A stretch of 64,000 nucleotides of DNA, taken from Candidatus Eiseniibacteriota bacterium. Its GTDB lineage: Bacteria; Joyebacterota; Joyebacteria; Joyebacterales; Joyebacteraceae. Below the pieces are notes generated by a model. The model made no database searches. It saw only the letters and a list, made by a program, of their open reading frames with translations, and was not told the origin of the DNA. Shown here piece after piece: positions 1 to 64,000 of this stretch. The position numbers and the translations under genes were made by a program. The stretch's first letter is position 1, and each line of letters opens with the position of its first letter. The stretch spans positions 4,547-68,546 of the forward strand of contig JAUXGN010000007.1 of the NCBI GenBank assembly GCA_030622115.1. Reading direction: 5' to 3'.

Positions 1-197
1 GGCCGTCCAACGTCCCGCAGGACATCGCAGCTCGGGAGTGTGATGAGGTCATACCCGTCAGAGTCCGAGAACACCAGGGCCTGTTGTGAGAACGTCACAG
101 TATGTTCGAGAACGGCCCCTACCGCCGGCATCGTCGTTAGTAAAACGGCGCATAGAATTCCCAGGGCTGCCGCCTTGCTCAATTGTGTGTGCATGTC
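1..197 (-). CDS. N-terminal fragment of a secreted protein (signal peptide); gene continues beyond the window start
   Basis: Reverse strand has AAGGAG 7 nt upstream of an ATG at 195-197. Translation MHTQLSKAAALGILCAVLLTTMPAVGAVLEHTVTF... has a basic n-region and hydrophobic core, and the frame stays open to position 1. Not in the ORF track because no stop lies inside the window. Confidence 0.4.
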
Positions 198-428
198 CGC
201 AGCTCCTTTCGACTGGCGATCCGGATGTCTGAGAGGAACATACCTGCTTACAGGTTGATACTATTGGTTTGAGTTGTCAAGGGAAGGATGCTATAAGAGA
301 ACAGCGTTCAGGTGCTCTTGCCTGTTGCTCTCCTGAGTGTGGTCGTCCTTGAGCGGGAGCGGAGGGTGACCACAGAAAGAAAACAGGGCCCAGGGGACCC
401 CGTTCGCTCTTGGATTTGCGAATCTCTA

Positions 429-515
429 TGGTGCCCGGAGCGAGACTCGAACTCGCACAGGCATAAGCCCACCGCCCCCTCAAGACGGCGTGTCTACCAG
501 TTCCACCATCCGGGC
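429..515 (-). tRNA. tRNA-Leu (anticodon GAG), class II tRNA with long variable arm
   Basis: Reverse complement GCCCGGATGGTGGAACTGGTAGACACGCCGTCTTGAGGGGGCGGTGGGCTTATGCCTGTGCGAGTTCGAGTCTCGCTCCGGGCACCA folds as a cloverleaf: 7-bp acceptor stem, anticodon stem CCGTC/GGCGG, loop TTGAGGG, T-arm GTTCGAGTC, encoded CCA. It sits just downstream of secG, as in E. coli secG-leuU. Confidence 0.85.
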
Positions 516-576
516 AATTCCACTGTACCTCTACAAACACCTCCAACCGGGCTTCGATGTTTGTGAGAAAAGCATA

Positions 577-987
577 CTACTCGTCGGAGCCGTCCTGGGC
601 AATCGGAATCTGCTCCCCAGATGGCTGTGCCTCTGTGCCGGCCTCATCACTACCCGGCAGTCCGCCCTCGAACTGCTGCGGTATCGGCTCTCCGGTTGCC
701 GCTGCAGGAGCCGGCTGCATTCCCCGAAGTCCTTCCTCCACGGTTCCAGGTGTCCTTGTTCGGACGATCAGAGCCATGGAGAGCGAGGAGACCATGAAGA
801 TCACGGCTAGATAGCGGGTGGCCTTCGTCAGAAACGATGCTGCCGTCTGTCCTCCGAAAACCGCTCCCACACCTCCGCCGCCACCGAATGCCCCAGCCAG
901 TCCCCCACCCTTCCCGGATTGGAGGAGAACTGTGACAATCAGCCCCAAGGAGACCAGGATGTGTAGTGCAAGCATGGCTGTGTACAT
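577..987 (-). CDS. secG: preprotein translocase subunit SecG (with an acidic/Pro-rich C-terminal tail)
   Basis: MYTAMLALHILVSLGLIVTVLLQSGKGGGLAGAFGG...FLTKATRYLAVIFMVSSLSMALI matches the conserved SecG two-TM core. The ATG at 987 is preceded by GGGAGGT. The longer ORF (to 1230) would overlap tpiA. Confidence 0.8.
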   Translation of the reverse strand: MYTAMLALHILVSLGLIVTVLLQSGKGGGLAGAFGGGGGVGAVFGGQTAASFLTKATRYLAVIFMVSSLSMALIVRTRTPGTVEEGLRGMQPAPAAATGEPIPQQFEGGLPGSDEAGTEAQPSGEQIPIAQDGSDE

Positions 988-1045
988 CGACTGATACCTC
1001 CCGCGTGCCGTGGCACGGTCTGATGCCGCGCTCACGCGGCCGTGA

Positions 1046-1819
1046 TCATTGCTGCGCCTGGACAGCAGCTCCGATGATTCCAGCAAAAGCGCCAGCATCA
1101 AGGCTCGCGCCGCCGACGAGCACACCATCGACATCGCTTTCCGCCATGAGGCCGGCCGTGTTGTCCGGATTGACGCTGCCGCCGTACAGAACCCGAAGTC
1201 CGTCTGCGACGACATTACCAAAGATAGCACCTACCGACCGCCGAATCAAGCCATGAACCACATTCGCCTGATCAGGAGTTGCACTTAGCCCCGTCCCGAT
1301 AGCCCAGACCGGCTCGTAGGCGAGCACGATCCTCCCGGCGTGGTCCGGCGCCACTCCCTTGAGCGCGCTTTTGACCTGTTCCACCACGATATGCTCGGTT
1401 TTGCCGGCCTCGCGTTCCGCAAGGGCCTCTCCCACGCATACAATGGGGGTCAGTGTGCCGGAAAGCACCTTCAAGAGCTTACGATTCACATCCTCGTCCG
1501 ATTCCCCAAAGAGAGCGCGTCGCTCCGAGTGCCCGATCAGCACGTGTGAGACACCGAGCGACTCAAGCATCTCAGTCGAAATCTCGCCGGTGAAGGCGCC
1601 TGCGGACTCCCAGTACACGTTCTGTGCGCCGATCGCGATGCCGCATTCGCGAGTAGCGTCGACCGCGGTCTCAAGAACGGCCGACGGTGGACAGATAAGC
1701 ACTTCCGGCGGAGTGTCGATCCCTGCGATCCTGTTCCTGAGCGTCAGGAGAAATCGACGTGCTTGATAGGGCGTCTTGTTCAACTTCCAGTTGCCCGCGA
1801 TGACCGGTCTTCTCGACAC
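1046..1819 (-). CDS. tpiA: triosephosphate isomerase
   Basis: N-terminus MSRRPVIAGNWKLNK plus motifs HSERR, AYEPVWAIGTG and GGSV. GTG start with AAGGAG upstream. Confidence 0.9.
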   Translation of the reverse strand: MSRRPVIAGNWKLNKTPYQARRFLLTLRNRIAGIDTPPEVLICPPSAVLETAVDATRECGIAIGAQNVYWESAGAFTGEISTEMLESLGVSHVLIGHSERRALFGESDEDVNRKLLKVLSGTLTPIVCVGEALAEREAGKTEHIVVEQVKSALKGVAPDHAGRIVLAYEPVWAIGTGLSATPDQANVVHGLIRRSVGAIFGNVVADGLRVLYGGSVNPDNTAGLMAESDVDGVLVGGASLDAGAFAGIIGAAVQAQQ

Positions 1820-1836
1820 TGTCTCATAGCTCCTTG

Positions 1837-3036
1837 TCAGGCGTCGGTGAGGGCTTCTATCGCCGGAAGAGCCTTGCCCTCGAGGACGGCCAGTGATGCT
1901 CCTCCGCCTGTAGATATGTGGCTTATCCGATCGGCAACACCGGCGCGCCCCACGGCGGCGATAGAATCACCACCGCCGACTATGCTGATTGCGCCCGAGT
2001 CGGTCGCTTTCGCGACTGCTTCAGCCAGAGCGAGTGTTCCGCGGGAGAAGGCGTCCAACTCGAACACACCCACCGGTCCGTTCCAGACGATGGTCTTCGC
2101 ACCTGAGATGGCCTCCGAAAAAGCGCGGATGGTCTGTGGGCCTATGTCGAGCCCCTTCCATCCCGCCTCGATCGAGTCGGCGGGAACGATCCTGGTCTCG
2201 GCTTCCTCAGAGATCTCTCGTGCGACGACAACGTCGTTCGGAAGGAGCAGCGTCTTGCCGTCGGCCTGAGCGCGTTTGAGCATACGTGCGGCCGTCTCCA
2301 AGCGGTCGTCTTCGACAAGCGAGTCGCCGATGGACAGTCCCTTCGCCTTCAGAAAGGTGAAGGCCATGCCCCCACCGATCAAGAGGATATCAAGCATCGG
2401 CATGAGGTTCTCAATGACGCCGATCTTGCCTGAGACCTTGGCTCCACCCAGAATGGCCGCGTATGGGCGCTCGGGCGAGGCGGTTGCCTTGGTGAGATTT
2501 CGCAGTTCGTTCTCGATCAGGAACCCCATCGCGCATTCATCCAAGTGGTCGGTTACTCCCACGGTCGAAGCGTGGGCGCGGTGAGCCGTCCCGAAGGCGT
2601 CGTCTACATAGACATCACCCATCCGTGCCAGACGACGGGCGAAATCGGGCTCGTTCTTGGTCTCTCCCGCGTGGAAGCGGAGGTTCTCAAGAAGCGTGAC
2701 GTCCCCGTCGTTCATTTGGGCTACCACACCCTCAGTCGTGTCTCCCACACAGTCCGGGGCCATCGTTACACCTCGGCCGATGAGCTTCGAAAGTCGTTCC
2801 GAGACCGGTCTCAAGCTCAGTTCCGGAATACTCATGCCCTTCGGACGCCCGAGGTGAGACATGAGAACTGCCTTCCCGCCGTGCTTCCTTATGAACTCGA
2901 TCGTCGGGAGAGCCGCCCTTATGCGCGTATCGTCGCCAACGCGGTCGTCGCTCCCGAGCGGGACATTGAAATCGACGCGTGTCAGGACTCGTTTCCCTCT
3001 CAGATCGAGGTCTCTCAGACGCTTCTTTGCTGTCAT
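1837..3036 (-). CDS. pgk: phosphoglycerate kinase
   Basis: 399 aa with RVDFNVP, MSHLGRP and GGGAS motifs. The stop overlaps the RBS region of tpiA. Confidence 0.95.
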   Translation of the reverse strand: MTAKKRLRDLDLRGKRVLTRVDFNVPLGSDDRVGDDTRIRAALPTIEFIRKHGGKAVLMSHLGRPKGMSIPELSLRPVSERLSKLIGRGVTMAPDCVGDTTEGVVAQMNDGDVTLLENLRFHAGETKNEPDFARRLARMGDVYVDDAFGTAHRAHASTVGVTDHLDECAMGFLIENELRNLTKATASPERPYAAILGGAKVSGKIGVIENLMPMLDILLIGGGMAFTFLKAKGLSIGDSLVEDDRLETAARMLKRAQADGKTLLLPNDVVVAREISEEAETRIVPADSIEAGWKGLDIGPQTIRAFSEAISGAKTIVWNGPVGVFELDAFSRGTLALAEAVAKATDSGAISIVGGGDSIAAVGRAGVADRISHISTGGGASLAVLEGKALPAIEALTDA

Positions 3037-3045
3037 GATTCAACC

Positions 3046-4056
3046 CTACCTGCTCGCCACGAGCTTCATCATGTCGACCATGCGAGAGGCATAGCCGGCT
3101 TCATTGTCATACCACCCGAGTATCTTAACGAGGTCGCCGCCGGTCACGGTGGTGAGCCCGCTGTCGAAGATGCAGGAGTGCCTGTCTCCGACTATGTCTA
3201 TGGAGACGAGCGGTTCATCGGTGTAGCGGAGGTAGTCCTTAAGAGGACCTTCCTTCGATGCCTTGAGGAACGCGGCATTGACCTCTTCCGCAGAGGTCTT
3301 CTTCTCCACGTGCACCACGAAATCAACAAGTGATCCGTCAGGTGTTGGAACACGAACCGCCATTCCCTCGAGCCTCCCGGCCATGTCCGGGATGACGAGC
3401 GCAATCGCCTTGGCCGCCCCGGTCGTTGTCGGGATCATGCTGACTGCCGCAGCCCTTGCGCGCCTCAGGTCACTGTGAGGCAGATCGAGTATCTTCTGAT
3501 CGTTCGTATAAGCGTGGATCGTCGTCATGACGCCCTTGATCACACCGAAATTGTTATTCAGTACACTGATCATCGGTGCAGCACAGTTCGTGGTGCAGGA
3601 AGCCGTGGATATGATGTGATGATTATCCGGTTCGTAGAGAGCGTCGTTGACGCCCATCACGATGGAGATATCGATGCCCTTGCCCTTGCCGGGGGCGGAG
3701 ATCATCACCTTGCGGGCGCCGGCCGTCAGATGCTTCGCGGCACCCTCACGAGTGCGGAAGGCGCCGGTCGCCTCGATAACGACATCAACATCGAGCTTGC
3801 CCCAATCGAGCTTCTCTGGATCCCTCTGGGAGAAAACGGGGATGCTCTCACCGTCGACAACGATGTTCCCGCCTTCTACGCTCACTTCCCCATCGTATAC
3901 CCCGTGCACGGAGTCGTACTTGAAGAGGTGTGCCAGGGTCGCCGCGTCGGTCAGGTCATTCACAGCCACGATGTCGAAATCGGGGTTGTGTCTCGCAAAG
4001 CGAAGCACGAGCCGACCTATCCTGCCGAATCCGTTGATCGCGTACTTGAGAGCCAT
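3046..4056 (-). CDS. gap: glyceraldehyde-3-phosphate dehydrogenase
   Basis: INGFGRIGR Rossmann motif and the SCTTNC catalytic-Cys motif. AGGAGG RBS. Confidence 0.95.
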   Translation of the reverse strand: MALKYAINGFGRIGRLVLRFARHNPDFDIVAVNDLTDAATLAHLFKYDSVHGVYDGEVSVEGGNIVVDGESIPVFSQRDPEKLDWGKLDVDVVIEATGAFRTREGAAKHLTAGARKVMISAPGKGKGIDISIVMGVNDALYEPDNHHIISTASCTTNCAAPMISVLNNNFGVIKGVMTTIHAYTNDQKILDLPHSDLRRARAAAVSMIPTTTGAAKAIALVIPDMAGRLEGMAVRVPTPDGSLVDFVVHVEKKTSAEEVNAAFLKASKEGPLKDYLRYTDEPLVSIDIVGDRHSCIFDSGLTTVTGGDLVKILGWYDNEAGYASRMVDMMKLVASR

Positions 4057-4064
4057 GCTTCCTC

Positions 4065-4988
4065 CTAGGCCTTGCCTGCCGAACCGAAAAGCTCGATCTT
4101 GGACTTGACGAGTTCCTTCATGCCTTCACGCGTGGCCCCGAGGATCTTCCTCGGATCGAACACCTCGGGGTTCTCGGCCAGTATCTGGCGCGCGTACCCC
4201 GTGAATGCCAGGCGCAAATCCGTGTCGATGTTCACCTTCGCAATTCCAAATGGGATCGCCTCTCGGATGCTCTCGGGCGGCACGCCCTTTGCCCCAGGCA
4301 GCTCCGCTCCGTACTTGCGAGCAAGATCGAGAACCTCCGGAGGGACTGCCGAGGCGCCGTGCAGCACAAGAGGTACTGACACGAGCTCAGCTATCTTCTC
4401 GAGCCGGTCGATGGCCAGCTTCGCATCTCCCTTGAACTTGTATGCGCCGTGTGAAGTTCCTATGGCAATCGCCAGCGAGTCACAGCCGCTTGATTCCACA
4501 AACTCCGCTGCCTGGTTGGGATCGGTCATGGCAGCGTCGCGCTCGTCCACGGCGATCTCGTCTTCCACTCCCATCAACCTGCCGAGTTCGGCTTCGACAC
4601 TGATGCCCATCGGGTGGGCGAGTTCCACAACCGCCCGCGTCTCCTCGATGTTCTCCGCAAACGGAAGGTGCGACCCATCGATCATCACCGATGTCCAGCC
4701 GTTATCTATGCAACCGCGGATGACATCGAGGTCGGTTCCGTGATCGAGGTGCAGAGAGGCCGGCACGCCGGTCTCGTCCGAGAAGTTCCTGACGAGGTCG
4801 TGAAGGTTCTTGTAGCCGGCATACTTGATGGCCGACTGAGATGTGGCGATGATCACGGGCGAGTTGAGTTCAGCTGCAGCTTCAAAGATAGCGGCCGTGA
4901 TCTCAAGGTTGCTCGTGTTGAACGCGCCAACAGCGTAGCCGCCCTGACGAGCGGGCACCATCAGCTCATTGTTGTCCAGAAGTGGCAT
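4065..4988 (-). CDS. fba: fructose-bisphosphate aldolase, class II
   Basis: YAVGAFN N-terminal motif, LHLDHG, and length typical of class II (Zn-dependent) FBA. AGGAG RBS. Confidence 0.9.
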   Translation of the reverse strand: MPLLDNNELMVPARQGGYAVGAFNTSNLEITAAIFEAAAELNSPVIIATSQSAIKYAGYKNLHDLVRNFSDETGVPASLHLDHGTDLDVIRGCIDNGWTSVMIDGSHLPFAENIEETRAVVELAHPMGISVEAELGRLMGVEDEIAVDERDAAMTDPNQAAEFVESSGCDSLAIAIGTSHGAYKFKGDAKLAIDRLEKIAELVSVPLVLHGASAVPPEVLDLARKYGAELPGAKGVPPESIREAIPFGIAKVNIDTDLRLAFTGYARQILAENPEVFDPRKILGATREGMKELVKSKIELFGSAGKA

Positions 4989-4996
4989 GAGAACTC

Positions 4997-6040
4997 CTAT
5001 CCAAAGAATGTCCTGGCGACCTCATAAAGCTCTGAGTCGACCCGCTTGATACACTCCATCGCGTGGGCCATCTCCACTGGAATGACCTTGTCCCCTTGCA
5101 GACTCGTCATCTTGCCGAACTGACCGGCGTGAATGAGGTCGGCCGCGAGAACGCCGAAGCGTGTGCCGAGGACGCGGTCAAACGCAGTTGGTGTTCCGCC
5201 GCGCTGAGTGTATCCAAGCACGGTCACGCGTGTCTCGTATCCCGTGCGCTCTTCGATCACCTTGGCAATCCTGTTCCCGATGCCCCCGAGGCGGACGTGA
5301 CCGAACGCATCCGTCACCTTGGACTGGACAACGAGCTCTGCCTCATCGTCGTCATTCGTGGGATACTCGGCGCCCTCCGAGACAACGACGATACTGAAGT
5401 TCTTGCCCCTGGCATGACGCTTCTGGATGACCTCACAGACCTCATCGATAGTGAAGGGAACCTCGGGTATGAGGATAAGGTCAGCTCCACCTGCGATGCC
5501 CGACTTGACGGCAATCCAACCCGCGCCTCTTCCCATCACCTCGACCACCACGACCCTGTTGTGCGACTCCGCGGTTGTGTGGAGACGGTCGATCGCCTCT
5601 GTAGCGATGTGCACAGCCGTATCGAATCCGAACGTGAAGTCGGTCCCGTTGATGTCATTATCGATCGTCTTTGGCACTCCGACGAGAGGGAACCCATCCT
5701 GCCAGAGGTGGAGTGCGACGCCCAACGTATCCTCGCCACCGACGGCCACGATGCCGTTCAGGTTGAGTTCAGAGAGCGTCTCCTTGACCCGATCTACACC
5801 GTTCTTCTCTTTGTAGACATTCGTCCTGGATGTTCCGAGGATCGTCCCACCGCGAGGGAGAATTCCGGAGACCTCGTCCAGACCGAGAGGTCGGTGGTCG
5901 TTCTTGAGAACTCCAGCCCAACCGTATCTGAACCCGATCACCTCACCACCATACTTGCTGATCGTCCGTCTGACGATCGCCCTGATAACCGCGTTGAGAC
6001 CTGGGCAGTCTCCTCCACCTGTCAGGATTCCTACCTTCAT
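4997..6040 (-). CDS. pfk: 6-phosphofructokinase, predicted pyrophosphate-dependent
   Basis: MKVGILTGGGDCPGLNAV N-terminus. GGEDT occupies the position of the GGDGS motif, and PKTIDNDI has Lys where ATP-PFKs have Gly; Asp/Lys at these two sites are the classic PPi-PFK signatures. ATG at 6040 is preceded by GGAGGGAGCG; the track start at 6052 is a TTG. Confidence 0.85.
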   Translation of the reverse strand: MKVGILTGGGDCPGLNAVIRAIVRRTISKYGGEVIGFRYGWAGVLKNDHRPLGLDEVSGILPRGGTILGTSRTNVYKEKNGVDRVKETLSELNLNGIVAVGGEDTLGVALHLWQDGFPLVGVPKTIDNDINGTDFTFGFDTAVHIATEAIDRLHTTAESHNRVVVVEVMGRGAGWIAVKSGIAGGADLILIPEVPFTIDEVCEVIQKRHARGKNFSIVVVSEGAEYPTNDDDEAELVVQSKVTDAFGHVRLGGIGNRIAKVIEERTGYETRVTVLGYTQRGGTPTAFDRVLGTRFGVLAADLIHAGQFGKMTSLQGDKVIPVEMAHAMECIKRVDSELYEVARTFFG

Positions 6041-6159
6041 CGCTCCCTCCAACCGCTTCCTGAGTGTTTTCTCAGCGAGTCAATCACAATCAAATCAGAA
6101 TAGTCTCGCTCAGGGCCACTGTCAACCCGTTTTGGTCTCTACGTACCCCTGACAGAAGA

Positions 6160-6184
6160 GCACCCGCGCCGACGGCGCGGGTGC
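6160..6184 (-). terminator. GC-rich hairpin (11-bp stem GCACCCGCGCC/GGCGCGGGTGC, loop GACG) downstream of the 6229..8427 gene
   Basis: Perfect inverted repeat read directly. On the minus strand it is followed by TCTTCTGTCAG (weak U-tract). It lies between two same-strand genes. Confidence 0.4.
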
Positions 6185-6228
6185 CCCAAGACACAGTCCG
6201 CCTCTCTCGAACCTCGATTGTGGTGATA

Positions 6229-8427
6229 CTACTTGAGCATGACCATCTTGCGGCTTGCCTCGAAGCCCGGCGTATCGATGCGATAGAAATAGACGCCGCT
6301 TGCGCACTGTCGTCCCTCAGCGTCACGGCCGTCCCAGACGACCGAGCCCGAGTGTCCGGCATCGACGTCGGCATCCAGAAGCGTACGCACGAGCTTCCCG
6401 GCGACATCGTGGACCCCGATGGTCACGTGTTCGGCGTCCCTGACGCTGTAGGCGATCGTGGCAATCGGGTTGAACGGGTTGGGATGCGACTGAGAAAGCC
6501 TGTTCCGGAACTGCCCATGGTCAACGTCCGTCGGGAACTCCGATGGCTCGACCTCGAAGTAGTCCATGATATTCTCAAGAAGATCCACAACATGTGCGAA
6601 CCCGTTTTCGTGAATGGGGAAGTCTCCGCCACTGATGCGTTCTCCGACGATGGACTCCAGACCGAAGCAGAGATAGACCGTCTGACAGTGGAGCACAGGG
6701 TTGTCATACGCGACCCCGCCCCCCCGGCCGTTAACCGGAAATCCGCACACGTACTGAGCGTACTCCCCAAGGGCGTCCGTGAGGACACAATCGTACAGGT
6801 TTACACGCGGGCAACCCCTGCGAAGCCAGCAGTCGTTGCTCAGGAACGTGTCATCCCCCCAAGCATCAACCACGAGAAGTGGCCAATCTACGAAGTGGAT
6901 CTCCCCATTGTAGACAGAGTACAGGTAATGGTCGAAGAAGTTGGTCTGATCTGCACCGAACACGCTGAGATCTGTGCCGATCCTGTTGCCGGCCAGAAGG
7001 AGGTTCCTCTCGGCGCCCAGGTTGAGTGCGTCGGAGAGCCAAGTCTCGAGCGTGATCTGGTCGGAGAGCGTGACTGTGTTCTCCTCCAGATCGTTTGTGA
7101 ACCAGATGACGGTCTCGTAGTTCCGGAGTCCCTCGATGTCGGGCCCCTGCGAACTCGTTGCGTCACCGAGTGGATCTCTGACATCGTACACGTTGTAGTC
7201 CGTCCCGAAGCCCAGGACGTCGAGGGCTTCTCGGTAGTAGTGCTCTGATTCGTACGTGTAGTCCCCGTTCTCGTCCGGCGTGAGCTCGCCGTGCTTGTCT
7301 ACCACGAGGATCCCGACTGTCTCGGGCCCCTCGGCGATGATTGGCAGGATGGAGAACTCGAAGTATGGGCCGCCAGGATCGCCGGGATAGTAAGACTCGT
7401 TCCCGTAGGGATCGAGGGCCCGGTAGTAGTACCAGATCTCTTTGCCCGGATCCATCAGGTCGACGGGCGCCGAGGCCTCCCACCAGTCCGCCAGGTCGGA
7501 CGTCAGCGCATACGAGTTCCAGCTGGCGCCGCCATTGTTCGATGCGAAGAGGTGCACATCGGAAACACCGTCCTCATCGCGAACTCGCACACGGGCCTGA
7601 TCGTCGAGGGCCTCTCCGGGCAAGAGCTCGTGATCGAACCAGTCCTTGAAGAGATCTTCTCGATCGCAGTGCCATCGCGTTTCCCCGGCGCAGGAGACCG
7701 CACCAACGCGGACCCTGTTGAGGAAGACGCCTCCCCGGGCCGAGCCGGGCTCGTGGTCCTCCTCGTTCCAGAGAAACAAGTGGAGCCCCAACCAATCCAG
7801 ATCCATCACGTGAGCCAGGTCGGTCTCCACGACCTCCCATGCTGGTCCGCCGCGCCAACTGGCTTTCGGGTATCCCGCACCGATCGGCTCTACCACATAC
7901 AGGGGATCATCTGACGCTCGGTCCAGCAGGACGTAGAAGTCGTGGGCCTGACGGGGGCAGTCAACCCAGATCTCCCAGCGGGCAACGAGGTTGGACGCTC
8001 CCGAGACATTGATCGCCGGGCTAGCAAGCTCGGCAGACTCACCATCGACCACGTGACCTGTGAAGGGATCTACCGCAGCGTACATCCACGATCCCGCGGG
8101 CCTGTCGTCACACGTCGGGGTCCGGCCTGTGTCGAAGTCAATCCCGGTCTGCCCGCGCCAGAACCTAACGCCTGTCTGCGGGTCCGCGTGGTCGTATGAG
8201 AGCCATCCCGCATTGTCTCCAGTCAGATCTTCGAAATCGGCATCGAATATCCAGAGCGTCTCACACTCGCTCCGGGACAACTGGGGGGCGACACTTGCCG
8301 GAGATCCGATCAGCCGCGGCGCCGGCCTACCGATGTCAGTGACCTTGCGATCGTCGGACCGTGAGTCCTGTGCAAGTAACGCAAGAAGAACACAAATGAC
8401 GCACACGGCCAAGAGAGTGCGCTTCAC
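6229..8427 (-). CDS. large secreted protein with C-terminal T9SS-type (FlgD-like Ig) sorting domain
   Basis: GTG start with GGAGGTG RBS gives VKRTLLAVCVICVLLALLAQ (signal peptide). The C-terminal ~90 aa contain HPNPFNP...VYFYRI, matching the Por/T9SS C-terminal domain consensus. Function of the body is unknown. Confidence 0.6.
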   Translation of the reverse strand: MKRTLLAVCVICVLLALLAQDSRSDDRKVTDIGRPAPRLIGSPASVAPQLSRSECETLWIFDADFEDLTGDNAGWLSYDHADPQTGVRFWRGQTGIDFDTGRTPTCDDRPAGSWMYAAVDPFTGHVVDGESAELASPAINVSGASNLVARWEIWVDCPRQAHDFYVLLDRASDDPLYVVEPIGAGYPKASWRGGPAWEVVETDLAHVMDLDWLGLHLFLWNEEDHEPGSARGGVFLNRVRVGAVSCAGETRWHCDREDLFKDWFDHELLPGEALDDQARVRVRDEDGVSDVHLFASNNGGASWNSYALTSDLADWWEASAPVDLMDPGKEIWYYYRALDPYGNESYYPGDPGGPYFEFSILPIIAEGPETVGILVVDKHGELTPDENGDYTYESEHYYREALDVLGFGTDYNVYDVRDPLGDATSSQGPDIEGLRNYETVIWFTNDLEENTVTLSDQITLETWLSDALNLGAERNLLLAGNRIGTDLSVFGADQTNFFDHYLYSVYNGEIHFVDWPLLVVDAWGDDTFLSNDCWLRRGCPRVNLYDCVLTDALGEYAQYVCGFPVNGRGGGVAYDNPVLHCQTVYLCFGLESIVGERISGGDFPIHENGFAHVVDLLENIMDYFEVEPSEFPTDVDHGQFRNRLSQSHPNPFNPIATIAYSVRDAEHVTIGVHDVAGKLVRTLLDADVDAGHSGSVVWDGRDAEGRQCASGVYFYRIDTPGFEASRKMVMLK

Positions 8428-8706
8428 TACGATCACCTCCTCTGTTTGAAGGGGAGTCAAGTACCGGCACTCCTGCATGCCGTGGGGCAACACTTCCGGA
8501 CCTTCCGAAGCCTGGCTCGTGACAAACATCCGCCGGGGGTGCGGATGGATCTCATCCTCACCCGAGGGGCACGCATATGCGACTGATGCCAAATTATCAC
8601 ATACATTGTACCGTCATCATGCACGGCGACACAAGGCCATTCTGAGATCCATTAGGCAAAGCACACGCACATCGTGACCCTCCCAGCCGAGTGAGGAAGC
8701 CGGCCT

Positions 8707-9444
8707 CTATGGGGGCCCAGCAACCGCGACCAGGGCGACGGAATCGGCTCCCGCCTCAAGCACGGCTGCCCCGGCGGCTCGCAGTGTTGCACCAGTCGTC
8801 ACCACATCATCAAGGAGGAGGACGCGATGATGGGCCAGCTCGCCTCCTCGCGCCTGGAACGCCCGCAGGGTGTTGGTGAATCGGAGCGCTCTCTCCAGCC
8901 GTGCCTGGCTTTCCGTCGCACGGGTCCTTGCGAGTGCGTGCGGTAGAACAGGGAGGGCCATGCGGTCACCAAGCTTGTGAGCGATTAGAAGGGCCTGGTT
9001 GTATCCCCTCTCCCTCCTTCTGGTGGAGTGCAGAGGAACAGGAACGATGAGATCGCATTCCGATGGCGCGGCGAGGGCAGCGGCCGAGGCCAGGAGCTCC
9101 GCCAGTGAAACGGCGCCTTGGTACTTGAACGCGTGAATAACGGCACGTACGACGCCTTCGAACGGCAGCGCGTAACTCACGCTAAGGAGACACTCGCGCG
9201 AGTGCTTCACAAGAGCATCGGCGCCGGTCCCATCTTCTGCATCGGCGTACGAAAGCGGCATGGTACGTGAAGCCGCATTGAGAGAACGGGCGCATGCCCG
9301 ACAGAGATGCTTCTCTCCGTCTTCCATGTGCATTCCACATCCGATGCAGGAGTCCGGGCAGGCGAATGCCAGGAGTGCTCGAACGACACGTAGAGATGAG
9401 TTCCGGACTGTCACGAGAGGGCACCAGGGAGCGTTCTGGAACAA
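8707..9444 (-). CDS. comF: ComF family phosphoribosyltransferase-domain protein
   Basis: N-terminal Cys pairs (CIGCG...CRAC) and a C-terminal PRTase motif LLLDDVVTTGATL. Confidence 0.7.
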   Translation of the reverse strand: MFQNAPWCPLVTVRNSSLRVVRALLAFACPDSCIGCGMHMEDGEKHLCRACARSLNAASRTMPLSYADAEDGTGADALVKHSRECLLSVSYALPFEGVVRAVIHAFKYQGAVSLAELLASAAALAAPSECDLIVPVPLHSTRRRERGYNQALLIAHKLGDRMALPVLPHALARTRATESQARLERALRFTNTLRAFQARGGELAHHRVLLLDDVVTTGATLRAAGAAVLEAGADSVALVAVAGPP

Positions 9445-9497
9445 GATGGTCCGGGGTAAGACGGCGCCGAGTGTCAGGCGCCCGCTCGGGCGATCAC

Positions 9498-10292
9498 TCA
9501 GGCGTCCGTTCGGGTAGCCGATCGCCTGGAGAGGTAGAACATGAGTCCGGCCGACACCAGGATGACCACAAAACCGAAGAGCTGGTTCCGGGTGAGCGAG
9601 AGGATTCCATTCTGCGTCAGCATCGAGATCGACGGATAGTATCTCAGGGGGTCCACGAACAGTCTGTAGGTGGCGAGGAGGATCAGAAGAAGGGTAAGCA
9701 GGAATCCATCGAACGGTTTCTTCCGGTCAGCGATCAGGAGCACGGCCATAACTGCGAACGCGGCCAGGGACTCGTATATCTGTGTTGGATGAATCGCAAT
9801 GCCAGGGAACATGTCGCCAGCGCCTGATCCGGCAGGGAATGTCACAGCCCAGGGAAGACCGCACGCACGCCCGAAGCAGCAGCCATTCAGAAAACACCCC
9901 AATCGTCCGACTCCGATCCCGAGCGCGAGAGCCGGCGCCGCGAGATCAACTCCGAACCACGGATCTACGCCTCTTCGCTTGAAGAAGAGGAACCCGGTGA
10001 CGACTCCGACCGTGACACCACCGTAGAGCGTCAGGCCGCCGTCCCATACCTTGAAGGCGCGGGCGATGTCGGTTGCGTAGGTTCCCCAGTGCGCAACCAC
10101 ATAGGTCAACCTTGCGCCGGCGATGGACGCGAGAATCACAAAGAAGACCATGTCGATGATCATATCCGGGTCGAGTCCCTGGGCCCTGGCACGCCTGCGC
10201 GTCAGAAAGAGCCCAAGCACGAACGCAGCTGCGACCATGAGGCCGTAGCTTCTGAGAGGAAACGAGCCTATGTAGAAGAGAACAGGTTTCAC
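9498..10292 (-). CDS. lgt: prolipoprotein diacylglyceryl transferase
   Basis: Lgt signature YGGVTVGV...GRLGCFLNGCCFG and multiple TM segments. GTG start. Confidence 0.9.
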   Translation of the reverse strand: MKPVLFYIGSFPLRSYGLMVAAAFVLGLFLTRRRARAQGLDPDMIIDMVFFVILASIAGARLTYVVAHWGTYATDIARAFKVWDGGLTLYGGVTVGVVTGFLFFKRRGVDPWFGVDLAAPALALGIGVGRLGCFLNGCCFGRACGLPWAVTFPAGSGAGDMFPGIAIHPTQIYESLAAFAVMAVLLIADRKKPFDGFLLTLLLILLATYRLFVDPLRYYPSISMLTQNGILSLTRNQLFGFVVILVSAGLMFYLSRRSATRTDA

Positions 10293-11522
10293 CTAGTACT
10301 CCGTTCGCCTCAGACTCATGCCGAGCACTATGCCGACCGACGCCATCGTTACAAGCAGGGATGATCCTCCGTAACTCAGGAGCGGTAGGGTCATGCCCGT
10401 GACCGGTGAGAGCCCCAGTGTGACACCGACATTGATCGCCATCTGGATGAAAAGAGCGCTTGAGACACCTACTATCACAAGTCCTGCGAAGCGATTTCTC
10501 ACGAGTCCCGCCAGCCTGAGCATCCGGACGATGATGTATAGATACAGTCCGATGACCACGAGGCACCCAAGGAAACCGAACTCCTCCGCCAGAACCGAGA
10601 ATATGAAATCGGTGTGCTGTTCCGGCAGAAAGGCGTAGTTCTTCTGCGTGCCGTGCAGGAATCCTTTCCCGAAAGCGGAACCGGAGCCGATCGCGATCTT
10701 CGATTGAATCAGCTGATATCCAGTACTGAAACGGTACTTCTCCGGATTCAGGAAAGCAAGCACTCTGTGCCGCTGGTAATCCTTGAGGTGATTCCAGAGG
10801 AAGGGGCTCATGCGTCCCATGCCGACCGTCATCACGAAGATGAGCAGCTTGTCGGAGATGAACATCCTCGAGGTGTACAGAAACCATCCCACAAGCGCGA
10901 TGAAGATGGACCAGGCGATCCAGTTGAATGCGATGACCATGCTGAGGACTGGAGCCGCCAGGAGCAGCAGGTAGATCGGTCTTACGCCTGCCCAGAAGAG
11001 CATCGGGACGATGATAAGAGCGAAGATGATCGATGTGCCGAGGTCGGGTTCTCTCAAGACCAGCGCAGTAGGCACAAGCACAATGATCAGGGGCAGAAGA
11101 AGATGCATCGGGCGACTGAGTCTTGTCTTCCGGGACGCCAGATAGCGTGCCAGGACCAGGATCACTGCGTACTTGGCCGGTTCCGACGGTTGCAGGCGTA
11201 TGAGACCCAGTTCAAGCCATCGTCTTTCTCCCATTTTGCCCACGCCGATGATGAGCACGGCTGCAAGAAGAAGAAGGGCGACCCCGTAGAAGAATGGAGC
11301 CAGTCCTTCCAGTGTGTCCTGAGAGATCAGGATCGCCAGTCCCATTACGAAGAGCCCGGCGATGGCCCACACGATCTGTCTCTTGACCAGAGCAGACAGA
11401 GCTCCCGGGCCCTCATAGGTCGCGCTGTGTATCATCAGGATGCCGATCACGGTGATCACGAGTGTGACAATGAGGATGCCGTAGTCGAAATCCCTGAGCT
11501 GCCTGCGGTTCAGAAACTGCAA
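10293..11522 (-). CDS. rodA: FtsW/RodA/SpoVE family peptidoglycan glycosyltransferase; RodA by context
   Basis: About 10 TM helices, a conserved C-terminal SEDS region, and a position immediately downstream of PBP2. TTG start with GAGGAG RBS. Confidence 0.8.
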   Translation of the reverse strand: MQFLNRRQLRDFDYGILIVTLVITVIGILMIHSATYEGPGALSALVKRQIVWAIAGLFVMGLAILISQDTLEGLAPFFYGVALLLLAAVLIIGVGKMGERRWLELGLIRLQPSEPAKYAVILVLARYLASRKTRLSRPMHLLLPLIIVLVPTALVLREPDLGTSIIFALIIVPMLFWAGVRPIYLLLLAAPVLSMVIAFNWIAWSIFIALVGWFLYTSRMFISDKLLIFVMTVGMGRMSPFLWNHLKDYQRHRVLAFLNPEKYRFSTGYQLIQSKIAIGSGSAFGKGFLHGTQKNYAFLPEQHTDFIFSVLAEEFGFLGCLVVIGLYLYIIVRMLRLAGLVRNRFAGLVIVGVSSALFIQMAINVGVTLGLSPVTGMTLPLLSYGGSSLLVTMASVGIVLGMSLRRTEY

Positions 11523-11526
11523 TCCG

Positions 11527-13365
11527 CTACTCCTCGTGGATTGGATGAACGTCCGTATCGGTGATCGGGATAATCTGCTTCGGGCTCTCCTCTGGTTCAG
11601 GGTCGTTCAGCCTCAGATAGCCCTTCAGAACCTCACGGGCGATCGGCGCCGCAATGGCTCCACCGCCTCCCCCGTGTTCAACGAGGACGGCCACCACGAT
11701 TTCGGGATCATTGGCCGGCGCATAGCAGACAAACCAGGCGTGGTCCTCGCCGTGCGGGTTCTGCGCCGTTCCGGTCTTCCCGCCAACTTGGATTCCAGGC
11801 ACGCGAGCCAACTTCCCCGTTCCATTCGGCGCCTCCACAACGTTGACCATGGCTTGCTGCAGGAAGGACAGCGTGGAGTGGCTGAAGGGAAGCTCGTACG
11901 AGACTGATTCCTTCACGGTCCCGATCACGCGCCCGGAGTAGGTCTCAATCCGCTTGAGGACGTGGGGAGCGTAGACGGGGCCGTCGTTGACAATCCCACA
12001 GACCAGGCACGCCATCTGCAATGGTGTTACCAGAAGTTCCCCCTGACCTATGGCCAGATTCAGAACCACTCCCCTGCTCCATTTTCTCTTGCCGTATGTG
12101 CGATCGAACCAGGCCGGCGTCGGGAGATTCCCGCGTGCTTCACCCGCGATATCGATACCGGTCCTGTGTCCGATCCCCGACCTGCCGGACCAGTCCATGA
12201 GTTCGGCCACGCCAAGGCGCACGCCGAGCTGGTAGAAGAAGACGTCACACGACTCGACGACGCCCTTCATGATGTTGACAACACCGTGTCCCTCACGCTT
12301 CCAGCAGCGAAATGTCCGGATCCCGTACTTGAATGCGCCGACGCAGGTCACGGTCTCGCTCCTGCCGATGGTTCGGCTCTCGAGTCCGGCTGCAGCCGTG
12401 ATGAGTTTGAACGGGCTGCCGGGTGGGTACGTCGCCTGGATCGCTCGATTCAAGAGAGGGTGAAAGGGGGACTCGGAGAGCGTGGCCCACTCTTCATTCG
12501 ATATTCCATCAACGAAATCGTTAGGATCCGGAGCGGGCAGGGATGCAAGCACGAGTATTTCTCCGCTCCGGGGAGCAATGGCTACGATCGCCCCGGCATC
12601 GTGTCGTGACAGCGCTTCCTCAGCGGCGATCTGCGCCGGAGCATCCAGGCTGAGCACCAGGTTGCGTCCGGGTCTCGCTTCGCGTGAAGGACCGTCCTCA
12701 AAGGGATACAGCTCGCGTCCGAGGGCGTCGCAAACCCAGTACTCGGCTCCATCACGACCTCGGAGCATGACTTCATAGCGGTCCTCGACTCCCGTTTTGC
12801 CGACCACGTTCCCTGAACGGTAGCCGAGCGATGCCATGCCGGTGAGTTCGTCATCGGATATCTCGGCCACATAGCCGATGCTGTGGGTGGCAAGAGATCC
12901 CATCGGATAGCGGCGAACCGCCGTCACCTCGACCTTCACTCCCGGAAGTTCTGAGCGGCGTTCCTCGACCCGCGAGACCTGCTCAAGGTCGGCATCATTG
13001 ATGAGGACGACATTGCCGTAGAAGCGCCCCGCGGCTTCCTCGAGTTTCTGAGCAACGAAGTCGGTGTCCAGATCGAGCAGCTCGCTCAGTCTGTATGTGA
13101 GAGCTGCGTCGTTTCGCCGCTTCATCCGTGTGATAGTTATGGATAGAGAGGTCCGATTGTCCGCCAGGATCTCGCCGTTGCGGTCGAGCATGAGACCCCG
13201 GGGCGCGGGCATGAGGAAACCCTGGACGTAGTTGTTCTCCGATAGATCGCGATAGAACTGGCCTCGAGCGAGCTGTAGCCAGCCGAGTCTCGATACCATG
13301 ATAAGGCAGACGGTCACAGCTACGAGACTGAGGATTCGAGAGCGCTGTTTGGAAACCCCGTGCAT
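11527..13365 (-). CDS. mrdA: penicillin-binding protein 2 (elongasome transpeptidase)
   Basis: N-terminal TM, PBP dimerisation domain, transpeptidase motifs SxxK (SPFK), SxN and KTGT. The ATG at 13365 (MHGVSKQRS...) avoids an 87-nt overlap with mreD. Confidence 0.85.
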   Translation of the reverse strand: MHGVSKQRSRILSLVAVTVCLIMVSRLGWLQLARGQFYRDLSENNYVQGFLMPAPRGLMLDRNGEILADNRTSLSITITRMKRRNDAALTYRLSELLDLDTDFVAQKLEEAAGRFYGNVVLINDADLEQVSRVEERRSELPGVKVEVTAVRRYPMGSLATHSIGYVAEISDDELTGMASLGYRSGNVVGKTGVEDRYEVMLRGRDGAEYWVCDALGRELYPFEDGPSREARPGRNLVLSLDAPAQIAAEEALSRHDAGAIVAIAPRSGEILVLASLPAPDPNDFVDGISNEEWATLSESPFHPLLNRAIQATYPPGSPFKLITAAAGLESRTIGRSETVTCVGAFKYGIRTFRCWKREGHGVVNIMKGVVESCDVFFYQLGVRLGVAELMDWSGRSGIGHRTGIDIAGEARGNLPTPAWFDRTYGKRKWSRGVVLNLAIGQGELLVTPLQMACLVCGIVNDGPVYAPHVLKRIETYSGRVIGTVKESVSYELPFSHSTLSFLQQAMVNVVEAPNGTGKLARVPGIQVGGKTGTAQNPHGEDHAWFVCYAPANDPEIVVAVLVEHGGGGGAIAAPIAREVLKGYLRLNDPEPEESPKQIIPITDTDVHPIHEE

Positions 13366-13375
13366 GTCGGGGGCG

Positions 13376-13873
13376 TTACCTGCGAAGCGCACCGGTGATA
13401 GCTCTCCAGTTTGCGAGCCGGGCCATGACGTGGATGAGAAGACCGACGGCAACCGTATAGCCGGCTCCGATGAGACTGTATCGAACGAATACGTGACCGA
13501 AGATGTCGAGACTGTCCCTGTAGTAGGCGGCGTAGAAGATGACGTCGCGCAGCAGGGTCCCGCCGAAGATCACCGAGCACTGCACAAGAATGTTAGACTT
13601 GACGAGCCGGTCGAGCAATGACGCGGATACGAAGGCAGTGATGGAGAGAGCCAGCGCGTTCAGGCCGAAGTACTCTGGGAGTTCCGAGTCCACGGTCAGG
13701 CCCATCAGAAACCCGGCGATGATGGGGATTCTGACACCGGCGCCGAGTCCACCGTAGACAATGGCCAGAATGAGGAAATCCGGCCTTGCTCCAAGGATCT
13801 CGATCTCCGGAGCCAGAGCCGTATCGAGAATCAGAGCGCCTATGCAGACGACCACGAAAGCCCGGATTCTCAC
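13376..13873 (-). CDS. mreD: rod shape-determining protein MreD
   Basis: 165-aa polytopic membrane protein between mreC and mrdA; the hydrophobic profile is typical of MreD. Confidence 0.7.
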   Translation of the reverse strand: MRIRAFVVVCIGALILDTALAPEIEILGARPDFLILAIVYGGLGAGVRIPIIAGFLMGLTVDSELPEYFGLNALALSITAFVSASLLDRLVKSNILVQCSVIFGGTLLRDVIFYAAYYRDSLDIFGHVFVRYSLIGAGYTVAVGLLIHVMARLANWRAITGALRR

Positions 13874-14802
13874 GGAGCGCCCCCTTCTGTCGTGGCAGAA
13901 GGGGCGACTTCTGTTGTAGCAGAAGGGGCGGCCTCTGTGGCAAGCTCGCTCAAGAGCGTTTGCATCATTGCGTCCCGTTCCGGCGACGGAGCAGCCAGGC
14001 CCTTGAGAACGAACACCTGCTCTATCGTCGATAGATCGACTGCGATATCGACATGGACAGTCATCGTAAGAGGGCCTTCATCGACCGAAGAGACATCTCC
14101 TACGACGAGACCCGCCGGATACACTCCTCCAAGACCTGACGTGATGACGCGGTCGTGAACGCGTATATCCGATCTCGCGGGCACGTAGTCCATCTGCCAG
14201 TCGAGAAGCTCGGAGGCCCCTCCATACCTTGGACGGACGACGCCTCTTACCCTGCTGCGCTCGATGGTCACGGCCACAGCAGATGAAGCGCTTGTGAGAG
14301 GCTCGATCAGCGACCTTGCCCTCACAGAACTCGAGATCTTGCCGACCAGACCGTCGGGCACCACTACCGGCATTCCTGCCTGCACTCCACTCGCCGCGCC
14401 CGCGTTGATCTCGATACCCTCGATAATCCTACCGCCCGGCATTCCGATGACAGTGGCTGGGAGCAGATCGAATCGCTCCTCCGCTGCAAAGCCAACCATG
14501 AAGTGCGTCAGCTCGCGCAAACGCTCGTTCTCGTGTCCCTGCGAGACAAGAGCAGCTCTTTCCTCCACGAGTTCCATCGCGAGCCTGCGCAGGCGTTCGT
14601 TCTCCTCACGAAGGCGCGTCAGTCCGTCAGCGGCCGTCGCCAGCCGCTTGAGCGGTCTGAGTACTGGAGTCGACACGATGGTAGAGACAACGACCTTCAC
14701 CCCAGTCGGGAGCGAGAGGGCAATCGCCGAGAGGAGCACGCAGATGACCAGTGTAGCCAGATCCCGGTTCCCGCGAAGGAGCCGGGTCAGCGGGGATAGC
14801 AT
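13870..14802 (-). CDS. mreC: rod shape-determining protein MreC
   Basis: N-terminal TM, coiled-coil segment (RLRELVEERAAL...ENERLREL) and C-terminal beta domains. 4-nt overlap with mreD. Confidence 0.8.
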   Translation of the reverse strand: MLSPLTRLLRGNRDLATLVICVLLSAIALSLPTGVKVVVSTIVSTPVLRPLKRLATAADGLTRLREENERLRRLAMELVEERAALVSQGHENERLRELTHFMVGFAAEERFDLLPATVIGMPGGRIIEGIEINAGAASGVQAGMPVVVPDGLVGKISSSVRARSLIEPLTSASSAVAVTIERSRVRGVVRPRYGGASELLDWQMDYVPARSDIRVHDRVITSGLGGVYPAGLVVGDVSSVDEGPLTMTVHVDIAVDLSTIEQVFVLKGLAAPSPERDAMMQTLLSELATEAAPSATTEVAPSATTEGGAP

Positions 14803-14812
14803 CGGAGTCTTC

Positions 14813-15847
14813 CTACCTCTTCGCTGATGTCATGAGGACCGGTTCGTAGTGCGAGAGATTCTCGAGGATCTTGCCGGTCCCGAGCACCACGCACGTCAGC
14901 GGGTTCTCGACGACATTGATGGGAAGCTTGGTCTCCTCGCGAAGCAGAACGTCCAGCCCCCGAAGGAGCGATCCGCCGCCCGTCATGACAATGCCTCGAT
15001 CAACAAGGTCCGCGGCTAGCTCGGGAGGGGTCTCTTCAAGGGATAGCTTCAGTCCCTCGACTATTGCAGAGATGGGTTCCTGGAGAGCTTCGCGGATCTC
15101 CTCCGATGTGATCTTGAGCGTGCGCGGAACACCACCGACAAGATCTCTCCCCCTGACATTCGCCTCCATCTCCTCGTCGAGCGGATAGGCTGAACCGATA
15201 TCGATCTTGATCTGCTCTGCGGTTTGCTCACCGATCAAGAGATTGTAGCTCCTGCGGAGGTGGTTCATTATCGCCTCATCCATCTCGTCACCGCCGACGC
15301 GAACTGACGTGTGGTTGACGATACCGGAGAGAGCGATCACCGCGATCTCTGTCGTTCCACCGCCAATGTCGACAACCATGTTGCCGGAAGGCTTGTCCAC
15401 CGGAAGCCCCACTCCGATCGCAGCGGCAACTGGTTCAGCAACCAGGAAGACTTCTCTGGCGCCGGCATGCTCGGCTGAATCCTGAACCGCCCGCCGCTCC
15501 ACCTCCGTTATGCCCGAAGGCACGCAGATGACCATCCGAGGACGGACCAGCAGACGCCGTCTCTGAACCGAGAGGATCAACTCCCGCAGAAGGTCCTCAG
15601 TACCCTCGAAGTCGGCGATGACGCCGTCCTTCAGCGGCCTCAAGGCCTTGATGGTGTCCGGAGTCCGTCCCAGCATCTCCTTGGCCCTGGCGCCTACGGC
15701 AATCACCTTACCGGTCGCCGTCTCGATGGCGATCACGGAGGGTTCGTTGAGCACGACCCCTCTGCCCTTCACATAGATCAGAGTGTTCGCTGTGCCAAGA
15801 TCGATTGCCACGTCGTTGACGAGACCGAGGAGTGCGTCCAGAAACAT
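14813..15847 (-). CDS. mreB: rod shape-determining protein MreB (actin homologue)
   Basis: [13 protein letters not shown] and DIGGGTTE actin-fold motifs; 344 aa. Confidence 0.95.
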
Positions 15848-15889
15848 TGTGTGCTCTTCCGTTTCTCTTTGAGAACGACAAGCGCCATC

Positions 15890-16558
15890 TCAGAGGTGCC
15901 CGAGTTCCTTGAGACTCACGTAGCCCTGACTTCCAAGTATCACGTGGTCCAGAACCTCGATCCCCAGGATTTTACCAGCCTCCGCAAGACGCTCTGTCAC
16001 CATGAGGTCTTCAGGGCTCGGGTCCGGGATTCCGGACGGGTGGTTATGGACCAGAACTATCGCTTGCGCGCTCTCGGCAACAGCCGTCTTGAAAACCTCG
16101 CGCGCGTGCACCACCGACGAATTCAAACTACCGATCGAGATGGTTCTAATTCCGATGATCCTGTTCTTGGTGTTCAGGAGTATCGCCCGAAAATGTTCTC
16201 TGTCGAGTCGGGACATCTCCTCAGTCAGGAGTTCGGCGACATCCTCAGGTCCGCACAGGTGCAGCCTTGGTGCGCGCGACTCATGAACCTGCAATCGTTT
16301 GCCTATCTCCCGCGCGGCGCGCAGCCGAGCGGCTACACGTGTTCCCACCCCGATCACTGTTGCCAGCTTCCACGGCTGCTCAGACAGGACTTCGGCAAGC
16401 GAACCGAATCTCTCAAGGAGCGCTGTGGACACTTCACCGGCTGAGAAAGGACCGGTGCCGCCCGAAACAAGCATGCGGAGTAGCTCCGCGTCAGTCGGTT
16501 CGACCGGTGGAAGCTCTCCACGCACCAGGTTCCCACATGCACCCACCGCCACCTCCAC
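15890..16558 (-). CDS. radC: RadC/JAB-domain protein (UPF0758)
   Basis: JAMM motif HNHPSG...D and N-terminal HhH region. The conserved radC-mreBCD arrangement supports the call. Confidence 0.8.
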   Translation of the reverse strand: MEVAVGACGNLVRGELPPVEPTDAELLRMLVSGGTGPFSAGEVSTALLERFGSLAEVLSEQPWKLATVIGVGTRVAARLRAAREIGKRLQVHESRAPRLHLCGPEDVAELLTEEMSRLDREHFRAILLNTKNRIIGIRTISIGSLNSSVVHAREVFKTAVAESAQAIVLVHNHPSGIPDPSPEDLMVTERLAEAGKILGIEVLDHVILGSQGYVSLKELGHL

Positions 16559-16665
16559 CCAAACTCCCGGTTACGCTAGCACGGCGCAGCGTCTGTCTTC
16601 AAGCGGATTCTCGATGCGCTCTGCCTGCGTGTCGATTCTCCCGGAGGCTGCTCCTCGGACGTCCA

Positions 16666-17988
16666 TCAGGCAATGAGGTCGCCTGTGAGATCGAACCCGC
16701 TGCCGCCGGTGACTGTGATATCCACGAAATCTCCAGGCTTCGGCGGAGCGGCTCCCGGATGGAGCGGGATCTGCACTACCCCATCCATCTCCCATGCCTG
16801 CCCGGAAGTTCTCGCCGTGACGGTCTCGGCCACGGAGTCCACGAGTACGCGCATGTGAACACCGGTGAGACTCCCGGCACGCTCGAGGGCCAACTCCTTC
16901 ATCGCAGATACGATGACACGTGCACGCGCCGAACTCGTCTCGGGTGGCACCTGATCGTCAAGAGTTGCGGCTCTGGTGCCCGACTCCGGTGAGTACTCGA
17001 AGATCCCCAAGTGGTCGATCGTGCCTTCGCAAATGAACGACCGGAGTTCTTCGAAGTCCTTCTCAGTCTCTCCGGGGAATCCGACTATCACTGAACTTCG
17101 TATTGTCACCCCCGGAATCACTGATCGGATCCGCTCGATCAGTCTCAGGATCTCACCTCCGCTTGTTCTGCGTCGCATGCGCTCAAGAACCGCGTCAGAG
17201 ATGTGCTGAACGGGCAGATCGATGTAAGGAACGATTGCCGGGATCGAACCCATCACGTCTATGAGTTCCTCGGTGACGCGCGCCGGGTGTGTGTAGAGAA
17301 GCCTGACCCAGGGCAGCCTCGTTTCTCCGAGTGCAACAAGGAGTTTCGCCAGCATTCCTTTCGATGCAATGTCCGTGCCGTACGCTGTCGTGTCCTGTGC
17401 TATCAGATTCACCTCGACAACGCCGGAAGCCTCAAGTTCCTCAGCTTCGGTGATTATTGAGTCGAAAGCTCGGCTGCGCAACGAACCTCTGAGGGTCGGG
17501 ATAGTGCAGTAGCTGCATATATTGTCGCAGCCCTCGGCGATTTTCACATAGGCGATGTGCGACGGTGTTCCCAGAATCCGCGGGGAGGTGTGATCGTAGA
17601 TGGCGACGGGAGGACCCAGGAGCAACACGCGTTCGCCGGCCCAGACTCGCTCCACGGCGTCGACTATGGATTCGAAGTGCGAGCACCCGACAACACCGTC
17701 TACACCAGACAGAGAATCGAAAAGCTGGTCGCCATAGCGTTGGGAGAGGCATCCTGCAACTACGACACGCGCAAGTCGTCCAGCAGCCTTCAATTCCAGA
17801 CAGCGCCTGACGACATCCGACGATTCCTGAACAGCCGCGGCTATAAAGGAGCACGTGTTAACCACGGCGACATCAGCTCCATCAGGCTCACTCACAAGCC
17901 TGTGCCCGGCTCTGTCCAGAAGACCGAGCATGACTTCCGCGTCGACCAGGTTCTTCGGACACCCGAGGGTTATGAATGCGATGTTCAA
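16666..17988 (-). CDS. rimO: ribosomal protein S12 methylthiotransferase RimO (MiaB-family radical SAM)
   Basis: N-terminal MTTase domain ITLGCPKN, radical SAM CDNICSYC, C-terminal TRAM domain; 440 aa. TTG start. Confidence 0.75.
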   Translation of the reverse strand: MNIAFITLGCPKNLVDAEVMLGLLDRAGHRLVSEPDGADVAVVNTCSFIAAAVQESSDVVRRCLELKAAGRLARVVVAGCLSQRYGDQLFDSLSGVDGVVGCSHFESIVDAVERVWAGERVLLLGPPVAIYDHTSPRILGTPSHIAYVKIAEGCDNICSYCTIPTLRGSLRSRAFDSIITEAEELEASGVVEVNLIAQDTTAYGTDIASKGMLAKLLVALGETRLPWVRLLYTHPARVTEELIDVMGSIPAIVPYIDLPVQHISDAVLERMRRRTSGGEILRLIERIRSVIPGVTIRSSVIVGFPGETEKDFEELRSFICEGTIDHLGIFEYSPESGTRAATLDDQVPPETSSARARVIVSAMKELALERAGSLTGVHMRVLVDSVAETVTARTSGQAWEMDGVVQIPLHPGAAPPKPGDFVDITVTGGSGFDLTGDLIA

Positions 17989-18061
17989 GACTGATTCACG
18001 GGAATATGATCCTCGTTGCTCTCGCCCGTGCGCCGCTGGACGCCACGCTACGGAGAGGGGC

Positions 18062-18823
18062 TCAGCGAAGCTGATCGATATCGTACGGTGAGCGTGTCAG
18101 AAGCTGGGTGTCCTCTGGGCGAACGAGCACGAACTCGTCAGCTGCCACGGGCGCTTCGAAGATCGTTGATTTCAGGATGTATGAAGACCGATCACCGGCG
18201 GTCGAGTAGGCCGTGAGTCCGACGACGATCCAGGCGGTCGTGTCGATGTTGACGTCGATTCTGGTCGGTTCGGCGAATCTCTCTCTCGGACGGAGTGCGA
18301 TCGTTACCACGTCTCGCTCTCCGCTCTTCTTGACAATAGGTATGCGCGGATCTGGTTCGTAGGCTCTCAGGATCGCCGCAGGATCAAGCACGACTCCAGT
18401 GGGACCGATGCGTGATACGAAGAACTGCCCTGTGGCCGGCACGTAGACGCGGAGGCTCTCTCCATTCGAGACGATCCTGCCTCCGTCGTCGTACGAGACA
18501 GACAGAGATGACGGTTTCACAAGAACGAGTCTTGCCGACGAGAGCGAGACCGTGTCGGCCAGGGCCCAGTAGCTCTCCTGAGCGAATTCTATCGTGTAGC
18601 TATCGGCTGCTGCGTATCTCTCCAGAACCTGTTCCACTATTGCTCGTATCACTGCAGATTCTGCGGACTCGTTCTGCTCGCGAGAGACCTGAGCCTCATC
18701 CGCCAGGGCCGGAAGGGCAGACAGGGCCGTGGCGGCCGCTGTAGTGACGGCGAGAAGGAGAGCAGCGCACAGGACTGGGCGCCGGAGCACAGAATAGCCA
18801 ATCGGCGAGGCGCTAGAGCTCAT
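18062..18823 (-). CDS. periplasmic LolA-like lipoprotein-carrier-fold protein (putative)
   Basis: ATG at 18823 gives MSSSASPIGYSVLRRPVLCAALLLAVTTAAATALSALPALA (signal peptide), then ~210 aa of beta-rich sequence. Its position directly downstream of ftsK mirrors E. coli ftsK-lolA. The upstream K/R-rich part of the track ORF is the +1 frame of the FtsK acidic tail. Confidence 0.45.
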   Translation of the reverse strand: MSSSASPIGYSVLRRPVLCAALLLAVTTAAATALSALPALADEAQVSREQNESAESAVIRAIVEQVLERYAAADSYTIEFAQESYWALADTVSLSSARLVLVKPSSLSVSYDDGGRIVSNGESLRVYVPATGQFFVSRIGPTGVVLDPAAILRAYEPDPRIPIVKKSGERDVVTIALRPRERFAEPTRIDVNIDTTAWIVVGLTAYSTAGDRSSYILKSTIFEAPVAADEFVLVRPEDTQLLTRSPYDIDQLR

Positions 18824-21314
18824 CTTCTTCCTCTTCTTCTTCGTCTTCTTCCTCCTCCTCCGCCTCGTACTCCTCTTCGTCGTCTTCCTCGTCTTGCTCT
18901 TCGTCTTCTTCCTCGTACTCCCCCGCGTCCTCAGGTTCGTCGTATTCCACCGTGTTCTCTTCAGTTTCGTCAGGCTCGCCGGGAGGATCTGGAGTCTCAA
19001 TGGACTCCGTCTCTTCGAGAGCCACAGCGGTTGCCACGCTGCCAGTCAAGTACTCGGGTCCGACCAGCACATCTCTGGCCTTGCTTCCCTTGAACGGTCC
19101 AACGATCCCGTTCGCTTCAAGAACATCCATCAGACGTCCAGCACGGGCGTATCCTACTGAGAGACGGCGCTGCAGAAGCGATGTCGAGCCCATCTGCATT
19201 CCGACGACGATCTCGATGGCTGTCTCGTAGAGCTCGTCCGACCTCCCGGCCGACATCCGCGCCACACTCTTCGAGTCCTCGAAGTCGAACATGTAGTCGG
19301 GTTTGCCCTGCTTGCGCCAGTACGAGACGATACGAGCGGTCTCCCCCGATGAGACGAAGGCGCCGTGGAGCCTGATCGGGTCCGGTTTGCCCGACGGCAT
19401 GAAGAGCATGTCGCCATTGCCGAGGAGTGTCTGGGCTCCGTTGCGGTCAAGAATTGTTCGGGAGTCCGTCATCGAAATCACGCGGAACGCGATTCTGGAA
19501 GCGAAGTTCGCCTTGATGACGCCTGTGATGACATCGACGGAAGGGCGCTGTGTGGCAAAGATGAGGTGAATGCCAACAGCTCTGGCCATCTGAGCCAGAC
19601 GCTGCACGGGCGCCTCAACTTCACGAGGAGCTCGGACCATCAGATCGGCGAACTCGTCCACAATCACGACGATGTGCGGGAGTCTGTGCTTGTTCTCGTC
19701 CGAGAGAGCGTCGATGTCGTCTCTGTCTTCGATACGCTTGTTGAATCCGTAGATGTCGCGCACAGCCAGACTCGACAGTATGTCGTAGCGCCGATCCATC
19801 TCTCCGACAAGCCACTGCAGCGCCATCGCTGCCGACTTGGCCTCCGTGACGACCGGGGAGATCTGGTGCGGAATGCCGGCATAGCGCGGAAGCTCCAGAC
19901 GCTTGGGGTCGATCATCAGGAAGCGGACCTCATCAGGCGTGGAGCGGCAGAGGATACCCGTGATAAGCGTATTCAGGCAGATGCTCTTTCCTGATCCGGT
20001 CGCACCGGCCACAAGAAGATGCGGCATTCCCGCCAGATCCGCGCAGGAGACCTTCCCTGTCGTGTCCTTGCCGAGAGCCAGGGGGATCTCGGAATCCACT
20101 TTCTGAAATGCGCCGGAGGCGAGGGTCTCCTTAAGATAGACGATTTCAGGGTTCTCGTTCGGGATTTCTATGCCGACGGCGCCTCTGCCTGGAATGGGAG
20201 CGATGATCCGGATCGCAGTGGCTCGCATCGCCAGGGCAAGATCATCCTGAAGGTTCGCGATCTGGCTCACTTTCACGCCTCTGGCAGGTTCGACTTCAAA
20301 CCGTGTGATGACAGGGCCCGGGCGCACGTGTGCCACCGTAGCCTCGACGCCGAAGTCAGCAAGCTTCTCCTCCAGGAGCTGCGAACGAGCCAGCAGCTCC
20401 TCTCGCGACACAGTTCTTCCCGCATCGGCGGGCCGGTCATCGAAAAGAGAAAGCGGGGGAAGCGTGTAGCTTGCGGATTTGCGGGGCCGTTTCGGAACAG
20501 CACGGGTCTGGCCGCGCGTGCCGGCAGTCTGAACAATGGTAGGGATCCTCGGGACCCGCTTCTTTTTCGAGGTCGCGCTGGCCGAGGCAGGATCAGATCT
20601 GACCCGCTTGGCTGCCGCGCCGTTCATGCGCTTCCGCCGTGGATCTTGCTCATCGCCGCTTGCTCGTCTGCGTTCCCTTGTGGGTTTCGTGCGCGTCGCT
20701 TTGGCGGGGCGGTCTTCGCGATCGAACACCCTTTCGGTTAAGGACATAATCGCGCCCCAGAACGAGGACAGAGCCTCACCGACCCGTTCAGCGACCGTGA
20801 TGAAGGGTTGCGTCACCAGGTCGAGATCAAACTCCGTCGTCAGGAGAGTAATCAGGGCGATTCCGCCGATTCCAACAAGGAAGGTGCCTACTCTGCCGAT
20901 ATGTCGCACCCCGAAGTCGGAAAGATAGGCGCCCACGAGACCGGACACGCGCATCATCCCGCCACTGCTTCCCACGTGGATGAGTGTCACCACGATGATG
21001 GTGACAGCGGTCAGAAAGACGCTCCGCAGGGCCAGGGTCTCAACGTCACCGTCTGCGATTCGGTTCCATCCCCACATGATGAGAAGCAGCGGAGCGGTCC
21101 AGGCCGCGAATCCCAGGAGAACGAACATCCAGTTGGAGATCTCTCTGTTCTGGAGACCAAGCTGAGTGGCCCAGATGTCCGGGCCGAGATTGCCCGATAG
21201 AGAGAAGTAGATGTGGCTTCCGAGGCTCACAGCCAGAAGCAATCCGAGGAAGAGAAGCAGCACTCCGACGAGCTGGCGGCGCTTGTCATCGGTCATGTGG
21301 TCAAAGAGCCCCAT
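18813..21314 (-). CDS. ftsK: DNA translocase FtsK/SpoIIIE with C-terminal polyacidic tail
   Basis: N-terminal TM segments, R/K/P-rich linker, motor domain with Walker A GATGSGKS, gamma winged-helix, then ~70 aa of E/D-rich tail. Start chosen at MGLFDH (21314) to avoid overlap with the comB-like gene. Confidence 0.9.
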   Translation of the reverse strand: MGLFDHMTDDKRRQLVGVLLLFLGLLLAVSLGSHIYFSLSGNLGPDIWATQLGLQNREISNWMFVLLGFAAWTAPLLLIMWGWNRIADGDVETLALRSVFLTAVTIIVVTLIHVGSSGGMMRVSGLVGAYLSDFGVRHIGRVGTFLVGIGGIALITLLTTEFDLDLVTQPFITVAERVGEALSSFWGAIMSLTERVFDREDRPAKATRTKPTRERRRASGDEQDPRRKRMNGAAAKRVRSDPASASATSKKKRVPRIPTIVQTAGTRGQTRAVPKRPRKSASYTLPPLSLFDDRPADAGRTVSREELLARSQLLEEKLADFGVEATVAHVRPGPVITRFEVEPARGVKVSQIANLQDDLALAMRATAIRIIAPIPGRGAVGIEIPNENPEIVYLKETLASGAFQKVDSEIPLALGKDTTGKVSCADLAGMPHLLVAGATGSGKSICLNTLITGILCRSTPDEVRFLMIDPKRLELPRYAGIPHQISPVVTEAKSAAMALQWLVGEMDRRYDILSSLAVRDIYGFNKRIEDRDDIDALSDENKHRLPHIVVIVDEFADLMVRAPREVEAPVQRLAQMARAVGIHLIFATQRPSVDVITGVIKANFASRIAFRVISMTDSRTILDRNGAQTLLGNGDMLFMPSGKPDPIRLHGAFVSSGETARIVSYWRKQGKPDYMFDFEDSKSVARMSAGRSDELYETAIEIVVGMQMGSTSLLQRRLSVGYARAGRLMDVLEANGIVGPFKGSKARDVLVGPEYLTGSVATAVALEETESIETPDPPGEPDETEENTVEYDEPEDAGEYEEEDEEQDEEDDEEEYEAEEEEEDEEEEEEDEL

Positions 21315-21345
21315 TGACTGTTTCCCCCGTCTGGTTTGGATCCGC

Positions 21346-22092
21346 TCAGCGGTGAGATGAGTGCTCGCGTCCCTGTATTCTCCCGTCCAGCACTGTTGGA
21401 ACGGACGACGAGAGATCCAGTCTGCTGCAGAACCCGACGTCATCCTCGAAACCGAGGCTGGTGAGGTACCGCCCGTGAGAGGATCGTTTCACGACCTCGG
21501 CGATATCTGTCATCGATGCGGCAAGGAGACGCGCCGCAACTGCAGCATCATTGAGAGCGAGTTCGCCCTGGAAGGCTTCGGCGAGTCCGTTGACCATGAG
21601 GCCACCACAGACGAAATCCTCCAATGCGAGCAGACCATTCGTGCCGGCACAGAGAACAGAGACGTGCTCGGCTTCCGATGAGATGAGATGAGCAACAACG
21701 GCCTTGAGGTTGAGGAAACACCCAATCGCTATTCGGTCGGCCGCCGCCGCCTTAGTTATGGCAGTCGTCCCGTTGGTTGTCGAGAAAACGAGAGTCTTGC
21801 CTCGAACTGCAGTGCCGACGTACTCCAGAGGGGAATTGCCCAGGTCGAAACCGTCGACCTTCATGCTCTCCTGCTCCCCGCACAGCAGCGCCTTCTCACG
21901 ATCGAGTGTCGGGAGGAGGCGTGTCGCCTCTTCGACACCGGCAACCGGGATGATGCGTTCGACGCCGTTCTCGTACGCCTGCACGATCGTACTTGAAGCA
22001 CGAAGCACGTCGATCACAACGACGTGGGTTCCCTTGGCTCTTGACTCAGCGAACACGCCGGCCGTCACATAAAGGCGCAGATCCATGGTCAT
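21346..22092 (-). CDS. 2-phosphosulfolactate phosphatase (ComB) family protein
   Basis: VVVIDVLRASSTI matches the ComB family signature; ~250 aa. Start at MTMDLRLYV avoids overlap with accC. Confidence 0.7.
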   Translation of the reverse strand: MTMDLRLYVTAGVFAESRAKGTHVVVIDVLRASSTIVQAYENGVERIIPVAGVEEATRLLPTLDREKALLCGEQESMKVDGFDLGNSPLEYVGTAVRGKTLVFSTTNGTTAITKAAAADRIAIGCFLNLKAVVAHLISSEAEHVSVLCAGTNGLLALEDFVCGGLMVNGLAEAFQGELALNDAAVAARLLAASMTDIAEVVKRSSHGRYLTSLGFEDDVGFCSRLDLSSSVPTVLDGRIQGREHSSHR

Positions 22093-22105
22093 GATGTCGG
22101 GAGGC

Positions 22106-23470
22106 TTACGTCGGGCCTGTCTCGGCCTCCATCCCAGCCTTTCTCTCAAGAGTGCCCGTGTCAAACGTGCCGGCGCGGAAATCCGGATCCTGCATCATCT
22201 CCAGGTGGAACGGGATGGTGGTGGTCACTCCTTCCACCACGAACTCCTGGAGAGCCCGCTGCATTCTCGCTATGGCCTCATCGCGTGTGTTGCCGTGAGC
22301 GAGAAGCTTCGCGATCATTGAATCATAGTAGGGTGGAATGAAGTAGCCGCTGTACACGTGCGTGTCCACTCGGATCCCCGGCCCGCCGGGGACATACAGT
22401 TCAGTGACGCGGCCGGGCCTCGGAGCGAAGTCCTTTGCGGGGTCTTCCGCGTTAATCCGGCATTCAATCGCGTGGCCCCGTATCGTGATAGCAGATTGGT
22501 CCACAGAGAGAGGTTCTCCCGCTGCGATTCTGATCTGTTCTTTGACAAGGTCGACGCCGGTCACGAGTTCGGTGACCGGATGCTCTACCTGGATCCTCGT
22601 GTTCATCTCCATGAAGTAGAAGTCGCCGCGCGCATCAAGAAGGAACTCGATCGTACCAGCGCTCGCGTAGCCGATTCCCTTGGCGCCTCTGATGGCCGCC
22701 TCTCCCATTCTCGCTCTCAAGGCCGGATCAACGGCCGGTGACGGCGATTCCTCGATCAGCTTCTGGTGTCGTCGTTGAATGGAGCAGTCGCGCTCACCGA
22801 GGTGGACGACGTTGCCGAAATTGTCGCCCAACAGTTGAAACTCGATGTGCCGGGGTTCCATGATCAATTTCTCGAGGTAGATCTCCCCATTGCCGAATGC
22901 CGCGTTGGCCTCAGCGCTCGCGATCCGGAAGGCGTTCTTGACGCTGTCCCGGTCCTTCGCAACGCGCATTCCCTTCCCGCCACCGCCCGCAGAGGCCTTG
23001 ACCATTACCGGATACCCGATCTGGTCTGCTGCTTCCTGGGCAGCCTCGGGGTCTGCCACAACGCCCTTGCTTCCGGGGATGATAGGAACACCCACCTTTG
23101 ACATCATCTTGCGGGCCTGCGCCTTGTTTCCCATGAGGCGCATCATCTCGCCGGTCGGCCCGATGAAGACAAGGTCGTGAGCAGCGCAGATGTCGGCGAA
23201 TGCATCGTTCTCGGCGAGGAAACCATAGCCTGGATGAACAGTCTGCGCTCCGGTGATCTCACAGGCACTCAGTATGGCCTTGACGTCAAGGTAGCTCTTA
23301 GCGCTTTGTGCCGGACCGATGCAGACGGCTTCGTCTGCGAACTTCACGTGCAGTGCATCAACGTCGGCTTCCGAGTGCACGGCCACCGTGGGTATGCCGA
23401 GTTCCTTGCAGGCGCGCATCACCCGGATGGCTATCTCACCGCGGTTGGCAACGAGGATCTTGTTGAACAT
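22106..23470 (-). CDS. accC: acetyl-CoA carboxylase, biotin carboxylase subunit
   Basis: [15 protein letters not shown]-terminus and ATP-grasp motifs; 454 aa. Confidence 0.95.
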
Positions 23471-23498
23471 CAGGGGTCATTTCCTCCAGCGCGCCTGG

Positions 23499-23984
23499 TC
23501 AATCGGGTTGAATCATGAACATGGCCTCGCCGAACTCAACCGGCTTGGCGTTTTCCTTTACGATCCGGACGATCGTGCCGCTCACCTCGGACTCGATCTC
23601 GTTCATGAGTTTCATGGCTTCCACGATGCAGACAACCTGACCCACACTGATGTGGTCGCCCTGCTTCACGTAGGGCGGTGCTTCGGGCGAATGCGCCGCG
23701 TAGAAGGTGCCCACCATCGGCGATACGATCGGGACCAGACCGGAATCCCGCTCTGCTTGAGCATCCGTGACCTCCGCCGGCGCCGCAGTCGCGGCCGGAG
23801 CCGCCTGAGGAGCATGAACTGCAACAGGAGCCGCCGTCATGGCGGCCACTGGCGGGCCTCCCTTGATGATCTTCACGGAACTCAGGAACCGAGAAACATG
23901 AAGCTCCTGAATATCGCTGTCCTCCACCAGCCTGATGAGTTCCTCCAGCTTCCTCTTGTCCATCTCGCCTCCTGCGGTGCGCAC
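23499..23984 (-). CDS. accB: acetyl-CoA carboxylase biotin carboxyl carrier protein
   Basis: Ala/Pro-rich linker and biotinylation motif EAMKLMNEIE near the C-terminus. Confidence 0.9.
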   Translation of the reverse strand: MRTAGGEMDKRKLEELIRLVEDSDIQELHVSRFLSSVKIIKGGPPVAAMTAAPVAVHAPQAAPAATAAPAEVTDAQAERDSGLVPIVSPMVGTFYAAHSPEAPPYVKQGDHISVGQVVCIVEAMKLMNEIESEVSGTIVRIVKENAKPVEFGEAMFMIQPD

Positions 23985-23993
23985 GCGCTCGGA

Positions 23994-24554
23994 TCAGACG
24001 CGCGAAACGTACTCTCCGGTGCGTGTGTCCACCTTCACAACGGTGCCCTCAGAAAGAAAGAGGGGTACTTGGACGACGGCCCCGGTCTCCAGGGTCGCCG
24101 GCTTGGACCCGCCTGATACCGTGTCTCCCTTGACTCCCGGGTCGGTCCTCGTGATCTCAAGTTCGACGAAGGTGGGCATCTCAATGGTGATAGGCTCCTC
24201 GCCGTCGAGGAGGAATTCCACTTCCATTCCATCTTTGAGAAACGATGCATTCCTCTCACCGATGACGATCTCTTGAAGAGATATCTGATCGTAGTTGTCG
24301 AGCCTCATGAAGTTGAGCATGTCATCACGGTAGAGGAACTGGGCCTTGACCCGGTCCAGTCTGACGTCCTCTATCTTCTCCCCTGCTCTCCAAGTGATCT
24401 CAAGGACTCGTCCGCTTCGGATCTCCTTGAGCTTGCTCCGCACGAAGGCGGCGCCCTTCCCCGGCTTCACGTGGAGAAACTGAACGACGGTGTAGAGTTT
24501 GCCGTCCCTCCGGATGACCATTCCGTTGCGGAAGTCGTTGGTCGTTGTTGCCAT
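23994..24554 (-). CDS. efp: elongation factor P
   Basis: MATTTNDFRNGMVI...KPGKGAAFVRSKLK (KPGKG loop); 186 aa from the ATG at 24554. Confidence 0.9.
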   Translation of the reverse strand: MATTTNDFRNGMVIRRDGKLYTVVQFLHVKPGKGAAFVRSKLKEIRSGRVLEITWRAGEKIEDVRLDRVKAQFLYRDDMLNFMRLDNYDQISLQEIVIGERNASFLKDGMEVEFLLDGEEPITIEMPTFVELEITRTDPGVKGDTVSGGSKPATLETGAVVQVPLFLSEGTVVKVDTRTGEYVSRV

Positions 24555-24759
24555 TCGGGTGATTCTCCCTGAATGATAGCTGCGCCGTCTAGACGTCCAT
24601 ATCTGATGCAGCATACAGCCGGGCTGATCGGGCGTCAACACGTATGTGGGGGATCCCACCACAGTTCCGTGAGGGTACTTGCGACGTGCTGGAGCGAACT
24701 ACGCCCCGGTAGCGTCATCAGGCGCTCGCCGGGACGTGGTGCGAAATGCGGGTCATACA

Positions 24760-25470
24760 TCATTGGACCTCGGCCATCGCCCTCCTGTAGTCCCCCACGC
24801 GCTCCTGCGCTGCTTCGTCGTCGGGATTCCTTGCGAGAATGCGCTCGCAGATCTCAAGCGCCTTGTCGGGAAGTCCCTGCTTGGCGTAGATCTCCGCGAG
24901 GGTCAGCGTGGCGATCGCATCGAGGTCATCCGTGAGTGTCGGTGTGACATCGGCGCCCCGAACGCTGAAAAGCCCCTCCAGATGCTCCAGTTCCACAGCC
25001 AGGCTTCCGGTCTTCTGCGGGACTTCGCTTTCCGAAGGTGTTGCCTCGAAAGAGCCGTTCTCTACCTGCTCGATCAGACTCCCTGTGACAGCTTCCTCCA
25101 GGAAGGCCATCGCCTCCACGTTGTCGGGATCAAGACGAGTGACCTCGCGGTACGCCTCAGTGGCTTCCTCGAGGCGCCCGCTGTTGTCCAGAGCGCGTGC
25201 GAGCACGACCCTCATCGAAATGTGTCCGGGGTAGGATACGAGTCCCGCCCGGGCCGTTCTTATAGAATCCTCAAGCCGGTTCTGAAGGCGATATGATTCT
25301 GCAAGGGGCGCGTGTACTCGTGGAGATTCTGCAGTCTCGAGTTCGCGCTCCAGTCCAAGTATGGCGGCCTGCAGGGCACTTGCATCGAGGGGTGTCACGG
25401 TCGCTCCGGAGAAGAGTGGATTCCTGGATGGAAGACGTCTGGTGTCACTTGCGCGCGTCTTCCCGAGCAT
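24760..25470 (-). CDS. tetratricopeptide-repeat protein
   Basis: Several TPR-like helical repeats (AxxY..A motifs); no catalytic motif. Confidence 0.6.
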   Translation of the reverse strand: MLGKTRASDTRRLPSRNPLFSGATVTPLDASALQAAILGLERELETAESPRVHAPLAESYRLQNRLEDSIRTARAGLVSYPGHISMRVVLARALDNSGRLEEATEAYREVTRLDPDNVEAMAFLEEAVTGSLIEQVENGSFEATPSESEVPQKTGSLAVELEHLEGLFSVRGADVTPTLTDDLDAIATLTLAEIYAKQGLPDKALEICERILARNPDDEAAQERVGDYRRAMAEVQ

Positions 25471-25558
25471 CGCAAGGGCGCGGGAACGTTACCAAAGGAT
25501 ACTGCGTGTGTCAAGGCAAAAGCCCTGCTCTGGGCGCGCCTCAGGTCTGAGAAACATG

Positions 25559-26548
25559 CTAGCGAAATGTGTTCGCTATGGCGTCCAGGTTTCTCATCAC
25601 GGGGGTCTTGTCGAGACCGGGAGCGAAGAGGCTGACGTCAACGATGTAGGTTCTCTGGTCGTCGGAGTCATGGAAAGCGTATGTGCGGAAAGGGCCGCCG
25701 CCTACAAGATCCATGTTTCCCCACCACCCGGAGATGCAGATGGCCGTTCGCCCGCTGAAGCTCACCGTGTCGACAAGAACCGGGCGTCGCAGTTCGACCG
25801 TGTCGCCGTTGTGGTAAGCTCTGCACACGGCGTCCCGGGCGGCGATGAGCGAATCTCGCGTGATCTCCTGCTCGTGTGCACTATCCGTCCACCTGACGAA
25901 CACAAATCTGTCCGGCCGCGGGCGTCCGAAGATCACGAATCCTTCCTTGTCGGCGCCGCTGTCGAACTCGTAGCCGGATGGGAGGCAGAGCGACCAGCCG
26001 TAGCGCTCCTCCAGCATGGCAGAGATGCCCGCTTTCTCCGCGTCCTCACAGAGTCCACCGGCGAGCCGTTCGCGCGCCGCCGCTATCAGAGCTTTCACCA
26101 GCTCATCGCCGTGCGACTCGACATAGCTCACAAGCTCCTCAGGCGAGTCTCCCATGAGAGTGGCGACCACCTGCCGGTTTGCCCAGACATCAGTGGCGAC
26201 ATGAAGCTCGATGGGACCGGAGACCGGAACCCCTGCCACATTCTTCCGAACGAGATCAGCCACGCCACCTTCTCCCCAGACTCCGAGGAGCAGAATGTGT
26301 CGCCGGCTTCGCAGACTGCCGAAATCTCTCGGTGTCGTTGCAAGAACCTCATAGGCCGGCTCACCGAGCATCCACGCGCGCCTTGCGCCGAATACCTGCT
26401 TGGCCAGTGGGCCGGCGCTTGCATGGAGTTCGCTGTCTACGACGATAACAAGGTCGTCGGACTCGCCAACTGCGGACATTGAGGGTCCGGAACACGAAGT
26501 GAGGCCCAGGGCCAGGCACAGCAGAAGGATGACGATCGCCTCTTTCAC
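25559..26548 (-). CDS. hypothetical lipoprotein
   Basis: MKEAIVILLLCLALGLTSCSG: signal peptide with lipobox LTSC. The remainder has no recognisable catalytic motif. Confidence 0.5.
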   Translation of the reverse strand: MKEAIVILLLCLALGLTSCSGPSMSAVGESDDLVIVVDSELHASAGPLAKQVFGARRAWMLGEPAYEVLATTPRDFGSLRSRRHILLLGVWGEGGVADLVRKNVAGVPVSGPIELHVATDVWANRQVVATLMGDSPEELVSYVESHGDELVKALIAAARERLAGGLCEDAEKAGISAMLEERYGWSLCLPSGYEFDSGADKEGFVIFGRPRPDRFVFVRWTDSAHEQEITRDSLIAARDAVCRAYHNGDTVELRRPVLVDTVSFSGRTAICISGWWGNMDLVGGGPFRTYAFHDSDDQRTYIVDVSLFAPGLDKTPVMRNLDAIANTFR

Positions 26549-26550
26549 GC

Positions 26551-27405
26551 CTACCTCCAGAGTTTGAGTTCATCCCAACCGACAGCGCCAAGCCCTGCCG
26601 GTACCGCGATTCTCAGGGCTACCCTGTCCACTGCCGGCCCGCGCCTGAACCGCGTGAACAGGAGCTTCAACTCCTGCGGACGCGTGCTGCGTGAATCGTA
26701 GACAAGCGTGGAAGTGTGTGGAGCGGGGATCCCGCTTTTCCACCCGTGCCCAACGTAATCGATTTCGATCTTCCCGTTCCCGTCGCCGTCGGCGATCTCC
26801 ACACGTTTGAGTTCGCGAAGATCATCCGTGAGTGTGAAGGCAACCGACCTCTCGCCGACGAGTCCCTTGATCAGGGTCAGCCCCTTGCTCCCTCCCACCT
26901 CCGGACTGTCGATCGAGAGAAGGGTTCGAGGGGTAAGGAATCCCAACATCAGCGCCGGCAGGTCGATCATGTCGAGCCCGTCCCATTCATCCTCGAGGCA
27001 TCCCTCTATCCACAGAGGCACACCCGGCAGATACGCCTCGGAACACGTTCCATCCACCTCGAGTTGAAGGCTCCCGATCGGACCCGTGATCACGGCGGTT
27101 GGTCGCACGTCCATGCGGATCCAGGACGGATCATCATACAGCAAGGCGAAGGAGAAGCGAGTCATACTGTTCGATGTCGACAACCGACCGGTTCCCGAGG
27201 CTCGCACGGATGATGGCTCTCCCCAGTGATCGGCGATTGTGGTGGCTATCCTCTCAAGTTTGCCTGCTTCCACCGGCTCTGTTCGGAGTTCGTGGCGTCC
27301 GCAACCGGCGAGCGTGGCGAGGATGAGGGCGATCGCGAGGATTGCCGGCGTGGCGCGCCGGCGCGCGCATGGTCCCCCGACGGCAGACAGCTTCTCAGTC
27401 ACCAT
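26551..27405 (-). CDS. hypothetical lipoprotein, possibly LolA-like fold (DUF4292-like)
   Basis: Start at MVTEKL gives a lipobox LAGC and avoids overlap with the upstream TPR gene. Size and context (flanked by TPR genes) resemble FCB-group LolA-like DUF4292 lipoproteins; family assignment is from memory. Confidence 0.4.
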   Translation of the reverse strand: MVTEKLSAVGGPCARRRATPAILAIALILATLAGCGRHELRTEPVEAGKLERIATTIADHWGEPSSVRASGTGRLSTSNSMTRFSFALLYDDPSWIRMDVRPTAVITGPIGSLQLEVDGTCSEAYLPGVPLWIEGCLEDEWDGLDMIDLPALMLGFLTPRTLLSIDSPEVGGSKGLTLIKGLVGERSVAFTLTDDLRELKRVEIADGDGNGKIEIDYVGHGWKSGIPAPHTSTLVYDSRSTRPQELKLLFTRFRRGPAVDRVALRIAVPAGLGAVGWDELKLWR

Positions 27406-27412
27406 GGTTGCC

Positions 27413-28723
27413 TCATTCAGAAGAGCCTTGGTCTCCGTTCGCCCGTCCAAGACGCTCAAGAGTGGAGGTCCTTCCCGGTTCGAGTTCGAGGGCCTTGAGC
27501 CACGACTCCGTGGCATCGGAAACGCGGCCGACCTGCAAATACGCATCTCCAAGATGCTCGTGGATCAACGGCTCGCTCCCGCCAAGTTCGACCGCCGCTT
27601 CGAGTTCGCGAACAGCCTTGAGACCCTGTCCGTGTGCGAAGTACACCCAACCAAGCGTATCGCGCACGCGGGGATTCAGCGGCACAAGCTCGACCGCTCT
27701 GATCGCGTACTCAAGAGCAGTCTCAAGATTGTTGCCTGTTTCCGAGGAGTGATAGGCTATGAAGTTGAGTGCCACCACCGATTCAGGTTCGAGCGCGAGA
27801 ATCCTCTCAAAGGTCTCGAGCGCGCGGTCCTCAGCTCCGGATGCAATCTCGACCGAGCCCCTTGCTGCGAGGAGCCGCTCGCTCTCACCCCACGTCTGCT
27901 CGGCTTCTGCAAGGATGGCGAGCGCTTCTTCGTAGCGGCCCATGGCTGCGTAGGCCCTACCGAGCGACAGGAATTCATCCTGGCGTGCGGTCAGGCTTCT
28001 GGTGACGTTCTCAAGGAGAGAAACGACATCCGAGTATCGCCCTGCACGCAGAAGGCTCTCCCCAAGAAGAGCGACCGTCGCACTGTTTGAGGGTTCAAGC
28101 CGATAGGCGCGCTGCAGTTCGGACAAGGCTTCTTCCCCGCGTCCCAGCGCCATGAGTGACCGGGCATGAAGGAACGCCATCTCGGGACTCAGGGTATCCT
28201 GAAGAGCGCGGCTGGAGAGCGTCGCTGCCGCGTCCTCGATTCTGCCCTGCGACATCTGGGCCTGGCCAAGAAGCGCCGTCAGTCTCGACGGTGAGCCGGT
28301 CTGTGAAACGACTCCGATGAGAAGAGACTCGGCCGCAGTCGGTTCAGCACGAGCCAGAAGCACCTCGGCGTGCACGGCCAGAACCTCCAGATCATCAGGA
28401 CAGAGCGTCCCGGCCTTCTCGATAGTGCGCAGGGCCTCGTCGAGTTGCCCCAGGACCATCTGAACGCGCGCTTGAGCTCGTCCAAGTTCGCAGCTTTCGT
28501 GCAAGTAGGAGGCCGCCCTTCGGTATTGCACGAGTGCCTCGCGCGGCATGCTCTCGACCTCCATGAGGCGGCCGAGGCTATAGTGCAGGTACCCCTGAGC
28601 CGAGATCCGCATCGCACTGGCTGTTTCCTGGCTCACTGCTTGAGCAGTCATGTGAGGGACTGCCGAAACAAACAGCAGAAGAACCCAGAGCAGCCACTTC
28701 CGCGTAGTTGTGTGCATTGACAC
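27413..28723 (-). CDS. secreted tetratricopeptide-repeat protein
   Basis: Signal peptide MSMHTTTRKWLLWVLLLFVSAVPHMTAQA followed by ~10 TPR units. Confidence 0.65.
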   Translation of the reverse strand: MSMHTTTRKWLLWVLLLFVSAVPHMTAQAVSQETASAMRISAQGYLHYSLGRLMEVESMPREALVQYRRAASYLHESCELGRAQARVQMVLGQLDEALRTIEKAGTLCPDDLEVLAVHAEVLLARAEPTAAESLLIGVVSQTGSPSRLTALLGQAQMSQGRIEDAAATLSSRALQDTLSPEMAFLHARSLMALGRGEEALSELQRAYRLEPSNSATVALLGESLLRAGRYSDVVSLLENVTRSLTARQDEFLSLGRAYAAMGRYEEALAILAEAEQTWGESERLLAARGSVEIASGAEDRALETFERILALEPESVVALNFIAYHSSETGNNLETALEYAIRAVELVPLNPRVRDTLGWVYFAHGQGLKAVRELEAAVELGGSEPLIHEHLGDAYLQVGRVSDATESWLKALELEPGRTSTLERLGRANGDQGSSE

Positions 28724-28945
28724 CTCCGCAAGACCTCCATCATGATGATGTGCAGGCTGACTCTACCATGTGGAGCCCCGGTACTCAAGGTGTCCAGCCG
28801 GAAACCCACGAGGTTCTTTGATGATCCGTCCTCTTGTGCTATCTTGAATTGTAGGATGTCGTTTCGCGTCTCAGTATTCACACACGTGCACGTGTCACCC
28901 GACTTGGGTATGTCGGACAACGCGATGATGCAGGAGGCTACGAAG

Positions 28946-29449
28946 ATGAAACCAAGACTGCTCATCATGTTTGGTATCACTATCATTGTCCTGCTTGTGT
29001 TGAGCGGCTGCTATACCGTTCTCAGGCATCCCGCAGGTTCAACGATCGTCGACGACTCGACCTACGATAGCTCGATGTACTACGGCGGTGGCGGGCCGTG
29101 TGCCGGCTGCCACGCGGCCGCTGAGTACTACCATCCATCGTACCGGTATGGCGCCTCGCACTATCGTTGGAACAACTACTATGGGGATCCATGGTGGCAA
29201 TACGACGACTGGTGGTGGAGCGAACCGGACTATCCAGTGGGAGGCGAATACGAGGGGCCTCAAGTCGAGCAGGGCACGAGACACCTGTGGGGTGGCAGTG
29301 GCTGGGCGACAAAGGGATGGGGTGGCAGTCCTGCACCGCCGCCGCGCGCGCCTTCGTCCGTGCGTAAGCCCGAAGAGGCGGAAGCGAAGGACGACGAGAA
29401 GAAGGATGACGCTCCCGATCTTTGGCAGAACAGAAAGAAGGGTTTCTAG
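28946..29449 (+). CDS. small Trp/Tyr/Gly-rich lipoprotein with a single CxxCH motif
   Basis: AGGAGG 8 nt upstream of the ATG. MKPRLLIMFGITIIVLLVLSGC (lipobox), then PCAGCH, W/Y-rich low-complexity sequence and an acidic/lysine tail. Its stop TAG abuts the next ATG. Confidence 0.5.
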   Translation: MKPRLLIMFGITIIVLLVLSGCYTVLRHPAGSTIVDDSTYDSSMYYGGGGPCAGCHAAAEYYHPSYRYGASHYRWNNYYGDPWWQYDDWWWSEPDYPVGGEYEGPQVEQGTRHLWGGSGWATKGWGGSPAPPPRAPSSVRKPEEAEAKDDEKKDDAPDLWQNRKKGF

Positions 29450-30805
29450 ATGCCGACATACGACGCAGCAGACCGGCGCCCGATCCCGCCTGGCTGGACG
29501 GTTGCTCTCTCTTTCTTCTGCCTGACCCTCGTCGTCGCGGCGCCCGCAGTGGCCTACCACGATGAGTACGTTGCCCCGATATCCGAGATACCTCTCACAA
29601 GTCCCAATATCATTGGCGCTCGTTCTTTGGGGATGGGTGGTGTGGGCCTCGCCATCGTTGACGACGCTTCTGCGCTGGCTACGAACCCGGCGGCGCTGGC
29701 ACGGCTCAGGCGAATGGAGCTGGCTGGAGGCCTCGCTTTTCGTGGAAGCGGACGAACCGGGTCGGCCTTCGGAGGCGATATCGACACCAGGGTGACAACA
29801 ACGGATATCTCATCCTTGAGGTTTGCGTATCCGTTTCCGACTTTCCGGGGCAGTCTTGTTGTGGGCTTGTCGATCGATCAGGTCTATGACCTTGCAGCGG
29901 ATTTCCTGGTGAGCTACGAGGATTCGATCGGCTGGAACGAGCCGACTGGAGACACCACGTCGGTGTTCATGGAAGGACCTTGGGGACAGACAGAGGACTT
30001 CCTGACGAGCGGAGGTATCTACTCACTCACTTTCGGAGTGGCCTTCGACGCTTCCGAGAGCGTCTCACTCGGCGCTGCCGTCTCATATCTCTATGGAAAC
30101 TACACTGCAGATTTCCTCTACACTGCGGATGACGTGGAGGGCCTGTCCGATGGATACGATTCCTATTCGCTGCGCGTCGAGAGCGAATCGGATGTGACGG
30201 GCTTAAGATTCCGCATGGGGACTCTCCTCTATCTCACCGAATCACTATCGGCAGGCCTCGTCGTAGAGACACCGACGATTCTGAGATTCAGTGGATACGC
30301 GACTGAGCTGGGGTGTACCGTTGGCCCTGACGGATGGGAGTCCGGCGATACCTACTATTTCGAGGATGACATCGGTCTCCCCTTCTCCTTCGGGGCGGGG
30401 ATCGCCTGGAATCCCACGGATCTTGTTGCTGTCGGATTTGACTACCACTATGCCAACTGGTCCGAAATGACCTACGAAGGACAGATATTCGCCGGAGAGC
30501 GCTCCGAGCGAGAACGGACCTACGCGGCAACCTCGGATCTCCGAGTCGGCGTGGAGGTGACAATGCCGAACCTGCCCCTGCGCCTGCGTGGCGGGTACAT
30601 GACGCGGCCCGTGGCTTACCAGGGTCTCGACATAGACCAGGACAGAGCCTACTACACGCTGGGAGCCGGCATCCTCGTCGACACTGTGTTCACCATTGAT
30701 GTGGCCTGGATCGCGGGCGTATCAGAGCGCTCCGGGGCCGACTTCGATTTCGACGAGCGAATCAAAGATTCCGCTCTCGTCGTAGAAGCGGCCTACCATT
30801 TCTAA
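29450..30805 (+). CDS. outer-membrane beta-barrel protein, FadL/TodX/PorV-like family (putative)
   Basis: N-terminal motif ARSLGMGGVGLAIVDDASALATNPAAL resembles the FadL-family N-terminal hatch motif. Alternating amphipathic beta-strand pattern; C-terminal ...EAAYHF ends in Phe as in OM barrels. Start abuts the stop of the previous gene. Confidence 0.5.
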   Translation: MPTYDAADRRPIPPGWTVALSFFCLTLVVAAPAVAYHDEYVAPISEIPLTSPNIIGARSLGMGGVGLAIVDDASALATNPAALARLRRMELAGGLAFRGSGRTGSAFGGDIDTRVTTTDISSLRFAYPFPTFRGSLVVGLSIDQVYDLAADFLVSYEDSIGWNEPTGDTTSVFMEGPWGQTEDFLTSGGIYSLTFGVAFDASESVSLGAAVSYLYGNYTADFLYTADDVEGLSDGYDSYSLRVESESDVTGLRFRMGTLLYLTESLSAGLVVETPTILRFSGYATELGCTVGPDGWESGDTYYFEDDIGLPFSFGAGIAWNPTDLVAVGFDYHYANWSEMTYEGQIFAGERSERERTYAATSDLRVGVEVTMPNLPLRLRGGYMTRPVAYQGLDIDQDRAYYTLGAGILVDTVFTIDVAWIAGVSERSGADFDFDERIKDSALVVEAAYHF

Positions 30806-30839
30806 TTCTCTTGTCAGCCCCACCGCGCGAGACACAGAA

Positions 30840-30872
30840 AGGACCCAGCTGAGTTTCAGTTGGGTCCTTTCC
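30840..30872. terminator. bidirectional hairpin between convergent genes (stem AAAGGACCCA/TGGGTCCTTT, 13-nt loop)
   Basis: 10-bp perfect inverted repeat between the end of the plus-strand barrel gene (30805) and the end of the minus-strand PilZ gene (30900). Confidence 0.4.
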
Positions 30873-30899
30873 TCACAGTGAACAGAGCAGGCGGAGCCG

Positions 30900-31298
30900 T
30901 CAGTCCATACTGTGCTGACGTACGTAGTCGCCAAGTACGTCTCGCAACGCAGGCTCCAGCCCCGTGAAAAAGCAGGCGATTCGATAGCCTCCGCCGTCAC
31001 CGCCCGAGGGCTGGCATCGAACGACAACCCCCTCGGTCTTCACCACTTCGTTCTTGACCTGACCCTTCCGATCTCGAATCGGGAGTATCATGGTCAACTG
31101 CAGCTTCGTCAGCGGGGCTATGAAGTGGCTGACCTGACAGTAGATTCCCTCTGCACCGACATTGATGCTCTCGGTCGTCAGTGATTCAGCAGGGAAGCTA
31201 TCCTCTGAGCCTGACAACTGAAGGGCGATCTGCGCATCGACTCGCGTCGACTGGCGCCTCTCTCGTCCCTCCCAGTTGTCCCTGTTCTTCTCAGCCAT
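30900..31298 (-). CDS. PilZ-domain protein (putative c-di-GMP receptor)
   Basis: RRQSTR (RxxxR) near the N-terminus and a downstream NVGAEG (D/NxSxxG-like) motif; 132 aa. Confidence 0.5.
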   Translation of the reverse strand: MAEKNRDNWEGRERRQSTRVDAQIALQLSGSEDSFPAESLTTESINVGAEGIYCQVSHFIAPLTKLQLTMILPIRDRKGQVKNEVVKTEGVVVRCQPSGGDGGGYRIACFFTGLEPALRDVLGDYVRQHSMD

Positions 31299-31462
31299 GG
31301 GTCCTCCAGACGACGAGCCAGTTCAGGCAGATGAACCAAAACCCGTACGTGTCAAAGCCTAGCGGACCTTCTTCTTGTGACGATCCTTGCGACGCCTCTT
31401 CTTCAACTTGTGCTTCGCCATCTTCTTGCGACGCTTCTTCTTCAGACTTGGCATACGCCTCC

Positions 31463-31798
31463 TTACACGGACGTTGGCTCGTCGCCCGGAACCGGCAGTA
31501 CAGCCGTCCGGGGCTCACCCATCCAGTTGACCCTCTCCTTCAAAAACTTGCTCGGCTTGAACACAGGGACGATCTTCTCAGGCACGATCACCTTCTGCGA
31601 TCGATCCCTCGGGTTGTACTTCATGCTGGCCTTGCGTTTCTTGACCTTGAAGGTACCGAACTCCCTGATTTCAATGTGTCTGTGTTCGGCAAGCGCTTCT
31701 TTGATAGCGTCCAGAAGCGCCTCGACGACCACAGCCACATCACGCTTGGTCAACCCGGTCCTACCGGCTATGCGATCTACCAGATCCGCTTTGGTCAT
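31463..31798 (-). CDS. HU/IHF family DNA-binding protein
   Basis: MTKADLVDRIAGRTGLTKRDV...EFGTFKVKKRKA...NPRD matches the HU/IHF fold signature, with a short C-terminal extension. Confidence 0.8.
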   Translation of the reverse strand: MTKADLVDRIAGRTGLTKRDVAVVVEALLDAIKEALAEHRHIEIREFGTFKVKKRKASMKYNPRDRSQKVIVPEKIVPVFKPSKFLKERVNWMGEPRTAVLPVPGDEPTSV

Positions 31799-32175
31799 CG
31801 TCCACAACCTCCGCTGTGGAATCCATCATGCTCCCCTGCATCACGTGCACACAAATTCCAGAGGGCAGGACACACCAGATGTCGCTGCTCTCTTTGGCGC
31901 ACGGCGCCACTCGCCTCGTATGGCCTCGCCGCCTCCAGCTGCTTGTGGGAGAACGGCTATGAAACACACCATCTGGTGGGGCGCATCTCAGACTGCGCAG
32001 CAACACCCCATCGTGTCTCCCGGTGCGTCTCTCCGGCTCGCCACCTTGGCGAACCGATAGCGTTTCAGGGATTCGAGCGGTGTCTCATGGATAGACATAA
32101 CCAAAGTGAGACCACTTGACTCACACAACACATCCTAGCAACAGACACGGGGTCTGTCAAATGCTTTTGTGAAGG

Positions 32176-33069
32176 TCACTTGGCGGGTCTGAACAGATAC
32201 TGGGCGCCGCCACGGATGGACGCGGGTTCCAGCAGTCCGAAAACAGATCGGCCGACCAGATCCGCCAGTGTCAATCGATGAACCTTTACAGGCTCGACAA
32301 CTCGCGGGTCGCCCTCGATTCCCCCCATTCTTGCGGCCACAAGCTCTGCGTCCTCAAGAGTCCCGAGAAGATCGACGAGGCCCTCCTTGAGTGCCTGTCG
32401 CCCCGAGAAGATGCGTCCATCGGCTATCTCCCGGACGGTCTCAATGTCGAGGGTTCGCTCCATCGCGACAACCTCCATGAACTGCAAGTGAATGTCGTCG
32501 AGCGTATCCTGGAGGAGCTCACGCTCTTCGGGAGTCATCTGCCGGTTCATAGAGCCCAGATCCTTATACTCGCCGCTCTTGACAATTTCAAAGTCTACGC
32601 CGACCTTGTCGAAGAGCTCCTCGAGATTCATGAAGGACATTATCACACCGATGCTGCCGGTCAGAGTTCCTGGATTGGCCACGATCGTGTCGGCAGGACA
32701 GGCCACGTAATATCCTCCAGAGGCTGCCATTGCTCCCATAGACACAACGATCGGCATGCCGCCTTCACGGAGGGCAACGATCTCCTCGTAGATCTCCTGG
32801 GATGCAGCCACCCCTCCCCCGGGGCTATCGATCCTGAGTACGAGCGCTTTCGTGCCCCCGTCGTCCTCGAAGGATCTGAGATCAGCAATGACCTCGCGTG
32901 AATCGGCGATCACCCCCTCTATCCGCACCAAGCCGATGTGGGCGCCGTAGGTCGGAAAGCGCATCTGCTGTCCGAGAAGCGATTCTATCAAGATCATCGT
33001 GATGAGGAATATGACGAGGAGTCCGACAGTGCCGGCCAGCCACCCCCACAGACAGCCCTTCTTGGTCAT
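32176..33069 (-). CDS. sppA: signal peptide peptidase SppA (36K type)
   Basis: N-terminal TM and ClpP/crotonase-fold motifs SPGGGV and MGAMAASGGYY; 297 aa. Confidence 0.85.
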   Translation of the reverse strand: MTKKGCLWGWLAGTVGLLVIFLITMILIESLLGQQMRFPTYGAHIGLVRIEGVIADSREVIADLRSFEDDGGTKALVLRIDSPGGGVAASQEIYEEIVALREGGMPIVVSMGAMAASGGYYVACPADTIVANPGTLTGSIGVIMSFMNLEELFDKVGVDFEIVKSGEYKDLGSMNRQMTPEERELLQDTLDDIHLQFMEVVAMERTLDIETVREIADGRIFSGRQALKEGLVDLLGTLEDAELVAARMGGIEGDPRVVEPVKVHRLTLADLVGRSVFGLLEPASIRGGAQYLFRPAK

Positions 33070-33098
33070 GTTGTTTCTCCTGGGATCACAGAATCGCG

Positions 33099-33887
33099 TT
33101 ACGTTTGCTTCGTTCGGCGCCTGACTTCCTCAATGACTGCCTTCACCAGTGCATCATTCGTCGCGTCTGCCGGGTCCGTCGAACCGCTTGCCTCATCGCT
33201 TGAGTTGGGACAGACACCGCAATCGTAGCAGATATCGATCGTTCCAGCTATTCCGAGCTTCTCACGGACGCGAACCAGGTCTTCCAGGTTTGCTCTTGAG
33301 AGAGGTGATGCTCCTCCAAGCTGCCGCGCAGTCAGTGAGACCGCGGCGAAATGCTCAACTGTCTCCATGCGATAGTAGGCTTGGTAGATGTCCTCCCCGA
33401 GTGTGAGAACACCGTGATTCTTGAGCAGCATGGCGCTGTGGGTGTCAATGAATCCGCTGATCGACTGTGAAACCTCCTGTGTGGAGGGGGTTGCGTAGTC
33501 CGCCAGCGGTACGCCGCCCAATGACAGGATGACTTCGGGAAGGATGCACTGCGCCAGAGCCACGCCTGCGACCGCAAACCCTGTGGCTTTTGGCGGGTGA
33601 GCGTGCACAACACTTCCGATCTCGGGGCGGCGGTTGTAGGCGAAGAGGTGCATCCCGAGCTCCGATGTCGGTTCGAGGCGCCCAGCCAGTTTCTGTCCCT
33701 TGAGATTGACGACCACCAGATCGTCTGTTCGGAGGAACCCCTTCGACCGCCCCGTCGGTGTGACGACGATGCGATCACGGTCGATCCGAATACTGAGATT
33801 GCCGTCATTCGAGGCGACGTAGCCACGCTCCCAGATTCTCCGTCCTATCTCAACGATCTGTCGCTCGGCCTCAAACTGCGAGAGCAT
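33099..33887 (-). CDS. class II aldolase/adducin-family aldolase (fuculose/rhamnulose-1-phosphate aldolase-like) with C-terminal encapsulation peptide; BMC signature enzyme
   Basis: Zn-ligand motif VVHAHPP and catalytic Glu in EPTSELGMHLFAY. C-terminal extension CYDCGVCP, an acidic/Ser linker, then amphipathic helix ALVKAVIEEVRRR. The ATG at 33887 lies 5 nt after the BMC-P stop. Confidence 0.85.
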   Translation of the reverse strand: MLSQFEAERQIVEIGRRIWERGYVASNDGNLSIRIDRDRIVVTPTGRSKGFLRTDDLVVVNLKGQKLAGRLEPTSELGMHLFAYNRRPEIGSVVHAHPPKATGFAVAGVALAQCILPEVILSLGGVPLADYATPSTQEVSQSISGFIDTHSAMLLKNHGVLTLGEDIYQAYYRMETVEHFAAVSLTARQLGGASPLSRANLEDLVRVREKLGIAGTIDICYDCGVCPNSSDEASGSTDPADATNDALVKAVIEEVRRRTKQT

Positions 33888-33894
33888 TCTTCCC

Positions 33895-34167
33895 CTATGC
33901 CTCCACGTCGATCCTGTCGACGACTCCCACGATGAGCGTGCGAATCGGCGGATCATCAAGTCCGGTGACCAGTGCTGCAGAGGTGCCCTCGTCAACCACC
34001 AGAACAACCTCTCCGACGCCGGCTCCCACCGAGTCGATCGCCAGGAGCGAATCCCCCAACGGCCTTCGCTCGGTGTCGAGTCTCTCTATCACGAGGAGTT
34101 TGCGCCCCTCGAGTGCAGGGTGCTTTATGGTCGATACAACTTCGCCGATGATCTTTGCGAGAAACAA
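33895..34167 (-). CDS. BMC vertex protein (BMC-P, EutN/PduN/CcmL family)
   Basis: MFLAKIIGEVVSTIKHPALEGRKLLVI...AIDSVGAGVGEVVLV...IVGVVDRI shows the canonical BMC-P pattern; 90 aa. Confidence 0.85.
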   Translation of the reverse strand: MFLAKIIGEVVSTIKHPALEGRKLLVIERLDTERRPLGDSLLAIDSVGAGVGEVVLVVDEGTSAALVTGLDDPPIRTLIVGVVDRIDVEA

Positions 34168-34196
34168 GGAGTCGTCCTCATGGTCGGGTCCACGTG

Positions 34197-34454
34197 TCAG
34201 GTGTTGAGGATCGTCACGTCGTCAACGATACCCAGGATAGCTGCATCCACCGGATTGAAACGTTCCTCCAACGCCTTGCACGCCTCGCGGGATTTCACGA
34301 AGTAGATGAGTTGCCCCGGAGCAGCAGAGACCGTGTCGACGGCGACGAGTGGACGTCCCAGCTCCTGTAGATCGTGTGTCAACGGCTGTACCACCAGAAG
34401 GCGGTATCCCTTGAGGGTCTCCACCTTGACCGTGGCCCAGACGCTACCTATCAC
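34197..34454 (-). CDS. BMC vertex protein (BMC-P, EutN/PduN family), paralogue 2
   Basis: MIGSVWATVKVETLKGYRLLVV...AVDTVSAAPGQLIYF...ILGIVDDV; 85 aa. Confidence 0.85.
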   Translation of the reverse strand: MIGSVWATVKVETLKGYRLLVVQPLTHDLQELGRPLVAVDTVSAAPGQLIYFVKSREACKALEERFNPVDAAILGIVDDVTILNT

Positions 34455-34479
34455 TCTCGCCAGATGCAGTGCGCACCCC

Positions 34480-35028
34480 CTAGAAGACCTTGGATTGGAG
34501 ATCCTTGTGCGGGCGCGGGATCACCACGCTCCGGACCAGGTTCCCGCTCTTCTTGAGAAGCAGAAGCGCGGCTTCGATGGCCGCTTCGACTTGGTAGATG
34601 TCGCCCGTCACACAGAAGAACCCCTTTCCCCCGAGTCCCTTGGCCAGGCGAATCTCGATGAGTCTGATGTGCGCGGCCTTCGCGGCCGCATCAGCGGCCG
34701 CAATGGAAGCCGCTGCCGTGAAAGTCTCCACAACCCCGAGCGCGCTCAGTTCGGCGACATCAGTAGCGCCGAGCAATGCCGGAAAGACGTCGGAGTGGAC
34801 GTGCGGGATGAACAGCGTATCCACGACGACGTCTCCCCCGATCTCGATGCCCCGAGCGAGCGACGCTTCCACAGCCGATACATCACCCGCCACCAGCACC
34901 ATGTACTTCCCGGGGCAGATGGCCGTGGCGTCCAGTATCTCGACCGGAGCGCATTTCGCCATCTCGTCGGCGATGCGTATGCCAAGAGCGATGCTTATTG
35001 TCTCTATGAGGGCTATCGCTTCCCTCAA
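34480..35028 (-). CDS. pduT: PduT-like tandem-domain BMC shell protein (BMC-T) with conserved Fe-S-ligand cysteine
   Basis: 182 aa, two BMC domains. AICPGKYMVLVAGDVSAVEASLARG, VVDTLFIPHVHSDVFPALLG and RSVVIPRPHKDL align closely with Salmonella PduT ([25 protein letters not shown]...RSVIPRPHEAM) including Cys38. Confidence 0.85.
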   Translation of the reverse strand: MREAIALIETISIALGIRIADEMAKCAPVEILDATAICPGKYMVLVAGDVSAVEASLARGIEIGGDVVVDTLFIPHVHSDVFPALLGATDVAELSALGVVETFTAAASIAAADAAAKAAHIRLIEIRLAKGLGGKGFFCVTGDIYQVEAAIEAALLLLKKSGNLVRSVVIPRPHKDLQSKVF

Positions 35029-35092
35029 AGCTCCTCCTTCAAGCGGCGTCTCAGACAGATGCAGCGATCGGATCCGACAAGACCCGTCCTCG

Positions 35093-36424
35093 CTAGTTCA
35101 TGGACTCGATGACGACCTCGACGGGAGTGACGGACGTGACTCCTCCATCGATGCTGGCGTGGACACGCGCCCCAATGCCGCCGGGTCGAATCTCTCCGAT
35201 CAGATCGCCCTCCAGTACCCGCTGCCCCACCTCGACGATCGGTTCGGCCGGGTTGCCGACGTGTTGACTCATGGGCAGCACCACGCGTCGGGTCTCTTGC
35301 GTCCAGTCCTTGAGCGGAGCTGAAACGTCATAGTCCGAAAGACCCAGGCGCTGAACGAGTCGAACCGACGGGATCTGTCGGTACTCTCTCACGCCGTCCG
35401 GGCTGAGGTCCGCTCTGGTGTGAGGGTTCTCGATTCCTCTCAGTGACAGCTCCGCCTTGAGAGCGGCCAGAATACGCCGGGGCTGTATTCCCAGCGGACA
35501 GGCGAAGAGCTCACACATGCCGCACTCGCAGCAGAGGTACGCTGATGTGATGTGTGGGTGGTCCATCTCAAGCGTCGAGTACTGTATCGCTCTTATTGTT
35601 CTGTGAGGGGCGAGTTCGTGTCCGAGAAGGGCACGGGGACAGAGCTCGGTGCAGGCCATACACTGGCAGCATGCCGCCCTGGCAAGCCTGAGCACGTGCG
35701 CCTCTGTCGAGGCACGCGACGCAATCAGCGGATGCTCCTCGGAAAGCACGACGATTCCTCCAACTGTCTTCGTGACCGGTTCCGAGAGATTGTCTACTGC
35801 CAGTCGTCCCATCATGGGGCCGCCGACGATCACAGCGGGATTCTCCACGGTTGCTCCACCACTCGCGGCAACGAGATCTCCAATCGGAACACCTATCGGA
35901 ACATCGAAGGTTGCAGGCCTCTTGACGGCGCCCTGCACTGAGACCAATCGTCTGGTCACTGGACGGCCAAGAACGGCTTCTGCCACGTTGGCCAGTGTCA
36001 TCACGTTGTTCACGACCACACCGATGTCGAGCGGGATGCCTCCCTCGGGAATGACACGACCCGTGAGTTCGTAGACCAGGAGATACTCGTCTCCCGCGGG
36101 GTAGACGTCATCCAGAAACTCGAGTTCGATGCCCGGGAAACGACCAAGCTCCGATGTCAGCGCATCTCCAGCGTCGACGTTCTCTCGCTTGACGGCAATC
36201 ACCGCGCGCGATGCTCCAAGCGAATCTCGCATGAGACTCACTCCCTTGAGCACACGCTCGGGAGCGGTCGCCATTATGATTCCGTCCGAGCGGAGCAGTG
36301 GCTCGCACTCGGCCCCATTAGCGATCATCGTATCGGCCCGCCCAAGAGCCTTCACGTGCGTTGGGAAACCGGCTCCGCCGGCCCCTACGACGCCCGCCTT
36401 CTCTATGGCAGTGGCCGTTGACAT
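35093..36424 (-). CDS. pduS: PduS-like RnfC/NuoF-family Fe-S flavoprotein (BMC-associated oxidoreductase)
   Basis: N-terminal NADH/FMN-binding region (GAGGAGFPT), two ferredoxin-type clusters CCQCMACTELCP and CCECGMCELFACP; 443 aa. Its ATG follows the aldehyde dehydrogenase stop by 1 nt. Confidence 0.8.
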   Translation of the reverse strand: MSTATAIEKAGVVGAGGAGFPTHVKALGRADTMIANGAECEPLLRSDGIIMATAPERVLKGVSLMRDSLGASRAVIAVKRENVDAGDALTSELGRFPGIELEFLDDVYPAGDEYLLVYELTGRVIPEGGIPLDIGVVVNNVMTLANVAEAVLGRPVTRRLVSVQGAVKRPATFDVPIGVPIGDLVAASGGATVENPAVIVGGPMMGRLAVDNLSEPVTKTVGGIVVLSEEHPLIASRASTEAHVLRLARAACCQCMACTELCPRALLGHELAPHRTIRAIQYSTLEMDHPHITSAYLCCECGMCELFACPLGIQPRRILAALKAELSLRGIENPHTRADLSPDGVREYRQIPSVRLVQRLGLSDYDVSAPLKDWTQETRRVVLPMSQHVGNPAEPIVEVGQRVLEGDLIGEIRPGGIGARVHASIDGGVTSVTPVEVVIESMN

Positions 36425-36425
36425 T

Positions 36426-37856
36426 CTAGACGATCCTGAAGTAGTCGACGAGCGTGCAGCGGCGCTCTCGCGTGAATGTTCGCGCCGACGTCAATCCCTC
36501 TCCCGTCGGGCTCGCTATGGTGAACGTGGTGAAGCCTTCTCCACCGAACCCAAGACCGGCGAATGAGGGCCCGTTCTTCACGAAGATCGAGCAGTCCATG
36601 ACTCTCGCCATGCGAGAGAGGTGCTCGATGCTCTTCGAATGCATGACCGCCGTATGCCGGTTGCCGCGCTCGACACGCCTCGCGAGATCTATGGCTTCGA
36701 TCGCGGTCTCCACGATTACCATGGGAACGACAGGCATCATCTGTTCAGTCCAGACGAGGGGATGGTCCACGTCGGCCACGAAAAAGGCCAATCTTGTTCC
36801 AGCGGGACAGGAGAGACCTGCCTCCCTGAGGATCACATCCGCATCCCGGCCCACGAGTTCCCGTTTCAGGGGGGAACTGCGTTCTGCCCCCCGGTCTTCC
36901 TCGAGAACCGTCTTCGTCAGACGCTCGATAGCCTGTCCCTTGACCTCTAGTGCGCCCGCCGCAGAAAGCGCCGCGCGCAGTCTGTCTGATACGGCGCGAA
37001 CGGCGATTATCTCCTTCTCAGCAATACAGACGATGTTGTTGTCGAAGCTCGCGCCCGCGATGATGTCCCGCGCCGCCTGGTCAACGTCGGCTGTCTCATC
37101 GACCACCACCGGGGGGTTGCCCGGTCCGGCTGCTATGACCTTCTTCCCGCTCTCCATCGCCGCCCTCACCACCGCTGGGCCGCCCGTCACGACGAGAAGC
37201 TTTATGTCGGAGTGCCGCATGAGCGCTTGTGCCGTGTCTATTGAAGGCTCACTGACTGCGTACAGAAGCGCCCGGGGACCTCCCGCCGCGCTGATGGCGC
37301 GATTCAGAATGTCGATCGTCGTGAGGGAGACAACGCGTGCTCCCGGATGCGGATTGAACACGACAGCATTGCCGCCTGCGATCATGCTGATTGCGTTGTT
37401 GATGATGGTCTCGGATGGGTTGGTCGATGGGGTGATGGATCCGATCACTCCGTACGGCGCACGCTCCACAATCGTAAGCCCGTGGTCTCCAGAGAAAGCC
37501 ACGGGCCTCAGATCTTCCGTGCCCGGAGTGCGTTCTGCGACGAGGACGTTCTTCTGTTCCTTGTCCTCGATGCGCCCGAGCCCTGTCTCTTCTACCGCCT
37601 GCTCCGCGAGCGACCGCGCGTTCTCGAGAGCGGCCAAGCGCATTGCCTGAATGATCCCCTTGCGGAGTTCGAGCGAACTCCCGATCAGCTCGCGCTGGCT
37701 CGTCCACGCAGCCCGAACAGCGTCATCCATCGCCTCGAGAATCCCGCGACCGTCAAAGGCCGGAGGCGCCTGTCTCGGCGTCGCTTCCCCAGTGGATACC
37801 AATTCACGGACGACACGCTCGACTACCGTCCTGATGGCAAGCTCTTCATTCGCCAT
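36426..37856 (-). CDS. CoA-acylating aldehyde dehydrogenase (PduP/EutE family) with N-terminal encapsulation peptide
   Basis: ALDH fold with catalytic Cys in NNIVCIAEKE. N-terminal amphipathic helix EELAIRTVVERVVRELV, then linker STGEATPRQAPPAFDG; 476 aa. Confidence 0.9.
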   Translation of the reverse strand: MANEELAIRTVVERVVRELVSTGEATPRQAPPAFDGRGILEAMDDAVRAAWTSQRELIGSSLELRKGIIQAMRLAALENARSLAEQAVEETGLGRIEDKEQKNVLVAERTPGTEDLRPVAFSGDHGLTIVERAPYGVIGSITPSTNPSETIINNAISMIAGGNAVVFNPHPGARVVSLTTIDILNRAISAAGGPRALLYAVSEPSIDTAQALMRHSDIKLLVVTGGPAVVRAAMESGKKVIAAGPGNPPVVVDETADVDQAARDIIAGASFDNNIVCIAEKEIIAVRAVSDRLRAALSAAGALEVKGQAIERLTKTVLEEDRGAERSSPLKRELVGRDADVILREAGLSCPAGTRLAFFVADVDHPLVWTEQMMPVVPMVIVETAIEAIDLARRVERGNRHTAVMHSKSIEHLSRMARVMDCSIFVKNGPSFAGLGFGGEGFTTFTIASPTGEGLTSARTFTRERRCTLVDYFRIV

Positions 37857-37875
37857 GTGTCTGCCGATCCTCTAT

Positions 37876-38163
37876 TCACTTGTCGTAGAGGAGCTTCCCG
37901 CCGACCTCGATGGAGTCGACGATAGCCATGATGACGGCATCGGCAGGTCTGTCCTTCGTCAGCGAGGTCTGGCGCGCCGAGCTTCCGCTCGCGTAGAGAA
38001 CGATCTCTCCCTCACCAGCACCGACTGCGTCGATCGCAACGACGAACGCTCCCGTCTCGCTGCCATCCAGTTCGACCTGTTTCACGATCAAGAGCTTCGT
38101 GCCTGTAAGCTTGTCGTCCTTCTGGCTGGCGACGATTGTCCCGACGACCTTGCCGATAGTCAT
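37876..38163 (-). CDS. BMC vertex protein (BMC-P), paralogue 3
   Basis: ATG at 38163 with AGAGGTGG RBS gives MTIGKVVGTIVASQKDDKLTGTKLLIV...AIDAVGAGEGEIVLY...IMAIVDSI. The longer track ORF adds 21 non-conserved residues. Confidence 0.8.
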   Translation of the reverse strand: MTIGKVVGTIVASQKDDKLTGTKLLIVKQVELDGSETGAFVVAIDAVGAGEGEIVLYASGSSARQTSLTKDRPADAVIMAIVDSIEVGGKLLYDK

Positions 38164-38276
38164 AGTCCACCTCTGCCGTCCGTGTAGCACCACACAACCC
38201 AGACCAAGGCCTGTGGGCGGCAACAAATCAGTTCGCTCACACCCGGTCTGTGCGTCGTCCTGACTGGTGATGGTCT

Positions 38277-38573
38277 CTATTTCGCCTTCGATTTCGCTGT
38301 CTTGCCGATCGGCAGCGCATCCTCAAGACTCGAGTGAGGCTGTGGTATGACGTGCGTGGAGATAAGCTCGCCCACCTTGCTGGCAGTTGCCATTCCGGCA
38401 TCCACCGCTGCGCGCACCGCAGCGACGTCGCCGCGAACGATGGCTGTCACGTACCCCCCGCCGACCTTCTCATAGCCGACGAGCCTCACCTTGGCTGCTT
38501 TCACCATGGCATCGGATGCTTCGACCATTCCGATAAAACCCCTGGTCTCGATCATTCCGAGGGCTTCGCCCAT
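38277..38573 (-). CDS. BMC hexamer shell protein (BMC-H, PduA/EutM family)
   Basis: [57 protein letters not shown] is the canonical BMC domain; 98 aa with a K-rich C-terminal tail. Confidence 0.9.
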
Positions 38574-38636
38574 TTCACCCTCCCGCGAACGGATCAGATC
38601 TCATGAAGACGCTTGAGGCCGCTATCCTACGCGGCC

Positions 38637-38933
38637 CTACAGCATCGTTCCTTCCAGCATCTCGTGCGGCGCTGGTATGACATGATACGAAACAAGTTCA
38701 CCGACCTTGCCGGCAGCCGCAGCCCCGGCGGCGACAGCAGCCTTCACTGCGCCCACATCCCCTCGGACGATAGCGGTAACGTACCCGCCACCGATTCTCT
38801 CGTACTTCGTCAGTGTGACGTTGGCGGTCTTGACCATTGCGTCAGCGGCCTCTACGAGGCCAACCACTCCCTTGGTCTCAACCATTCCAAGCGCAAGTCC
38901 CGGCAATCGTTTCACCCCCTCGCTTAAGTCCAT
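38637..38933 (-). CDS. BMC hexamer shell protein (BMC-H), paralogue 2
   Basis: [55 protein letters not shown] at 38906 preceded by GAGGGGGTG would give the canonical N-terminus [13 protein letters not shown]; the ATG at 38933 is an alternative. Confidence 0.85.
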
Positions 38934-38937
38934 TCAC

Positions 38938-39603
38938 TCAGGAATGGAGAATCTCCACGGTCGTTGGCAATCCTACGCCGGCCGCATTTGCATTGTCGGT
39001 ATCAATGTGAAACTCGAGAAGCGCGCTCTTGGAGACACGGATCAGGATCTTCTCGAGCACCAAGGATGCTGATCCCGGGAACCGGACCCTGACAAGATCT
39101 CCATCCGTCACCCTGTGGATCTCAGCATCACGCTCAGTCATATGAATGTGACGCATCGCACGGATCGCCACATCACGCAGATGAACCGTTCCGGCCGGTC
39201 CCACAAGCGTGAGCGTCTCGCTTCCCACCAGATCTCCGGATCGACGTATAGGCGGTTCGATTCCCAATCTGACGGCATCGGTGGCGGAGACCTCGACCTG
39301 CGTGTATGTACGCAACGGTCCCAGTACACGGACACGCTCGATTGCACGCATTGACCGGCCCACGAGCGTTACGGTCTGCTCGGATGCAAACTCCCCCGGC
39401 TGTCCCAGATCGGTGCGCCGCGTGAGTTCAAACCCCTCACCGTACAGTCTGTCCAGTACGCCGCGCGAGATGTGGATGTGCCTTGCCGAGACCGAAACCG
39501 GGATCGTCGCCGTGGCCGTGACCTGATCTTGACCGGATCCGCCCAGCCTACGGATGACTTCCTGTGCGATTCTTTCGACTTGGTCCAATCTTCCTCCCTG
39601 CAC
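38938..39603 (-). CDS. pduL: PduL-type phosphotransacylase with N-terminal encapsulation peptide
   Basis: Two PduL repeats with the ARHIH motif (VSARHIHIS...). N-terminal amphipathic helix LDQVERIAQEVIRRL plus a GGSGQ linker; 221 aa. First gene of the BMC operon. Confidence 0.85.
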   Translation of the reverse strand: MQGGRLDQVERIAQEVIRRLGGSGQDQVTATATIPVSVSARHIHISRGVLDRLYGEGFELTRRTDLGQPGEFASEQTVTLVGRSMRAIERVRVLGPLRTYTQVEVSATDAVRLGIEPPIRRSGDLVGSETLTLVGPAGTVHLRDVAIRAMRHIHMTERDAEIHRVTDGDLVRVRFPGSASLVLEKILIRVSKSALLEFHIDTDNANAAGVGLPTTVEILHS

Positions 39604-39725
39604 CGAGCCTGGTGAAAGGCGGAATGAACGAGGTTTACACCTAGTCGGCTCGGCAGCTGACCGAAGTCGAGGGCAGTCTAGCAGAGGGGGGATGACGTGT
39701 CAACGGAAACGGGGCAAACGAGTTG

Positions 39726-39757
39726 CGGCCTCCTCCGCAAAGCGGAGGAGGCCGCGA
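39726..39757. promoter_or_regulatory. near-perfect 31-nt palindrome (GCGGCCTCCTCCGC aaa GCGGAGGAGGCCGC) about 120 nt upstream of the BMC operon start
   Basis: 14-bp perfect inverted repeat read directly from sequence, in the 488-nt intergenic region between the glycan-locus GT2 gene and pduL. Could be an operator for a dimeric regulator or a 5'-UTR/terminator hairpin; no U-tract follows on either strand. Confidence 0.35.
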
Positions 39758-40091
39758 TTGAATATGCGTTCCCCGATGTAACGTGCAACAGGTGGCGTAC
39801 GACTCATTCTCGGGTTTGGGGATCAGCCCACGACCTGGCGATGCTCACGTATACCCCAGGGAACGCGATTACAGTATTCAGGTAGAAGCATGGAGCGTGC
39901 CACAGTCATTCCGAACAGCCAGACCATCTGGCGTATCGGCTGCAATGCCTGCGCATTGGGAGTTCTCGCGCGAGGTTTCATGGGAACGCAGGAGTCAGAG
40001 GTCTTGTTACACAGTAGTGTCGCCCGCTCGTAACGGGCCGCGGCGCCGCAATAGCGGATGTTGCGGGGAGTGATCCCTCGCGATGGTGATC

Positions 40092-41024
40092 CTAGAGGGT
40101 GAGGGCTCGCCTGTAGCGGCAAGCGATCAGGTAGGTCAGTGCCGGAACCGAGAGCCGACCAAGATGCACGGCGTTCGCGGCGGCCCGCACGAGCAGGTAG
40201 CCGAGTCGATTGGTGGCAAGGAAGATCAGGAGCTTCTTCGAACGAAGTGACAACGAGTCGCTTTCAGCCGGAGGCATGAGAAGATCGATGGAGAGTTCTG
40301 ACGCGCGTTCCGGGTGGATCCTGAGGAGCGCTCGGAGCGCCGCCACTGCCTCCTCCCGCTTCCCGAGGATATCGTCAAGGCTCTGGCCATGCAGATGATA
40401 TGCCACGGCCTCACCGCAGTACCAGGTGGCCAATCCGAGACTGTCCTCGAGACGGAAGGCGATCTCTGTATCCTCGAATCCGTAGTTGGTGAATGATTCA
40501 TTGAAGAGGCCCACGTCGAGCAGCGCCTTTCGTGGGACCGACGAATTGTTGGTCACGAAGTAGCGTGCAGGCGCCCTTGAGCCGGGCCGGAGCTTATGGA
40601 CACCCATGCGGTCGAGGTAGGCATAGACTGTAGACAACCCTAGCTCCGGGGCCTGCAGTGCGCTTCCGATCACCATCGACTCACCGTGGGATTCCTGAAA
40701 TGCTACATGCTGTGCGATGAGGTCGGGTTTCGAACGCATATCGTCATCGACGAATAAGACGAGATCGCCACTCGCCTTCCGGATGGCGGTGTTGCGAGCA
40801 GCCGCGCGGCCCTTGTTTGTCGCGTGACGAACGCTCACGAGTTTGAACGGTGTGTCGAGACCTTCGATGAAGGCGGGCGTCTCATCATGGGAGCAGTCGT
40901 CCACGACCACCACCTCGATGAGAGCGGAGGGATAGGACTGCTCGGAGAGAGCCCGTAGGGTCTCCCTGAGGAAAGACAGCCGGTTGTAGGTCGGTATGAT
41001 CACACTCACGGATCTGTCCGGCAT
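40092..41024 (-). CDS. glycosyltransferase family 2
   Basis: ATG at 41024 gives MPDRSVSVIIPTYNR...VVDDCSHDET with a DxD-type motif (GT-A fold). It starts 1 nt after the upstream gene stop. Confidence 0.75.
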   Translation of the reverse strand: MPDRSVSVIIPTYNRLSFLRETLRALSEQSYPSALIEVVVVDDCSHDETPAFIEGLDTPFKLVSVRHATNKGRAAARNTAIRKASGDLVLFVDDDMRSKPDLIAQHVAFQESHGESMVIGSALQAPELGLSTVYAYLDRMGVHKLRPGSRAPARYFVTNNSSVPRKALLDVGLFNESFTNYGFEDTEIAFRLEDSLGLATWYCGEAVAYHLHGQSLDDILGKREEAVAALRALLRIHPERASELSIDLLMPPAESDSLSLRSKKLLIFLATNRLGYLLVRAAANAVHLGRLSVPALTYLIACRYRRALTL

Positions 41025-41025
41025 C

Positions 41026-42120
41026 TCATCCCTCTTTTCCGGAGACCAGTTCCAGATAGAGCTTCTCCATGCCGGCCATGTGCGCCTGGTGATCCGCTTT
41101 CTCGCGCACCATCTCCACGCCGATTCGCGCAAAGCTCAGGCGCATCTCGGGTGCATCGATCAAACGCAGTACGGCATCCTCGAGTTCCACGCGATTGGCG
41201 GCCTCAACGACAAGACCGTTCTCCTCGTGGGTCACCCACTCGAGACCGGAGGCCAGGTCCGAGATGACAACCGCCGTCCCGCACGCCATCGCCTCGAGAA
41301 GCGAAACCGGCGTGGCATCCACTGATGGGACGCTCAGAAAGACATCGGAGGTTGCGAGGTAGGCCGGAAGCTCCTCGTGAGGAATCCTTCCAACGAAATG
41401 TGCGTTGGGGCCGATTCCGAGTTCGTCGGCCAGCTGTCTGAGTTCTGTGTCATCGCCTTCGTTTCCGGCAATGATGAAGTGCGTCGCCGGGCGTTCACGG
41501 AGGACGGCAGGAATGGAACGGACGATCGTATCTATGTTGTAGTAGGCTTGTGTGAAACTCCTGATGCTGATCACAAGAGGGGAGGCAGACGGGATCCCGA
41601 GCTTCTCGCGCACCGCGGTTGGAGCTTCCGGCTGGAAACGATCGAGATCGACTCCCCACTGCACCACCCTGCACTTGTCGGCGTCGCCGCCCATGGCGAC
41701 CACATGCTCCAGGATATCCTCGGAGTCACCGGTGATAAGATCGGCGCACCTGAGTGCTGTGCGCGCGAGTCTTCCCTTGAGGAACGACTCGTGTGGAGTC
41801 GTGTAGACGTCGTCTCCCCAAACCGTCATGATGAACGGATGAAAACGCGAATAGGCGCCCCAGTAGCCGTATCCGGTCAGGAAATGCGTGTGCAACAGAT
41901 CCGGTCTGATCTGTCGCAGGATGCGTCTGACCTTGCCGAGCGCGACCGCATAGTGAAGAGGTTTTACCGAGATGCCGGTACGTATGTCGTGGATCGTCAC
42001 GCCCTCGATCGGGGCGGGTTGCACGGTCAGGAGGTGTACGTCGTGCCCCTTCCGCGCGAAGTAGCGCAGCCATCGTTCAGTGTGGATGTGTCCCCCTATG
42101 GAGAGATAGGCGATTCTCAT
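41026..42120 (-). CDS. glycosyltransferase family 4 (GT-B)
   Basis: Start MRIAYLS. C-terminal GT-B region with the EX7E-type motif (PSVDATPVSLLEAMACGTAVV). ATGA overlap with the downstream membrane protein gene. Confidence 0.8.
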   Translation of the reverse strand: MRIAYLSIGGHIHTERWLRYFARKGHDVHLLTVQPAPIEGVTIHDIRTGISVKPLHYAVALGKVRRILRQIRPDLLHTHFLTGYGYWGAYSRFHPFIMTVWGDDVYTTPHESFLKGRLARTALRCADLITGDSEDILEHVVAMGGDADKCRVVQWGVDLDRFQPEAPTAVREKLGIPSASPLVISIRSFTQAYYNIDTIVRSIPAVLRERPATHFIIAGNEGDDTELRQLADELGIGPNAHFVGRIPHEELPAYLATSDVFLSVPSVDATPVSLLEAMACGTAVVISDLASGLEWVTHEENGLVVEAANRVELEDAVLRLIDAPEMRLSFARIGVEMVREKADHQAHMAGMEKLYLELVSGKEG

Positions 42121-43364
42121 TCGTCTCCTCGATTCGAGTGGCGTCTGAGACAACCGGCAGCCACCCATATGAAGAGCCAGACGAGTGGGATCACTTTGAA
42201 CGCGTGGTTGGCAATGTGTTCGAGTGCGCTCCACTGGAGCTCTGGATTCCGTCCGGGCACGTCATAGAGAATGAAGAGCGTGGGGGCTGCCGCGACCGCG
42301 TAGATGTACCACAGCACGCGTGCCCTTGTCCTGGCATAGAGGAGAACGAAGAGCGGCAGGAGAAGCACGTAGTGGTATTCCCACACCTCCCTGAACACGA
42401 AGAAGTAGACCATCGTCCAGAGCGCAACCGACTCGAGGAGATCGAACGGCCGCCTTCTGAATGTGACGTTCAGGCTTGTCAGAGTCGGGACCATCATCAC
42501 GAGCAGTACGAGCGCCCGGGTGATAGTCATCCTGACAGGTCCGAGATTGAAACCTATGCTTGAGGCGATTGGGAAGAGCCGCATCTTGAGCACCATGAGC
42601 AGCGCAAGAGCACCGAAATTCCCAGGGTATGGATAGAGTGTGAGATCGAAGTTGTCATGTGCGAAATCTCCGACGCCGCTTGTCCGCATGGCCAGGTAGG
42701 GTATGGCGCTCAGGCCGAGTATGACGAACGCCAGGATCACGGTTCGGTATCGTTTCATGCGCAGCATGAGCGGTACATACAGAACGGTCAGATGCTTGGT
42801 AACGACGGTGGCAATCCATATCCAGTCGAACCGCTTCATCTTCCCTTCCGAGTAGGACACGACCATGACGAAGATTCCCGCAGCCATCAGCAGATTCAGC
42901 TGTCCCATGTACTGTTCAATGTAGAAGGGTGTGTACAGGAGCCACATGGAGGCGAGCAATGCAAAAAGGGAGCTGTCGCGCACGATCCGTCGAGTCAGGA
43001 TGATGCATCCGATGAACGCGAGTTCTACGATGGCGATCCATATCCAGTAGGCGGCCCATGGACTGACGGCATTGGCCGCCACCCCGAGCGTGTACGCGAC
43101 GAACGGGAGGTAGCGATAGAAATAAGCGTACGGGACTGAGCGCCTGGCGTCGTCCATCGGTCTCTGGTAGATGTCCCTGCCCTCAAGGACATAGCTCCCC
43201 GCTTGGTAGAACGCGAAGAAATCGCTCCCCTGTCCTTCGCCGATGTTGTGCATTCCCTCCGGAAACAGGGGGTTCAGGAAGTGTCCCGGGTGCACGAGCG
43301 AGACGGCGAACGCCAAGTGCACGACTATCGCGACAAGCAGGAGGATCCTGGGGCCGGTTCTCAA
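42117..43364 (-). CDS. polytopic membrane protein, GT-C-like (DUF2029/GT87-type putative polyprenol-phosphate-sugar-dependent glycosyltransferase)
   Basis: About 11 TM helices, with an acidic/aromatic first periplasmic loop (GSDFFAFYQAG). Family assignment is from architecture only. Confidence 0.45.
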   Translation of the reverse strand: MRTGPRILLLVAIVVHLAFAVSLVHPGHFLNPLFPEGMHNIGEGQGSDFFAFYQAGSYVLEGRDIYQRPMDDARRSVPYAYFYRYLPFVAYTLGVAANAVSPWAAYWIWIAIVELAFIGCIILTRRIVRDSSLFALLASMWLLYTPFYIEQYMGQLNLLMAAGIFVMVVSYSEGKMKRFDWIWIATVVTKHLTVLYVPLMLRMKRYRTVILAFVILGLSAIPYLAMRTSGVGDFAHDNFDLTLYPYPGNFGALALLMVLKMRLFPIASSIGFNLGPVRMTITRALVLLVMMVPTLTSLNVTFRRRPFDLLESVALWTMVYFFVFREVWEYHYVLLLPLFVLLYARTRARVLWYIYAVAAAPTLFILYDVPGRNPELQWSALEHIANHAFKVIPLVWLFIWVAAGCLRRHSNRGDE

Positions 43365-43374
43365 TGGTTCTCCT

Positions 43375-44340
43375 CTACGCTCCGCGCGCGACGACTGCCT
43401 TCAGTGTGCGATACCACTTCTTCTCGACGAAATAGGTTCTGTAGCTGACTCTGCTTGTGCCGAACGCCGACTTGAACGACTCGACGCCCTTGATACCGGC
43501 GCTCGACCCAAGATTGTATGTTCGACGTTCTCCCGCTACCGCGAGCTCGATAGCGTGCGTATGCAGCAGCGTATTCGCCGCCAGACTTCTGGCGGAGTTC
43601 TTCGATACGTTTCCCCAATTGAAAACCGTGTCCTTCCAGAGGAAGTTGAGATCTCCGGCGATCACGAGGTCATTCTGCACTGCAAGAAGCATCTGCACCG
43701 CCTCTCCTCCCGTCTCGAAGAGCGCGGCGAAAAAGTCCCTCGTGAACACGTTGGGTGTCCCCCACCCGAGGCTGCACTCCTCAAGCATCTCGTGGTACGC
43801 AAGGAAGTCATCAAGCGAAACTGCGGGACGCACCGTCACTCCGGCGCTCTTCGCTTTCCGTACCTTGTTGCGGAGCGACGGCTTGAAACCGCTCCACAAC
43901 TCTTCGAAGCTCTGACCGAGTTCGAGGACCTGCGCCTCATCGCGTTGGCTCTGGAACCCCGCACTGTCCCCAGCGAGTCTTCCGGCGAAGTCGACCGCAC
44001 TCGCTCTCGATACCCGGAGAGCGCGAGCGGCGCGTCCGAACGCATCGAGCAACGCTGCGGCCGCGTCGGGCGGAGCCGCCGATGAAAGGACAACGCCGCC
44101 GTAGGTGCCGAAAGGCATCGATTCAAGAGCGATGAAGCCTCGTCGCTCGTGTTTCACGAACGGCAGGGCTGCGACCAGCTCCCCGTCGACGCGGGCAGCC
44201 AGAGCGGCAGCGGACCACCCCGCCAGGAGTGCAACCAGTGAACTCCATGTGGGGGTTTGGAAGAAGGACGCCGCGTCGTCCCTCGCGACAAGGGCATGCC
44301 ATTCATTCTCGGCAAGCAGGTTCGAGAGATCCATCCGCAC
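43375..44340 (-). CDS. FemAB-like/BioF2-like GNAT-fold acyl(aminoacyl)transferase
   Basis: About 320 aa with the tandem GNAT-like pattern typical of FemABX-family transferases; sits next to an amino-sugar aminotransferase. Confidence 0.45.
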   Translation of the reverse strand: MRMDLSNLLAENEWHALVARDDAASFFQTPTWSSLVALLAGWSAAALAARVDGELVAALPFVKHERRGFIALESMPFGTYGGVVLSSAAPPDAAAALLDAFGRAARALRVSRASAVDFAGRLAGDSAGFQSQRDEAQVLELGQSFEELWSGFKPSLRNKVRKAKSAGVTVRPAVSLDDFLAYHEMLEECSLGWGTPNVFTRDFFAALFETGGEAVQMLLAVQNDLVIAGDLNFLWKDTVFNWGNVSKNSARSLAANTLLHTHAIELAVAGERRTYNLGSSAGIKGVESFKSAFGTSRVSYRTYFVEKKWYRTLKAVVARGA

Positions 44341-44345
44341 GCCGG

Positions 44346-45545
44346 CTACCTCCGGTAGTAGTCCACCAGCTTGGCGACTGCCGAGATGACGTCTCTTGCA
44401 TCGTCGTCAGCCATCGATGGGTAGATTGGAAGCGAGATGGCGCGTTCGAAGTACTGTTCCGTCTCAGGGAAACTCCCCTCGTGGTAGCCGAGCCGATCCC
44501 TGAAACACGGATGGTAATGCAACGGGATGAAGTGCACGCTTGAGCCTATGCCTTCCTCGATCAGGTCCCTGATGAAGCGGTCGCGGTCGATCGTGAGGGA
44601 CTCGATCCTGATCCGTATCGGGTAGAGGTGCCAGGCGTGGTGACCCAGAGAGTAGTCGGGCGGGGACTCGACCTCCGGTATCTCGGCGAACGCGGCGCTG
44701 TAGATCCGGGCAAGCTCGGTCCGGCGATATCTGAACTCATCTACCTTGTCCATCTGCTTCAGGCCGATGGCCGCGAGGACATCGTTCATGTTGTACTTGT
44801 AACCTGCTTCAAGGATCTCGTAGTACCACGGTCCCCGATCGCTGTATCTCTTCCATGCGTCGCTGCTCATCCCGTGGAGGCTCAGTCGTGCCACCTTCGC
44901 GATCAGATCGGGATCTGGAGATGCAATAGCACCGCCCTCGCCGGTCGTTATGCCCTTTGTCACGTAGAAGCTGAACGATGTGGCATCGGCTATCGAGCCT
45001 ATCTTCCTGCCTCCGATGTCTGCTCCAATGGCGTGGGCGCCGTCTCCGAGAACTCGGAGGCCCTTCTCTCGAGCGAGCGCCATGATGTCGTCCATGTCGC
45101 AGGGGCGCCCGGCAAAATGCACAGGCATGAGAACCTTTGTGCGGTCCGTTATCGCGCGTTCGAATATCTCAGGCGTGATGTTGAGAGTCTCGCGGTCAAC
45201 GTCCACGAGGACGGGCCGCGCGCCAAGATGGAGCACCGTGTTCACGCCGGATGCGAAATCGAGCGCGGGGAGAACAACTTCATCCTCAGGTCCCACACCA
45301 AATGCGTCGAGCGCCAGGTGGAGGCCCGCCGTGCACGAACTCAGGGCTACGGCATTCGGTACGCCCACATAGTCCGCCACCTTGCGCCCGAACTCCTTGG
45401 TCCGCGGTCCGACCGTGAGCCAACCCGACTTGAGGGTTTCGACGACCAGGTCTATCTCTGGCTGTCCGATCGATGGTCTGGCAAACGGGAGATAGTCACC
45501 GCGCACCGGTGTTCCACCCTCAGCTGCCGGTATCTGCTTTGTCAT
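44346..45545 (-). CDS. DegT/DnrJ/EryC1/StrS-family PLP-dependent sugar aminotransferase
   Basis: Typical N-terminus (IPFARPSIG) and PLP-lysine region; 399 aa. Confidence 0.9.
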   Translation of the reverse strand: MTKQIPAAEGGTPVRGDYLPFARPSIGQPEIDLVVETLKSGWLTVGPRTKEFGRKVADYVGVPNAVALSSCTAGLHLALDAFGVGPEDEVVLPALDFASGVNTVLHLGARPVLVDVDRETLNITPEIFERAITDRTKVLMPVHFAGRPCDMDDIMALAREKGLRVLGDGAHAIGADIGGRKIGSIADATSFSFYVTKGITTGEGGAIASPDPDLIAKVARLSLHGMSSDAWKRYSDRGPWYYEILEAGYKYNMNDVLAAIGLKQMDKVDEFRYRRTELARIYSAAFAEIPEVESPPDYSLGHHAWHLYPIRIRIESLTIDRDRFIRDLIEEGIGSSVHFIPLHYHPCFRDRLGYHEGSFPETEQYFERAISLPIYPSMADDDARDVISAVAKLVDYYRR

Positions 45546-46980
45546 GCATCGTCCTGGGTTTCATGTCGGGAAAGATGTCTGCGAGCTCCTCCAGTACCTG
45601 ATTGCGGTTGCATGCGTGAGCCAGCTTTTCCAGGTGTGCAACTCGCTCCTTGAGGTTGGTGACCAGGCTGGCGGCCGGCGACTGAACCACCATAACCTTG
45701 TCATGGGAGGTCCGCGAGAGTGTTTCGTCGGAATACCACAGTTCTTCGTGCAGCTTCTCTCCCGGTCTCAAGCCACAGAACTCAATGGCGATGTCCTTGC
45801 CGGGCTCGAGTCCCGAGAGCCGGATCAGATGAGCGGCGAGATCGGCGATGCGAATAGGTTCGCCCATGTCGAGGACGAATATCTCTCCCCCATGCCCTGA
45901 GAGCCCGGCCTCGAGGACCAGCATCGCTGCTTCCCTGATGGTCATGAAGTACCTGGTGACGTCCGGGTGCGTGATGGTCACAGGTCCGCCGAGGCGGATC
46001 TGCTGGCGAAAGAGCGGCACGACGCTTCCGCGGCTGGCAAGGACGTTGCCGAATCGGACGGCCATAAGCTTCGTGTCGCATCCGCGTGCTGCACGCTCAA
46101 TGAGGATGGACTCCGCCAGGCGTTTCGAAGCCCCCATGGCGCCCCTCGGTTTCACTGCCTTGTCGGTCGAGAGCATCACGAGACGTTCGGATCCGTAACG
46201 CACTGCCGCGTCCAGCAGGATCTTGGTGCCGGTTACGTTGTTCTTTATGGCCTCGTCTGGATACGCTTGCATGAGATGCACATGCTTGTGAGCGGCCGCG
46301 TGGAAGACGATCTCTGGACGATGATCACGGAAGATGCTCTCCACCCCGCGCGCATCACTGATGCTTGTGATGATCGCATGCCTTTCCACGTCGGGGTAGT
46401 ACTGCCCTATCTCCTGGTCGATCGCGTAGACGCTGTTTTCGCCTCGTCCCATCAGAAGGATTTTCCCTGGGTCAAAGGCAGCCACCTGCCTTGCCAGTTC
46501 CGATCCGATCGATCCGCCGGCGCCCGTGATCAGAACGCGCTTGCCGCGAAGATCCCCAATCATCGCTTCTAGATTGAGGGAGACGGTCTCACGCCCCAGA
46601 AGATCCTCGGGTCTGACCTCCCGCAGCTGGCTAATTGTCACATCCCCCAGGATGATCTCCCATACGCCTGGAACTATCTTGAAGGAAGCCCCGGCCTCTT
46701 CGCAGAACCCGACTACCTCTCGGATCGTGTGGCCGGATGCGGAGGGCATGGCGATCACGATATCGCGGACATCGTGCGCCTTGACAATATCGACCAGATC
46801 GCTGATCGATCCGAGAATCGGCGTATCGGAGATCGTGCGGCCCAGCTTGCCGGGATCATCGTCCAAGAACCCAACTACTCGGTAGCCGTGCTCGGGTCGC
46901 GAATGCATCTCTTCGGCCACCATGCGGCCGGCCGCACCAGCTCCAACGATCAGAGTTCTCGATTCGTGTTCACGCCCCAT
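45520..46980 (-). CDS. nucleotide-sugar 4,6-dehydratase, PglF/CapD/WbpM family
   Basis: N-terminal Rossmann/CoA-binding-like domain (LIVGAGAAG), then an SDR dehydratase domain (TGAGGSIGSEL...YxxxK); 486 aa. Confidence 0.85.
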   Translation of the reverse strand: MGREHESRTLIVGAGAAGRMVAEEMHSRPEHGYRVVGFLDDDPGKLGRTISDTPILGSISDLVDIVKAHDVRDIVIAMPSASGHTIREVVGFCEEAGASFKIVPGVWEIILGDVTISQLREVRPEDLLGRETVSLNLEAMIGDLRGKRVLITGAGGSIGSELARQVAAFDPGKILLMGRGENSVYAIDQEIGQYYPDVERHAIITSISDARGVESIFRDHRPEIVFHAAAHKHVHLMQAYPDEAIKNNVTGTKILLDAAVRYGSERLVMLSTDKAVKPRGAMGASKRLAESILIERAARGCDTKLMAVRFGNVLASRGSVVPLFRQQIRLGGPVTITHPDVTRYFMTIREAAMLVLEAGLSGHGGEIFVLDMGEPIRIADLAAHLIRLSGLEPGKDIAIEFCGLRPGEKLHEELWYSDETLSRTSHDKVMVVQSPAASLVTNLKERVAHLEKLAHACNRNQVLEELADIFPDMKPRTMHDKADTGS

Positions 46981-47055
46981 GATCTCTCTGTCACCTTTCG
47001 TGGCAGTGCCTTCCGAATCTCCCGGTAGTCGACCGGAATCTCGGACGCGCGGTGT

Positions 47056-48408
47056 CTACCGTATGATGGCTACCTTCAGGAACTCGACGCTGCCGTTCGG
47101 AAGCGCAACTCTGAGAATGTAGACACCACTCGGCACTTCATTGAAAGCGCTGTCTAAGGAATCCCAGATGTATGGTTCATTGGGCTCAAGTTTCGCCATG
47201 CTCTGCCCGCTCAGGTCCAGGATCTCCACGTGCGACCCCTCGGGTGCACCGTAGATCTGCACCATCTGAGCGGATTGACCTTCCCGCCAGGGATTTGGGT
47301 AGACGAAGAGGTGGCCTGACTCTGCGGTGATTCCCGACCTCAGGAGATTGAGGCTGGTATCATCGATGAGTTCATTAACCGAGACCGCCCAGACGTTGCC
47401 GGTGGTCCTGTCGGCAACCACGTGGTCTATTCGCTCGTCGACGAGGCCGTCTGACTCATCGTACGTAAAAGCGACTCCGAGATTGCCGTAGAGCATGGCC
47501 ATCCCCTCGTCGGTTCCGACCCACATGTGCCCCTGCGCATCTTCTGAGACCGCTCGCACCTGGGTCCCGGGAAGGCCCTCCACCGTCGCCCAGCTTCCGG
47601 ATGAAGGATTGAAAACACCAAGGCCACCGAGTGTTCCCACCCAGATGCGGCCGTCACTCCCGACGGCAAGTGTATGGATCTGCGCGTCCGGGAGCCCGTT
47701 CTCATCGCTGTAGTGAATCCACGTATCGTCGGCGAACACCAGGGGGTCGCCGTAGTCCCACACATCGATGCCCGCCGCATTGTAGCCGATCCAGAGACGG
47801 CCATCCTGGTCGACAACCAGGGCGCGGACGTCATCGTCCGAGAAATGAGTCGAATCAGGAGTCCAGGCATTGTCGTAGTGCACCCACTCGACCGAATCGC
47901 CATGGTCCACGAAGAGCTCCAGGGTGCCGATTCCGGAGTGGTTCTCGTCCCGCATGCCGAACCAGATGCGTCCGCTCAGATCCTCGGCAGCGGAGAATAC
48001 CCTTTTATTGGCCAAGTCGGCTGGATAGCTGTAGTACGACCATGAATCGTCGGTTTTGTCTGCGAACGTCCCATTGTCATCGACGCAGTCTATGGTCTCC
48101 TCGCCGTCCCTTGTGACCCACTTGCGGCCCTCACTATCTACATAGACCCGGTAATTCCAGCTGTCCTTCCGGATCCCACCGTCTGCGACCTTGTGGGTGA
48201 CCCAGCTGTTCCCATCATACCCTGCCAGACCTTCACCGTGAGTGGAAAGCCAGATCGTACCCCCCTCGATGCACATATCGAAGATCTTGACGTCGTTCGG
48301 AGTGTCAACGGTCTCCCAATCCCCGGCCAGGGCAGCACTGGTTGCCCCGGAGAGCGTCGCTGCCAGTATGGCGAGCGCCAGCAGAACACTGCGCATATGT
48401 TCAAACAC
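47056..48408 (-). CDS. secreted beta-propeller-repeat protein with C-terminal T9SS-type sorting domain
   Basis: Signal peptide MFEHMRSVLLALAILAATLSGATSAALAG. Repeated W..T..GL propeller-like units (two-component-regulator-propeller-like). C-terminus YPNPW...GVYILRV resembles the Por/FlgD-like CTD. Confidence 0.55.
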   Translation of the reverse strand: MFEHMRSVLLALAILAATLSGATSAALAGDWETVDTPNDVKIFDMCIEGGTIWLSTHGEGLAGYDGNSWVTHKVADGGIRKDSWNYRVYVDSEGRKWVTRDGEETIDCVDDNGTFADKTDDSWSYYSYPADLANKRVFSAAEDLSGRIWFGMRDENHSGIGTLELFVDHGDSVEWVHYDNAWTPDSTHFSDDDVRALVVDQDGRLWIGYNAAGIDVWDYGDPLVFADDTWIHYSDENGLPDAQIHTLAVGSDGRIWVGTLGGLGVFNPSSGSWATVEGLPGTQVRAVSEDAQGHMWVGTDEGMAMLYGNLGVAFTYDESDGLVDERIDHVVADRTTGNVWAVSVNELIDDTSLNLLRSGITAESGHLFVYPNPWREGQSAQMVQIYGAPEGSHVEILDLSGQSMAKLEPNEPYIWDSLDSAFNEVPSGVYILRVALPNGSVEFLKVAIIR

Positions 48409-48450
48409 CTCCGTCAGTGGTGTGTTACCTCGACAAACGTCATGAAACTT

Positions 48451-50646
48451 CTAGCGACTCGCGCGTCCCCCGGCAGAACGAAGAAGCCAGCGAATTATGA
48501 TCCGAAGATCGCTGCCAAGTGACCAGTTCTGAACGTAGTAAGCATCCAGAGCCGTGGCAGCATCATCGCTGGGACCCACTTGAGCTCCCGCGACCTGGGA
48601 GAGCCCAACAACCCCCGGTCGAGCGTCAAACCGGACACGAGACCTGGCATCGCATCTTGCGGCGATGGCCGGAATGAGAGGCTCCGGTCCCACGAGACTC
48701 ATCTCACCCCTGAGCACATTGATGAGCGCCGGGAATCGGTCCAGACCGTGCCGTACCGTGAAGCGTCGAATCGGCGGCGCGGGATTCTCGGGATGAAACA
48801 CAAACATCCGGTATCCCACCTGATCCCGTCCAACACGCGCGCTCCCTGTGAGCGGTCCACGGCCGCGCCTTGCCTTCGAGAGGAGAGCGGATATGCTCAG
48901 CACGGGAGACCACGCTGCCAAGAGAACAAGGGCCCCCGCTATGTCCAGAGCACGCTTGATCCCTGCCTTCGCACCCAGGAGGGCCTCACGCTCGAAAGTC
49001 ACGACCGGCGTGTCGAGAAACTCTTCAACGCGCGCTCGCTGCGTCATGATCCCCGTCAACCCCGAGACCATCCTGACATCCACGGTACTCCGCCTCGCCC
49101 GCAACAGAAAGTCCGAAATCTCCGAGTTTGGCAGCTCCGGATCAGCGAAGATGATCTCCTCGAGCCTCTGTGTCTCAACAAGCTCGATGAGGTTGTCAAG
49201 CGTCCCTATGACGGGAACCGCCGACGGCTCATGTTCACCCAACCCAGGATCCACCAGTCCAGCGAGATCGTAACCAAGATCAGGCCGGGATGCGATGCCT
49301 TCCGCAAGGCGAACTGCCGTCCTCCCTGTTCCAACAATTGCGACACGCGCCAGATCGAAACTCCCTGCCCTTATTTGGCTGTGGAGTTGTCCGAGCCCCG
49401 CCCGCTGAATCGAAACCAGGAACGCTACTAGTACACTGAAGGTCCCGACGAGCACTCGTGAGTAGACAGTAGTGGAAGCAAGGAACGTACTGGCCATCAG
49501 AATGATCGCGGCCACAGCTGAAGCCCGGATCACGCGCAGGAACGTGTCCGTCCAGGGCTCGCGCTCCTGTCTGGCGTCGTAGAGGCCGAAGAAGGCAAAC
49601 GTGATCAGAAACATGATGTTCGAGAAGATCAGGAAGGCCCAGTAGACCTCTACGCCGAAAAGGGGCTTGGTCAAGAAGCCGCGCAGGCTTGAGCGAAGCA
49701 GATACGCGAGTGTGAAGCCGGCATTGACGGCCACCAGATCGGAGATCAGAAGCAGTGACGACAGTAGGATCCGCCGGTGCCTTTTCAGAGCGTAGATGAG
49801 TCCTCCCCACTTCTCATAGAAGTGTGCGAGCGAAAGCAAATGAGCCACTAGTTGCCGGTTGACACCTGGTCTGGCGCTCTCTCGTGCATGACGGTGCATC
49901 ATGACCGACGCTGGAACGTAGTAAACCTTCCAGCCGCCACGCCACATTCTGTAGCACCAATCTACATCCTCGAAGTAGAGGAAGAATCGCTCATCCATCG
50001 GACCTACGTCGGCCAAGGCGTCGCGCCTCACCAACATGCAGGCGCCGAGTATCCAGTCCACCTCGCGCGGCGTCTCGTGGTCGTAGTCGAGCATCAAGTG
50101 CCGATGGATCGTCCGGCTTCGCTTGAACACGGCTCCGAGGAATGTCCTCCTTAGAACGAGAGTCCAGAAGGTGTAGAAAGCGCGGCACGAGTGCTGAAGG
50201 CTCCCATCCGTGTTGAGGAGCTTCGCCCCCGCTATTCCTACGTCACCGTGACCGTCCATGAAATCCACCAGAACATCGAGCGACCTGCTCCCGATCTGGA
50301 TGTCCGGATTCAGCACGAGGACGTAGCGTCCCCTTGCTTCTCTGATGCCTCTGTTGACGGCCCTCGAAAGGCCGACATTGCTCAAGTTCTCAAAGAGCCT
50401 GACCCATGGAAACTCGCGACTGACCAGCTCACCGGTATCATCCGACGACGCATTGTCAACGACAATGGTCTCACTGGCGGCAACATCCTCCGATGCTTCT
50501 ATGGCCTTCAGGCAACGGCCAAGATCATCACGGCTGTTGTACCCGACGATCACGATCGACAGGTCGAGAGATTCTCCGCGGGCGTTCACACTCTCCTCAA
50601 TATCCGATCGAGTCGCAGGCGCCATACGAGCCACATCGCTTCCCAT
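48451..50646 (-). CDS. fusion protein: N-terminal GT2 glycosyltransferase plus C-terminal WbaP-like polyprenyl-phosphate phosphoglycosyltransferase domain
   Basis: Residues ~28-290 form a GT2 domain (LSIVIVGYNS...VVDNASSDDT). Then TM helices, a Rossmann-like segment (VAIVGTGRTA) and bacterial sugar-transferase motifs (INVLRGEMSLVGPEP, GVVGLSQV, YYVQNWSLGSDL). The start overlaps the stop of the next gene by 40 nt or more. Confidence 0.7.
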   Translation of the reverse strand: MGSDVARMAPATRSDIEESVNARGESLDLSIVIVGYNSRDDLGRCLKAIEASEDVAASETIVVDNASSDDTGELVSREFPWVRLFENLSNVGLSRAVNRGIREARGRYVLVLNPDIQIGSRSLDVLVDFMDGHGDVGIAGAKLLNTDGSLQHSCRAFYTFWTLVLRRTFLGAVFKRSRTIHRHLMLDYDHETPREVDWILGACMLVRRDALADVGPMDERFFLYFEDVDWCYRMWRGGWKVYYVPASVMMHRHARESARPGVNRQLVAHLLSLAHFYEKWGGLIYALKRHRRILLSSLLLISDLVAVNAGFTLAYLLRSSLRGFLTKPLFGVEVYWAFLIFSNIMFLITFAFFGLYDARQEREPWTDTFLRVIRASAVAAIILMASTFLASTTVYSRVLVGTFSVLVAFLVSIQRAGLGQLHSQIRAGSFDLARVAIVGTGRTAVRLAEGIASRPDLGYDLAGLVDPGLGEHEPSAVPVIGTLDNLIELVETQRLEEIIFADPELPNSEISDFLLRARRSTVDVRMVSGLTGIMTQRARVEEFLDTPVVTFEREALLGAKAGIKRALDIAGALVLLAAWSPVLSISALLSKARRGRGPLTGSARVGRDQVGYRMFVFHPENPAPPIRRFTVRHGLDRFPALINVLRGEMSLVGPEPLIPAIAARCDARSRVRFDARPGVVGLSQVAGAQVGPSDDAATALDAYYVQNWSLGSDLRIIIRWLLRSAGGRASR

Positions 50647-51299
50647 ACGATCCGCCTGGACATCTTGGATGTCCCTGAATGTCGATCCACGAAAACGATC
50701 GGGATCTCATGGATGGAGAAGCCCTTCCTCCAACACCGGAAGTTGACTTCGATCTGGAACGAGTAGCCGTCCGACCTGATGGCATCGAGATCGATCGTCT
50801 CGAGCACCTTCCTTCTGAAGCACTTGAAACCGCCCGTAGAATCTCGCACCGGAAGGCCGGTAATGATGTGCGTGTATACATTTGCGAAGTAGCTCAGGAA
50901 GAGACGTCTGAGAGGCCAGTTCACCACATTGGCGCCCGTGATATAGCGGGATCCGAGAACTAGATCGTAGCTCTCGGCCTCTCGCACAAGGTCCGCTATC
51001 ACGGTTGGATCGTGAGAGAAATCAGCGTCCATCTGGATGATGAGGTCTGCATCAGTACCGAGAGCGTAGTGGAAGCCCCGGACGTAGGCGGAGCCAAGCC
51101 CCATCTTCTTCGGGCGGTGTATGACGTGCACACGCTCGTCTCCGGCCGCCAGCCCATCAGCCAGCTCGCCGGTTCCGTCGGGCGATCCGTCATCCACGAC
51201 GAGTAGGCGAACGTCCGGCAATTGAGACAGTACCAGCGGCGCCAGCTTAGTCAGGTTCTCCCGCTCGTTGTACGTCGGAACAATGACCATCACCGTCAT
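50586..51299 (-). CDS. polyprenol-monophosphate hexose synthase (dolichol-P-mannose synthase-like GT2)
   Basis: MTVMVIVPTYNEREN...VVDDGSPDGT...DADFSHDP matches the DPM1/Ppm1 family; soluble GT-A of ~238 aa. ATGA overlap with the upstream YfhO-like gene. Confidence 0.8.
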   Translation of the reverse strand: MTVMVIVPTYNERENLTKLAPLVLSQLPDVRLLVVDDGSPDGTGELADGLAAGDERVHVIHRPKKMGLGSAYVRGFHYALGTDADLIIQMDADFSHDPTVIADLVREAESYDLVLGSRYITGANVVNWPLRRLFLSYFANVYTHIITGLPVRDSTGGFKCFRRKVLETIDLDAIRSDGYSFQIEVNFRCWRKGFSIHEIPIVFVDRHSGTSKMSRRIVWEAMWLVWRLRLDRILRRV

Positions 51300-53809
51300 T
51301 TGGTTTCTCTCCGCTTCCCATCCCTCACGGGGAGTGCCCACAGGAGCGCGATGACGAGCGCCGACAGCACCGTAACGACGAGCCCCGCCCGGAGCCCCTC
51401 GGGTGTGTAGGCCATTACTACCGTGTGCTTCCCCGGTTCCAGATAGACCGAGCGGAAGGCGTAGTTCGTCCGGTAGATAGAGGTCTCTTCATCGTTGACG
51501 AACGCCTTCCATCCTCGTGGGTAGTATAGCTCAGAAAAGACGAGAAGACAAGGTCGCGTGATCTCTGCCGTTACGACGATTCTCTCGGCCGAGTACGAAA
51601 CGAGTTCGGCCTTGCTGTCCCCCACATCCTCCACAGGCCCCGGCAGTTCTCGGTCGACGATGGCGTACGCAGCAGGGTTGAACCCGTCGGTACCGAGCTC
51701 GCCCAGGGCGAGATTTTCGGACTGGACGACCTTGGCGCTGCCCATGAGGAACACGCGCTCCATTGCCGCGAGGTTCTCATGAACGCCGGGCGCGACCATC
51801 AGGAACGCCGCGTGTCCGATATCCTCCTCGGGTCCGACCAGATAACGCACGTTCGTAAGAGCGAAGAACTTCAGCGTGGCGACCCCGAGTCCGTCCATGA
51901 GACGGTCATAGATCTGGAGCTTCGCAGGATGATACCCACCGATCGATTCGATCCCGTGGTACATCCACTCATTGGATGAGAAGCTCTGCCCGAGGGGCGC
52001 CACCCGGAACACTCCGGGTTGCTGCTTCAGATAGGTTATTGCGGGGGTCTCCCTGAAGTAGGTTGACAGCGGTCTCATCGGCTCCGGGTGGACGAAGCGA
52101 GCGTTCACCGTCGAGAGATCCCAGACGATGAGCCCCAACAACAAGAGCGCCACGATCCAGCGGGCGAGTTTCCTGGTGGACGCCACGAAGATCACAACAC
52201 CTGTCGCGGCAGCGAAGGCCAGCAGGATGCCTGCGTCTCTCGTGGCCAGGGTGGCGGCGCGAACTCCCACCTGCCTGAGCGCAGATGCTGCAACACCGGT
52301 GTGTTTCGCCATCAGGGACGCTGAGGCAGCCTGCTCAATGGACGAGTGAAACAACATCACCATCACACCCACTCCCATTCCCACTGCTGCCGTTCCGATC
52401 GCCCACCGCAGCCATCCGCCTTCTCCCGTTCCGGACTCTCTCTTTCTGGAGAGGATTTCGGACCTGTTCCTCTCGCCCAAGAGAACACCGGCGCCGTGTC
52501 CGGCCAGCGCGGCAAGCGAGAACTGAGAGAGGAGAAGGAAGAGCGCCGGAACACGGAAGCGACTGAATCCGGGCAGTACATCGTACATGATGCGATAGAC
52601 GGGCCCGATGTGGCGGCCAAATGACAGGAAGATGCCTGCCGCCGCCAGGATCAGAAGGAAGCGGACGTCACGATCCCGCTTTCGGAAGACCGCAATCGCG
52701 GCCAGGGCGAGAACGACGTACCCAACGTAGTGTGAGACCTGCTGAAACGGCATGGTTCCCCAGTAGGTCTCGTTGGACAGCCCAAGAATGGACGGAACAA
52801 GGAACGTCCCGAGTTCCGCTGGGTGGAAGGACCACATGGTGGCTTGTGCGAATCCCATCCCACCGTTCTCTGCCACTCGCGTAGAGAGGTCTGAGTAGTT
52901 TATCAGCGGCAGGAGGAGAACGGCAGCCAGAGTCGCAGCCAGGACTCCGGCCGAGAGGAGTTGCCCCGCTCTCAGGAACAGCACACCGGGGCGCGTTCCA
53001 TCTCGCCGTGCGCTGATGAGATAGAAAACGAGAACGAGCCCCACGGCGAGCCACGTATAGTAGCTGACCTGGACGTGTCGCGCCAGGAACTGCAATCCAC
53101 CCACTGTCGCGAGGATGCCTATCCAGCGACGCTGTCCCGTCTCGAGCAGCCTGAAGGCAGCAAGCAGGACCAGAGGAATGTAGGCTGCGCTCAGGACCTT
53201 GCCGCCATGTCCTATCGCGGCAAGCCCCACAAGATGAGGTGAGAGCATGAACGCCACGCCTGCGATGGTGGCCCCGGCGTGGCCCACCTTTCTCGAGCGA
53301 AGGAAGAAGAAAGTTCCTACTCCCGCCAGGATGTAGTGGAGAACCAGGAAGAAAAGCCTCGGGAGGGCGACGCCGGGAACGCTCTCAAGGAGTCTGCGGA
53401 TCCAGTAGTTCGGGTACACGATCCCGTTCCATGTCATGCTTTCGAGAAACGGCATCCCCGAGAAGATGTATGGATTCCAGAGCGGCAGATGCCCGTTCGC
53501 GATCTGTTTGGTGGCGTAGTCTTCGAATATGGCGGCTCCCGCCAGCACGTCACCGCCGGTCAGGATCTCACCGCCGAATATGACTCGACGGAAGTAGAAC
53601 AGGCCTACGCCGACGATGATGGCAAGCGAGATGAGCGTCGCTCTATTGCCGAAGACGGACCAACCACTCAGCGCCTCCGGACTGCGCCCCGAGCGCTCGG
53701 TCTTCGTCTCCCGGCGTCCTTCCGGGGCTTTCTGGCCCGTGCCGGGTCTCCTCCGGCGTCCACCGGCCGGCTGTTTCTTCCGTTCGTGAGGCATTCGCGT
53801 CTCTCCCAT
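51296..53809 (-). CDS. YfhO-family large polytopic membrane protein (putative lipid-linked-sugar-dependent glycosyltransferase)
   Basis: 837 aa with more than 12 TM helices and a large C-terminal extracytoplasmic domain. N-terminal region WNPYIFSGMPF resembles YfhO. Confidence 0.6.
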   Translation of the reverse strand: MGETRMPHERKKQPAGGRRRRPGTGQKAPEGRRETKTERSGRSPEALSGWSVFGNRATLISLAIIVGVGLFYFRRVIFGGEILTGGDVLAGAAIFEDYATKQIANGHLPLWNPYIFSGMPFLESMTWNGIVYPNYWIRRLLESVPGVALPRLFFLVLHYILAGVGTFFFLRSRKVGHAGATIAGVAFMLSPHLVGLAAIGHGGKVLSAAYIPLVLLAAFRLLETGQRRWIGILATVGGLQFLARHVQVSYYTWLAVGLVLVFYLISARRDGTRPGVLFLRAGQLLSAGVLAATLAAVLLLPLINYSDLSTRVAENGGMGFAQATMWSFHPAELGTFLVPSILGLSNETYWGTMPFQQVSHYVGYVVLALAAIAVFRKRDRDVRFLLILAAAGIFLSFGRHIGPVYRIMYDVLPGFSRFRVPALFLLLSQFSLAALAGHGAGVLLGERNRSEILSRKRESGTGEGGWLRWAIGTAAVGMGVGVMVMLFHSSIEQAASASLMAKHTGVAASALRQVGVRAATLATRDAGILLAFAAATGVVIFVASTRKLARWIVALLLLGLIVWDLSTVNARFVHPEPMRPLSTYFRETPAITYLKQQPGVFRVAPLGQSFSSNEWMYHGIESIGGYHPAKLQIYDRLMDGLGVATLKFFALTNVRYLVGPEEDIGHAAFLMVAPGVHENLAAMERVFLMGSAKVVQSENLALGELGTDGFNPAAYAIVDRELPGPVEDVGDSKAELVSYSAERIVVTAEITRPCLLVFSELYYPRGWKAFVNDEETSIYRTNYAFRSVYLEPGKHTVVMAYTPEGLRAGLVVTVLSALVIALLWALPVRDGKRRETK

Positions 53810-53842
53810 GTAGTGGTCCGGCTATTCGGACGGCTTGGAATC

Positions 53843-55120
53843 TCAGAGCCTGCCGGCAACGTTGCCCTCCGGCCTTTCACCGAGATGAGAGCGGTATCTT
53901 GCCAGCACCAGCAATCCACCGGCCAGACGTATCCCCCCGGCGATGGCTGTCGCCACCGCCGCTCCCATCAGTCCCCATCTCAGAATGAGAACGATATCAA
54001 GCGCAACATTCACGGTCAGCGTCCCGAAGTTCAGCCACATGAACTGCTTCATGGCAACTCGGGGCAGGCGGCCTCCAATGAGGCTGCTTGGAATAGAGTA
54101 GAACAGCTTGAACACGCCGGACAAGATGAAAGGCAGTATCAGATAGGAGCCCGAGTCATACCGGCCCTTGTACAAGAAATGTACCGCATCGTCGCCAAAG
54201 AAGTAGTAGGCCGAAGAGACGACCAGAGCGAGAAGGGCGATCGCCCCGAAATAGCGGCCGAGACGGACTCGCGCCATCGAACCGGCGTTTGGCATGAGCA
54301 CGTATCCGATGGAGTAGAAGAGAAAGTCGAATCCCTTCATCGTGGCGAAGATGGTGGCGTAGACCGCTAGATCTGCGTAGCTCATCATCTTGCCGATAAT
54401 GAGCTTGTCGAGTCCAATCATCACGGAGAACGAAAGCCCCGTTCCGAGGAAGAGTAGCCCCTCCCTCAGCACGGATGATGGAACCGGCAGAAGACCTTCG
54501 GAACTTGCGGCGCCTCGCTTCGAGGCACGATGGGCGCCATTGAGCAGCAGCCAGCCCGCCGAGCCCCCGAACGCCAGGATCAGCGCCCATTGAACGGATC
54601 TGAGTTCCATACGCCCAGCCAGAAAGAGAAGTGAGAAGAGCACTGCCATGAGGAAGACAGGCATCTGCCTGCAGAGCATGGCTTGCTCGTAGCGGTGCCG
54701 GGCTCGCTCCACGCCGCTCACGAGGAGGACGGCATTCTGGGAGGCCACAAGAACAAGAAGTGTCAATATCGAGAGAACGGTCAATGCGTAGTACAGGCCG
54801 GCGATGACGCCCGCGGCGATGCCGAGCGGCACGACCATGATGAGTACCCGCCTCAGGTGCGCCGGGATGTCGTAGGTGTCGCCGGACGAGCGGGAGATGA
54901 ACCGCACGGTCGCGGGTTCCTGGCCCAGGAGAGAGATAGTCGACAGGAGTGGGAGAGCCCCCAGAAGGAGTGAGATGATGCCTACGGACTCCTTCGGAAG
55001 CCCCCTTGCCAGAAGCACCTGGCTCAGAACCTGGAGTAGAGCAGCCGCGAGGACGATTCCAAAAACGGAGCCTATCCTGATGTGAGTTCCGTTGCTCCGT
55101 AGTCCAGTTGATGCGCGCAA
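53843..55120 (-). CDS. polysaccharide biosynthesis flippase (MOP/Wzx-like)
   Basis: 425 aa, ~12 TM helices, with a typical MOP-superfamily profile. Confidence 0.7.
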   Translation of the reverse strand: MRASTGLRSNGTHIRIGSVFGIVLAAALLQVLSQVLLARGLPKESVGIISLLLGALPLLSTISLLGQEPATVRFISRSSGDTYDIPAHLRRVLIMVVPLGIAAGVIAGLYYALTVLSILTLLVLVASQNAVLLVSGVERARHRYEQAMLCRQMPVFLMAVLFSLLFLAGRMELRSVQWALILAFGGSAGWLLLNGAHRASKRGAASSEGLLPVPSSVLREGLLFLGTGLSFSVMIGLDKLIIGKMMSYADLAVYATIFATMKGFDFLFYSIGYVLMPNAGSMARVRLGRYFGAIALLALVVSSAYYFFGDDAVHFLYKGRYDSGSYLILPFILSGVFKLFYSIPSSLIGGRLPRVAMKQFMWLNFGTLTVNVALDIVLILRWGLMGAAVATAIAGGIRLAGGLLVLARYRSHLGERPEGNVAGRL

Positions 55121-55150
55121 GGGTCCTCCGGGACTTGGATGCCGGCACTT

Positions 55151-56935
55151 CTACTCGATATAGCCCAGCGATCTGAGTTGCTCCTTGATCGATTCGTCCA
55201 TCGTCGAACCAAGTTCCGTGCTCTCTCTGGCGACTGCCGCGTCGTAGCTCGCAACCGAACACAGAGGATAACGCGCAAGATGCTCGGGACTGATCGTCTC
55301 ACGCAGAATGCGACCATCCATGTCGTCGGGCACCGCCAGACCGAGCACCGCGAGGCAAGTCGGAGCGATATCGAGGATTGTTGCGTCGTCGAAGCGACCC
55401 AGCATCCTGAAGGCGGGTCCGGCGCCTATGACGACACCCTGTCTGTGATGCATCCCGGTGAGCTGAGGCATCCTGGGGTTGAGTTCCAGCCGTGGTTGGA
55501 AGCCGTGGTCTGAGACCAGAAGCACATTCGTGTCATCCCCCACTGATTCCAACAACCTGCCCAGCAGGCGATCCGTGTATCTGTAGTAGTTCGGGATGAC
55601 ATCTCTGTAGCTGGTGACATCTTCCGGCGTCACAGTTCCGAATGGTTCCGGATCCGAATACTGCCAGAAGAAATGCTGCACGAAGTCGATGCCCCTGAGA
55701 TAGACCGCCGAGAAATCCGGGTCGTACTGCGGGATGAAGAAGCCTGCGACACCGGCGTATATCTCGTCCCTCAGATATCCCCATCTCAGTGGCTCGTCGA
55801 CGATTCTGTTCTGCTGGTAGCGCTTGTCATCCTTGTCAAAGCGCTTGTAGCCGGGGTCGAACGCAAACGAGCCGAATGAGCGAAGTCGCTCGTTTGTCGG
55901 CTGCCCCTGGATCGTATGCAGGAACTGCAAGGGACCTCTCAGAAGCGAATGGACGCGGTCTGAGACCATGAAGCCGTTCACGTCGTCGGCCGGCCACGTC
56001 ACGTACCACCCGGTCACACCCACGACTCCGCCGTGGCCCGAGACTATCTCCCATACGGCAGGCGCGCTTCTCATTGCCGCATTGACGGGAACACCGTTGA
56101 GATCCACGAAGCCCAGAATCCCATGTTTCTCGGGGACTTTACCCGTGGCTATTGTTGTCCATATCCTAGGCGATATCATCGGCTCCGTTGTGAGCAGGGA
56201 ACCGTGCCAACCGCGCTCCATCAGTCTCTGGAAGTTCGGTAGCTCTCCGGCTTCAACCAGAGGCCCGAGCATCTCCCAATCGCACCCGTCCACGCCGATC
56301 ACGATGAGGCGCGGCATCTCGGGTCGCGCCTCCCCGGCAGAGAGCGAGAAGCTCGGGCGCGCCCGGGATCGCAAGCCCGGGCCTATCGCCGGCACCAGAA
56401 GAGCGATCATAACGGAGACAAGTCCGATGGTGCGTATTCCTGTCGTGGTGAATGCGCTTCTCAGAAGCACAAGGAGACGAATGACAAGAAACGCCACCAC
56501 CAGACCAAGCACGAGACCTCCGACAAGCACAAGACCCGCCCCGATTATGTTGAGCTGGAAGGTTGTCAGCGTGCCTGCGCGAACAAACGTCTCCGAGCCC
56601 TTCACCGGCAGGAAGGTGAGCGTCGAAAACACCCACGCCGTCACCGTCATCATGGTGAAGACGAGGCGACTCTCAGCGCGGGAGATGTCGCGCTTCTTCA
56701 ATAGACCAAACAGCATTGGCAGGAGCGCGAGTAGCCCGATCAGAAGGTAGCAGAGCAAAGAGACGGCGATGATGGGAACGATCTGCTTCGGAGCAAGAGC
56801 GATAGTGAAATTGCTCGTGCGCACGCCGAAAATCCCCAGATACGCGCCAATGGCGACGGCAAAGGCCAGCGCGAAAAGAGGAAGGCGGATCAGAATCGAT
56901 CTCATCCCCGTTGCCGTCTGCTTCGTGCGTCTCAT
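55151..56935 (-). CDS. membrane-anchored alkaline-phosphatase-superfamily enzyme (type I phosphodiesterase/nucleotide pyrophosphatase family)
   Basis: N-terminal ~9 TM helices, then an AP-superfamily domain (IVIGVDGCDW...T..TG.VP..HGI...LVSDHGF). C-terminus ...LRSLGYIE is shared with the paralogue at 58072..59484. Confidence 0.6.
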   Translation of the reverse strand: MRRTKQTATGMRSILIRLPLFALAFAVAIGAYLGIFGVRTSNFTIALAPKQIVPIIAVSLLCYLLIGLLALLPMLFGLLKKRDISRAESRLVFTMMTVTAWVFSTLTFLPVKGSETFVRAGTLTTFQLNIIGAGLVLVGGLVLGLVVAFLVIRLLVLLRSAFTTTGIRTIGLVSVMIALLVPAIGPGLRSRARPSFSLSAGEARPEMPRLIVIGVDGCDWEMLGPLVEAGELPNFQRLMERGWHGSLLTTEPMISPRIWTTIATGKVPEKHGILGFVDLNGVPVNAAMRSAPAVWEIVSGHGGVVGVTGWYVTWPADDVNGFMVSDRVHSLLRGPLQFLHTIQGQPTNERLRSFGSFAFDPGYKRFDKDDKRYQQNRIVDEPLRWGYLRDEIYAGVAGFFIPQYDPDFSAVYLRGIDFVQHFFWQYSDPEPFGTVTPEDVTSYRDVIPNYYRYTDRLLGRLLESVGDDTNVLLVSDHGFQPRLELNPRMPQLTGMHHRQGVVIGAGPAFRMLGRFDDATILDIAPTCLAVLGLAVPDDMDGRILRETISPEHLARYPLCSVASYDAAVARESTELGSTMDESIKEQLRSLGYIE

Positions 56936-56939
56936 CTCA

Positions 56940-58079
56940 CTACCCCTCGGACCCCAGCGTTTCGACCAACGCCGCGAAGACCTCGTCCACGCCTATGGCG
57001 TCCATGCAGGATGGACTGATGTCGCACGATCTGCGATAACACGGCGCACAGTCGAGCGTTGTCAGCACTTTGGAGCCAAGACCGAACAACCCTATCTCCT
57101 GGTGAACGGTCGGTCCAAAGAGTGCCACGACCGGCACTCGTAGTGCCACAGCGATGTGAAGAGCCATTGTGTCGCCCGTAACAAGAGCGTCCAGCTTGCC
57201 CACGATCGCCGCGAAGTCCATGAGCGCGTGGTGTCCACCGGCGATGGCCGCTCCCTGCGATAGCGCAACGACCTCAGCTATGGCATTCTCTTCATCAGGG
57301 CCACCCAGGATCAGAGCGGTACCTCCGAGATCGCGGGTGATGCGTCCGGCAAGAGCCGCATAGCCGGGTGGCGTCCACGCCTTGTTCGCGAAGACCCGAC
57401 CTGCGCCCACATTGAGGCCGACCAGGGGCGTTCCCACGTCGAGTTCCCTGACGAATCTGTTGGCGTACTCTATGGACTCATCCGGGAGCACAAGCACGTA
57501 TGGCTCGCCCGCGAAGTCCACTTCTGCGATCTCGCAGAAGATCTCAGGATATGTCTTCTTGTTCTCGTTGAATTTCCTGTCATCCGACAGTCCAAGGTCA
57601 AGATCGTACCCGGCTCCAGCGCTCACGGGCTCGGTCGTCCCCCACTCCGAGAGGCCGAAACCCAGCTTGCGCTCGGCCTTGATCAGATTCATGAGGGCGC
57701 CCGCCCGCGGCTCCTTGTCGAGGCAGATGGCCACGTCGAAGCCCTGAGCCAGGAGAGTCAGTGTGCCCTCGAATCCGAAAGCCACCGCTCGATCGATGTA
57801 CGGGTTCAAGCTAATGAGTGGCAGCGCATTCGCGTCCGTCACCCAAGTGACGTGTGATTCCGGGTACTTCCGCTTCAGCGGCTCCAGGATCGATGTCGTG
57901 CGCAGAACGTCTCCAGCCGCGGCGAGCTTGATAATGAGAAGCCTTGTTCCCACGGGCTGATAGTGGGTACACGCATCGCACTCTCCGCCCCAGCGGCAGG
58001 GTCGATCACCCAAGTAGAGCCTGCAGTCGAATCGCACCGTCTTTGCCATCAGATTCCTCCGATCACCGCGACTACTCAA
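56940..58079 (-). CDS. glycosyltransferase family 9 (LPS heptosyltransferase-like) with Cys-rich N- and C-terminal extensions
   Basis: GT9 core (LIIKLAAAGDVL...GTALILGGP...GDTMALHIAVAL). N-terminus CRLYLGDRPCRWGGECDAC and C-terminus CAPCYRRSCDISPSC each carry 4-5 Cys. Confidence 0.8.
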   Translation of the reverse strand: MSSRGDRRNLMAKTVRFDCRLYLGDRPCRWGGECDACTHYQPVGTRLLIIKLAAAGDVLRTTSILEPLKRKYPESHVTWVTDANALPLISLNPYIDRAVAFGFEGTLTLLAQGFDVAICLDKEPRAGALMNLIKAERKLGFGLSEWGTTEPVSAGAGYDLDLGLSDDRKFNENKKTYPEIFCEIAEVDFAGEPYVLVLPDESIEYANRFVRELDVGTPLVGLNVGAGRVFANKAWTPPGYAALAGRITRDLGGTALILGGPDEENAIAEVVALSQGAAIAGGHHALMDFAAIVGKLDALVTGDTMALHIAVALRVPVVALFGPTVHQEIGLFGLGSKVLTTLDCAPCYRRSCDISPSCMDAIGVDEVFAALVETLGSEG

Positions 58080-59484
58080 TGTAGCCGAGCGACCTCAGCT
58101 TCTCCCGGATGCCCTCATCAATCGGTGACTCGATAGGGAACTCACTTCCGAGCGCTTCCCCTGTCTCATACGTGGGAATCCACACAACCGGGTGACCGCT
58201 CAAGAACGTCTCCTCGAAGCAATCGGTCAGGGGGCGTCCGTCCATATCCTGAGCTGCCGGCAGTCCGAGGTATGCCAGAAGGGTCGGTGTCACATCGACT
58301 ACCGATCCCTCATCCTCTATAAGGTGTCCGGCCTTTACTCCCGGACCGGCGAAGATGATGACTCCATCGATGCCATGGTCCCAGGGGACATCCTTGCCCC
58401 CCTCCTCCGTGCGGATCCTCTCCCCACGTTCCCAGCGGACCTTGAGGTCTTTCTTCGTCTCGAAGCCGTGGTCCGAGACCAGAAGAATGGCCGTATCCTC
58501 ATCGACGACCTCCAGATAGCGTCCTATTGTTCTGTCGATGAAGGCGTAGTAGTTCTTCACGACGCGTCCGTACATACGTGCGTCGTCCGCTCTGACCGCG
58601 AATCCCTCGTCCTCCTGATAGCCCCAGTAGTAGTGCGAAACAACGTCGGTTCCCTGCAAGTACACGGCGAAGACGTCCGGTTGCTCCTTCACCAGGAAGT
58701 GCAGCCCGGCATCGGCGAAGGTCTTATCCTTCGCGAAGACCCAGCGTGCATGGAACTGTCTGGCGGGGTCGGTGAAACGGGAATCTGCGAAGAACTGGTT
58801 GAGTTCTCCCACGGTGACATCCTCCTCGGTCACTATGAAAGCCTCAAACTCCTCGTAGAGCGACTCAGGCCACGTCCGTCCCGGGAAGTCATCCGTGATG
58901 AGTCGTCCTTTGGCGTCACGCGCCGCCCCGAATGGGATGCCGTGCAGGCTCCAGTTCACGGGCCATGCTCTCTGCGCGATCATGAATCCCTTGACTTCAT
59001 CGACGGGCCAGCTTGGCCACCACCCCACAATGCCGACCGAGATATCCCTCTCGGTGAGGATGTTCCAGAACGCTTTGACTCGGCGCATGTTGTTCGTTAC
59101 CGGGACCTCTTTGGTCCCCCCAGGCAGTTCAGCTACGAATCGTGTGATGCCGTGCCGCTCGGGAACGACGCCCGTCGCGATGCTGGTCCACATCTGAGGA
59201 GACTGGATCGGAACGCCGCTCTTCAGAACGCCGTACGACCCCCGATGCAGGAGGTTCGCGATGTTGGGGAGTTCCCCCGCCTGGAGCATGGGTGTGAGTG
59301 TATTCCAGTTCGCGGCATCGATCGCGAAGATGACGAGCCTGGTCGAGGCCGATCTCACGTCCTCTTCCGGACTCGAACACCCCGCCAAGATGCAGACAGA
59401 GAGTGCCGCGCCAAGAAGGAGAATGGCGGCAGCAGAGAGGAGCCGTCTAGCCATATCTGTTTGTCCTTCCCTTCCTTCCCACAA
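58072..59484 (-). CDS. lipoprotein of alkaline-phosphatase superfamily (type I phosphodiesterase/nucleotide pyrophosphatase family), paralogue of 55151..56935
   Basis: Signal peptide with lipobox LAGC. AP-superfamily motifs (VIFAIDAANW...TGVVPERHGI...LVSDHGF). Shared C-terminus ...LRSLGYIE. Confidence 0.6.
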   Translation of the reverse strand: MWEGREGQTDMARRLLSAAAILLLGAALSVCILAGCSSPEEDVRSASTRLVIFAIDAANWNTLTPMLQAGELPNIANLLHRGSYGVLKSGVPIQSPQMWTSIATGVVPERHGITRFVAELPGGTKEVPVTNNMRRVKAFWNILTERDISVGIVGWWPSWPVDEVKGFMIAQRAWPVNWSLHGIPFGAARDAKGRLITDDFPGRTWPESLYEEFEAFIVTEEDVTVGELNQFFADSRFTDPARQFHARWVFAKDKTFADAGLHFLVKEQPDVFAVYLQGTDVVSHYYWGYQEDEGFAVRADDARMYGRVVKNYYAFIDRTIGRYLEVVDEDTAILLVSDHGFETKKDLKVRWERGERIRTEEGGKDVPWDHGIDGVIIFAGPGVKAGHLIEDEGSVVDVTPTLLAYLGLPAAQDMDGRPLTDCFEETFLSGHPVVWIPTYETGEALGSEFPIESPIDEGIREKLRSLGYIE

Positions 59485-60400
59485 TGTCGAAGGCGCTTCG
59501 CAGGACCGCCGAGACGTTGTCGCGTCTCCTCGTCACGAGTCCCTTCAACATGAAACCGACCGTCCTCACCGCCGTTAGCGGGATGATGCCGATCCAGTGA
59601 TACGGACGCGCGTAGCGTTTGAAGAAGACCATGGTGCTCATGATACGATGGTATATCTTGTACGGTGTCAGTCCTCCACCGGAACTCGTCGAAACCTTGT
59701 GCCAGAGATGGGCAGACGGTACGACGAGACACGTGAGACCAAGCCTCCTGGCCCTGACACACCAGTCCGTGTCCTCGTTGTACATGTGGTAGTGCTCATC
59801 AAGATACCCTACGGAATCGAGTGTCGCCACCGGCACCAGAAGCGCGCATCCAGTGAGGTAGTCGACCTCCATAACGCGTTCGTACTGTCCCGTGTCACGA
59901 TCTCTCAGGCCAAGATGTCGAATCCTCCCGCTCCAGAAAGAGATGCTTCCTCCCATGGACCAGATGAGATCAGGCGGATCGTGATAGTAGATCTTCGGGC
60001 CAAGCAGGGCAGCGTCCTGCCGGCTCTCGGCAACACGGACTAGCTCGGATACGGCATCCGGCGCGATCTCGATGTCGTTGTTGAGAAGAAGCACGTAGTC
60101 GGCTCCGCTCTCGACAGCCTTTCGCAATCCGGCATTGGCGCCGCCCGCATACCTCAGATTGTCACCGGTCTCCACAAGATGAACGGCGCCGAACGAACGT
60201 CTGATGAAATCGGGTGACCCGTCAGTCGACGCATTATCCATGACGAGCGTCGTGAGGTTCTCGTATGCGGACCTTTCCAGAGACCGGAGGCAGTCGCCTA
60301 TGACATCCATGCCGTTCCAGTTGATGATAACCGCGTAGACGGACGGTGTGCTCACGCTGTCTGCTTTCTGCCATCCGGCGCTACGCGCTCTCCATCTCAA
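59447..60400 (-). CDS. glycosyltransferase family 2
   Basis: VYAVIINWNG...DNASTDGS...DED-type motifs (GT-A fold); 317 aa. Confidence 0.8.
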   Translation of the reverse strand: MRWRARSAGWQKADSVSTPSVYAVIINWNGMDVIGDCLRSLERSAYENLTTLVMDNASTDGSPDFIRRSFGAVHLVETGDNLRYAGGANAGLRKAVESGADYVLLLNNDIEIAPDAVSELVRVAESRQDAALLGPKIYYHDPPDLIWSMGGSISFWSGRIRHLGLRDRDTGQYERVMEVDYLTGCALLVPVATLDSVGYLDEHYHMYNEDTDWCVRARRLGLTCLVVPSAHLWHKVSTSSGGGLTPYKIYHRIMSTMVFFKRYARPYHWIGIIPLTAVRTVGFMLKGLVTRRRDNVSAVLRSAFDIVGRKGRTNRYG

Positions 60401-61577
60401 TGAAATCTCGGATGGCCCGTCTCATGAGTTCTCCGGCGCGGTCTCGTCGCGCCTCGTTCTCCACATTGGAGCGCATGGCTTCCCCCTCTCCGCTTGTGAA
60501 GAAGCGCACTATGGCTTGGGCGAGAGCCTCTGAATCACACGGATCAACAATATAGCCCGTTACCCCATCCGCCACCACTTCCGGCAATCCCCCTACATTC
60601 GTACTGACAACTGGCAGGCCAAAGGCATAGGCGATCTGGGTGATTCCACTCTGAGTCGCCGAAACGTACGGCAGCACAACAAGGTCGGCGGCCTCGAAAT
60701 ACCTCCCCACAGCCTCGTCGGGAACATGCTCTGCAACCACGGTCACTCGCTGCCTGATCCCCAGGGCGTCTATCAGCCTCTCGTAGCGGTCCCTGTCATC
60801 GTAGAATTCCCCTACGATCAGGAGTTCCACATCAGCCAGCTTGAAGACCGCCGGCATCGCCTGGAGCAAGTACTTGAGTCCCTTGTAGTCCCGGACATAG
60901 CCGAAGAAGAGAACGATCGGTCGCTTGAGATGAAGCTCTTCCTTGAGTGAGGTTGCTTCACCCCCGCCGACCGCCGCGTACTCGCTCTGATAGCAGTCGT
61001 ATATGGGTAGAGCAGCCTGTCTCAAGGGAACACCGGGAAAAAGCGCCTGGATCCGGCTCGCCACAACACTGGAGAGAACGAGGAAGTAGTCGGCGCTTGA
61101 GAGCGCGAAGCGAGTCAGGAATCTGTCCACGAATCGATTTTCATGGGAGACTACATTCTCGGCCACGAAGACGATTCCGGCGCCCGTCCACCTTCTCACA
61201 AGTCGTGCGATCACACCCAGGGCCGGTCCGAAGAACGGGTTCCACCATGTGAAGATGACCAGATCAGGACGTCTGGCAGGCAGCGCCATCCAGCGGGCCG
61301 CCCGTACCCAGCTCAGGGGGTTGATCGAGTCGACAAGCTGTCTTGATGCCGTCGTCTTCACCGGGTTCCGACTCAGGTTCATCTGCGTCTTCCCGGGGAA
61401 GAGAAGAGACGGGTAGAGGCGGCTGTAGGAAACGACGTAGACATCGTGATCCGAGCTGAGACTATCCACAAGATGGGCGACAAAGAGCGCATTGCCTCCT
61501 CGTAGTGGGTAGGCCGGGCCGACTATGGCCACGCGGGCCCCGGCTCCTTCATCAAGCGGTGTAGTCTTGTTGCTCAT
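60381..61577 (-). CDS. glycosyltransferase family 4 (GT-B)
   Basis: Typical GT4 C-terminal motif (LPYVSATQSGITQIAYAFGLPVVSTNVGGLPE); 398 aa. Confidence 0.8.
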   Translation of the reverse strand: MSNKTTPLDEGAGARVAIVGPAYPLRGGNALFVAHLVDSLSSDHDVYVVSYSRLYPSLLFPGKTQMNLSRNPVKTTASRQLVDSINPLSWVRAARWMALPARRPDLVIFTWWNPFFGPALGVIARLVRRWTGAGIVFVAENVVSHENRFVDRFLTRFALSSADYFLVLSSVVASRIQALFPGVPLRQAALPIYDCYQSEYAAVGGGEATSLKEELHLKRPIVLFFGYVRDYKGLKYLLQAMPAVFKLADVELLIVGEFYDDRDRYERLIDALGIRQRVTVVAEHVPDEAVGRYFEAADLVVLPYVSATQSGITQIAYAFGLPVVSTNVGGLPEVVADGVTGYIVDPCDSEALAQAIVRFFTSGEGEAMRSNVENEARRDRAGELMRRAIRDFIEMESA

Positions 61578-61643
61578 TCGATGATCCTTGAGAGGATTCC
61601 GTAACGACGCAGGCGCAAGCCGGACAGTGATGCGGATCCTGCG

Positions 61644-62588
61644 CTAGCCGGTGGCGTCGCCACGACGCACCAGTCGCGCACGGATCGGATAGTCCATGTC
61701 GTCGCTGCGCAGATTGGCCAGCATCTCGCCCAGAAGTCCGAATGAAACGATCTGCACACCAAGGACCATGAGGAGAATCCCGAAAGTCAACAGCGGTCTC
61801 CTGCCTATCGCACCACCGGCGATCTTAACGACCGTCAGATAGACGCCGATTCCGAATCCGCCCGCGAAAAGAGCGGCGCCAAGTGTGCCGAACAGGTGAA
61901 GGGGTCTCATGATATAGCGCCTCAAGAACAGCACGGTCAGGAGATCGAAGAAGCCCTTAAGAAACCGCTCGGCGCCGAATTTCGAGTGACCGAAACGCCG
62001 GGGGTGATGTCGCACCGGAACCTCCGTGACAGAGAACCCGGCGAAGTGTGCGAGAACGGGCGTGTAGCGGTGGAGTTCACCATAGACCTTGATCGTCTTC
62101 ACAACTTCTCGTCTGTAGGCCTTGAGGCCGCAGTTCATGTCGTGAAGGTGCACACCTGACACGAGCCCGGTGGTCCAGTTGAATACCTTGGAGGGAAGGC
62201 GTTTCGAAAGGGGATCCTTCCTCTCTCTCTTCCAGCCCGAGACAAGATCGAATCCGTCGTCAAGGCGTTTGAGCATCTGTGGAATCTCGGCCGGATCATC
62301 CTGGAGGTCAGCGTCCATTGTGATCACGATCTGTCCCGAGGCCTCTTTGAATCCGACCGACATGGCGGCGGACTTGCCTAGATTGCGACCAAACGCTATC
62401 ACGCCGACATTCTCATATTCACCATGGAGTTGCTCGAGAATCTCCATGGAGGAGTCGGTACTCCCGTCGTTCACGAAGAGAATTTCCCAGCTCCGATCGA
62501 GAGGTGACATGCCTGCCTGCACGGCCTTGTAGAGTTCACGAAGGCTCTCTTCCTCGTTGTAGAGCGGTACCAGAATCGTGACATCCAT
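61644..62588 (-). CDS. polyprenol-phosphate glycosyltransferase (GtrB/ArnC-like GT2 with C-terminal TM anchor)
   Basis: MDVTILVPLYNEEE...VNDGSTD...DADLQDDP plus two C-terminal TM helices, the architecture of the GtrB/ArnC family. Confidence 0.8.
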   Translation of the reverse strand: MDVTILVPLYNEEESLRELYKAVQAGMSPLDRSWEILFVNDGSTDSSMEILEQLHGEYENVGVIAFGRNLGKSAAMSVGFKEASGQIVITMDADLQDDPAEIPQMLKRLDDGFDLVSGWKRERKDPLSKRLPSKVFNWTTGLVSGVHLHDMNCGLKAYRREVVKTIKVYGELHRYTPVLAHFAGFSVTEVPVRHHPRRFGHSKFGAERFLKGFFDLLTVLFLRRYIMRPLHLFGTLGAALFAGGFGIGVYLTVVKIAGGAIGRRPLLTFGILLMVLGVQIVSFGLLGEMLANLRSDDMDYPIRARLVRRGDATG

Positions 62589-62627
62589 CTTGATGATCTC
62601 CCATGTCGGGAACGTCGGTGACGGAAG

Positions 62628-63566
62628 CTAGAGGGATCTCAGCCACTCGAACTCGCGGGCCAATCCCTCCTCCAGCCCGACCGAGGGGGCGAATCCCAGC
62701 TCGGCTCGCGCCTTGCTGCTGTCTGCAAGCGTATCTCTCACGTCGCCCTTCTGCGAAGCTCCGTGAAGCCGCTCGATCTTCATCCCCATCACGCGCTCCA
62801 GCGTGTCGATGGCCTCGTTCAGGGACACACGGCTCCCGCCGCCCAAGTTGAAAACCTCTCCGGGAGGTCCCTTCTCCAGCGCACTCACTACTCCGTCGAC
62901 GATATCGTCTATGAACGTGAAATCGCGTGTCTGCCTTCCGTCTCCGTATACCTCGATAGGGCGTCCCGAGAGTGCGGCCGAGATGAACCTGTTGAAGGCC
63001 ATATCCGGTCGCTGTCTTGGACCGTACACCGTGAAGAATCTGAGCGACACGGTGGGCAGGCGATAGTTCCTGTGGTAGAGCACCGCAAGGTGTTCTCCGG
63101 CGAGTTTCGTGACGCCGTACGGCGAAACCGGGCGCGTTGTCCCCCCCTCGCGCATCGGGAGATCGTCAGTATCACCGTAGACCGACGATGAGGAGGCGTA
63201 GACGAAGCGGGCGAGTGATCTTTCTTTGCAAGCCTCCAGAAGGCGCTGCGTAGCCGTGATGTTGCAATCCGTGTAGGTCTCAAAGCTTCTGCCCCAGCTT
63301 GCTCGCACGCCCGCCTGGGCCGCAAGATGGCAGACCGCGTCGACATCCTTGAGGACGGAATCGAGATCAGAAGTTGATAGATCAAGCTCATCCAGTACGA
63401 AACGGTGGTTCTCCATGAGCCCGGACAGGTTCTTCTCTTTCAGGGATCTGGCGTAGTAGTTCGTGAACGAGTCGACCCCGCGAACCGAATCGCCGCGCTC
63501 TATCAGGCGCTCGGCCACGTGCGATCCGATGAAACCAGCCACGCCGGTCACGAGATAGTTTGCCAT
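62628..63566 (-). CDS. NAD-dependent nucleotide-sugar epimerase (UDP-glucuronate/UDP-GlcNAc 4-epimerase-like SDR)
   Basis: MANYLVTGVAGFIGSH (GxxGxxG) and YxxxK SDR catalytic residues; 312 aa. Confidence 0.85.
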   Translation of the reverse strand: MANYLVTGVAGFIGSHVAERLIERGDSVRGVDSFTNYYARSLKEKNLSGLMENHRFVLDELDLSTSDLDSVLKDVDAVCHLAAQAGVRASWGRSFETYTDCNITATQRLLEACKERSLARFVYASSSSVYGDTDDLPMREGGTTRPVSPYGVTKLAGEHLAVLYHRNYRLPTVSLRFFTVYGPRQRPDMAFNRFISAALSGRPIEVYGDGRQTRDFTFIDDIVDGVVSALEKGPPGEVFNLGGGSRVSLNEAIDTLERVMGMKIERLHGASQKGDVRDTLADSSKARAELGFAPSVGLEEGLAREFEWLRSL

Positions 63567-63573
63567 TCTTCCC

Positions 63574-64000
63574 CTACCCTCCCTCCAGGTTGTTCCCGAC
63601 CCCTCGGAAGCTCTCAGTCACCCTGATGCTCATCGCCGCGAAGGACGCAAGACCGACACCGGTGACAAGGAGGCCCGTGAGAACATGGGCCACCAGCATA
63701 AGGGCCGTGACCTCGGCGCGCACCATCCCGAGCCCACCGGCGAATATGAGCCCCATGATAGCCTCGTTGTAGCCTATCTGTGCCGGCGGGGTTGGGAAAA
63801 TGTACGAGAGCGATATCAGAGTATACCCGAAGAGAACTGTTGGGAAAGCCACATCGATGGAGAAGGCGCGAAACATCAGGAAGAAATAGAGCGCATCCAG
63901 TATCACCGCACTGCCGGTGAGGGCCAGAAGCGACCAGAGACTCCGCGCGTTCGCCCTGGCCACACTCAGTCCGTCCACGAAGAGACTGATCCAGGAAGAC
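63574..64000 (-). CDS. C-terminal part of a polytopic membrane protein (flippase-like/lysylphosphatidylglycerol-synthase-TM-region-like); gene continues beyond the window end
   Basis: 4-5 TM helices in the visible 134+ aa. It lies adjacent to the GtrB-like GT2, a common pairing. The N-terminus lies beyond position 64000. Confidence 0.4.
   Translation of the reverse strand, partial: SSWISLFVDGLSVARANARSLWSLLALTGSAVILDALYFFLMFRAFSIDVAFPTVLFGYTLISLSYIFPTPPAQIGYNEAIMGLIFAGGLGMVRAEVTALMLVAHVLTGLLVTGVGLASFAAMSIRVTESFRGVGNNLEGG

What the first reader, a model, noticed from the sequence alone, without database searches (positions are those of the whole stretch)
33099..39757. Compact aldolase-type bacterial microcompartment operon (PVM-like) in a high-GC, probably candidate-phylum genome
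Ten contiguous minus-strand genes (pduL, 2 BMC-H, BMC-P, CoA-acylating aldehyde dehydrogenase, pduS-like, pduT-like, 2 BMC-P, class II aldolase) with 1-65 nt gaps form a complete metabolosome. The three BMC-P paralogues plus a fuculose/rhamnulose-phosphate-type class II aldolase are the hallmark of the Planctomycetes/Verrucomicrobia-type (PVM) BMC, which processes lactaldehyde from L-fucose/L-rhamnose. This locus differs from the planctomycete PVM set as I recall it: it also encodes a PduT-like Fe-S BMC-T and a PduS-like flavoprotein, and has no alcohol dehydrogenase, no acetate/propionate kinase and no DeoR regulator nearby.
Basis: partly seen in the sequence, partly recalled or inferred. Interest (0 to 1): 0.85.

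Follow-up and report, generated by a model that had tools for sequence, protein, structure and literature searches.

The report
Aldolase microcompartment operon with upstream RNA
This is a real ten-gene operon for a protein-shelled bacterial organelle that splits a sugar phosphate and detoxifies the resulting aldehyde; it is a lineage-specific variant of catalogued types rather than the fucose/rhamnose "PVM" type, and it sits behind a previously undescribed conserved RNA.

Summary
Ten contiguous minus-strand genes (33099-39603) all pass Pfam cut-offs: PduL, 2 BMC-H, BMC-P, acylating AldDH, PduS-like, PduT-like, 2 BMC-P, class II aldolase.

The same cassette recurs in at least 15 fetched loci from Ca. 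Effluviviacota/Eisenbacteria-like genomes and metagenomes.

The "PVM-like" reading is only partly right:
- A BMC-P triplet with a pfam00596 aldolase is shared by many catalogued types.
- The nearest AldDH relatives and the gene order are SPU2- and MIC7-like. The aldolase occupies the slot where those loci carry RpiB+DeoC.
- The enzyme set matches MIC4 minus acetate kinase.
- PduS/PduT without an alcohol dehydrogenase is the published MNdh/BMC-T^SE NAD+ recycling module.

The aldolase reaches no FucA or RhaD equivalog cut-off, and no 6-deoxyhexose genes lie in the 64 kb window. The substrate is therefore unresolved.

Two new features turned up. The aldolase tail carries a conserved CxxCGxC motif. 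A sigma54-promoter-linked, covariation-supported ~105-nt RNA (39766-39866) lies upstream. In metagenomes, 37 of 44 testable copies of this RNA sit just 5' of related BMC loci. The other seven include copies upstream of S8 protease or oligopeptide transporter genes.

The parts
39886..39902 (-). sigma54-type -24/-12 promoter element (TGGCACgctccATGCTT) in front of the upstream RNA
   Evidence: Seen directly in the sequence. A GG[CT]A[CT]-N5/6-[ATC]TGC element lies within 110 nt upstream of the RNA in 58 of 76 metagenomic copies. It is canonical in L088 (TGGCATgtcggTTGCA) and L018. Function is inferred, not shown.
39766..39866 (-). Conserved structured RNA core of about 101 nt with four helices and an invariant GGGCUGAUC(C/U)CC loop. 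It is a candidate sigma54-dependent sRNA or leader linked to this BMC family.
   Evidence: Near-invariant block in 11 syntenic loci. Covariance model R1 scores 121.9 bits here. It also hits just 5' of the BMC genes in L088, L018/L019, L021 and L057, and in none of 65 other AldDH loci. On 77 distinct sequences, 94.5% of cells pair, with 177 double-change cells against 52.7 +/- 8.6 in shuffles. No Rfam 15 family reaches threshold.
39725..39755 (-). GC-rich hairpin after the RNA, terminator-like (GCGGCCUCCUCCGC-UUUG-CGGAGGAGGCCGC)
   Evidence: Folds at -34.6 kcal/mol. The sequence varies but a hairpin is kept in the syntenic loci. In L018 and L088 the RNA's own closing helix is followed by a U-run instead.
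39675..39703 (-). sigma70-like promoter (TTGACA-17-TAGACT with TG) for the BMC operon
   Evidence: Found by the consensus scan. The total number of sites found is not above chance. However, the site is conserved in position in most of the syntenic loci aligned (degenerate in L004). Comparable sites follow the RNA in L018, L021 and L057.
38938..39603 (-). PduL-type phosphotransacylase (PTAC) with an N-terminal encapsulation-peptide-like helix. The alternative start is TTG 39588, behind a GGGAGG Shine-Dalgarno.
   Evidence: Pfam PTAC 214.6 bits. NCBIfam PRK15070 scores 224.9 against a cut-off of 209. Aligned to PDB 5CUO, the RHIH x2, QVEVS and xHID metal-site motifs are conserved. The N-terminal segment LDQVERIAQEVIRRL plus a variable linker is conserved in orthologues.
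38637..38933 (-). BMC-H shell hexamer paralogue 1 (KTAN / PAPH interface motifs)
   Evidence: Pfam BMC 101.4 bits. Sequence.
38277..38573 (-). BMC-H shell hexamer paralogue 2 (KAAK / PQPH motifs, conserved basic C-terminal tail)
   Evidence: Pfam BMC 104.5 bits. The closest natural (non-engineered) solved structure is Haliangium ochraceum BMC-H HO-5815, at 135.6 bits. The tail LEDxLPIGKTxKxK is conserved.
37876..38163 (-). BMC-P pentamer 1, the triplet member placed after the BMC-H genes
   Evidence: Pfam EutN_CcmL 101.3 bits. The closest solved structure is the H. ochraceum BMC-P of the 5V74 shell, at 110 bits against 72 or fewer for other hits. The ATG start is conserved in orthologues.
36426..37856 (-). 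CoA-acylating aldehyde dehydrogenase (EutE/PduP family) with an N-terminal encapsulation peptide
   Evidence: NCBIfam PRK15398 scores 655 against a cut-off of 403. PDB 5JFL scores 449 bits. The catalytic Cys277 sits in the NNIVC motif. The N-terminal segment EELAIRTVVERVVREL plus a Pro/Ala linker is conserved.
35093..36424 (-). PduS homologue, i.e. MNdh (metabolosome NADH dehydrogenase)
   Evidence: Pfam domain order is Complex1_51K, SLBB, Fer4_17, then a C-terminal RnfC_N. This is the circular permutation described for MNdh. The GAGGAGFPT motif is at residue 14, and two Cys4-Pro motifs are at 252-263 and 298-310. NCBIfam rnfC subfamily scores 254.8 against a cut-off of 246.
34480..35028 (-). 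PduT-type tandem BMC-T (BMC-T^SE) with the pore cysteine
   Evidence: Two BMC domains. Best PDB hits are 3NWG and PduT 3PAC/3N79, with ICPGKY aligned to PduT ICPGKF. Cys38 lies in the CPGK motif. Across 65 loci the pore Cys tracks PduS: 14 of 16 loci with PduS have it, against 9 of 49 without PduS.
34197..34454 (-). BMC-P pentamer 2, first of the adjacent pair
   Evidence: Pfam EutN_CcmL 83 bits. The P-P pair is kept in this position in SPU-like and MIC7-like relatives.
33895..34167 (-). BMC-P pentamer 3, second of the adjacent pair
   Evidence: Pfam EutN_CcmL 91.4 bits. Synteny shown.
33099..33887 (-). Class II (metal-dependent) aldolase-family enzyme, the candidate signature enzyme. Its C-terminal extension runs: CxxCGxC motif, variable linker, encapsulation-peptide-like helix.
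   Evidence: Pfam Aldolase_II 158 bits. Zn ligands His95/97/158 and Glu76 are invariant in 119 homologues. It scores below every NCBIfam equivalog cut-off. The AlphaFold model has pLDDT 87. FucA, DrdA (6BTD/6BTG) and YgbL give equally good fold matches, with TM about 0.9. C220/C223/C226 are 92-97% conserved, and the motif is present in 109 of 121 sequences. A helix at residues 239-260 is predicted.

Best explanation
The locus encodes a catabolic bacterial microcompartment (metabolosome). It is built on the shell-and-AldDH chassis shared by SPU, MIC7 and HO-type organelles, and a class II aldolase has taken the signature-enzyme slot.

Proposed mechanism:
1. A ketose-1-phosphate enters the shell, which is made of 2 BMC-H, a BMC-P triplet and 1 BMC-T.
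2. The encapsulated Zn-dependent aldolase cleaves it to DHAP plus a short aldehyde.
3. The encapsulated CoA-acylating AldDH oxidises the aldehyde to an acyl-CoA and makes NADH.
4. Encapsulated PduL recycles CoA by forming an acyl-phosphate. This leaves the shell for substrate-level phosphorylation by an enzyme encoded elsewhere.
5. NAD+ is regenerated by the PduS homologue (MNdh), not by an alcohol dehydrogenase. MNdh passes electrons through its two [4Fe-4S] clusters to the [4Fe-4S] cluster at the pore of the PduT-type trimer (BMC-T^SE), and from there to a cytosolic acceptor.

What is shown here: gene identities, catalytic and cluster-binding motifs, encapsulation-peptide-like helices, and conserved synteny.

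What is inferred: encapsulation, the flux scheme and the direction of electron flow. These rest on published work on homologous systems.

What is unresolved: the identity of the sugar phosphate and therefore of the aldehyde (lactaldehyde, acetaldehyde or glycolaldehyde).

The operon has its own sigma70-like promoter. It is preceded by a separately terminated, sigma54-promoter-linked structured RNA that travels with this BMC family and probably takes part in its regulation.
For: Gene identities and motifs:
- All ten genes pass family cut-offs.
- Catalytic and cofactor motifs are intact: aldolase His95/97/158 and Glu76; AldDH Cys277; PduL metal-site motifs; PduS FMN motif and two Cys4 motifs; PduT Cys38 in CPGK.

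Encapsulation signals:
[quoted passage not shown] They are conserved across orthologues.
- This matches the encapsulation-peptide placement the catalogue reports for MUF2/MUF3 aldolase loci.

Conservation:
- The cassette is conserved in at least 15 fetched loci and in two different genomic contexts.

Relation to SPU-type loci:
- In the NJ tree, the next group beyond the sister Eisenbacteria pair (L018/L019) is H-P-AldDH-T-P-P loci, which carry RpiB+DeoC after the P-P pair.
- The closest solved shell proteins are those of the H. ochraceum BMC.

NAD+ recycling module:
- MNdh/BMC-T^SE NAD+ recycling is supported experimentally for a Clostridium botulinum homologue. It occurs in 361 loci that lack an AlcDH.
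- In this data set the pore cysteine tracks PduS presence.
Against: - No experiment exists for this lineage.
- The aldolase matches no characterised subfamily. OtnC decarboxylase is nominally the best NCBIfam hit, at 119 bits against a cut-off of 250, so C-C cleavage to an aldehyde is an assumption.
- No kinase, isomerase, transporter, acyl-phosphate kinase or regulator is linked in the 64 kb window or in any syntenic locus.
- MIC7-like relatives work without PduL, PduS or a linked aldolase. The aldolase could therefore be an accessory rather than the defining enzyme.
- The AldDH tree is a neighbour-joining tree without support values.
- The physiological electron acceptor of BMC-T^SE is unknown even in the model system.
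Confidence: 0.75

Rival explanations
1. This is a functional equivalent of the PVM organelle. The aldolase cleaves L-fuculose-1-P or L-rhamnulose-1-P, and the compartment handles L-lactaldehyde from fucose or rhamnose. The kinase and isomerase would be encoded elsewhere in the genome.
For: - pfam00596 aldolases in the characterised PVM and GRM5 compartments act on these substrates.
- The catalogue suggests similar substrates for MUF2 on the same grounds.
- E. coli FucA is among the best fold matches, with TM 0.90.
- The enzyme set aldolase + AldDH + PTAC equals the PVM core.
Against: - The aldolase scores 73 bits against the 400-bit fucA cut-off and 61 against the 170-bit rhaD cut-off. It scores no better on FucA than on OtnC, ribulose-1-P aldolase or DrdA.
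- An invariant Pro117-Glu118 appears to replace FucA Tyr113, although the alignment there is ambiguous.
- No fucK/fucI/rhaA/rhaB-like gene, transporter or DeoR regulator lies in the 64 kb window or in any syntenic locus.
- AldDH relatives are SPU-like. No Planctomycetes or Verrucomicrobia locus appears among the best 80 of 585 genome hits.
- The published survey of the phylum lists GH3, 13, 23, 57, 97 and 109 and PL1, 12 and 15 as prominent families. None of these is a fucosidase or rhamnosidase family.
- The linked RNA also precedes protease and peptide-transporter genes.
Confidence: 0.3
2. The compartment is a functional cousin of the SPU organelles. The aldolase cleaves a pentulose or deoxypentulose 1-phosphate. 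Candidates are ribulose-1-P from nucleoside breakdown, giving glycolaldehyde, or 5-deoxyribulose-1-P or methylthioribulose-1-P from SAM by-products, giving acetaldehyde or methylthioacetaldehyde. The organelle would serve detrital, nucleoside-linked catabolism.
For: - The AldDH lineage and gene order are SPU-like, with the aldolase in the RpiB+DeoC slot.
- The ribulose-1-P aldolase model is the second-best NCBIfam hit, at 117 bits.
- The DrdA structures 6BTD/6BTG are among the top sequence and fold hits.
- The linked RNA co-occurs with secreted proteases and an oligopeptide transporter, which suggests a scavenging regulon.
Against: - All these aldolase similarities are sub-threshold and indistinguishable from FucA-level similarity.
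- No nucleoside phosphorylase, kinase or isomerase is linked.
- Unlike SPU loci, this locus has no RpiB or DeoC.
- A compartment for a low-flux salvage pathway would be unusual (my inference).
Confidence: 0.25
3. The class II aldolase-family protein is not the aldehyde-generating enzyme. It would be a decarboxylase, epimerase or dehydratase of the family, or a redox-linked accessory acting through its Cys3 motif. The true signature enzyme of this BMC family would be encoded elsewhere, as the catalogue assumes for MIC7.
For: - The best NCBIfam hit is a decarboxylase (OtnC), and the best PDB sequence hit is YgbL.
- MIC7-like sister loci lack a linked aldolase, as do most metagenomic RNA-linked loci.
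- The conserved CxxCGxC motif is unexplained.
Against: - The aldolase carries a conserved encapsulation-peptide-like tail.
- It is the terminal gene of a tightly packed, conserved operon.
- pfam00596 proteins recur as the only candidate signature enzyme in many BMC types.
- The FucA-type catalytic Glu and Zn ligands are all present.
Confidence: 0.12

Closest known systems
MIC7 BMC type (Sutter et al. 2021 catalogue; Ca. Latescibacteria and Ca. Eisenbacteria, 6 loci)
   Same: - Related candidate-phylum lineage.
- Two BMC-H, a BMC-P triplet split as 1 + 2, and a BMC-T^s after the AldDH.
- AldDH with an N-terminal encapsulation peptide and SPU-like affinities.
- Two of the six catalogued loci have a pore-Cys BMC-T next to PduS.
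- MIC7-like loci L021 and L057 carry the same upstream RNA.
   Different: [quoted passage not shown] This locus adds PduL and an encapsulation-tagged class II aldolase.
- In the NJ tree its AldDH groups with L018/L019 and SPU2-like loci, not with L021/L057.
- Satellite BMC-T^dp could not be checked.
MIC4 BMC type (2021 catalogue). It includes the Melioribacter roseus locus that was called 'PVM-like' in 2014.
   Same: AldDH + PTAC + pfam00596 aldolase, a BMC-P triplet, and PduS next to a pore-Cys PduT.
   Different: - MIC4 also has an acetate kinase.
- It occurs in other phyla.
- Its AldDH is reported as close to MUF2/MUF3. Here the AldDH is SPU-like, and the Firmicutes aldolase loci in my set branch elsewhere.
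SPU2-type sugar-phosphate utilisation BMC (Bacteroidetes, Spirochaetes, Atribacteria)
   Same: - After the Eisenbacteria loci, the nearest AldDH relatives, at 53-58% identity.
- Same backbone order H-P-AldDH-(PduS)-T-P-P-[signature enzymes].
   Different: SPU loci carry RpiB (PF02502) and DeoC (PF01791) after the P-P pair. Here a class II aldolase is in that position, and PduL leads the operon.
PVM BMC of Planctomycetes/Verrucomicrobia (Erbilgin et al. 2014)
   Same: - Class II aldolase signature enzyme with AldDH and PTAC.
[quoted passage not shown]
   Different: - PVM is restricted to Planctomycetes and Verrucomicrobia.
- It has no BMC-T in the main locus. Only 20 PVM loci carry MNdh/BMC-T^SE, 18 of them in satellite loci.
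- It has a lactate/malate-DH-type NAD+ recycler, an acetate kinase and a DeoR regulator.
- No PVM-lineage AldDH appears among the closest relatives.
MNdh / BMC-T^SE electron-export module (Sutter et al. 2024, PNAS)
   Same: - Four-domain PduS homologue with a C-terminal permuted RnfC_N domain.
- Adjacent BMC-T with the CP(G/S)K motif.
- The locus has an AldDH but no AlcDH.
   Different: None detected. This is an ordinary member of that module. Its acceptor is unknown here, as it is elsewhere.

Membership tests
Metabolosome (catabolic BMC) paradigm | BMC-H, BMC-P and optionally BMC-T shell genes clustered with an acylating AldDH, a PTAC and a signature enzyme, plus a means of NAD+ recycling | tested here: met
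   All components pass Pfam/NCBIfam cut-offs. NAD+ recycling is assigned to the PduS/PduT pair rather than to an AlcDH.
PVM (2021 catalogue) | Found only in Planctomycetes and Verrucomicrobia | tested here: not met
   The closest loci are Ca. Effluviviacota/Eisenbacteria MAGs.
PVM (2021 catalogue) | [quoted passage not shown] | tested here: not met
   A PduT-type BMC-T is encoded inside the operon. [quoted passage not shown]
PVM (2021 catalogue) | pfam00596 class II aldolase as signature enzyme | tested here: met
   Aldolase_II 158 bits. The feature is shared with ACI, HO, MIC3/4, MUF2/3 and GRM5, so it does not discriminate.
PVM (2021 catalogue) | AldDH belongs to the PVM clade of the BMC AldDH tree | tested here: inconclusive
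   No Planctomycetes or Verrucomicrobia locus is among the best 80 of 585 genome hits, and the nearest relatives are SPU-like. No PVM reference sequence could be obtained for a direct comparison.
PVM (Axen 2014 description) | Ancillary DeoR regulator, acetate kinase and lactate/malate-DH-type NAD+ recycler | tested here: not met
   None is present in the 64 kb window.
PVMlike (2021 catalogue) | [quoted passage not shown] | tested here: not met
   The taxon differs. AldDH neighbours are SPU-like and Eisenbacteria loci.
MIC7 (2021 catalogue) | [quoted passage not shown] | tested here: met
   Composition, pore Cys, EP. Colour-clade assignment of the BMC-P proteins needs the catalogue HMMs and was not done.
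MIC7 (2021 catalogue) | AldDH is the only enzyme besides shell proteins | tested here: not met
   PduL, PduS and a class II aldolase are in the operon.
MIC4 (2021 catalogue) | AldDH + PTAC + pfam00596 aldolase + pfam00871 acetate kinase, a P triplet, and PduS/PduT with pore Cys | tested here: not met
   All are present except the acetate kinase, which is absent from the operon and from the 64 kb window.
Any catalogue type (BMC Caller assignment) | Best-scoring type-specific shell and enzyme HMMs of the catalogue | not testable with these tools
   The HMM library is held only as truncated supplementary text and could not be run.
MNdh / BMC-T^SE module | PF01512 + PF10531 + Fe-S dicluster + C-terminal PF13375; adjacent BMC-T with CP(G/S)K; co-occurrence with AldDH | tested here: met
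   Domain order, definition, CPGK at Cys38. The genes are 64 nt apart.
L-fuculose-phosphate aldolase (FucA) / rhamnulose-1-phosphate aldolase (RhaD) equivalogs | Score at or above the curated NCBIfam equivalog cut-off | tested here: not met
   TIGR01086 scores 72.9 against 400; NF005302 105.5 against 264; NF040649 114.5 against 250; rhaD NF002963 60.9 against 170.
Class II aldolase/adducin superfamily, metal-dependent catalytic type | Three His metal ligands and the catalytic Glu of FucA | tested here: met
   His95, His97, His158 and Glu76 are invariant in 119 homologues and align with E. coli FucA, YgbL and RhaD.

The most novel reading that the evidence does not exclude
The ~105-nt structured RNA upstream of the operon, linked to a sigma54-type promoter, is a new class of regulatory RNA. 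It could be a riboswitch-like leader or a dedicated sRNA.

It would co-ordinate a whole uncharacterised BMC family (MIC7-like loci and this aldolase cassette) with secreted S8 proteases and oligopeptide transporters. If so, the organelle belongs to a detritus or peptide-scavenging programme, and its substrate is not fucose or rhamnose.

The conserved CxxCGxC motif on the encapsulated aldolase would bind a metal or Fe-S centre that ties the signature enzyme to the MNdh/BMC-T^SE redox chain.
Probability: 0.3. Interest if true: 0.8.

Novelty: new variant of a known kind. Interest (0 to 1): 0.5.

Why it matters
The operon adds a well-populated subtype to the list of aldolase-type metabolosomes. 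More than 100 distinct aldolase sequences at 50% identity or above were found in metagenomes.

[quoted passage not shown] It is also a clean natural example of a compartment that depends entirely on MNdh for NAD+ recycling. It gives the BMC reported in Ca. Effluviviacota in 2024, with unknown substrate, a candidate signature enzyme.

The more valuable lead is the upstream RNA. The functions of MIC7-like and related BMCs are an open question in the field. A conserved RNA with a sigma54-type promoter that marks these loci gives a concrete experimental handle on when and why these organelles are made. The handles include ligand screening, RNA-seq and regulon definition, helped by the fact that the RNA also precedes protease and peptide-transporter genes.

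If the RNA turns out to be a lineage-specific sRNA of little consequence, the locus is an ordinary new subtype.

Tried and rejected
1. I tried to obtain PVM, GRM5 and MIC4 reference sequences for direct trees. The single genome-contig scan returned none among its best 80. The representative search gives no names. The listing of cluster members returned only generic names without taxa. Placement relative to PVM is therefore indirect.
2. I tried to assign the catalogue type from the supplementary trees and HMMs of Sutter 2021. The text is truncated, the MIC7 'dullTeal' entries were not in the parts I read, and the HMMs cannot be run.
3. I looked for fucose/rhamnose genes or KOs in the supplementary tables of the Ca. 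Effluviviacota paper. Nothing was found, but the stored file is cut, so this is uninformative.
4. I tried to narrow the aldolase specificity with NCBIfam, PDB sequence search, AlphaFold and Foldseek. FucA, DrdA, YgbL/OtnC and ribulose-1-P aldolase are all equally distant.
5. I looked at genomic context as a substrate clue. The flanks are cell-envelope glycosyltransferases on one side and SppA/PilZ/FadL/TPR on the other. They are conserved by vertical synteny and are uninformative. The second context (L088/L152) has ProRS downstream.
6. I searched Rfam for a riboswitch in the 5' region. There were no hits at gathering score, only sub-threshold 6S and P17 matches, which I reject as chance.
7. 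I ran an RNA-RNA duplex prediction between the RNA and the operon's 5' UTR. It gave an implausible long duplex and was discarded.
8. I considered a 99-aa ORF at 39823-40122 as an eleventh gene. I rejected it because it overlaps the conserved RNA and promoter, and the conservation pattern there is nucleotide-level with compensatory pairs.

Full report
**Observation.** Each passes the Pfam gathering threshold for the family proposed: PTAC/PduL, two single-domain BMC proteins, three EutN/CcmL proteins, an Aldedh-family protein, a tandem-BMC protein, a Complex1_51K/SLBB/Fer4/RnfC_N protein and an Aldolase_II protein. Gaps between genes are 1-64 nt. The H2-P1 gap is the exception, at 50 or 113 nt depending on the P1 start. 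NCBIfam confirms the AldDH (PRK15398, 655 bits against a cut-off of 403), PduL (225 against 209) and the RnfC-subfamily nature of the PduS homologue (255 against 246). Pfam scans of essentially every other gene in the window found no sugar kinase, isomerase, DeoR regulator, alcohol dehydrogenase or acetate kinase. Upstream lies a polysaccharide and glycosyltransferase cluster. Downstream lie sppA, a PilZ gene, a FadL-like gene and a TPR gene. A glycolysis cluster sits at 1046-6052.

**Lineage and conservation.** The AldDH has homologues at 91%, 89% and 66-72% identity in MAG contigs (L001-L007). All carry the same ten genes in the same order, and their flanking genes are also syntenic. One of these MAGs is named Candidatus Effluviviaceae. 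NCBI labels others 'Candidatus Eisenbacteria'. A 2024 paper on Ca. Effluviviacota (formerly VGIX01; GC 59-70%; seeps, hydrothermal sediments, Lake Tanganyika) reports BMC genes with a PduP-like AldDH in that phylum. It states that the substrate is unknown and never mentions an aldolase. Aldolase homologues at 50% identity or above number more than 100 distinct sequences. Their contigs show the same cassette in lake and other metagenomes (L082/L083, L089, L090). L088 and L152 carry it in a different genomic context. The operon is therefore a conserved, widespread cassette.

**Components.**
- *Aldolase.* It keeps the three His metal ligands and the catalytic Glu of FucA (His95/97/158, Glu76), invariant in 119 homologues. 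It falls below every NCBIfam equivalog cut-off. The best hits are OtnC (119 bits against a cut-off of 250), ribulose-1-P aldolase (117 against 300) and archaeal FucA (114 against 250). fucA TIGR01086 scores 73 against 400, and rhaD scores 61 against 170. PDB sequence hits and Foldseek matches of an AlphaFold model (pLDDT 87) are equally good for YgbL/OtnC, the 5-deoxyribulose-1-P aldolase DrdA and FucA. An invariant Pro117-Glu118 seems to occupy the position of FucA Tyr113, where RhaD has Glu and AraD has Asp. This equivalence rests on my reading of an ambiguous alignment and on remembered literature.
- *Encapsulation signals.* The aldolase C-terminus, the AldDH N-terminus and the PduL N-terminus each carry a conserved amphipathic helix, set off from the catalytic domain by a poorly conserved linker. 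This is the usual signature of encapsulation peptides. It is also the placement the catalogue reports for MUF2/MUF3.
- *PduL.* It keeps the metal-site motifs of the solved R. palustris enzyme.
- *PduS homologue.* It has the NuoF-type GAGGAGFPT motif, two Cys4-Pro motifs and a C-terminal RnfC_N domain.
- *BMC-T.* It aligns with PduT and keeps Cys38 in ICPGKY.
- *Shell relatives.* The closest natural solved relatives of BMC-H and BMC-P1 are the Haliangium ochraceum shell proteins.

**Classification.** The 2021 catalogue restricts PVM to Planctomycetes and Verrucomicrobia, with 2 BMC-H + 3 BMC-P. It defines PVMlike as a Firmicutes type related to GRM5. BMC-P triplets and pfam00596 aldolases occur in many other types. 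Among those types:
- MIC4 has AldDH + PTAC + aldolase + acetate kinase with a P triplet and PduS/PduT.
- MIC7 occurs in Latescibacteria and Eisenbacteria. It has two BMC-H, a P triplet, a BMC-T^s (with pore Cys when next to PduS) and 'only an AldDh'.
- The Melioribacter locus called PVM-like in 2014 is MIC4 in 2021.

In my set of 80 genome loci, the window clade is sister to two Eisenbacteria loci that carry PduL and PduS (L018/L019). Next come Spirochaetes, Bacteroidales and Atribacteria loci (NJ tree without support values). In those loci the conserved P-P pair is followed by RpiB and DeoC, the SPU signature enzymes. Here the class II aldolase occupies that slot. No Planctomycetes or Verrucomicrobia locus was among the best 80 of 585 hits. 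I conclude that the locus is a variant built on the SPU/MIC7 chassis with the enzyme content of MIC4 minus acetate kinase. It is not a member of PVM or PVMlike as now defined. Formal typing needs the catalogue HMMs, which I could not run.

**Mechanism.** The absence of an alcohol dehydrogenase is explained by published work. The PduS homologue is the metabolosome NADH dehydrogenase MNdh, which has a circularly permuted RnfC_N domain. The adjacent PduT-type trimer is BMC-T^SE, with a CP(G/S)K cluster motif. Together they regenerate NAD+ and export electrons. They occur in 2,172 BMC loci, of which 361 lack an AlcDH, and in 20 PVM loci. In my loci the pore cysteine tracks PduS: 14 of 16 loci with PduS have it, against 9 of 49 without. 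The proposed pathway has four steps:
1. A ketose-1-phosphate is cleaved to DHAP plus an aldehyde by the aldolase.
2. The aldehyde is converted to an acyl-CoA by the AldDH.
3. The acyl-CoA is converted to an acyl-phosphate by PduL.
4. NADH is converted back to NAD+ by MNdh/BMC-T^SE.

Gene identities and motifs are shown here. Encapsulation and fluxes are inferred.

**Substrate.** Lactaldehyde from fucose or rhamnose remains possible by analogy with PVM. Nothing here supports it specifically, and several observations weaken it:
- the equivalog scores are sub-threshold;
- no pathway genes are linked in any of the syntenic loci;
- the AldDH has SPU-like affinities;
- the phylum's published prominent CAZyme families do not include fucosidase or rhamnosidase families;
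- the company kept by the upstream RNA, described next, points elsewhere.

Glycolaldehyde- or acetaldehyde-yielding pentulose or deoxypentulose phosphates are equally compatible. I could not scan the rest of any genome.

**Upstream RNA.** Aligning the 5' intergenic regions showed a block far more conserved than the proteins. Its layout is:
- a sigma54-type -24/-12 element at 39886-39902;
- a ~101-nt core at 39766-39866;
- a GC-rich hairpin at 39725-39755;
- a sigma70-like promoter at 39675-39703.

A covariance model built from 11 syntenic copies also hit directly 5' of the first BMC gene, on the same strand, in L088, L018/L019, L021 and L057. These represent other contexts and lineages, including MIC7-like loci. 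It hit none of 65 other AldDH loci. A degenerate 22-base pattern found at least 120 metagenomic stretches. Of the 44 with at least 900 nt downstream, 37 have BMC genes starting about 100-1400 nt downstream on the same strand. In the exceptions I annotated, the RNA precedes Peptidase_S8/FlgD_ig proteases (L103, L156, L163) or an OPT oligopeptide transporter (L115).

On 77 distinct sequences, 94.5% of cells pair. There are 177 double-change cells against 52.7 +/- 8.6 in shuffles and at most 36 in slid controls, and all seven pairs of helix 3 covary. The caveat is that the alignment is fitted to the model. A sigma54-type element lies upstream in 58 of 76 copies. In L018 and L088 the closing helix is followed directly by a U-run. 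Other subgroups have a separate terminator or a second long hairpin. Rfam 15 has no family for it. Whether it is a stand-alone sRNA or a leader that permits read-through into the operon is open. The conserved sigma70-like promoters downstream favour a separate transcription unit. The short distance to some protease genes favours a leader.

**Other new feature.** Between the aldolase domain and its tail helix lies a C220-x2-C223-G-x-C226 motif. It is conserved in 109 of 121 close homologues and is also present in a Ruminiclostridium BMC aldolase. It is absent from an ACI-type aldolase and from the Chloroflexi BMC-linked aldolases I examined. AlphaFold gives this region low confidence as a monomer. 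A metal or Fe-S site is plausible but untested.

**Verdict.** It is wrong on family membership, and the features it lists as distinguishing are already explained by published work. The operon is a new lineage-specific variant of a known kind. The substrate inference is unproven and somewhat weakened. The upstream RNA and the aldolase Cys motif are the elements that would interest a specialist.

Noticed in passing
window 39725-39902 (minus strand); also L001-L007, L018/L019, L021, L057, L082/L083, L088-L090, L091-L170: An unannotated structured RNA lies upstream of the BMC operon. The core is at 39766-39866, with a sigma54-type promoter at 39886-39902 and a terminator-like hairpin at 39725-39755. 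It has strong covariation and no Rfam family. In metagenomes, 37 of 44 testable copies sit just 5' of related BMC loci.
   Followed up: partly
L103:878-994, L156:3473-3583, L163:560-670, L115:4880-4995: The same RNA motif also precedes, on the same strand, Peptidase_S8 proteases with a FlgD_ig domain and an OPT oligopeptide transporter. In L103 and L115 a small 86-aa ORF comes first. This suggests a regulon wider than the BMC, linked to protein and peptide scavenging.
   Followed up: partly
window 33209-33229 (aldolase residues 220-226): A conserved CxxCGxC motif lies between the aldolase domain and its encapsulation-peptide-like tail. It is present in 109 of 121 close homologues and in about 15% of the 150 more distant representatives. 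The motif suggests a metal or Fe-S site. I found no description of it.
   Followed up: partly
window 33532-33537 (aldolase Pro117-Glu118): An invariant Pro-Glu appears to take the place of the FucA Tyr113 position, where RhaD and AraD have an acidic residue. This marks these BMC aldolases as a subfamily distinct from FucA. The alignment around this site is ambiguous.
   Followed up: partly
window 32176-33069 (minus strand): An sppA-type signal peptide peptidase (Peptidase_S49) starts only 29 nt after the aldolase stop, on the same strand, with no terminator-like site between them. It follows the cassette in all Effluviviacota-type loci, but not in L088 or L152, where ProRS follows. It may be co-transcribed with the operon.
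   Followed up: partly
window 39586-39603: The PduL start is ambiguous. The ORF's first start codon is GTG 39603. TTG 39588 is preceded by a GGGAGG Shine-Dalgarno and would put the encapsulation-peptide-like helix at the very N-terminus.
   Followed up: no
window 38277-38330 (BMC-H paralogue 2, C-terminal tail): A conserved basic tail (LEDxLPIGKTxKxKxK) sits on one of the two BMC-H paralogues. Both paralogues depart from the standard interface motifs (KAAK/PQPH and KTAN/PAPH).
   Followed up: no
window 1046-6052 (minus strand): A contiguous glycolysis cluster is present: PFK, class II fructose-bisphosphate aldolase, GAPDH, PGK and TPI. It could take up the DHAP released by the compartment, but it is 27 kb away and is probably unrelated.
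   Followed up: no
window 40092-63999 (minus strand): A long cell-envelope polysaccharide cluster lies upstream. It includes GT2, GT4 and GT9 glycosyltransferases, a DegT aminotransferase, a Polysacc_synt_2 dehydratase, a FemAB-like acetyltransferase, a YfhO-like protein and phosphodiesterases. The part that could be checked, the glycosyltransferase, FemAB-like and polysaccharide-synthesis genes nearest the operon, is syntenic with the BMC cassette throughout the lineage.
   Followed up: no
L081:1479-2546 (protein P0232): The Vicinamibacterales ACI-type aldolase is about 50% identical to the window's aldolase. It contains an apparent internal duplication of about 60 residues of the C-terminal part of the aldolase domain. 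This could be real or an assembly artefact.
   Followed up: no
L063 (JAEOTM010000160.1, labelled Candidatus Hodarchaeota archaeon): A PduL/AldDH/PduS/BMC locus sits on a contig attributed to an Asgard archaeon. It probably reflects a bacterial contig mis-binned into the MAG.
   Followed up: no

Follow-up and report, generated by a model that had tools for sequence, protein, structure and literature searches.

Several of the most widespread types of bacterial microcompartment (BMC), including PVM, PVM-like, GRM5, ACI, MIC4, MUF2/3, and HO, have a class II aldolase as their signature enzyme. In FucA, the residues that bind phosphate have been assigned and Tyr113', contributed by the neighboring subunit, is essential (PMC11841055). 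That BMC aldolases generally carry a C-terminal encapsulation peptide (EP), preceded by a linker of 23–81 aa, has already been published (PMC4594438). The C-terminal extension has so far been treated as a featureless linker joined to a targeting helix. We analyzed an aldolase gene in a 64,000-nucleotide stretch of DNA (the window) and found that the extension begins with a Cys cluster, that this cluster is conserved nearly as strongly as the catalytic zinc ligands, and that it is tied to a core Cys beside the active site. We found no description of a Cys motif of BMC aldolases in the literature searched, a set to which the original PVM paper (Erbilgin 2014) did not belong, and the portion of the Sutter et al. 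2021 catalogue text that was searched (PMC8217296) makes no mention of aldolase cysteines; the four-Cys site is new to this literature.

Results

The gene is the last of a microcompartment operon (Table 1), and its product is a sugar-phosphate aldolase, the signature enzyme of a BMC. The Pfam model Aldolase_II (PF00596) matched residues 9–183 with an E value of 2.8e-46 and a score of 158.2 bits (cut-off 22.2). An initial annotation of the locus had identified a class II aldolase core with an intact HxH zinc motif, and this is borne out by the homologues: H95-A-H97, H158, and E76 are invariant in 120 of them and align to FucA H92/H94/H155/E73. The phosphate residues are also kept, with N30, T45/G46, and T74/S75 equivalent to FucA Asn29, Thr43/Gly44, and Ser71/Ser72. 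The core of the AF2 model has pLDDT values above 90, and a Foldseek search with the model matched FucA structures (E ~1e-18, target TM ~0.9). The position of FucA Tyr113' is occupied by Leu116, and by Leu in 118 of 119 members of the family. None of the NCBIfam equivalog cut-offs was reached (72.9 against 400 for TIGR01086 and 105.5 against 264 for PRK06833), and the 20 large ORFs of the window that were scanned included no fucose or rhamnose catabolic genes, but only housekeeping, glycolysis, and polysaccharide-synthesis genes.

Table 1. Coordinates in the window of the aldolase gene, its modules, and the other genes of the operon
Feature	Position	Strand	Basis
Class II (FucA-like) aldolase gene, last of the microcompartment operon	33099..33887	-	ORF from ATG, 262 aa + stop; Pfam PF00596
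Catalytic core, residues 1–217 (Zn ligands H95, H97, H158; base E76; phosphate site N30, T45/G46, T74/S75)	33237..33887	-	Invariant or nearly invariant residues
C114, conserved core Cys, proposed fourth ligand	33546..33548	-	Translation (AQCIL); homologue alignment
Cys knuckle C220-Y-D-C223-G-V-C226; family consensus C-x-[SDE]-C-G-A-C	33210..33230	-	Translation; homologue alignment
Acidic/Ser-rich linker PNSSDEASGSTDPADATN, residues 227–244	33156..33209	-	Translation; length and sequence variable among homologues
Predicted C-terminal encapsulation peptide DALVKAVIEEVRRRTKQT, amphipathic helix	33102..33155 (33099–33155 with stop codon)	-	Translation; AF2 helix; family pattern
Operon other than the aldolase, whole span	33895..39603	-	Nine genes
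PTAC, first gene in transcription order	38938–39603	-	Pfam/NCBIfam matches
BMC-H, second gene	38637–38933	-	Pfam/NCBIfam matches
BMC-H, third gene	38277–38573	-	Pfam/NCBIfam matches
BMC-P, fourth gene	37876–38226	-	Pfam/NCBIfam matches
AldDH, fifth gene	36426–37856	-	Pfam/NCBIfam matches
PduS/RnfC-type Fe-S flavoprotein, sixth gene	35093–36424	-	Pfam/NCBIfam matches
PduT-type BMC-T with pore Cys38, seventh gene	34480–35028	-	Pfam/NCBIfam matches; PduT alignment
BMC-P, eighth gene	34197–34454	-	Pfam/NCBIfam matches
BMC-P, ninth gene, before the aldolase	33895–34167	-	Pfam/NCBIfam matches

The gene order of the operon is repeated in the relatives L001–L007. The nearest named genomes are those of Candidatus Eisenbacteria (59–60% identity), and P0265, which stands for a family of planctomycete (Isosphaeraceae) aldolases, is at 37% identity among the most distant of 150 representative matches. 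The initial annotation had counted the aldolase among those of the PVM type. Under the definition of the PVM locus by Axen (2014), a class II aldolase is present together with a BMC-P-rich shell set (three EutN/CcmL genes), and the host belongs to neither the Planctomycetes nor the Verrucomicrobia. A DeoR regulator, an acetate kinase, and an Ldh/Mdh-type dehydrogenase are all found in a true PVM locus (L085), and none of them was found in 33099–39603 or its flanks. Because these three genes are missing and PduS and PduT are present instead, the locus is not PVM proper and the assignment has to be revised: it is an Eisenbacteria-like (MIC7/MIC4-type) locus with PduS and a PduT that carries the pore Cys.

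The end of the protein is predicted, from its sequence and from the AF2 model, to be an ordinary BMC encapsulation peptide of the kind already described. We used the definition of Kinney 2012 and Aussignargues 2015, and three of its features were found: a terminal segment of ~15–20 aa predicted as an amphipathic helix (by AF2 and by a conserved pattern), a poorly conserved linker between the domain and the helix, and a distribution in which aldolases of BMC loci have the peptide and non-BMC homologues (L081, L083, and P0136, the last from locus L088) lack it. AF2 places a helix at residues 240–260 with pLDDT values of 77–88, and the values for linker residues 225–238 are below 50. Hydrophobic residues at i, i+1, i+4, i+5, and i+8 of the tail are 89–100% conserved in the 120 homologues and are preceded by acidic residues, which gives a family pattern of D/E-D/E-D/E-[ILV]-V-x-x-V-[LVI]-x-x-[VLI] after a variable linker; PTAC and AldDH of the operon begin with the same helix pattern at their N-termini. 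The hydrophobic moment of the single helix in the window did not differ significantly from that of shuffled sequences (p 0.09–0.35), and so its amphipathicity rests on the family-wide pattern. The AF2 helix, the conserved hydrophobic periodicity, the variable linker, and the likeness to PTAC and AldDH agree with the organization as a C-terminal BMC-targeting peptide proposed in the initial annotation, and secondary-structure prediction, one of the checks that it suggested, gave a positive answer. The tail strings that it quoted (CYDCGVC, PNSSDEASGSTDPADATN, and DALVKAVIEEVRRRTKQT with the stop codon) are all present, although the helix that it described as 18 aa has 17 residues as written there.

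Between the core and the linker lies a Cys triad (C220, C223, and C226). The motif CxxCxxC is present in 109 of the 120 homologues (50–85% identity) and CxxCGxC in 108, and C220, C223, G224, and C226 are each at least 90% conserved. The residue after the second Cys is Gly in 114 of the 120; a Gly in this position of CxxCG is a hallmark of metal knuckles. At the Cys frequency of the family (1.6%), 0.001 CxxCxxC motifs are expected by chance per 262 aa, and so the triad lies far above chance. The initial annotation had noted that such a triad is not normal in FucA/RhaD aldolases, which is correct, and had allowed that it might be coincidental, which these counts contradict; its absence from orthologues, named there as the outcome that would count against the feature, was not what we observed. 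The motif is nevertheless missing from 11 of the 120. Two of the three Cys are gone in at least P0009 and P0019, the latter of which has an otherwise identical operon. The site is thus dispensable in some lineages, and P0019 also led us to reject the idea that loss of the triad goes with a change of locus.

The window protein has only one Cys besides the triad. This residue, C114, is kept in 119 of 120 close homologues; in the alignment its FucA counterpart is Ile111, which precedes the catalytic Tyr113' by two residues. In 60 of 119 family members there are exactly four Cys, all of them in the C114 and triad columns. The initial annotation had likened the triad to half a ferredoxin motif. The CxxCGxC portion of that comparison is real, but the position behind the third Cys has no conserved Pro (it is mostly D/E/A/G in the 120 homologues), the Fer4 profile has no match in the tail, and the ferredoxin pattern CxxCxxCxxxCP is absent. 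C114 had been overlooked, and with a fourth conserved Cys the triad is better seen as part of a probable four-ligand site than as half of a ferredoxin motif.

We then compared the occurrence of C114 and tail Cys residues in 115 aldolase clusters defined at 60% identity. A Cys just after G212 is present in 50 of 53 clusters with C114 and in 26 of 62 without it (p=8e-10), and CxxC is present in 26 of 53 and 6 of 62, respectively. Among triad-bearing clusters, at least four tail Cys are found in six of the seven that lack C114 and in two of the 18 that have it (p=0.001). That triad lineages without C114 usually have a fourth tail Cys suggests a four-ligand metal site, and four conserved Cys with a relocated fourth ligand are what we took as the mark of a Cys4 metal site. 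Taken together with the conservation within the family, these comparisons of sequence indicate that C114 and the triad (C220/C223/C226) probably bind a metal. A Pfam scan of the tails alone found no metal-binding model, the only matches being sub-threshold ones to Fer4_9/zf-CXXC for a double-triad variant, and AF2 monomers do not order the knuckle (mean pLDDT 49 at residues 221–230 of the window protein and 53 in an EP-less homologue). Closure of C114 on the triad is sterically plausible because C114 lies two residues before the position of FucA Tyr113' and the triad comes right after that of the FucA mobile tail. We also considered that C114 might replace FucA Tyr209, and rejected this because positions 114 and 211 do not covary (p=1.0).

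The site extends beyond close relatives. In an alignment of non-BMC, Eisenbacteria-type, HO-type, and PVM sequences, a set that was partly picked for the motif, C114, C220, C223, and the Zn ligands are invariant. The triad is also found in Eisenbacteria, Firmicutes, Latescibacteria, Anaerolineae, Myxococcota-type, and non-BMC sequences of 31–47% identity; Firmicute relatives have CxxC-x7-9-CxC, and other variants in the family are CxxCxxC-x5-C and CxxC-x8-CxC. Planctomycete PVM aldolases (120 sequences) have CDLCGNS, with Ser at the position of the third Cys, and C114 in 120 of 120, so that the comparison with PVM-type aldolases recommended in the initial annotation shows C114, CxxCG, and the EP to be common to both groups, but not the third Cys. 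Because of this Ser, and because many lineages have only C114 and one tail Cys, the full Cys4 site is not universal. Short homologues without an EP in non-BMC contexts (L088 and L089) keep the Cys site, which led us to reject the idea that the triad belongs to the encapsulation apparatus. By this distribution, the Cys site is assigned to the enzyme rather than to the targeting module, and is placed before the acquisition of the EP.

Discussion

The interpretation that we favor, and to which we give somewhat better than even chances, is that the aldolase consists of three modules: a FucA-like core, a Cys4 metal site, and a linker with an encapsulation helix. The core, which retains the metal, base, and phosphate residues of FucA and has Leu in place of Tyr113, would act as a Zn-dependent sugar-phosphate aldolase in an aldehyde-processing microcompartment. 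The CxxCG knuckle and C226 would form a C-terminal cap and, joined with C114, a four-Cys metal site, most likely a structural Zn (or Fe) tetrathiolate. Such a site would pin the start of the tail on the 108–118 loop, beside the inter-subunit active site, and may itself be inter-subunit. The disordered acidic linker and the amphipathic helix would then serve as the EP and recruit the tetramer into the shell, and PTAC and AldDH, with their own helices of this kind, would be recruited along with the aldolase.

The four Cys could instead bind a redox-active Fe-S cluster (e.g., [4Fe-4S], held 3+1 as in ferredoxins or FNR) that ties the aldolase functionally to the flavoprotein PduS and to the cluster in the PduT pore for electron relay, docking, or O2/redox sensing, although we consider this unlikely. 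C-x2-C-G-x-C reproduces the first three ferredoxin ligands and a remote fourth Cys exists, but the Cys-Pro of the ferredoxin fourth ligand is missing, the Pro after C226 varies, and the tail escapes the Fer4 profile. The operon has genes for a PduT with the pore Cys and for a PduS-type flavoprotein with 2x[4Fe-4S], and in genome loci PduS adjoins 12 of 12 triad-bearing aldolases as compared with 9 of ~66 without the triad. This association is confounded by the shared ancestry of locus types, and the triad occurs without a nearby PduS in the HO-like locus L087 and in the non-BMC loci L088 and L089; a strict tie between triad and PduS was rejected as an absolute rule for this reason and is kept as a statistical lead only. 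Other BMC cargo with Cys-rich extensions is recorded from Fe-S-rich loci in the Sutter 2021 supplement (PMC8217296), which would suit a cluster. So would the presence of strict anaerobes such as Moorella among the triad lineages and the combination, in aerobic planctomycete PVM loci, of no PduS with Ser at the third Cys, but the Firmicute CxxC-x7-9-CxC resembles a zinc ribbon. A metal-free thiol/disulfide switch would have C114-C220 (with C223-C226) clamp the tail over the active site, so that the enzyme is active in one redox state, e.g., after encapsulation. A carboxysomal enzyme that is activated by oxidation, CcmM gamma-CA, provides a precedent. In many lineages the smallest unit to be conserved is a pair, C114 and the first tail Cys, and the total outside PVM is mostly two or four Cys. 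The mobile tail of FucA gives Tyr209' to the active-site pocket (as indicated by PDB mutant entries), and FucA Tyr113' is not conserved in this clade. We nevertheless regard the switch as decidedly unlikely, given that the conserved Gly behind the second Cys and the fourth Cys that compensates for C114 are better suited to a tetrahedral metal site, that the metabolosome lumen contains CoA-SH and NADH and is not known as oxidizing, that non-BMC cytoplasmic homologues have the same four Cys, and that C114 shows no covariation with the Tyr209-equivalent position (p=1.0).

Two further explanations concern the tail and the triad separately. The C-terminal helix might serve in oligomerization or aggregation, or bind a membrane or partner, with the aldolase encapsulated otherwise or not at all. 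The unremarkable hydrophobic moment of the single sequence could be read in this way, as could the entry in the Sutter supplement (PMC8217296) by which only about one-third of HO-type aldolases carry such an extension; the restriction of the extension to aldolases of BMC loci, its fit to the PTAC and AldDH peptides of the same operon, and its fit to the published definition of an EP (PMC4594438) make this very improbable. A coincidental or lineage-specific triad without function would account for the 11 of 120 close homologues without CxxCxxC, including P0019 in its unchanged operon, and for a region that AF2 does not order. Its probability is negligible, and it is already effectively refuted by conservation: against an expectation of 0.001 per protein, the triad is kept at 50–85% identity and recurs in the lineages and the non-BMC sequences of 31–47% identity listed above, whereas neighboring linker residues vary freely.

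The three-module arrangement has consequences for work on these enzymes. A construct truncated at the end of the "core" would drop three of the proposed ligands; the Cys site provides a concrete metal/redox hypothesis for PvmN-type enzymes, and it offers a means of recognizing this aldolase clade by sequence. A site that proved redox-active would connect the signature enzyme to the poorly understood PduS/PduT system. That C114 and CxxCGxC form a redox-active Fe-S cluster or redox switch that couples the aldolase to the PduS/PduT conduit or to the redox state of the lumen is a speculative proposal, and we think it rather unlikely. Were it true, redox state or encapsulation would gate the reaction that opens the pathway and produces the aldehyde, and in metabolosomes with PduS/PduT and without an alcohol dehydrogenase this would be one part of an undescribed way to balance reducing equivalents.

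Comparison with Known Systems

FucA and the window aldolase share the fold, Zn ligands, Glu base, and phosphate-binding residues and, presumably, a tetramer with inter-subunit active sites. FucA differs in having Tyr113' and Ile111 where the window aldolase has Leu and C114, and it ends at residue 215 with a mobile tail that includes Tyr209, with no Cys knuckle, linker, or helix. Mononuclear tetrathiolate sites are exemplified by the CxxCG knuckle of rubredoxin and zinc ribbons and by the structural Zn site of alcohol dehydrogenase (CxxCxxC-x7-C). The putative site of the aldolase resembles them in its CxxCG with a conserved Gly, its CxxCxxC spacing, and its total of four Cys, but its fourth ligand lies ~106 residues upstream in the core and there is no second knuckle. 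The ferredoxin-type [4Fe-4S] motif is CxxCxxCxxxCP, and FNR holds a 3+1 cluster. As in these proteins, C-x2-C-G-x-C is accompanied by a remote fourth Cys, and the operon encodes the Fe-S partners PduS and PduT; unlike ferredoxin, the aldolase lacks the CP fourth ligand, a Fer4 domain match, and the ferredoxin fold.

Among BMC proteins, PduK has a C-terminal Cys motif. Cys-rich extensions are also described, in the Sutter 2021 supplement (PMC8217296), for the MIC3 AldDh (4 Cys), the MIC6 FAD oxidoreductase (4xCys), and a MUF2 protein (6 Cys). These are likewise conserved terminal Cys clusters, often in loci with Fe-S shell proteins, but they are described as BMC-specific, whereas the aldolase site is also found in non-BMC homologues and takes one of its proposed ligands from the catalytic core.

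The PVM aldolases belong to the same Pfam family as the window aldolase, are likewise encoded by the last gene after a BMC-P pair, and share the C-terminal linker and encapsulation peptide, C114, and the CxxCG knuckle. They are only ~40% identical to it, have several further conserved Cys, and carry CDLCGNS, with Ser for the third Cys. PduS is absent from the PVM locus, which contains DeoR, acetate kinase, and an Ldh-type dehydrogenase; the window locus lacks all three of these genes and contains PduS and a PduT with the pore Cys. According to the catalogue of Sutter et al. 2021 (PMC8217296, Supplementary Data 2), MIC4 has an acetate kinase, which the window operon lacks, but is also listed with PTAC and a pfam00596 aldolase. 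MIC7 is listed from Eisenbacteria and Latescibacteria, in keeping with the taxa of the window locus. These types resemble it in having three BMC-P genes, a PduT-type BMC-T of 182 aa that has a pore Cys and adjoins PduS, and an AldDH with an N-terminal EP. On the side of the differences, the window operon and its syntenic relatives have PTAC, PduS, and the aldolase.

The aldolase and its catalytic core

The open reading frame (ORF) had been delimited exactly, from ATG to stop codon, in the initial annotation, and translation confirmed each of the strings quoted there (the cysteine motif, the linker, and the terminal helix). It encodes 262 residues, of which 9–183 match Pfam Aldolase_II (E = 2.8e-46). 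The zinc motif is intact, as had been claimed: H95-A-H97, H158, and E76 align with H92/H94/H155 and E73 of FucA and are invariant in 120 close homologues (50–85% identity). The residues that bind phosphate in FucA (PMC11841055) are likewise conserved, and the core of an AlphaFold2 (AF2) model is confident (mean pLDDT 86.9) and superposes on FucA structures with a target TM of about 0.9. The catalytic Tyr113′ of FucA is replaced by Leu in the whole clade of the window aldolase. Because fold and residues match, but no NCBIfam equivalog cut-off was reached and Tyr113′ is Leu, the gene product is a FucA-like class II aldolase, with no specific substrate assigned. At alignment positions 116/118 (numbering of the window protein), the essential tyrosine is Leu or Met clade-wide and Glu118 is invariant; this glutamate may act as the replacement general acid/base.

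Features of the aldolase gene and its surroundings in the window
Feature	Position	Strand	Basis
Aldolase ORF	33099-33887	(-)	translation
Cys knuckle CYDCGVC	33210-33230	(-)	translation
Linker PNSSDEASGSTDPADATN	33156-33209	(-)	translation
C-terminal helix DALVKAVIEEVRRRTKQT and stop codon	33099-33155	(-)	translation
Operon, in order of transcription: PTAC, BMC-H, BMC-H, BMC-P, acylating AldDH, RnfC/PduS-type Fe-S flavoprotein, tandem BMC-T, BMC-P, BMC-P, aldolase	33099-39603	(-)	
PduT-type tandem BMC-T and adjoining RnfC/PduS-type flavoprotein	34480-36424	(-)	
BMC-P (EutN)	37876-38226	(-)	
S49 (SppA-like) peptidase	32176-33069	(-)	
Compact glycolytic cluster: PFK, class II FBP aldolase, GAPDH, PGK	1837-6052	(-)	

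Four conserved cysteines and a probable metal site

The CxxCxxCP cluster behind the core had been noted as possibly coincidental. CxxCxxC is present in 109 of the 120 homologues (108 times as CxxCGxC) against a chance expectation of 0.001 per protein, which excludes coincidence, and C220, C223, G224, and C226 are each at least 90% conserved; the proline after the third cysteine is not. The only other cysteine, C114, which had gone unmentioned, is conserved in 119/120 homologues and lies two residues ahead of the Tyr113′ position, at a residue that is Ile in FucA. Exactly four cysteines, all in these four columns, occur in 60/119 family members. P0009 and P0019 (L001/L002 10001-10795) are natural loss variants that keep C114 and a single tail cysteine (…ARQVCVTAPE…); the P0019 operon is otherwise identical to triad-bearing ones, making it a useful natural control.

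We favor the reading that the four cysteines form a predicted mononuclear tetrathiolate site for structural Zn or possibly Fe, because the glycine after the second cysteine is conserved, the ligands total four and the fourth relocates, sister lineages have zinc-ribbon-like variants, and ordinary cytoplasmic homologues also carry the site. It would be composed of the CxxCG knuckle, C226, and C114, and would cap the C-terminus, pinning it to the 108–118 loop. The knuckle directly follows the segment equivalent to the mobile C-terminal tail of FucA, which bears Tyr209′. In FucA, Tyr113′ and the C-terminal-tail elements come from the same neighboring subunit and flank the aldehyde pocket. From these positions, closure between C114 and the knuckle would be feasible, the subunit arrangement being extrapolated from FucA. 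Three observations weigh against such a site: the knuckle has a pLDDT of about 50 in AF2 monomer models of both the window protein and a homologue without the C-terminal encapsulation peptide (EP), many lineages have fewer than four cysteines, and CxxCxxC is missing in 11/120 close homologues, including P0019 in its unchanged operon.

Covariation was examined in 441 sequences (50%-identity representatives, 80 genome loci, and a planctomycete/verrucomicrobial microcompartment [PVM] family), which fell into 115 clusters at 60% identity; the p values are indicative only, given the relatedness of the sequences and a bias towards C114 in one of the search patterns. A cysteine just after the conserved G212 was found in 50/53 clusters with C114 and 26/62 without it (p = 8e-10), and CxxC in 26/53 and 6/62, respectively. 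Among triad-bearing clusters, a fourth tail cysteine (CxxCxxC-x5-C, CxxCxxCxxC, or a doubled triad) was present in 6/7 without C114 versus 2/18 with it (p = 0.001), and such relocation is what a four-ligand site predicts.

The same elements recur across lineages. In 120 Isosphaeraceae (planctomycete) PVM aldolases, C114 is present in 120/120 and NCDLCGNS, a knuckle with Ser for the third cysteine, is invariant. An HO-like locus aldolase has C114 and CEQCNAC; position 114 is Pro in Moorella (CTGCGAC), Tyr in Oscillospiraceae (GCxxC-x7-9-CxC), and Ala in ACI-type Acidobacteria (PIC-x10-20-CQ), and several Latescibacteria and Ignavibacteria have just C114 and one tail cysteine. In six Oscillospiraceae/Clostridia loci (L031, L052, L054, L066, L076, and L077), these Firmicute microcompartment aldolases carry GC(K/R)xCPNxGTxxCxC, a four-cysteine, zinc-ribbon-like motif wholly inside the extension, and have Tyr at position 114; in the ACI type (L017-L065, Vicinamibacterales), a two-cysteine APAPIC-x10-20-CQ(V/A)(V/L)xAP stretch in the extension precedes the targeting helix. 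Short homologues of 233–234 residues end directly after the knuckle (e.g., ...LCEQCGICPQEEEK), with C114 present and linker and helix absent, and two of them lie in non-microcompartment contexts (beside ROK kinase and CN-hydrolase, or beside PGI). Because these EP-less proteins carry the knuckle and C114, the predicted site is a property of the enzyme subfamily, behind which linker and targeting helix are appended. In a cross-group alignment (31–47% identity, set partly chosen for the motif), no variation occurs at C114, C220, or C223, just as at the zinc ligands.

An Fe-S cluster at the four cysteines is a serious alternative. The motif matches ligands one to three of a ferredoxin site, with the fourth distant in the sequence, and the operon encodes PduS and a PduT with a pore cysteine; in the genome loci, PduS adjoins 12/12 triad-bearing aldolases versus 9 of about 66 others. 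That association, however, is confounded by locus ancestry and broken by HO-like and non-microcompartment triad cases, and no Fer4 model matches the window tail. The frequent pairing of C114 with one tail cysteine suggests a thiol/disulfide switch, but that reading is a poorer fit to the conserved glycine and the compensating fourth cysteine, and no covariation was seen between C114 and the position equivalent to Tyr209.

The tail helix as a predicted encapsulation peptide

The proposed C-terminal peptide for targeting to a bacterial microcompartment (BMC) was borne out, and is of a kind already known. AF2 predicts a helix at 240–260 (pLDDT 77–88) after a coil at 225–238 (pLDDT <50), whereas the hydrophobic moment of this helix alone is unremarkable against shuffles. 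Across the 120 homologues, linker length and composition vary freely, and the last segment has three acidic residues followed by hydrophobics at i, i+1, i+4, i+5, and i+8, each 89–100% conserved; what convinces us is this family pattern rather than the moment of a single sequence. In the operon, PTAC (LDQVERIAQEVIRRLGG) and AldDH (EELAIRTVVERVVRELVS) carry the tail pattern [VI]xx[VI][VIA]xEVxR at their N-termini, and homologues from non-microcompartment loci lack the extension. The tail is thus a predicted EP of the kind established for BMC aldolases, reported on 21/23 BMC-associated class II aldolases (PMC4594438) and noted repeatedly in the 2021 catalogue (Sutter et al., 2021; PMC8217296).

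Operon and surroundings

The aldolase is the last gene of its operon. Relatives share the gene order, including flanking glycosyltransferases and the downstream S49 peptidase; the nearest named genomes, Candidatus Eisenbacteria, reach only 59–60% identity. The peptidase gene starts 29 bp downstream on the same strand, keeps its position in distant relatives (L001 10827-11738; L003 10827-11720), and could be co-transcribed with the operon. The tandem BMC-T can be aligned over its full length with PduT structures, the pore cysteine of ICPGK (Cys38) included, and the adjoining flavoprotein has its RnfC_N barrel domain C-terminal, not N-terminal. Since an alcohol dehydrogenase is missing from the operon, electron export via PduS and PduT may serve to regenerate NAD+. 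The BMC-P (EutN) ORF was listed from a TTG 21 codons upstream of the Pfam domain; Met at residue 22 (38163) is the more likely start. Twenty other large ORFs of the window are housekeeping, glycolysis, or polysaccharide-synthesis genes (MreB/MreC/PBP2/RodA and FtsK among them), with no fucose or rhamnose genes, and no sugar isomerase or kinase to supply the aldolase was seen in the scanned window.

Comparison with known systems

The aldolase had been grouped with the PVM type, which does not hold for its locus: in a genuine planctomycete PVM locus (L085), whose gene set agrees with the published PVM definition, three BMC-H genes are accompanied by DeoR, acetate kinase, and an Ldh-type dehydrogenase, whereas PduS is absent. 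The window locus corresponds best to the MIC7/MIC4 types, as these are described in the 2021 catalogue. The operon and its syntenic relatives (L001-L007) contain PTAC, PduS, and an EP-bearing aldolase, and the catalogue's account of this type may be incomplete.

A 2015 survey of EPs described the aldolase linker as lacking conserved composition or sequence, while its table gives 5.5% Cys in aldolase linkers versus 0–2.8% in others (PMC4594438). The catalogue's type descriptions mention Cys-rich extensions on other cargo, and a phrase search of its text found no mention of aldolase cysteines (PMC8217296); nor did full-text literature searches find the motif, although the original PVM paper, outside their scope, may mention it. 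We therefore place the gene in a known class as an ordinary representative, with a predicted, widely conserved four-cysteine site that has apparently been overlooked: the EP on BMC aldolases is established, and the four-cysteine site is the part that appears to be new.

What the first reader, a model, noticed from the sequence alone, without database searches (positions are those of the whole stretch)
34480..36424. PduS/PduT Fe-S redox pair inside a B12-independent aldolase BMC: candidate trans-shell electron conduit replacing the alcohol dehydrogenase
The 182-aa BMC-T aligns almost residue-for-residue with Salmonella PduT, including the pore-lining Cys (AICPGKY) that ligates a 4Fe-4S cluster. 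The adjacent 443-aa protein has the PduS/RnfC architecture (NADH/FMN site plus two CxxCxxCxxxCP clusters). In Pdu systems PduS reduces cobalamin, but this locus has no B12 enzyme. The locus encodes an NAD+-consuming aldehyde dehydrogenase yet no alcohol dehydrogenase to regenerate NAD+. A reasonable hypothesis is that PduS oxidises lumenal NADH and passes electrons through the PduT cluster to an external acceptor.
Basis: inference. Interest (0 to 1): 0.75.

Follow-up and report, generated by a model that had tools for sequence, protein, structure and literature searches.

The report
Microcompartment NADH dehydrogenase and iron-sulfur shell pore
The two genes are a genuine PduS/PduT-type pair inside a ten-gene sugar-aldolase microcompartment operon that encodes no alcohol dehydrogenase, but the proposed role, exporting electrons through the shell to recycle NAD+, was published with experimental support in 2024, so this is a new example of a known device.

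Summary
On the minus strand, 35093-36424 encodes a PduS-type flavo-iron-sulfur protein, now called MNdh. It is 45% identical to Salmonella PduS, and all eight cluster cysteines and the FMN/NADH motifs are conserved. 34480-35028 encodes a PduT-type tandem shell protein (BMC-T^SE). It is 38% identical to Salmonella PduT with no gaps, and Cys38 lies in ICPGK.

They sit in a ten-gene operon: pduL, BMC-H, BMC-H, BMC-P, aldDH, MNdh, T^SE, BMC-P, BMC-P, class II aldolase. The source is probably Candidatus Eisenbacteria. I found no alcohol dehydrogenase, 2-hydroxyacid dehydrogenase or B12 enzyme in the 64-kb window or in the related loci fetched with this cassette.

Sutter et al. (PNAS 2024, PMC11626177) named and characterised this module. 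They reported 361 loci that have it together with the aldehyde dehydrogenase and lack an alcohol dehydrogenase.

What this window adds:
- The cassette recurs in two different genomic contexts.
- It looks like a mosaic: an SPU-like AldDH-MNdh-T core joined to an ACI/FRAG-like aldolase and BMC-P genes.
- The aldolase carries four co-conserved cysteines (C114 plus CxxCGxC), which none of the papers I read or searched mentions.

The rest of the genome could not be searched for an unlinked dehydrogenase.

The parts
39675..39703 (-). Promoter-like site (TTGACA, 17 nt, TAGACT, with TG) about 70-85 nt upstream of pduL
   Evidence: The number of such sites in the region equals the shuffle expectation, so this is weak evidence. 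An 11-bp-stem hairpin lies just upstream at 39727-39753.
38938..39603 (-). PduL-type phosphotransacylase. The true start is probably TTG 39588, which puts the encapsulation-peptide-like helix MDQVERIAQEVIRRL at the N-terminus.
   Evidence: PF06130 E 1e-63. NCBIfam PRK15070 scores 225 bits against a cutoff of 209. The N-terminal helix is conserved in orthologues and is the strongest amphipathic segment of the protein. A Shine-Dalgarno-like GGGAGG lies before TTG 39588.
38637..38933 (-). BMC-H shell hexamer protein 1
   Evidence: PF00936 E 3e-29.
38277..38573 (-). BMC-H shell hexamer protein 2
   Evidence: PF00936 E 3e-30.
37876..38226 (-). BMC-P vertex pentamer protein 1. The real start is probably about 20 codons downstream of the ORF start.
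   Evidence: PF03319 E 4e-29, with the domain starting at residue 22. The orthologue in L001 is called at 95 aa.
36426..37856 (-). CoA-acylating aldehyde dehydrogenase, the NADH producer, with an N-terminal encapsulation-peptide-like helix (IRTVVERVVRELV) followed by a linker
   Evidence: PF00171. NCBIfam PRK15398 scores 655 bits against a cutoff of 403. Best solved relative is 5JFL at E 1e-133; that 5JFL is a microcompartment aldehyde dehydrogenase is my own knowledge. The helix is conserved in orthologues.
35093..36424 (-). MNdh (PduS-type NADH dehydrogenase): FMN/NADH domain, SLBB domain, two [4Fe-4S] motifs and a C-terminal RnfC_N domain. It has no encapsulation peptide.
   Evidence: It is 45% identical to Salmonella PduS. 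C252/255/258/262 and C298/301/304/309 are invariant, as are GAGGxGFP and NxAECEP. The AlphaFold model has pLDDT 94 and its best solved match is RnfC 9ERI_C at E 4e-25.
34480..35028 (-). BMC-T^SE (PduT-type tandem-domain shell trimer protein) with pore Cys38 in the ICPGK motif. It uses a TTG start, as its orthologues do.
   Evidence: CPGK is conserved in all nine related cassettes fetched.
34197..34454 (-). BMC-P vertex pentamer protein 2
   Evidence: PF03319 E 2e-23.
33895..34167 (-). BMC-P vertex pentamer protein 3. It is hidden under the over-long aldolase ORF.
   Evidence: PF03319 E 5e-26. Orthologues are present in all related cassettes.
33099..33887 (-). Class II aldolase, the signature enzyme (262 aa). 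It has the CxxCGxC motif at 220-226, a variable linker and a C-terminal encapsulation-peptide-like helix.
   Evidence: PF00596 E 4e-46. The start was read from the sequence. Tail conservation is shown. The helix at residues 239-260 is predicted in the model.
32176..33069 (-). S49 (SppA-like) peptidase, a neighbouring gene that is probably co-transcribed but is not part of the cassette
   Evidence: PF01343. The gene start lies 29 nt after the aldolase stop, and the next promoter-like site comes only after it. It is conserved downstream in Eisenbacteria-type loci and absent from the same cassette in L088.

Best explanation
[quoted passage not shown] They belong to a self-contained, B12-independent microcompartment operon.

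Proposed pathway, with the status of each step:
1. A class II aldolase splits a ketose-1-phosphate into DHAP and an aldehyde. The substrate is unknown. Lactaldehyde, glycolaldehyde and acetaldehyde are all possible products.
2. The encapsulated aldehyde dehydrogenase oxidises the aldehyde to an acyl-CoA and makes NADH.
3. PduL recycles CoA and gives an acyl-phosphate.
4. MNdh, docked on the lumenal face of the BMC-T trimer, oxidises the trapped NADH at its FMN.
5. Electrons pass through the two [4Fe-4S] clusters of MNdh to the [4Fe-4S] cluster held by the three Cys38 residues in the trimer pore.
6. From there they go to an unidentified cytosolic acceptor, such as ferredoxin, flavodoxin or O2.

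The consequence would be that all of the aldehyde is oxidised and no alcohol by-product is needed.

Shown here: gene identities, cofactor-ligand conservation, adjacency, operon content, and the absence of a linked alcohol or hydroxyacid dehydrogenase. Inferred by homology to the characterised C. botulinum complex: NADH oxidation, lumenal docking, the direction of electron flow and the existence of an external acceptor.
For: - Domain architecture with the permuted C-terminal RnfC_N domain.
- 45% identity to Salmonella PduS, with invariant FMN/NADH motifs and all eight cluster cysteines.
- High-confidence model whose best solved match is RnfC, followed by NuoF-type NADH dehydrogenases.
- The BMC-T is colinear with solved PduT structures and keeps Cys38 in CPGK.
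- MNdh and the BMC-T are adjacent in the window and in all 12 other fetched loci that hold both.
- The aldDH stop and the MNdh start are one base apart.
- Pfam scans of all large ORFs of the window found no alcohol dehydrogenase, lactate/malate dehydrogenase, 2-hydroxyacid dehydrogenase or B12 enzyme.
- tblastn with PduQ found nothing in the window or in any other fetched locus (88 sequences searched).
- Distribution is complementary among related aldolase loci. 21 ACI-type loci have a 2-hydroxyacid dehydrogenase and no MNdh/T. The loci with MNdh/T have no such dehydrogenase.
- Encapsulation-peptide-like helices are present on PduL, the aldehyde dehydrogenase and the aldolase but not on MNdh. 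That fits recruitment of MNdh through the shell protein.
- The published model rests on NADH oxidation assays, EPR and voltammetry, and counts 361 loci with the pair and the aldehyde dehydrogenase but no alcohol dehydrogenase (PMC11626177).
Against: - No experiment exists for this protein pair.
- Only 64 kb of the genome was visible, so an unlinked dehydrogenase with an encapsulation peptide cannot be excluded.
- No candidate external acceptor is encoded next to the cassette in the window.
- Even in the model system the in vivo acceptor is unknown, and half of the published docking solutions placed MNdh on the outer face.
- NCBIfam's PduT equivalog model scores the BMC-T at 111 bits, below its 250-bit cutoff.
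- The same paper says PVM-like loci usually have neither regeneration system. It also says that in PVM and ACI types the module mostly sits in satellite loci. Aldolase microcompartments therefore do not generally depend on it.
Confidence: 0.75

Rival explanations
1. The pair is only an auxiliary or conditional module. Most NAD+ regeneration would be done by a dehydrogenase encoded elsewhere and targeted to the compartment, or by slow NAD(H) exchange through shell pores.
For: 1,725 published loci carry both systems, and Salmonella pduS or pduT knockouts only slow growth. The closest aldolase relatives (ACI type) use a 2-hydroxyacid dehydrogenase in the locus and keep their aldehyde dehydrogenase in a satellite locus, so split encoding is common in this lineage. 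Only 64 kb of the genome was seen.
Against: The ten-gene cassette recurs without any dehydrogenase in two different genomic contexts and in seven syntenic Eisenbacteria-type loci. 2-hydroxyacid dehydrogenase and MNdh/T never co-occur within the sequence fetched around each of the 80-odd related loci (up to 10 kb each side).
Confidence: 0.15
2. Electrons flow inward, or the redox chain serves another lumenal purpose. Examples are maintaining or repairing iron-sulfur or thiol sites, including the cysteine motif on the aldolase, or sensing cytosolic redox state to gate the compartment.
For: Axen et al. cite earlier work proposing PduS and PduT for electron transport across the shell, and suggest the PduS homologue could accept electrons from PduT. 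The aldolase of this clade has four co-conserved cysteines. Their presence tracks the presence of MNdh/T: 8 loci have both, 49 have neither and 2 are discordant.
Against: The measured potentials and EPR of the C. botulinum complex favour flow from NADH to FMN to the iron-sulfur clusters to the shell-protein cluster. The only NAD-linked enzyme in the operon produces NADH. The association with the cysteine motif is confounded by shared ancestry.
Confidence: 0.08
3. This is the classical PduS function: reduction of cobalamin for a B12-dependent enzyme that belongs to the same system but is encoded elsewhere.
For: Salmonella PduS was characterised as a cobalamin reductase, and the record annotates it so. 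In one related locus (L088) a RACo-like corrinoid activase gene lies just upstream of the cassette.
Against: The window holds no diol dehydratase, ethanolamine ammonia-lyase, adenosyltransferase or other B12 gene. None is seen in the four Pfam-annotated cassettes apart from the single RACo neighbour. The signature enzyme is a metal-dependent aldolase. The published analysis argues the fold leaves little room for cobalamin binding.
Confidence: 0.02

Closest known systems
MNdh / BMC-T^SE module (Sutter et al., PNAS 2024, PMC11626177), characterised from a Clostridium botulinum GRM1 locus
   Same: Four-domain MNdh with the permuted RnfC_N domain, FMN/NADH motifs and two [4Fe-4S] motifs. The adjacent tandem BMC-T has the CPGK pore cysteine. 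It co-occurs with an acylating aldehyde dehydrogenase, the system is B12-independent and the locus has no alcohol dehydrogenase.
   Different: The signature enzyme here is a class II aldolase rather than a glycyl radical enzyme. The phylum differs (probably Candidatus Eisenbacteria). There are no experimental data for this pair. In the paper's survey, aldolase-type compartments (PVM, ACI) mostly carry the module in satellite loci, whereas here it lies in the middle of the main operon.
Salmonella enterica PduS and PduT (Pdu microcompartment)
   Same: PduS is 45% identical and PduT 38% identical without gaps. All cofactor ligands are the same and the gene order pduP-(pduQ)-pduS-pduT is similar.
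   Different: The Pdu locus has a B12-dependent diol dehydratase, B12-recycling enzymes and the alcohol dehydrogenase PduQ between pduP and pduS. None of these is present here. Salmonella PduS has about 14 extra N-terminal residues.
'SPU-like' locus of Latescibacteria (Axen et al. 2014, PMC4207490) and the KSB1 locus L015
   Same: Aldehyde dehydrogenase, PduL, PduS homologue, class II aldolase with a C-terminal encapsulation peptide, a BMC-P triplet and no alcohol dehydrogenase.
   Different: Those loci also encode an RpiB-like isomerase, acetate kinase and a DeoR regulator, and their gene order differs. The proteins are only 41-49% identical. KSB1 has CSGK instead of CPGK and lacks the full CxxCGxC motif.
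SPU (DERA-type) metabolosome loci, for example L083 and L084
   Same: The core gene order is the same: PduL, H, one unannotated gene, AldDH, MNdh, T. Outside this clade these are the most similar AldDH (55-59%), MNdh (49-50%) and T (50-52%) proteins. The published account says NAD+ recycling by MNdh is possible in SPU loci too.
   Different: Their signature enzymes are DERA plus RpiB. The window has neither, and has a class II aldolase instead.
ACI and PVM aldolase microcompartments (Sutter et al. 2021, PMC8217296; the PVM compartment as summarised there and in PMC4207490)
   Same: Class II aldolase with a C-terminal encapsulation peptide, and three BMC-P genes. The aldolase is 44-56% identical to those of ACI-type (Vicinamibacterales) and Bryobacterales loci.
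   Different: ACI loci have a 2-hydroxyacid dehydrogenase in the locus, keep the aldehyde dehydrogenase in a satellite locus and have no MNdh/T nearby. PVM was proposed to use a lactate/malate-dehydrogenase-type enzyme and has acetate kinase and DeoR.

Membership tests
MNdh (PduS family) | Four domains: Complex1_51K, SLBB, a 4Fe-4S dicluster domain, and RnfC_N permuted to the C-terminus | tested here: met
   Pfam: residues 7-148, 161-207, 251-313 and 377-441. HMMER splits the RnfC match into two stretches in swapped order.
MNdh (PduS family) | FMN/NADH-binding motifs and eight cysteine ligands for two [4Fe-4S] clusters | tested here: met
   GAGGAGFP, NGAECEP and GGPMMG are present. C252/255/258/262 and C298/301/304/309 are invariant in alignments with Salmonella PduS and with 37 homologues.
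MNdh (PduS family) | Fold like RnfC/NuoF | tested here: met
   The AlphaFold model has pLDDT 94 and pTM 0.91. Its top Foldseek match is RnfC 9ERI_C (E 4e-25, rmsd 2.8 A over 337 columns), followed by NuoF-type subunits.
MNdh (PduS family) | Gene adjacent to a BMC-T^SE gene, in a locus with an acylating aldehyde dehydrogenase | tested here: met
   AldDH 36426-37856, MNdh 35093-36424 and T 34480-35028 are consecutive on one strand.
MNdh (PduS family) | Binds FMN and iron-sulfur clusters and oxidises NADH without cobalamin | not testable with these tools
   This needs anaerobic expression, UV-vis/EPR spectroscopy and activity assays.
BMC-T^SE (PduT family) | Single-layer tandem BMC-domain protein, colinear with PduT | tested here: met
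   Two PF00936 stretches. Full-length gap-free alignments to 3PAC, 3N79 and 3NWG. NCBIfam's strict PduT equivalog cutoff is not reached: 111 bits against 250.
BMC-T^SE (PduT family) | CP(G/S)K pore motif with the cluster-ligating cysteine | tested here: met
   ICPGKY, with Cys38 aligned to PduT Cys38. CPGK is present in all nine related cassettes.
BMC-T^SE (PduT family) | A [4Fe-4S] cluster at the trimer pore, and a complex with MNdh on the lumenal face | not testable with these tools
   Only single-chain prediction was available, and no spectroscopy.
PDU (B12-dependent propanediol) microcompartment | Diol dehydratase PduCDE, with B12 adenosyltransferase and reactivase | tested here: not met
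   No such Pfam family is found in any large ORF of the window.
SPU metabolosome | DERA (PF01791) as the universal signature enzyme, usually with RpiB | tested here: not met
   The window has no DeoC or LacAB_rpiB hit (the Pfam calls above; tblastn with RpiB). The core order and the best similarity of AldDH, MNdh and T are SPU-like.
ACI microcompartment | Aldolase with C-terminal encapsulation peptide, 2-hydroxyacid dehydrogenase, BMC-P triplet, aldehyde dehydrogenase in a satellite locus, Acidobacteria only | tested here: not met
   The aldolase tail and the three BMC-P genes are present. The 2-hydroxyacid dehydrogenase is absent, the aldehyde dehydrogenase is in the locus, and the host is not an acidobacterium.
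'SPU-like' locus (Axen 2014) | AldDH, PduL, PduS, class II aldolase, RpiB-like isomerase and acetate kinase | tested here: inconclusive
   The first four are present. The RpiB-like isomerase and acetate kinase are absent from the window. The type was defined from only two genomes.

The most novel reading that the evidence does not exclude
The signature aldolase of this cassette may carry a Cys4 metal or iron-sulfur site that none of the papers I read or searched mentions. It would be formed by core residue C114 together with the CxxCGxC motif (C220, C223, C226), which lies between the catalytic domain and the encapsulation peptide.

All 120 motif-bearing sequences have Cys at position 114. Among motif-less relatives, 57 have Ala, 25 Cys and 1 Pro. 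The motif is found almost only where MNdh/BMC-T^SE is in the locus.

If this is a redox-active site, aldolase activity, or its packaging into the compartment, could be coupled to the lumenal redox state set by the MNdh/T conduit. That would make the cassette a compact redox-regulated organelle rather than just another locus that uses MNdh.
Probability: 0.12. Interest if true: 0.6.

Novelty: new member of a known kind. Interest (0 to 1): 0.3.

Why it matters
The general idea is established in the literature: a protein shell that conducts electrons so that a trapped NAD pool can be recycled without wasting substrate as alcohol. This window does not change that.

Its practical value is as a compact natural example. 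It has ten genes, one operon and no linked competing dehydrogenase, it is B12-independent, and it comes from an uncultured phylum. The same cassette recurs in two genomic contexts. That makes it a convenient minimal system for two experiments:
- testing whether MNdh/BMC-T^SE alone can sustain an aldehyde-oxidising microcompartment;
- looking for the still-unknown external electron acceptor.

The apparent joining of an SPU-like core with an ACI/FRAG-like aldolase illustrates the modular evolution of these organelles. The conserved four-cysteine feature of the aldolase is a small new lead.

Tried and rejected
- An exact-sequence look-up of the window's MNdh and of its 100%-identical database copy P0001 found no contig on record. 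The rest of the source genome therefore could not be read, and no genome-wide search for dehydrogenases or B12 enzymes was possible.
- The supplementary tables of Sutter et al. 2024, which give occurrence per compartment type, are not held. I could not check whether this exact locus type is among their 361 loci.
- An Rfam scan of the whole window found nothing, so there is no riboswitch upstream of the operon.
- I first assumed that all close aldolase relatives would sit in similar loci. This was wrong. Most of them (Acidobacteriota, Latescibacterota, Gemmatimonadota) have only aldolase, one BMC-H and usually BMC-P genes nearby, without AldDH, PduL, MNdh or T.
- I considered the S49 peptidase as part of the system. 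It is absent from the same cassette in L088.
- I considered filing the locus as PVM, ACI or SPU. Each fails at least one defining feature (see the membership test).
That region of the model also has low confidence.
- Prediction of the MNdh/BMC-T complex was not possible with the single-chain tool.
Full report
**What is in the window**

The finding lies in a compact minus-strand operon between about 39.6 kb and 33.1 kb. The Pfam, NCBIfam and PDB sequence searches give these genes in order of transcription:

| Coordinates | Product | Evidence |
|---|---|---|
| 38938-39603 | PduL phosphotransacylase | |
| 38637-38933 | BMC-H | |
| 38277-38573 | BMC-H | |
| 37876-38226 | BMC-P | |
| 36426-37856 | CoA-acylating aldehyde dehydrogenase | NCBIfam PRK15398, 655 bits; best solved relative 5JFL, E 1e-133 |
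| 35093-36424 | PduS-like protein (443 aa) | |
| 34480-35028 | tandem BMC-domain protein (182 aa) | |
| 34197-34454 | BMC-P | |
| 33895-34167 | BMC-P | |
| 33099-33887 | class II aldolase | |

The third BMC-P gene was hidden under an over-long aldolase ORF. The aldolase therefore starts at ATG 33887 and is 262 aa. A promoter-like site precedes pduL, and an 11-bp-stem hairpin lies just upstream of it. Rfam finds nothing in the window.

**Check of the observation**

The BMC-T aligns end to end with solved PduT-type proteins: 3NWG at E 5e-45, Citrobacter PduT 3PAC at E 6e-42 and Salmonella PduT 3N79 at E 3e-37. I fetched an annotated Salmonella pdu operon (CP075030.1). Against its PduT the protein shows 38% identity, 62% positives and no gaps over 181 residues. 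Cys38 of ICPGKY lies on Cys38 of ICPGKF. The C38S mutant structure 4NWN has Ser in that column.

The 443-aa protein has the PduS domain order: Complex1_51K, SLBB, Fer4_17 and a C-terminal RnfC_N. It is 45% identical to Salmonella PduS. GAGGxGFP, NxAECEP, GGPMMG and all eight cluster cysteines are invariant. An AlphaFold model built on 38 sequences has pLDDT 94. Its best solved matches are RnfC subunits (E 4e-25, rmsd 2.8 A), followed by NuoF-type NADH dehydrogenases.

Identity to PduT is moderate, although the alignment is colinear. The second cluster motif is CxxCxxCxxxxCP, as it is in Salmonella PduS and in 100 of the 120 closest homologues.

**No linked dehydrogenase or B12 enzyme**

I scanned essentially every large ORF of the 64 kb against Pfam. 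The flanks hold polysaccharide-synthesis genes, cell-division and cell-shape genes, EF-P, AccBC and a distant glycolytic cluster at 1046-6052.

The window has no Fe- or Zn-alcohol dehydrogenase, no lactate/malate or 2-hydroxyacid dehydrogenase, and no B12 enzyme. It also has no sugar kinase or isomerase and no acetate kinase. tblastn with Salmonella PduQ finds nothing in the window or in any other fetched locus.

**Organism and conservation**

The closest MNdh and aldolase homologues carry names of Candidatus Eisenbacteria MAGs.

The same ten genes in the same order, with the same flanks, occur in related loci L001-L003, L005-L007 and L089, and in part in L008. The identical cassette also occurs in L088 with unrelated flanks: a RACo-like gene upstream, prolyl-tRNA synthetase downstream and no S49 peptidase. 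The cassette is thus a conserved unit and not a chance neighbourhood. None of the four Pfam-annotated copies contains a dehydrogenase other than the aldehyde dehydrogenase and MNdh. CPGK is kept in all nine related cassettes.

PduL and the aldehyde dehydrogenase have conserved N-terminal amphipathic helices followed by variable linkers. The aldolase has a C-terminal one. These look like encapsulation peptides. MNdh has no such extension, which fits recruitment through the shell protein.

**Relation to other microcompartment types**

A scan of one genome per species with the aldolase returned 80 loci. Only the Eisenbacteria-type loci and one KSB1 locus (L015) have AldDH, PduL, MNdh and BMC-T nearby.

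L015 encodes DeoR, three BMC-P, an RpiB-like isomerase, MNdh, T, PduL, AldDH, BMC-H, aldolase and acetate kinase. That is the 'SPU-like' content described for Latescibacteria by Axen et al. 2014.

Most other relatives (Vicinamibacterales, Bryobacterales, Latescibacterota, Gemmatimonadota) have only aldolase plus one BMC-H, usually followed by BMC-P genes. In 21 of them a 2-hydroxyacid dehydrogenase follows. This is the ACI type of Sutter et al. 2021. The 2-hydroxyacid dehydrogenase and MNdh/T never co-occur in the sequence fetched around these loci. This is consistent with the two being alternative ways of recycling NAD+, although the loci are not phylogenetically independent.

The nearest non-Eisenbacteria MNdh homologues (49-50% identity) lie in DERA-type SPU loci with the order PduL, H, one unannotated gene, AldDH, MNdh, T. 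The window's AldDH (55-59%) and T (50-52%) are also closer to those loci than to the KSB1 aldolase locus (44% and 47%). The cassette therefore looks like an SPU-like core joined to an ACI/FRAG-like aldolase and BMC-P set. This rests on pairwise identities only, not on trees.

**Mechanism and comparison with the literature**

Their main points are:
- PduS homologues, renamed MNdh, occur in 2,172 loci of many B12-independent types.
- They are adjacent to a BMC-T carrying CP(G/S)K in 97% of cases.
- They co-occur with the aldehyde dehydrogenase.
- In 361 loci they are present together with the aldehyde dehydrogenase where no alcohol dehydrogenase is encoded.
- The purified C. botulinum complex oxidises NADH.
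- EPR and voltammetry support flow from FMN through the iron-sulfur clusters to the shell-protein cluster.
- The physiological acceptor is unknown.

Axen et al. 2014 had already suggested electron shuttling by PduS and PduT in GRM1 loci, and a PduS role in place of the alcohol dehydrogenase in SPU loci. The idea has since been applied to SPU loci and to archaeal compartments.

The window meets every sequence-level criterion of the module (see the membership test). I put 0.75 on the NAD+-recycling electron-export function. The main rival is that the module is auxiliary to an unlinked dehydrogenase (0.15). A cobalamin-reductase role is very unlikely (0.02).

The aldehyde produced is not known. 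The aldolase scores below every NCBIfam equivalog cutoff. Its best solved relatives are 6VOQ (entry name 'Aldolase') and fuculose-phosphate aldolases, at E 1e-22 to 1e-24.

**Side observation**

The aldolase has a CxxCGxC motif (C220, C223, C226) between its catalytic domain and the encapsulation-peptide linker.
- It is present in 109 of the 120 closest homologues.
- All 120 motif-bearing sequences in a pooled alignment of about 200 also have Cys at core position 114. Motif-less relatives have Ala (57), Cys (25) or Pro (1) there.
- Among loci with at least 4 kb on both sides, 8 have both the motif and MNdh/T, 49 have neither and 2 are discordant.
- The motif region has low confidence in the monomer model.
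- A full-text search found no paper describing it.

This could be a Cys4 zinc or iron-sulfur site. The association with MNdh/T is confounded by shared ancestry.

**Verdict**

This is a new member of a known kind, in a compact and recurrent cassette from an uncultured phylum. Interest is modest (0.3).

Noticed in passing
window 33099-33887 (-), aldolase residues C114, C220, C223, C226: A CxxCGxC motif lies between the aldolase domain and the C-terminal encapsulation-peptide linker. It is conserved in 109 of the 120 closest homologues and always comes with Cys at core position 114 (120 of 120). Relatives without the motif mostly have Ala there. The motif tracks the presence of MNdh/BMC-T in the locus: 8 loci have both, 49 have neither and 2 are discordant. 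It may be a Cys4 metal or iron-sulfur site. None of the papers I read or searched describes it.
   Followed up: partly
window 33895-34167 (-): A third BMC-P (EutN/CcmL) gene is hidden by an over-long aldolase ORF that starts at TTG 34007. The operon therefore has three BMC-P genes, split one plus two, as in PVM, ACI and FRAG-type loci.
   Followed up: yes
window 32176-33069 (-): The start of an S49/SppA-like membrane peptidase gene lies 29 nt after the aldolase stop, with no promoter-like or terminator-like site between them. It is conserved there in all Eisenbacteria-type loci but absent from the same cassette in L088. It is probably a co-transcribed neighbour and not a microcompartment component.
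   Followed up: partly
window 39727-39753 (-) and 39675-39703 (-): A perfect 11-bp-stem hairpin (GGCCTCCTCCG, loop CTTTG, CGGAGGAGGCC) is followed about 25 nt later by a promoter-like TTGACA-17-TAGACT site, in the 490-nt gap upstream of pduL. It could be the terminator of the upstream glycosyltransferase gene or an operator. No Rfam family matches.
   Followed up: no
window 36424-36428 (-): The aldehyde dehydrogenase stop codon and the MNdh ATG are separated by a single base, as in L001. This suggests translational coupling of the NADH producer and the NADH oxidiser. Other relatives have gaps of 10-37 nt.
   Followed up: partly
L085 1886-10145: In a Poribacteria-type contig, an MNdh homologue next to PduL and BMC-H genes is followed by a GGDEF protein, a ferredoxin-like protein, a CCG-domain (HdrB-like) protein and a 1,485-aa HdrA/GltD-like flavo-iron-sulfur oxidoreductase. 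These are possible cytosolic electron sinks for an MNdh system.
   Followed up: no
L088 1124-3025: A RACo-like gene (Fer2, Raco_middle and RACo_C_ter domains; reductive activase of corrinoid proteins) lies 400 nt upstream of the same ten-gene cassette in a different genomic context. It is the only corrinoid-related gene seen near any copy of the cassette.
   Followed up: no
window 1046-6052 (-): A contiguous glycolytic gene cluster (PFK, class II FBP aldolase, GAPDH, PGK, TIM) lies 27 kb from the microcompartment operon. It could take up the DHAP released by the aldolase, but there is no evidence of linkage.
   Followed up: no
L016 11917-13068: The 2-hydroxyacid dehydrogenase of the ACI-type locus has an N-terminal extension of about 65 residues ahead of its catalytic domain in the ORF as listed. 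If the upstream start is real, this could be an encapsulation peptide, in line with a lumenal NAD+-recycling role in loci that lack MNdh/T.
   Followed up: no
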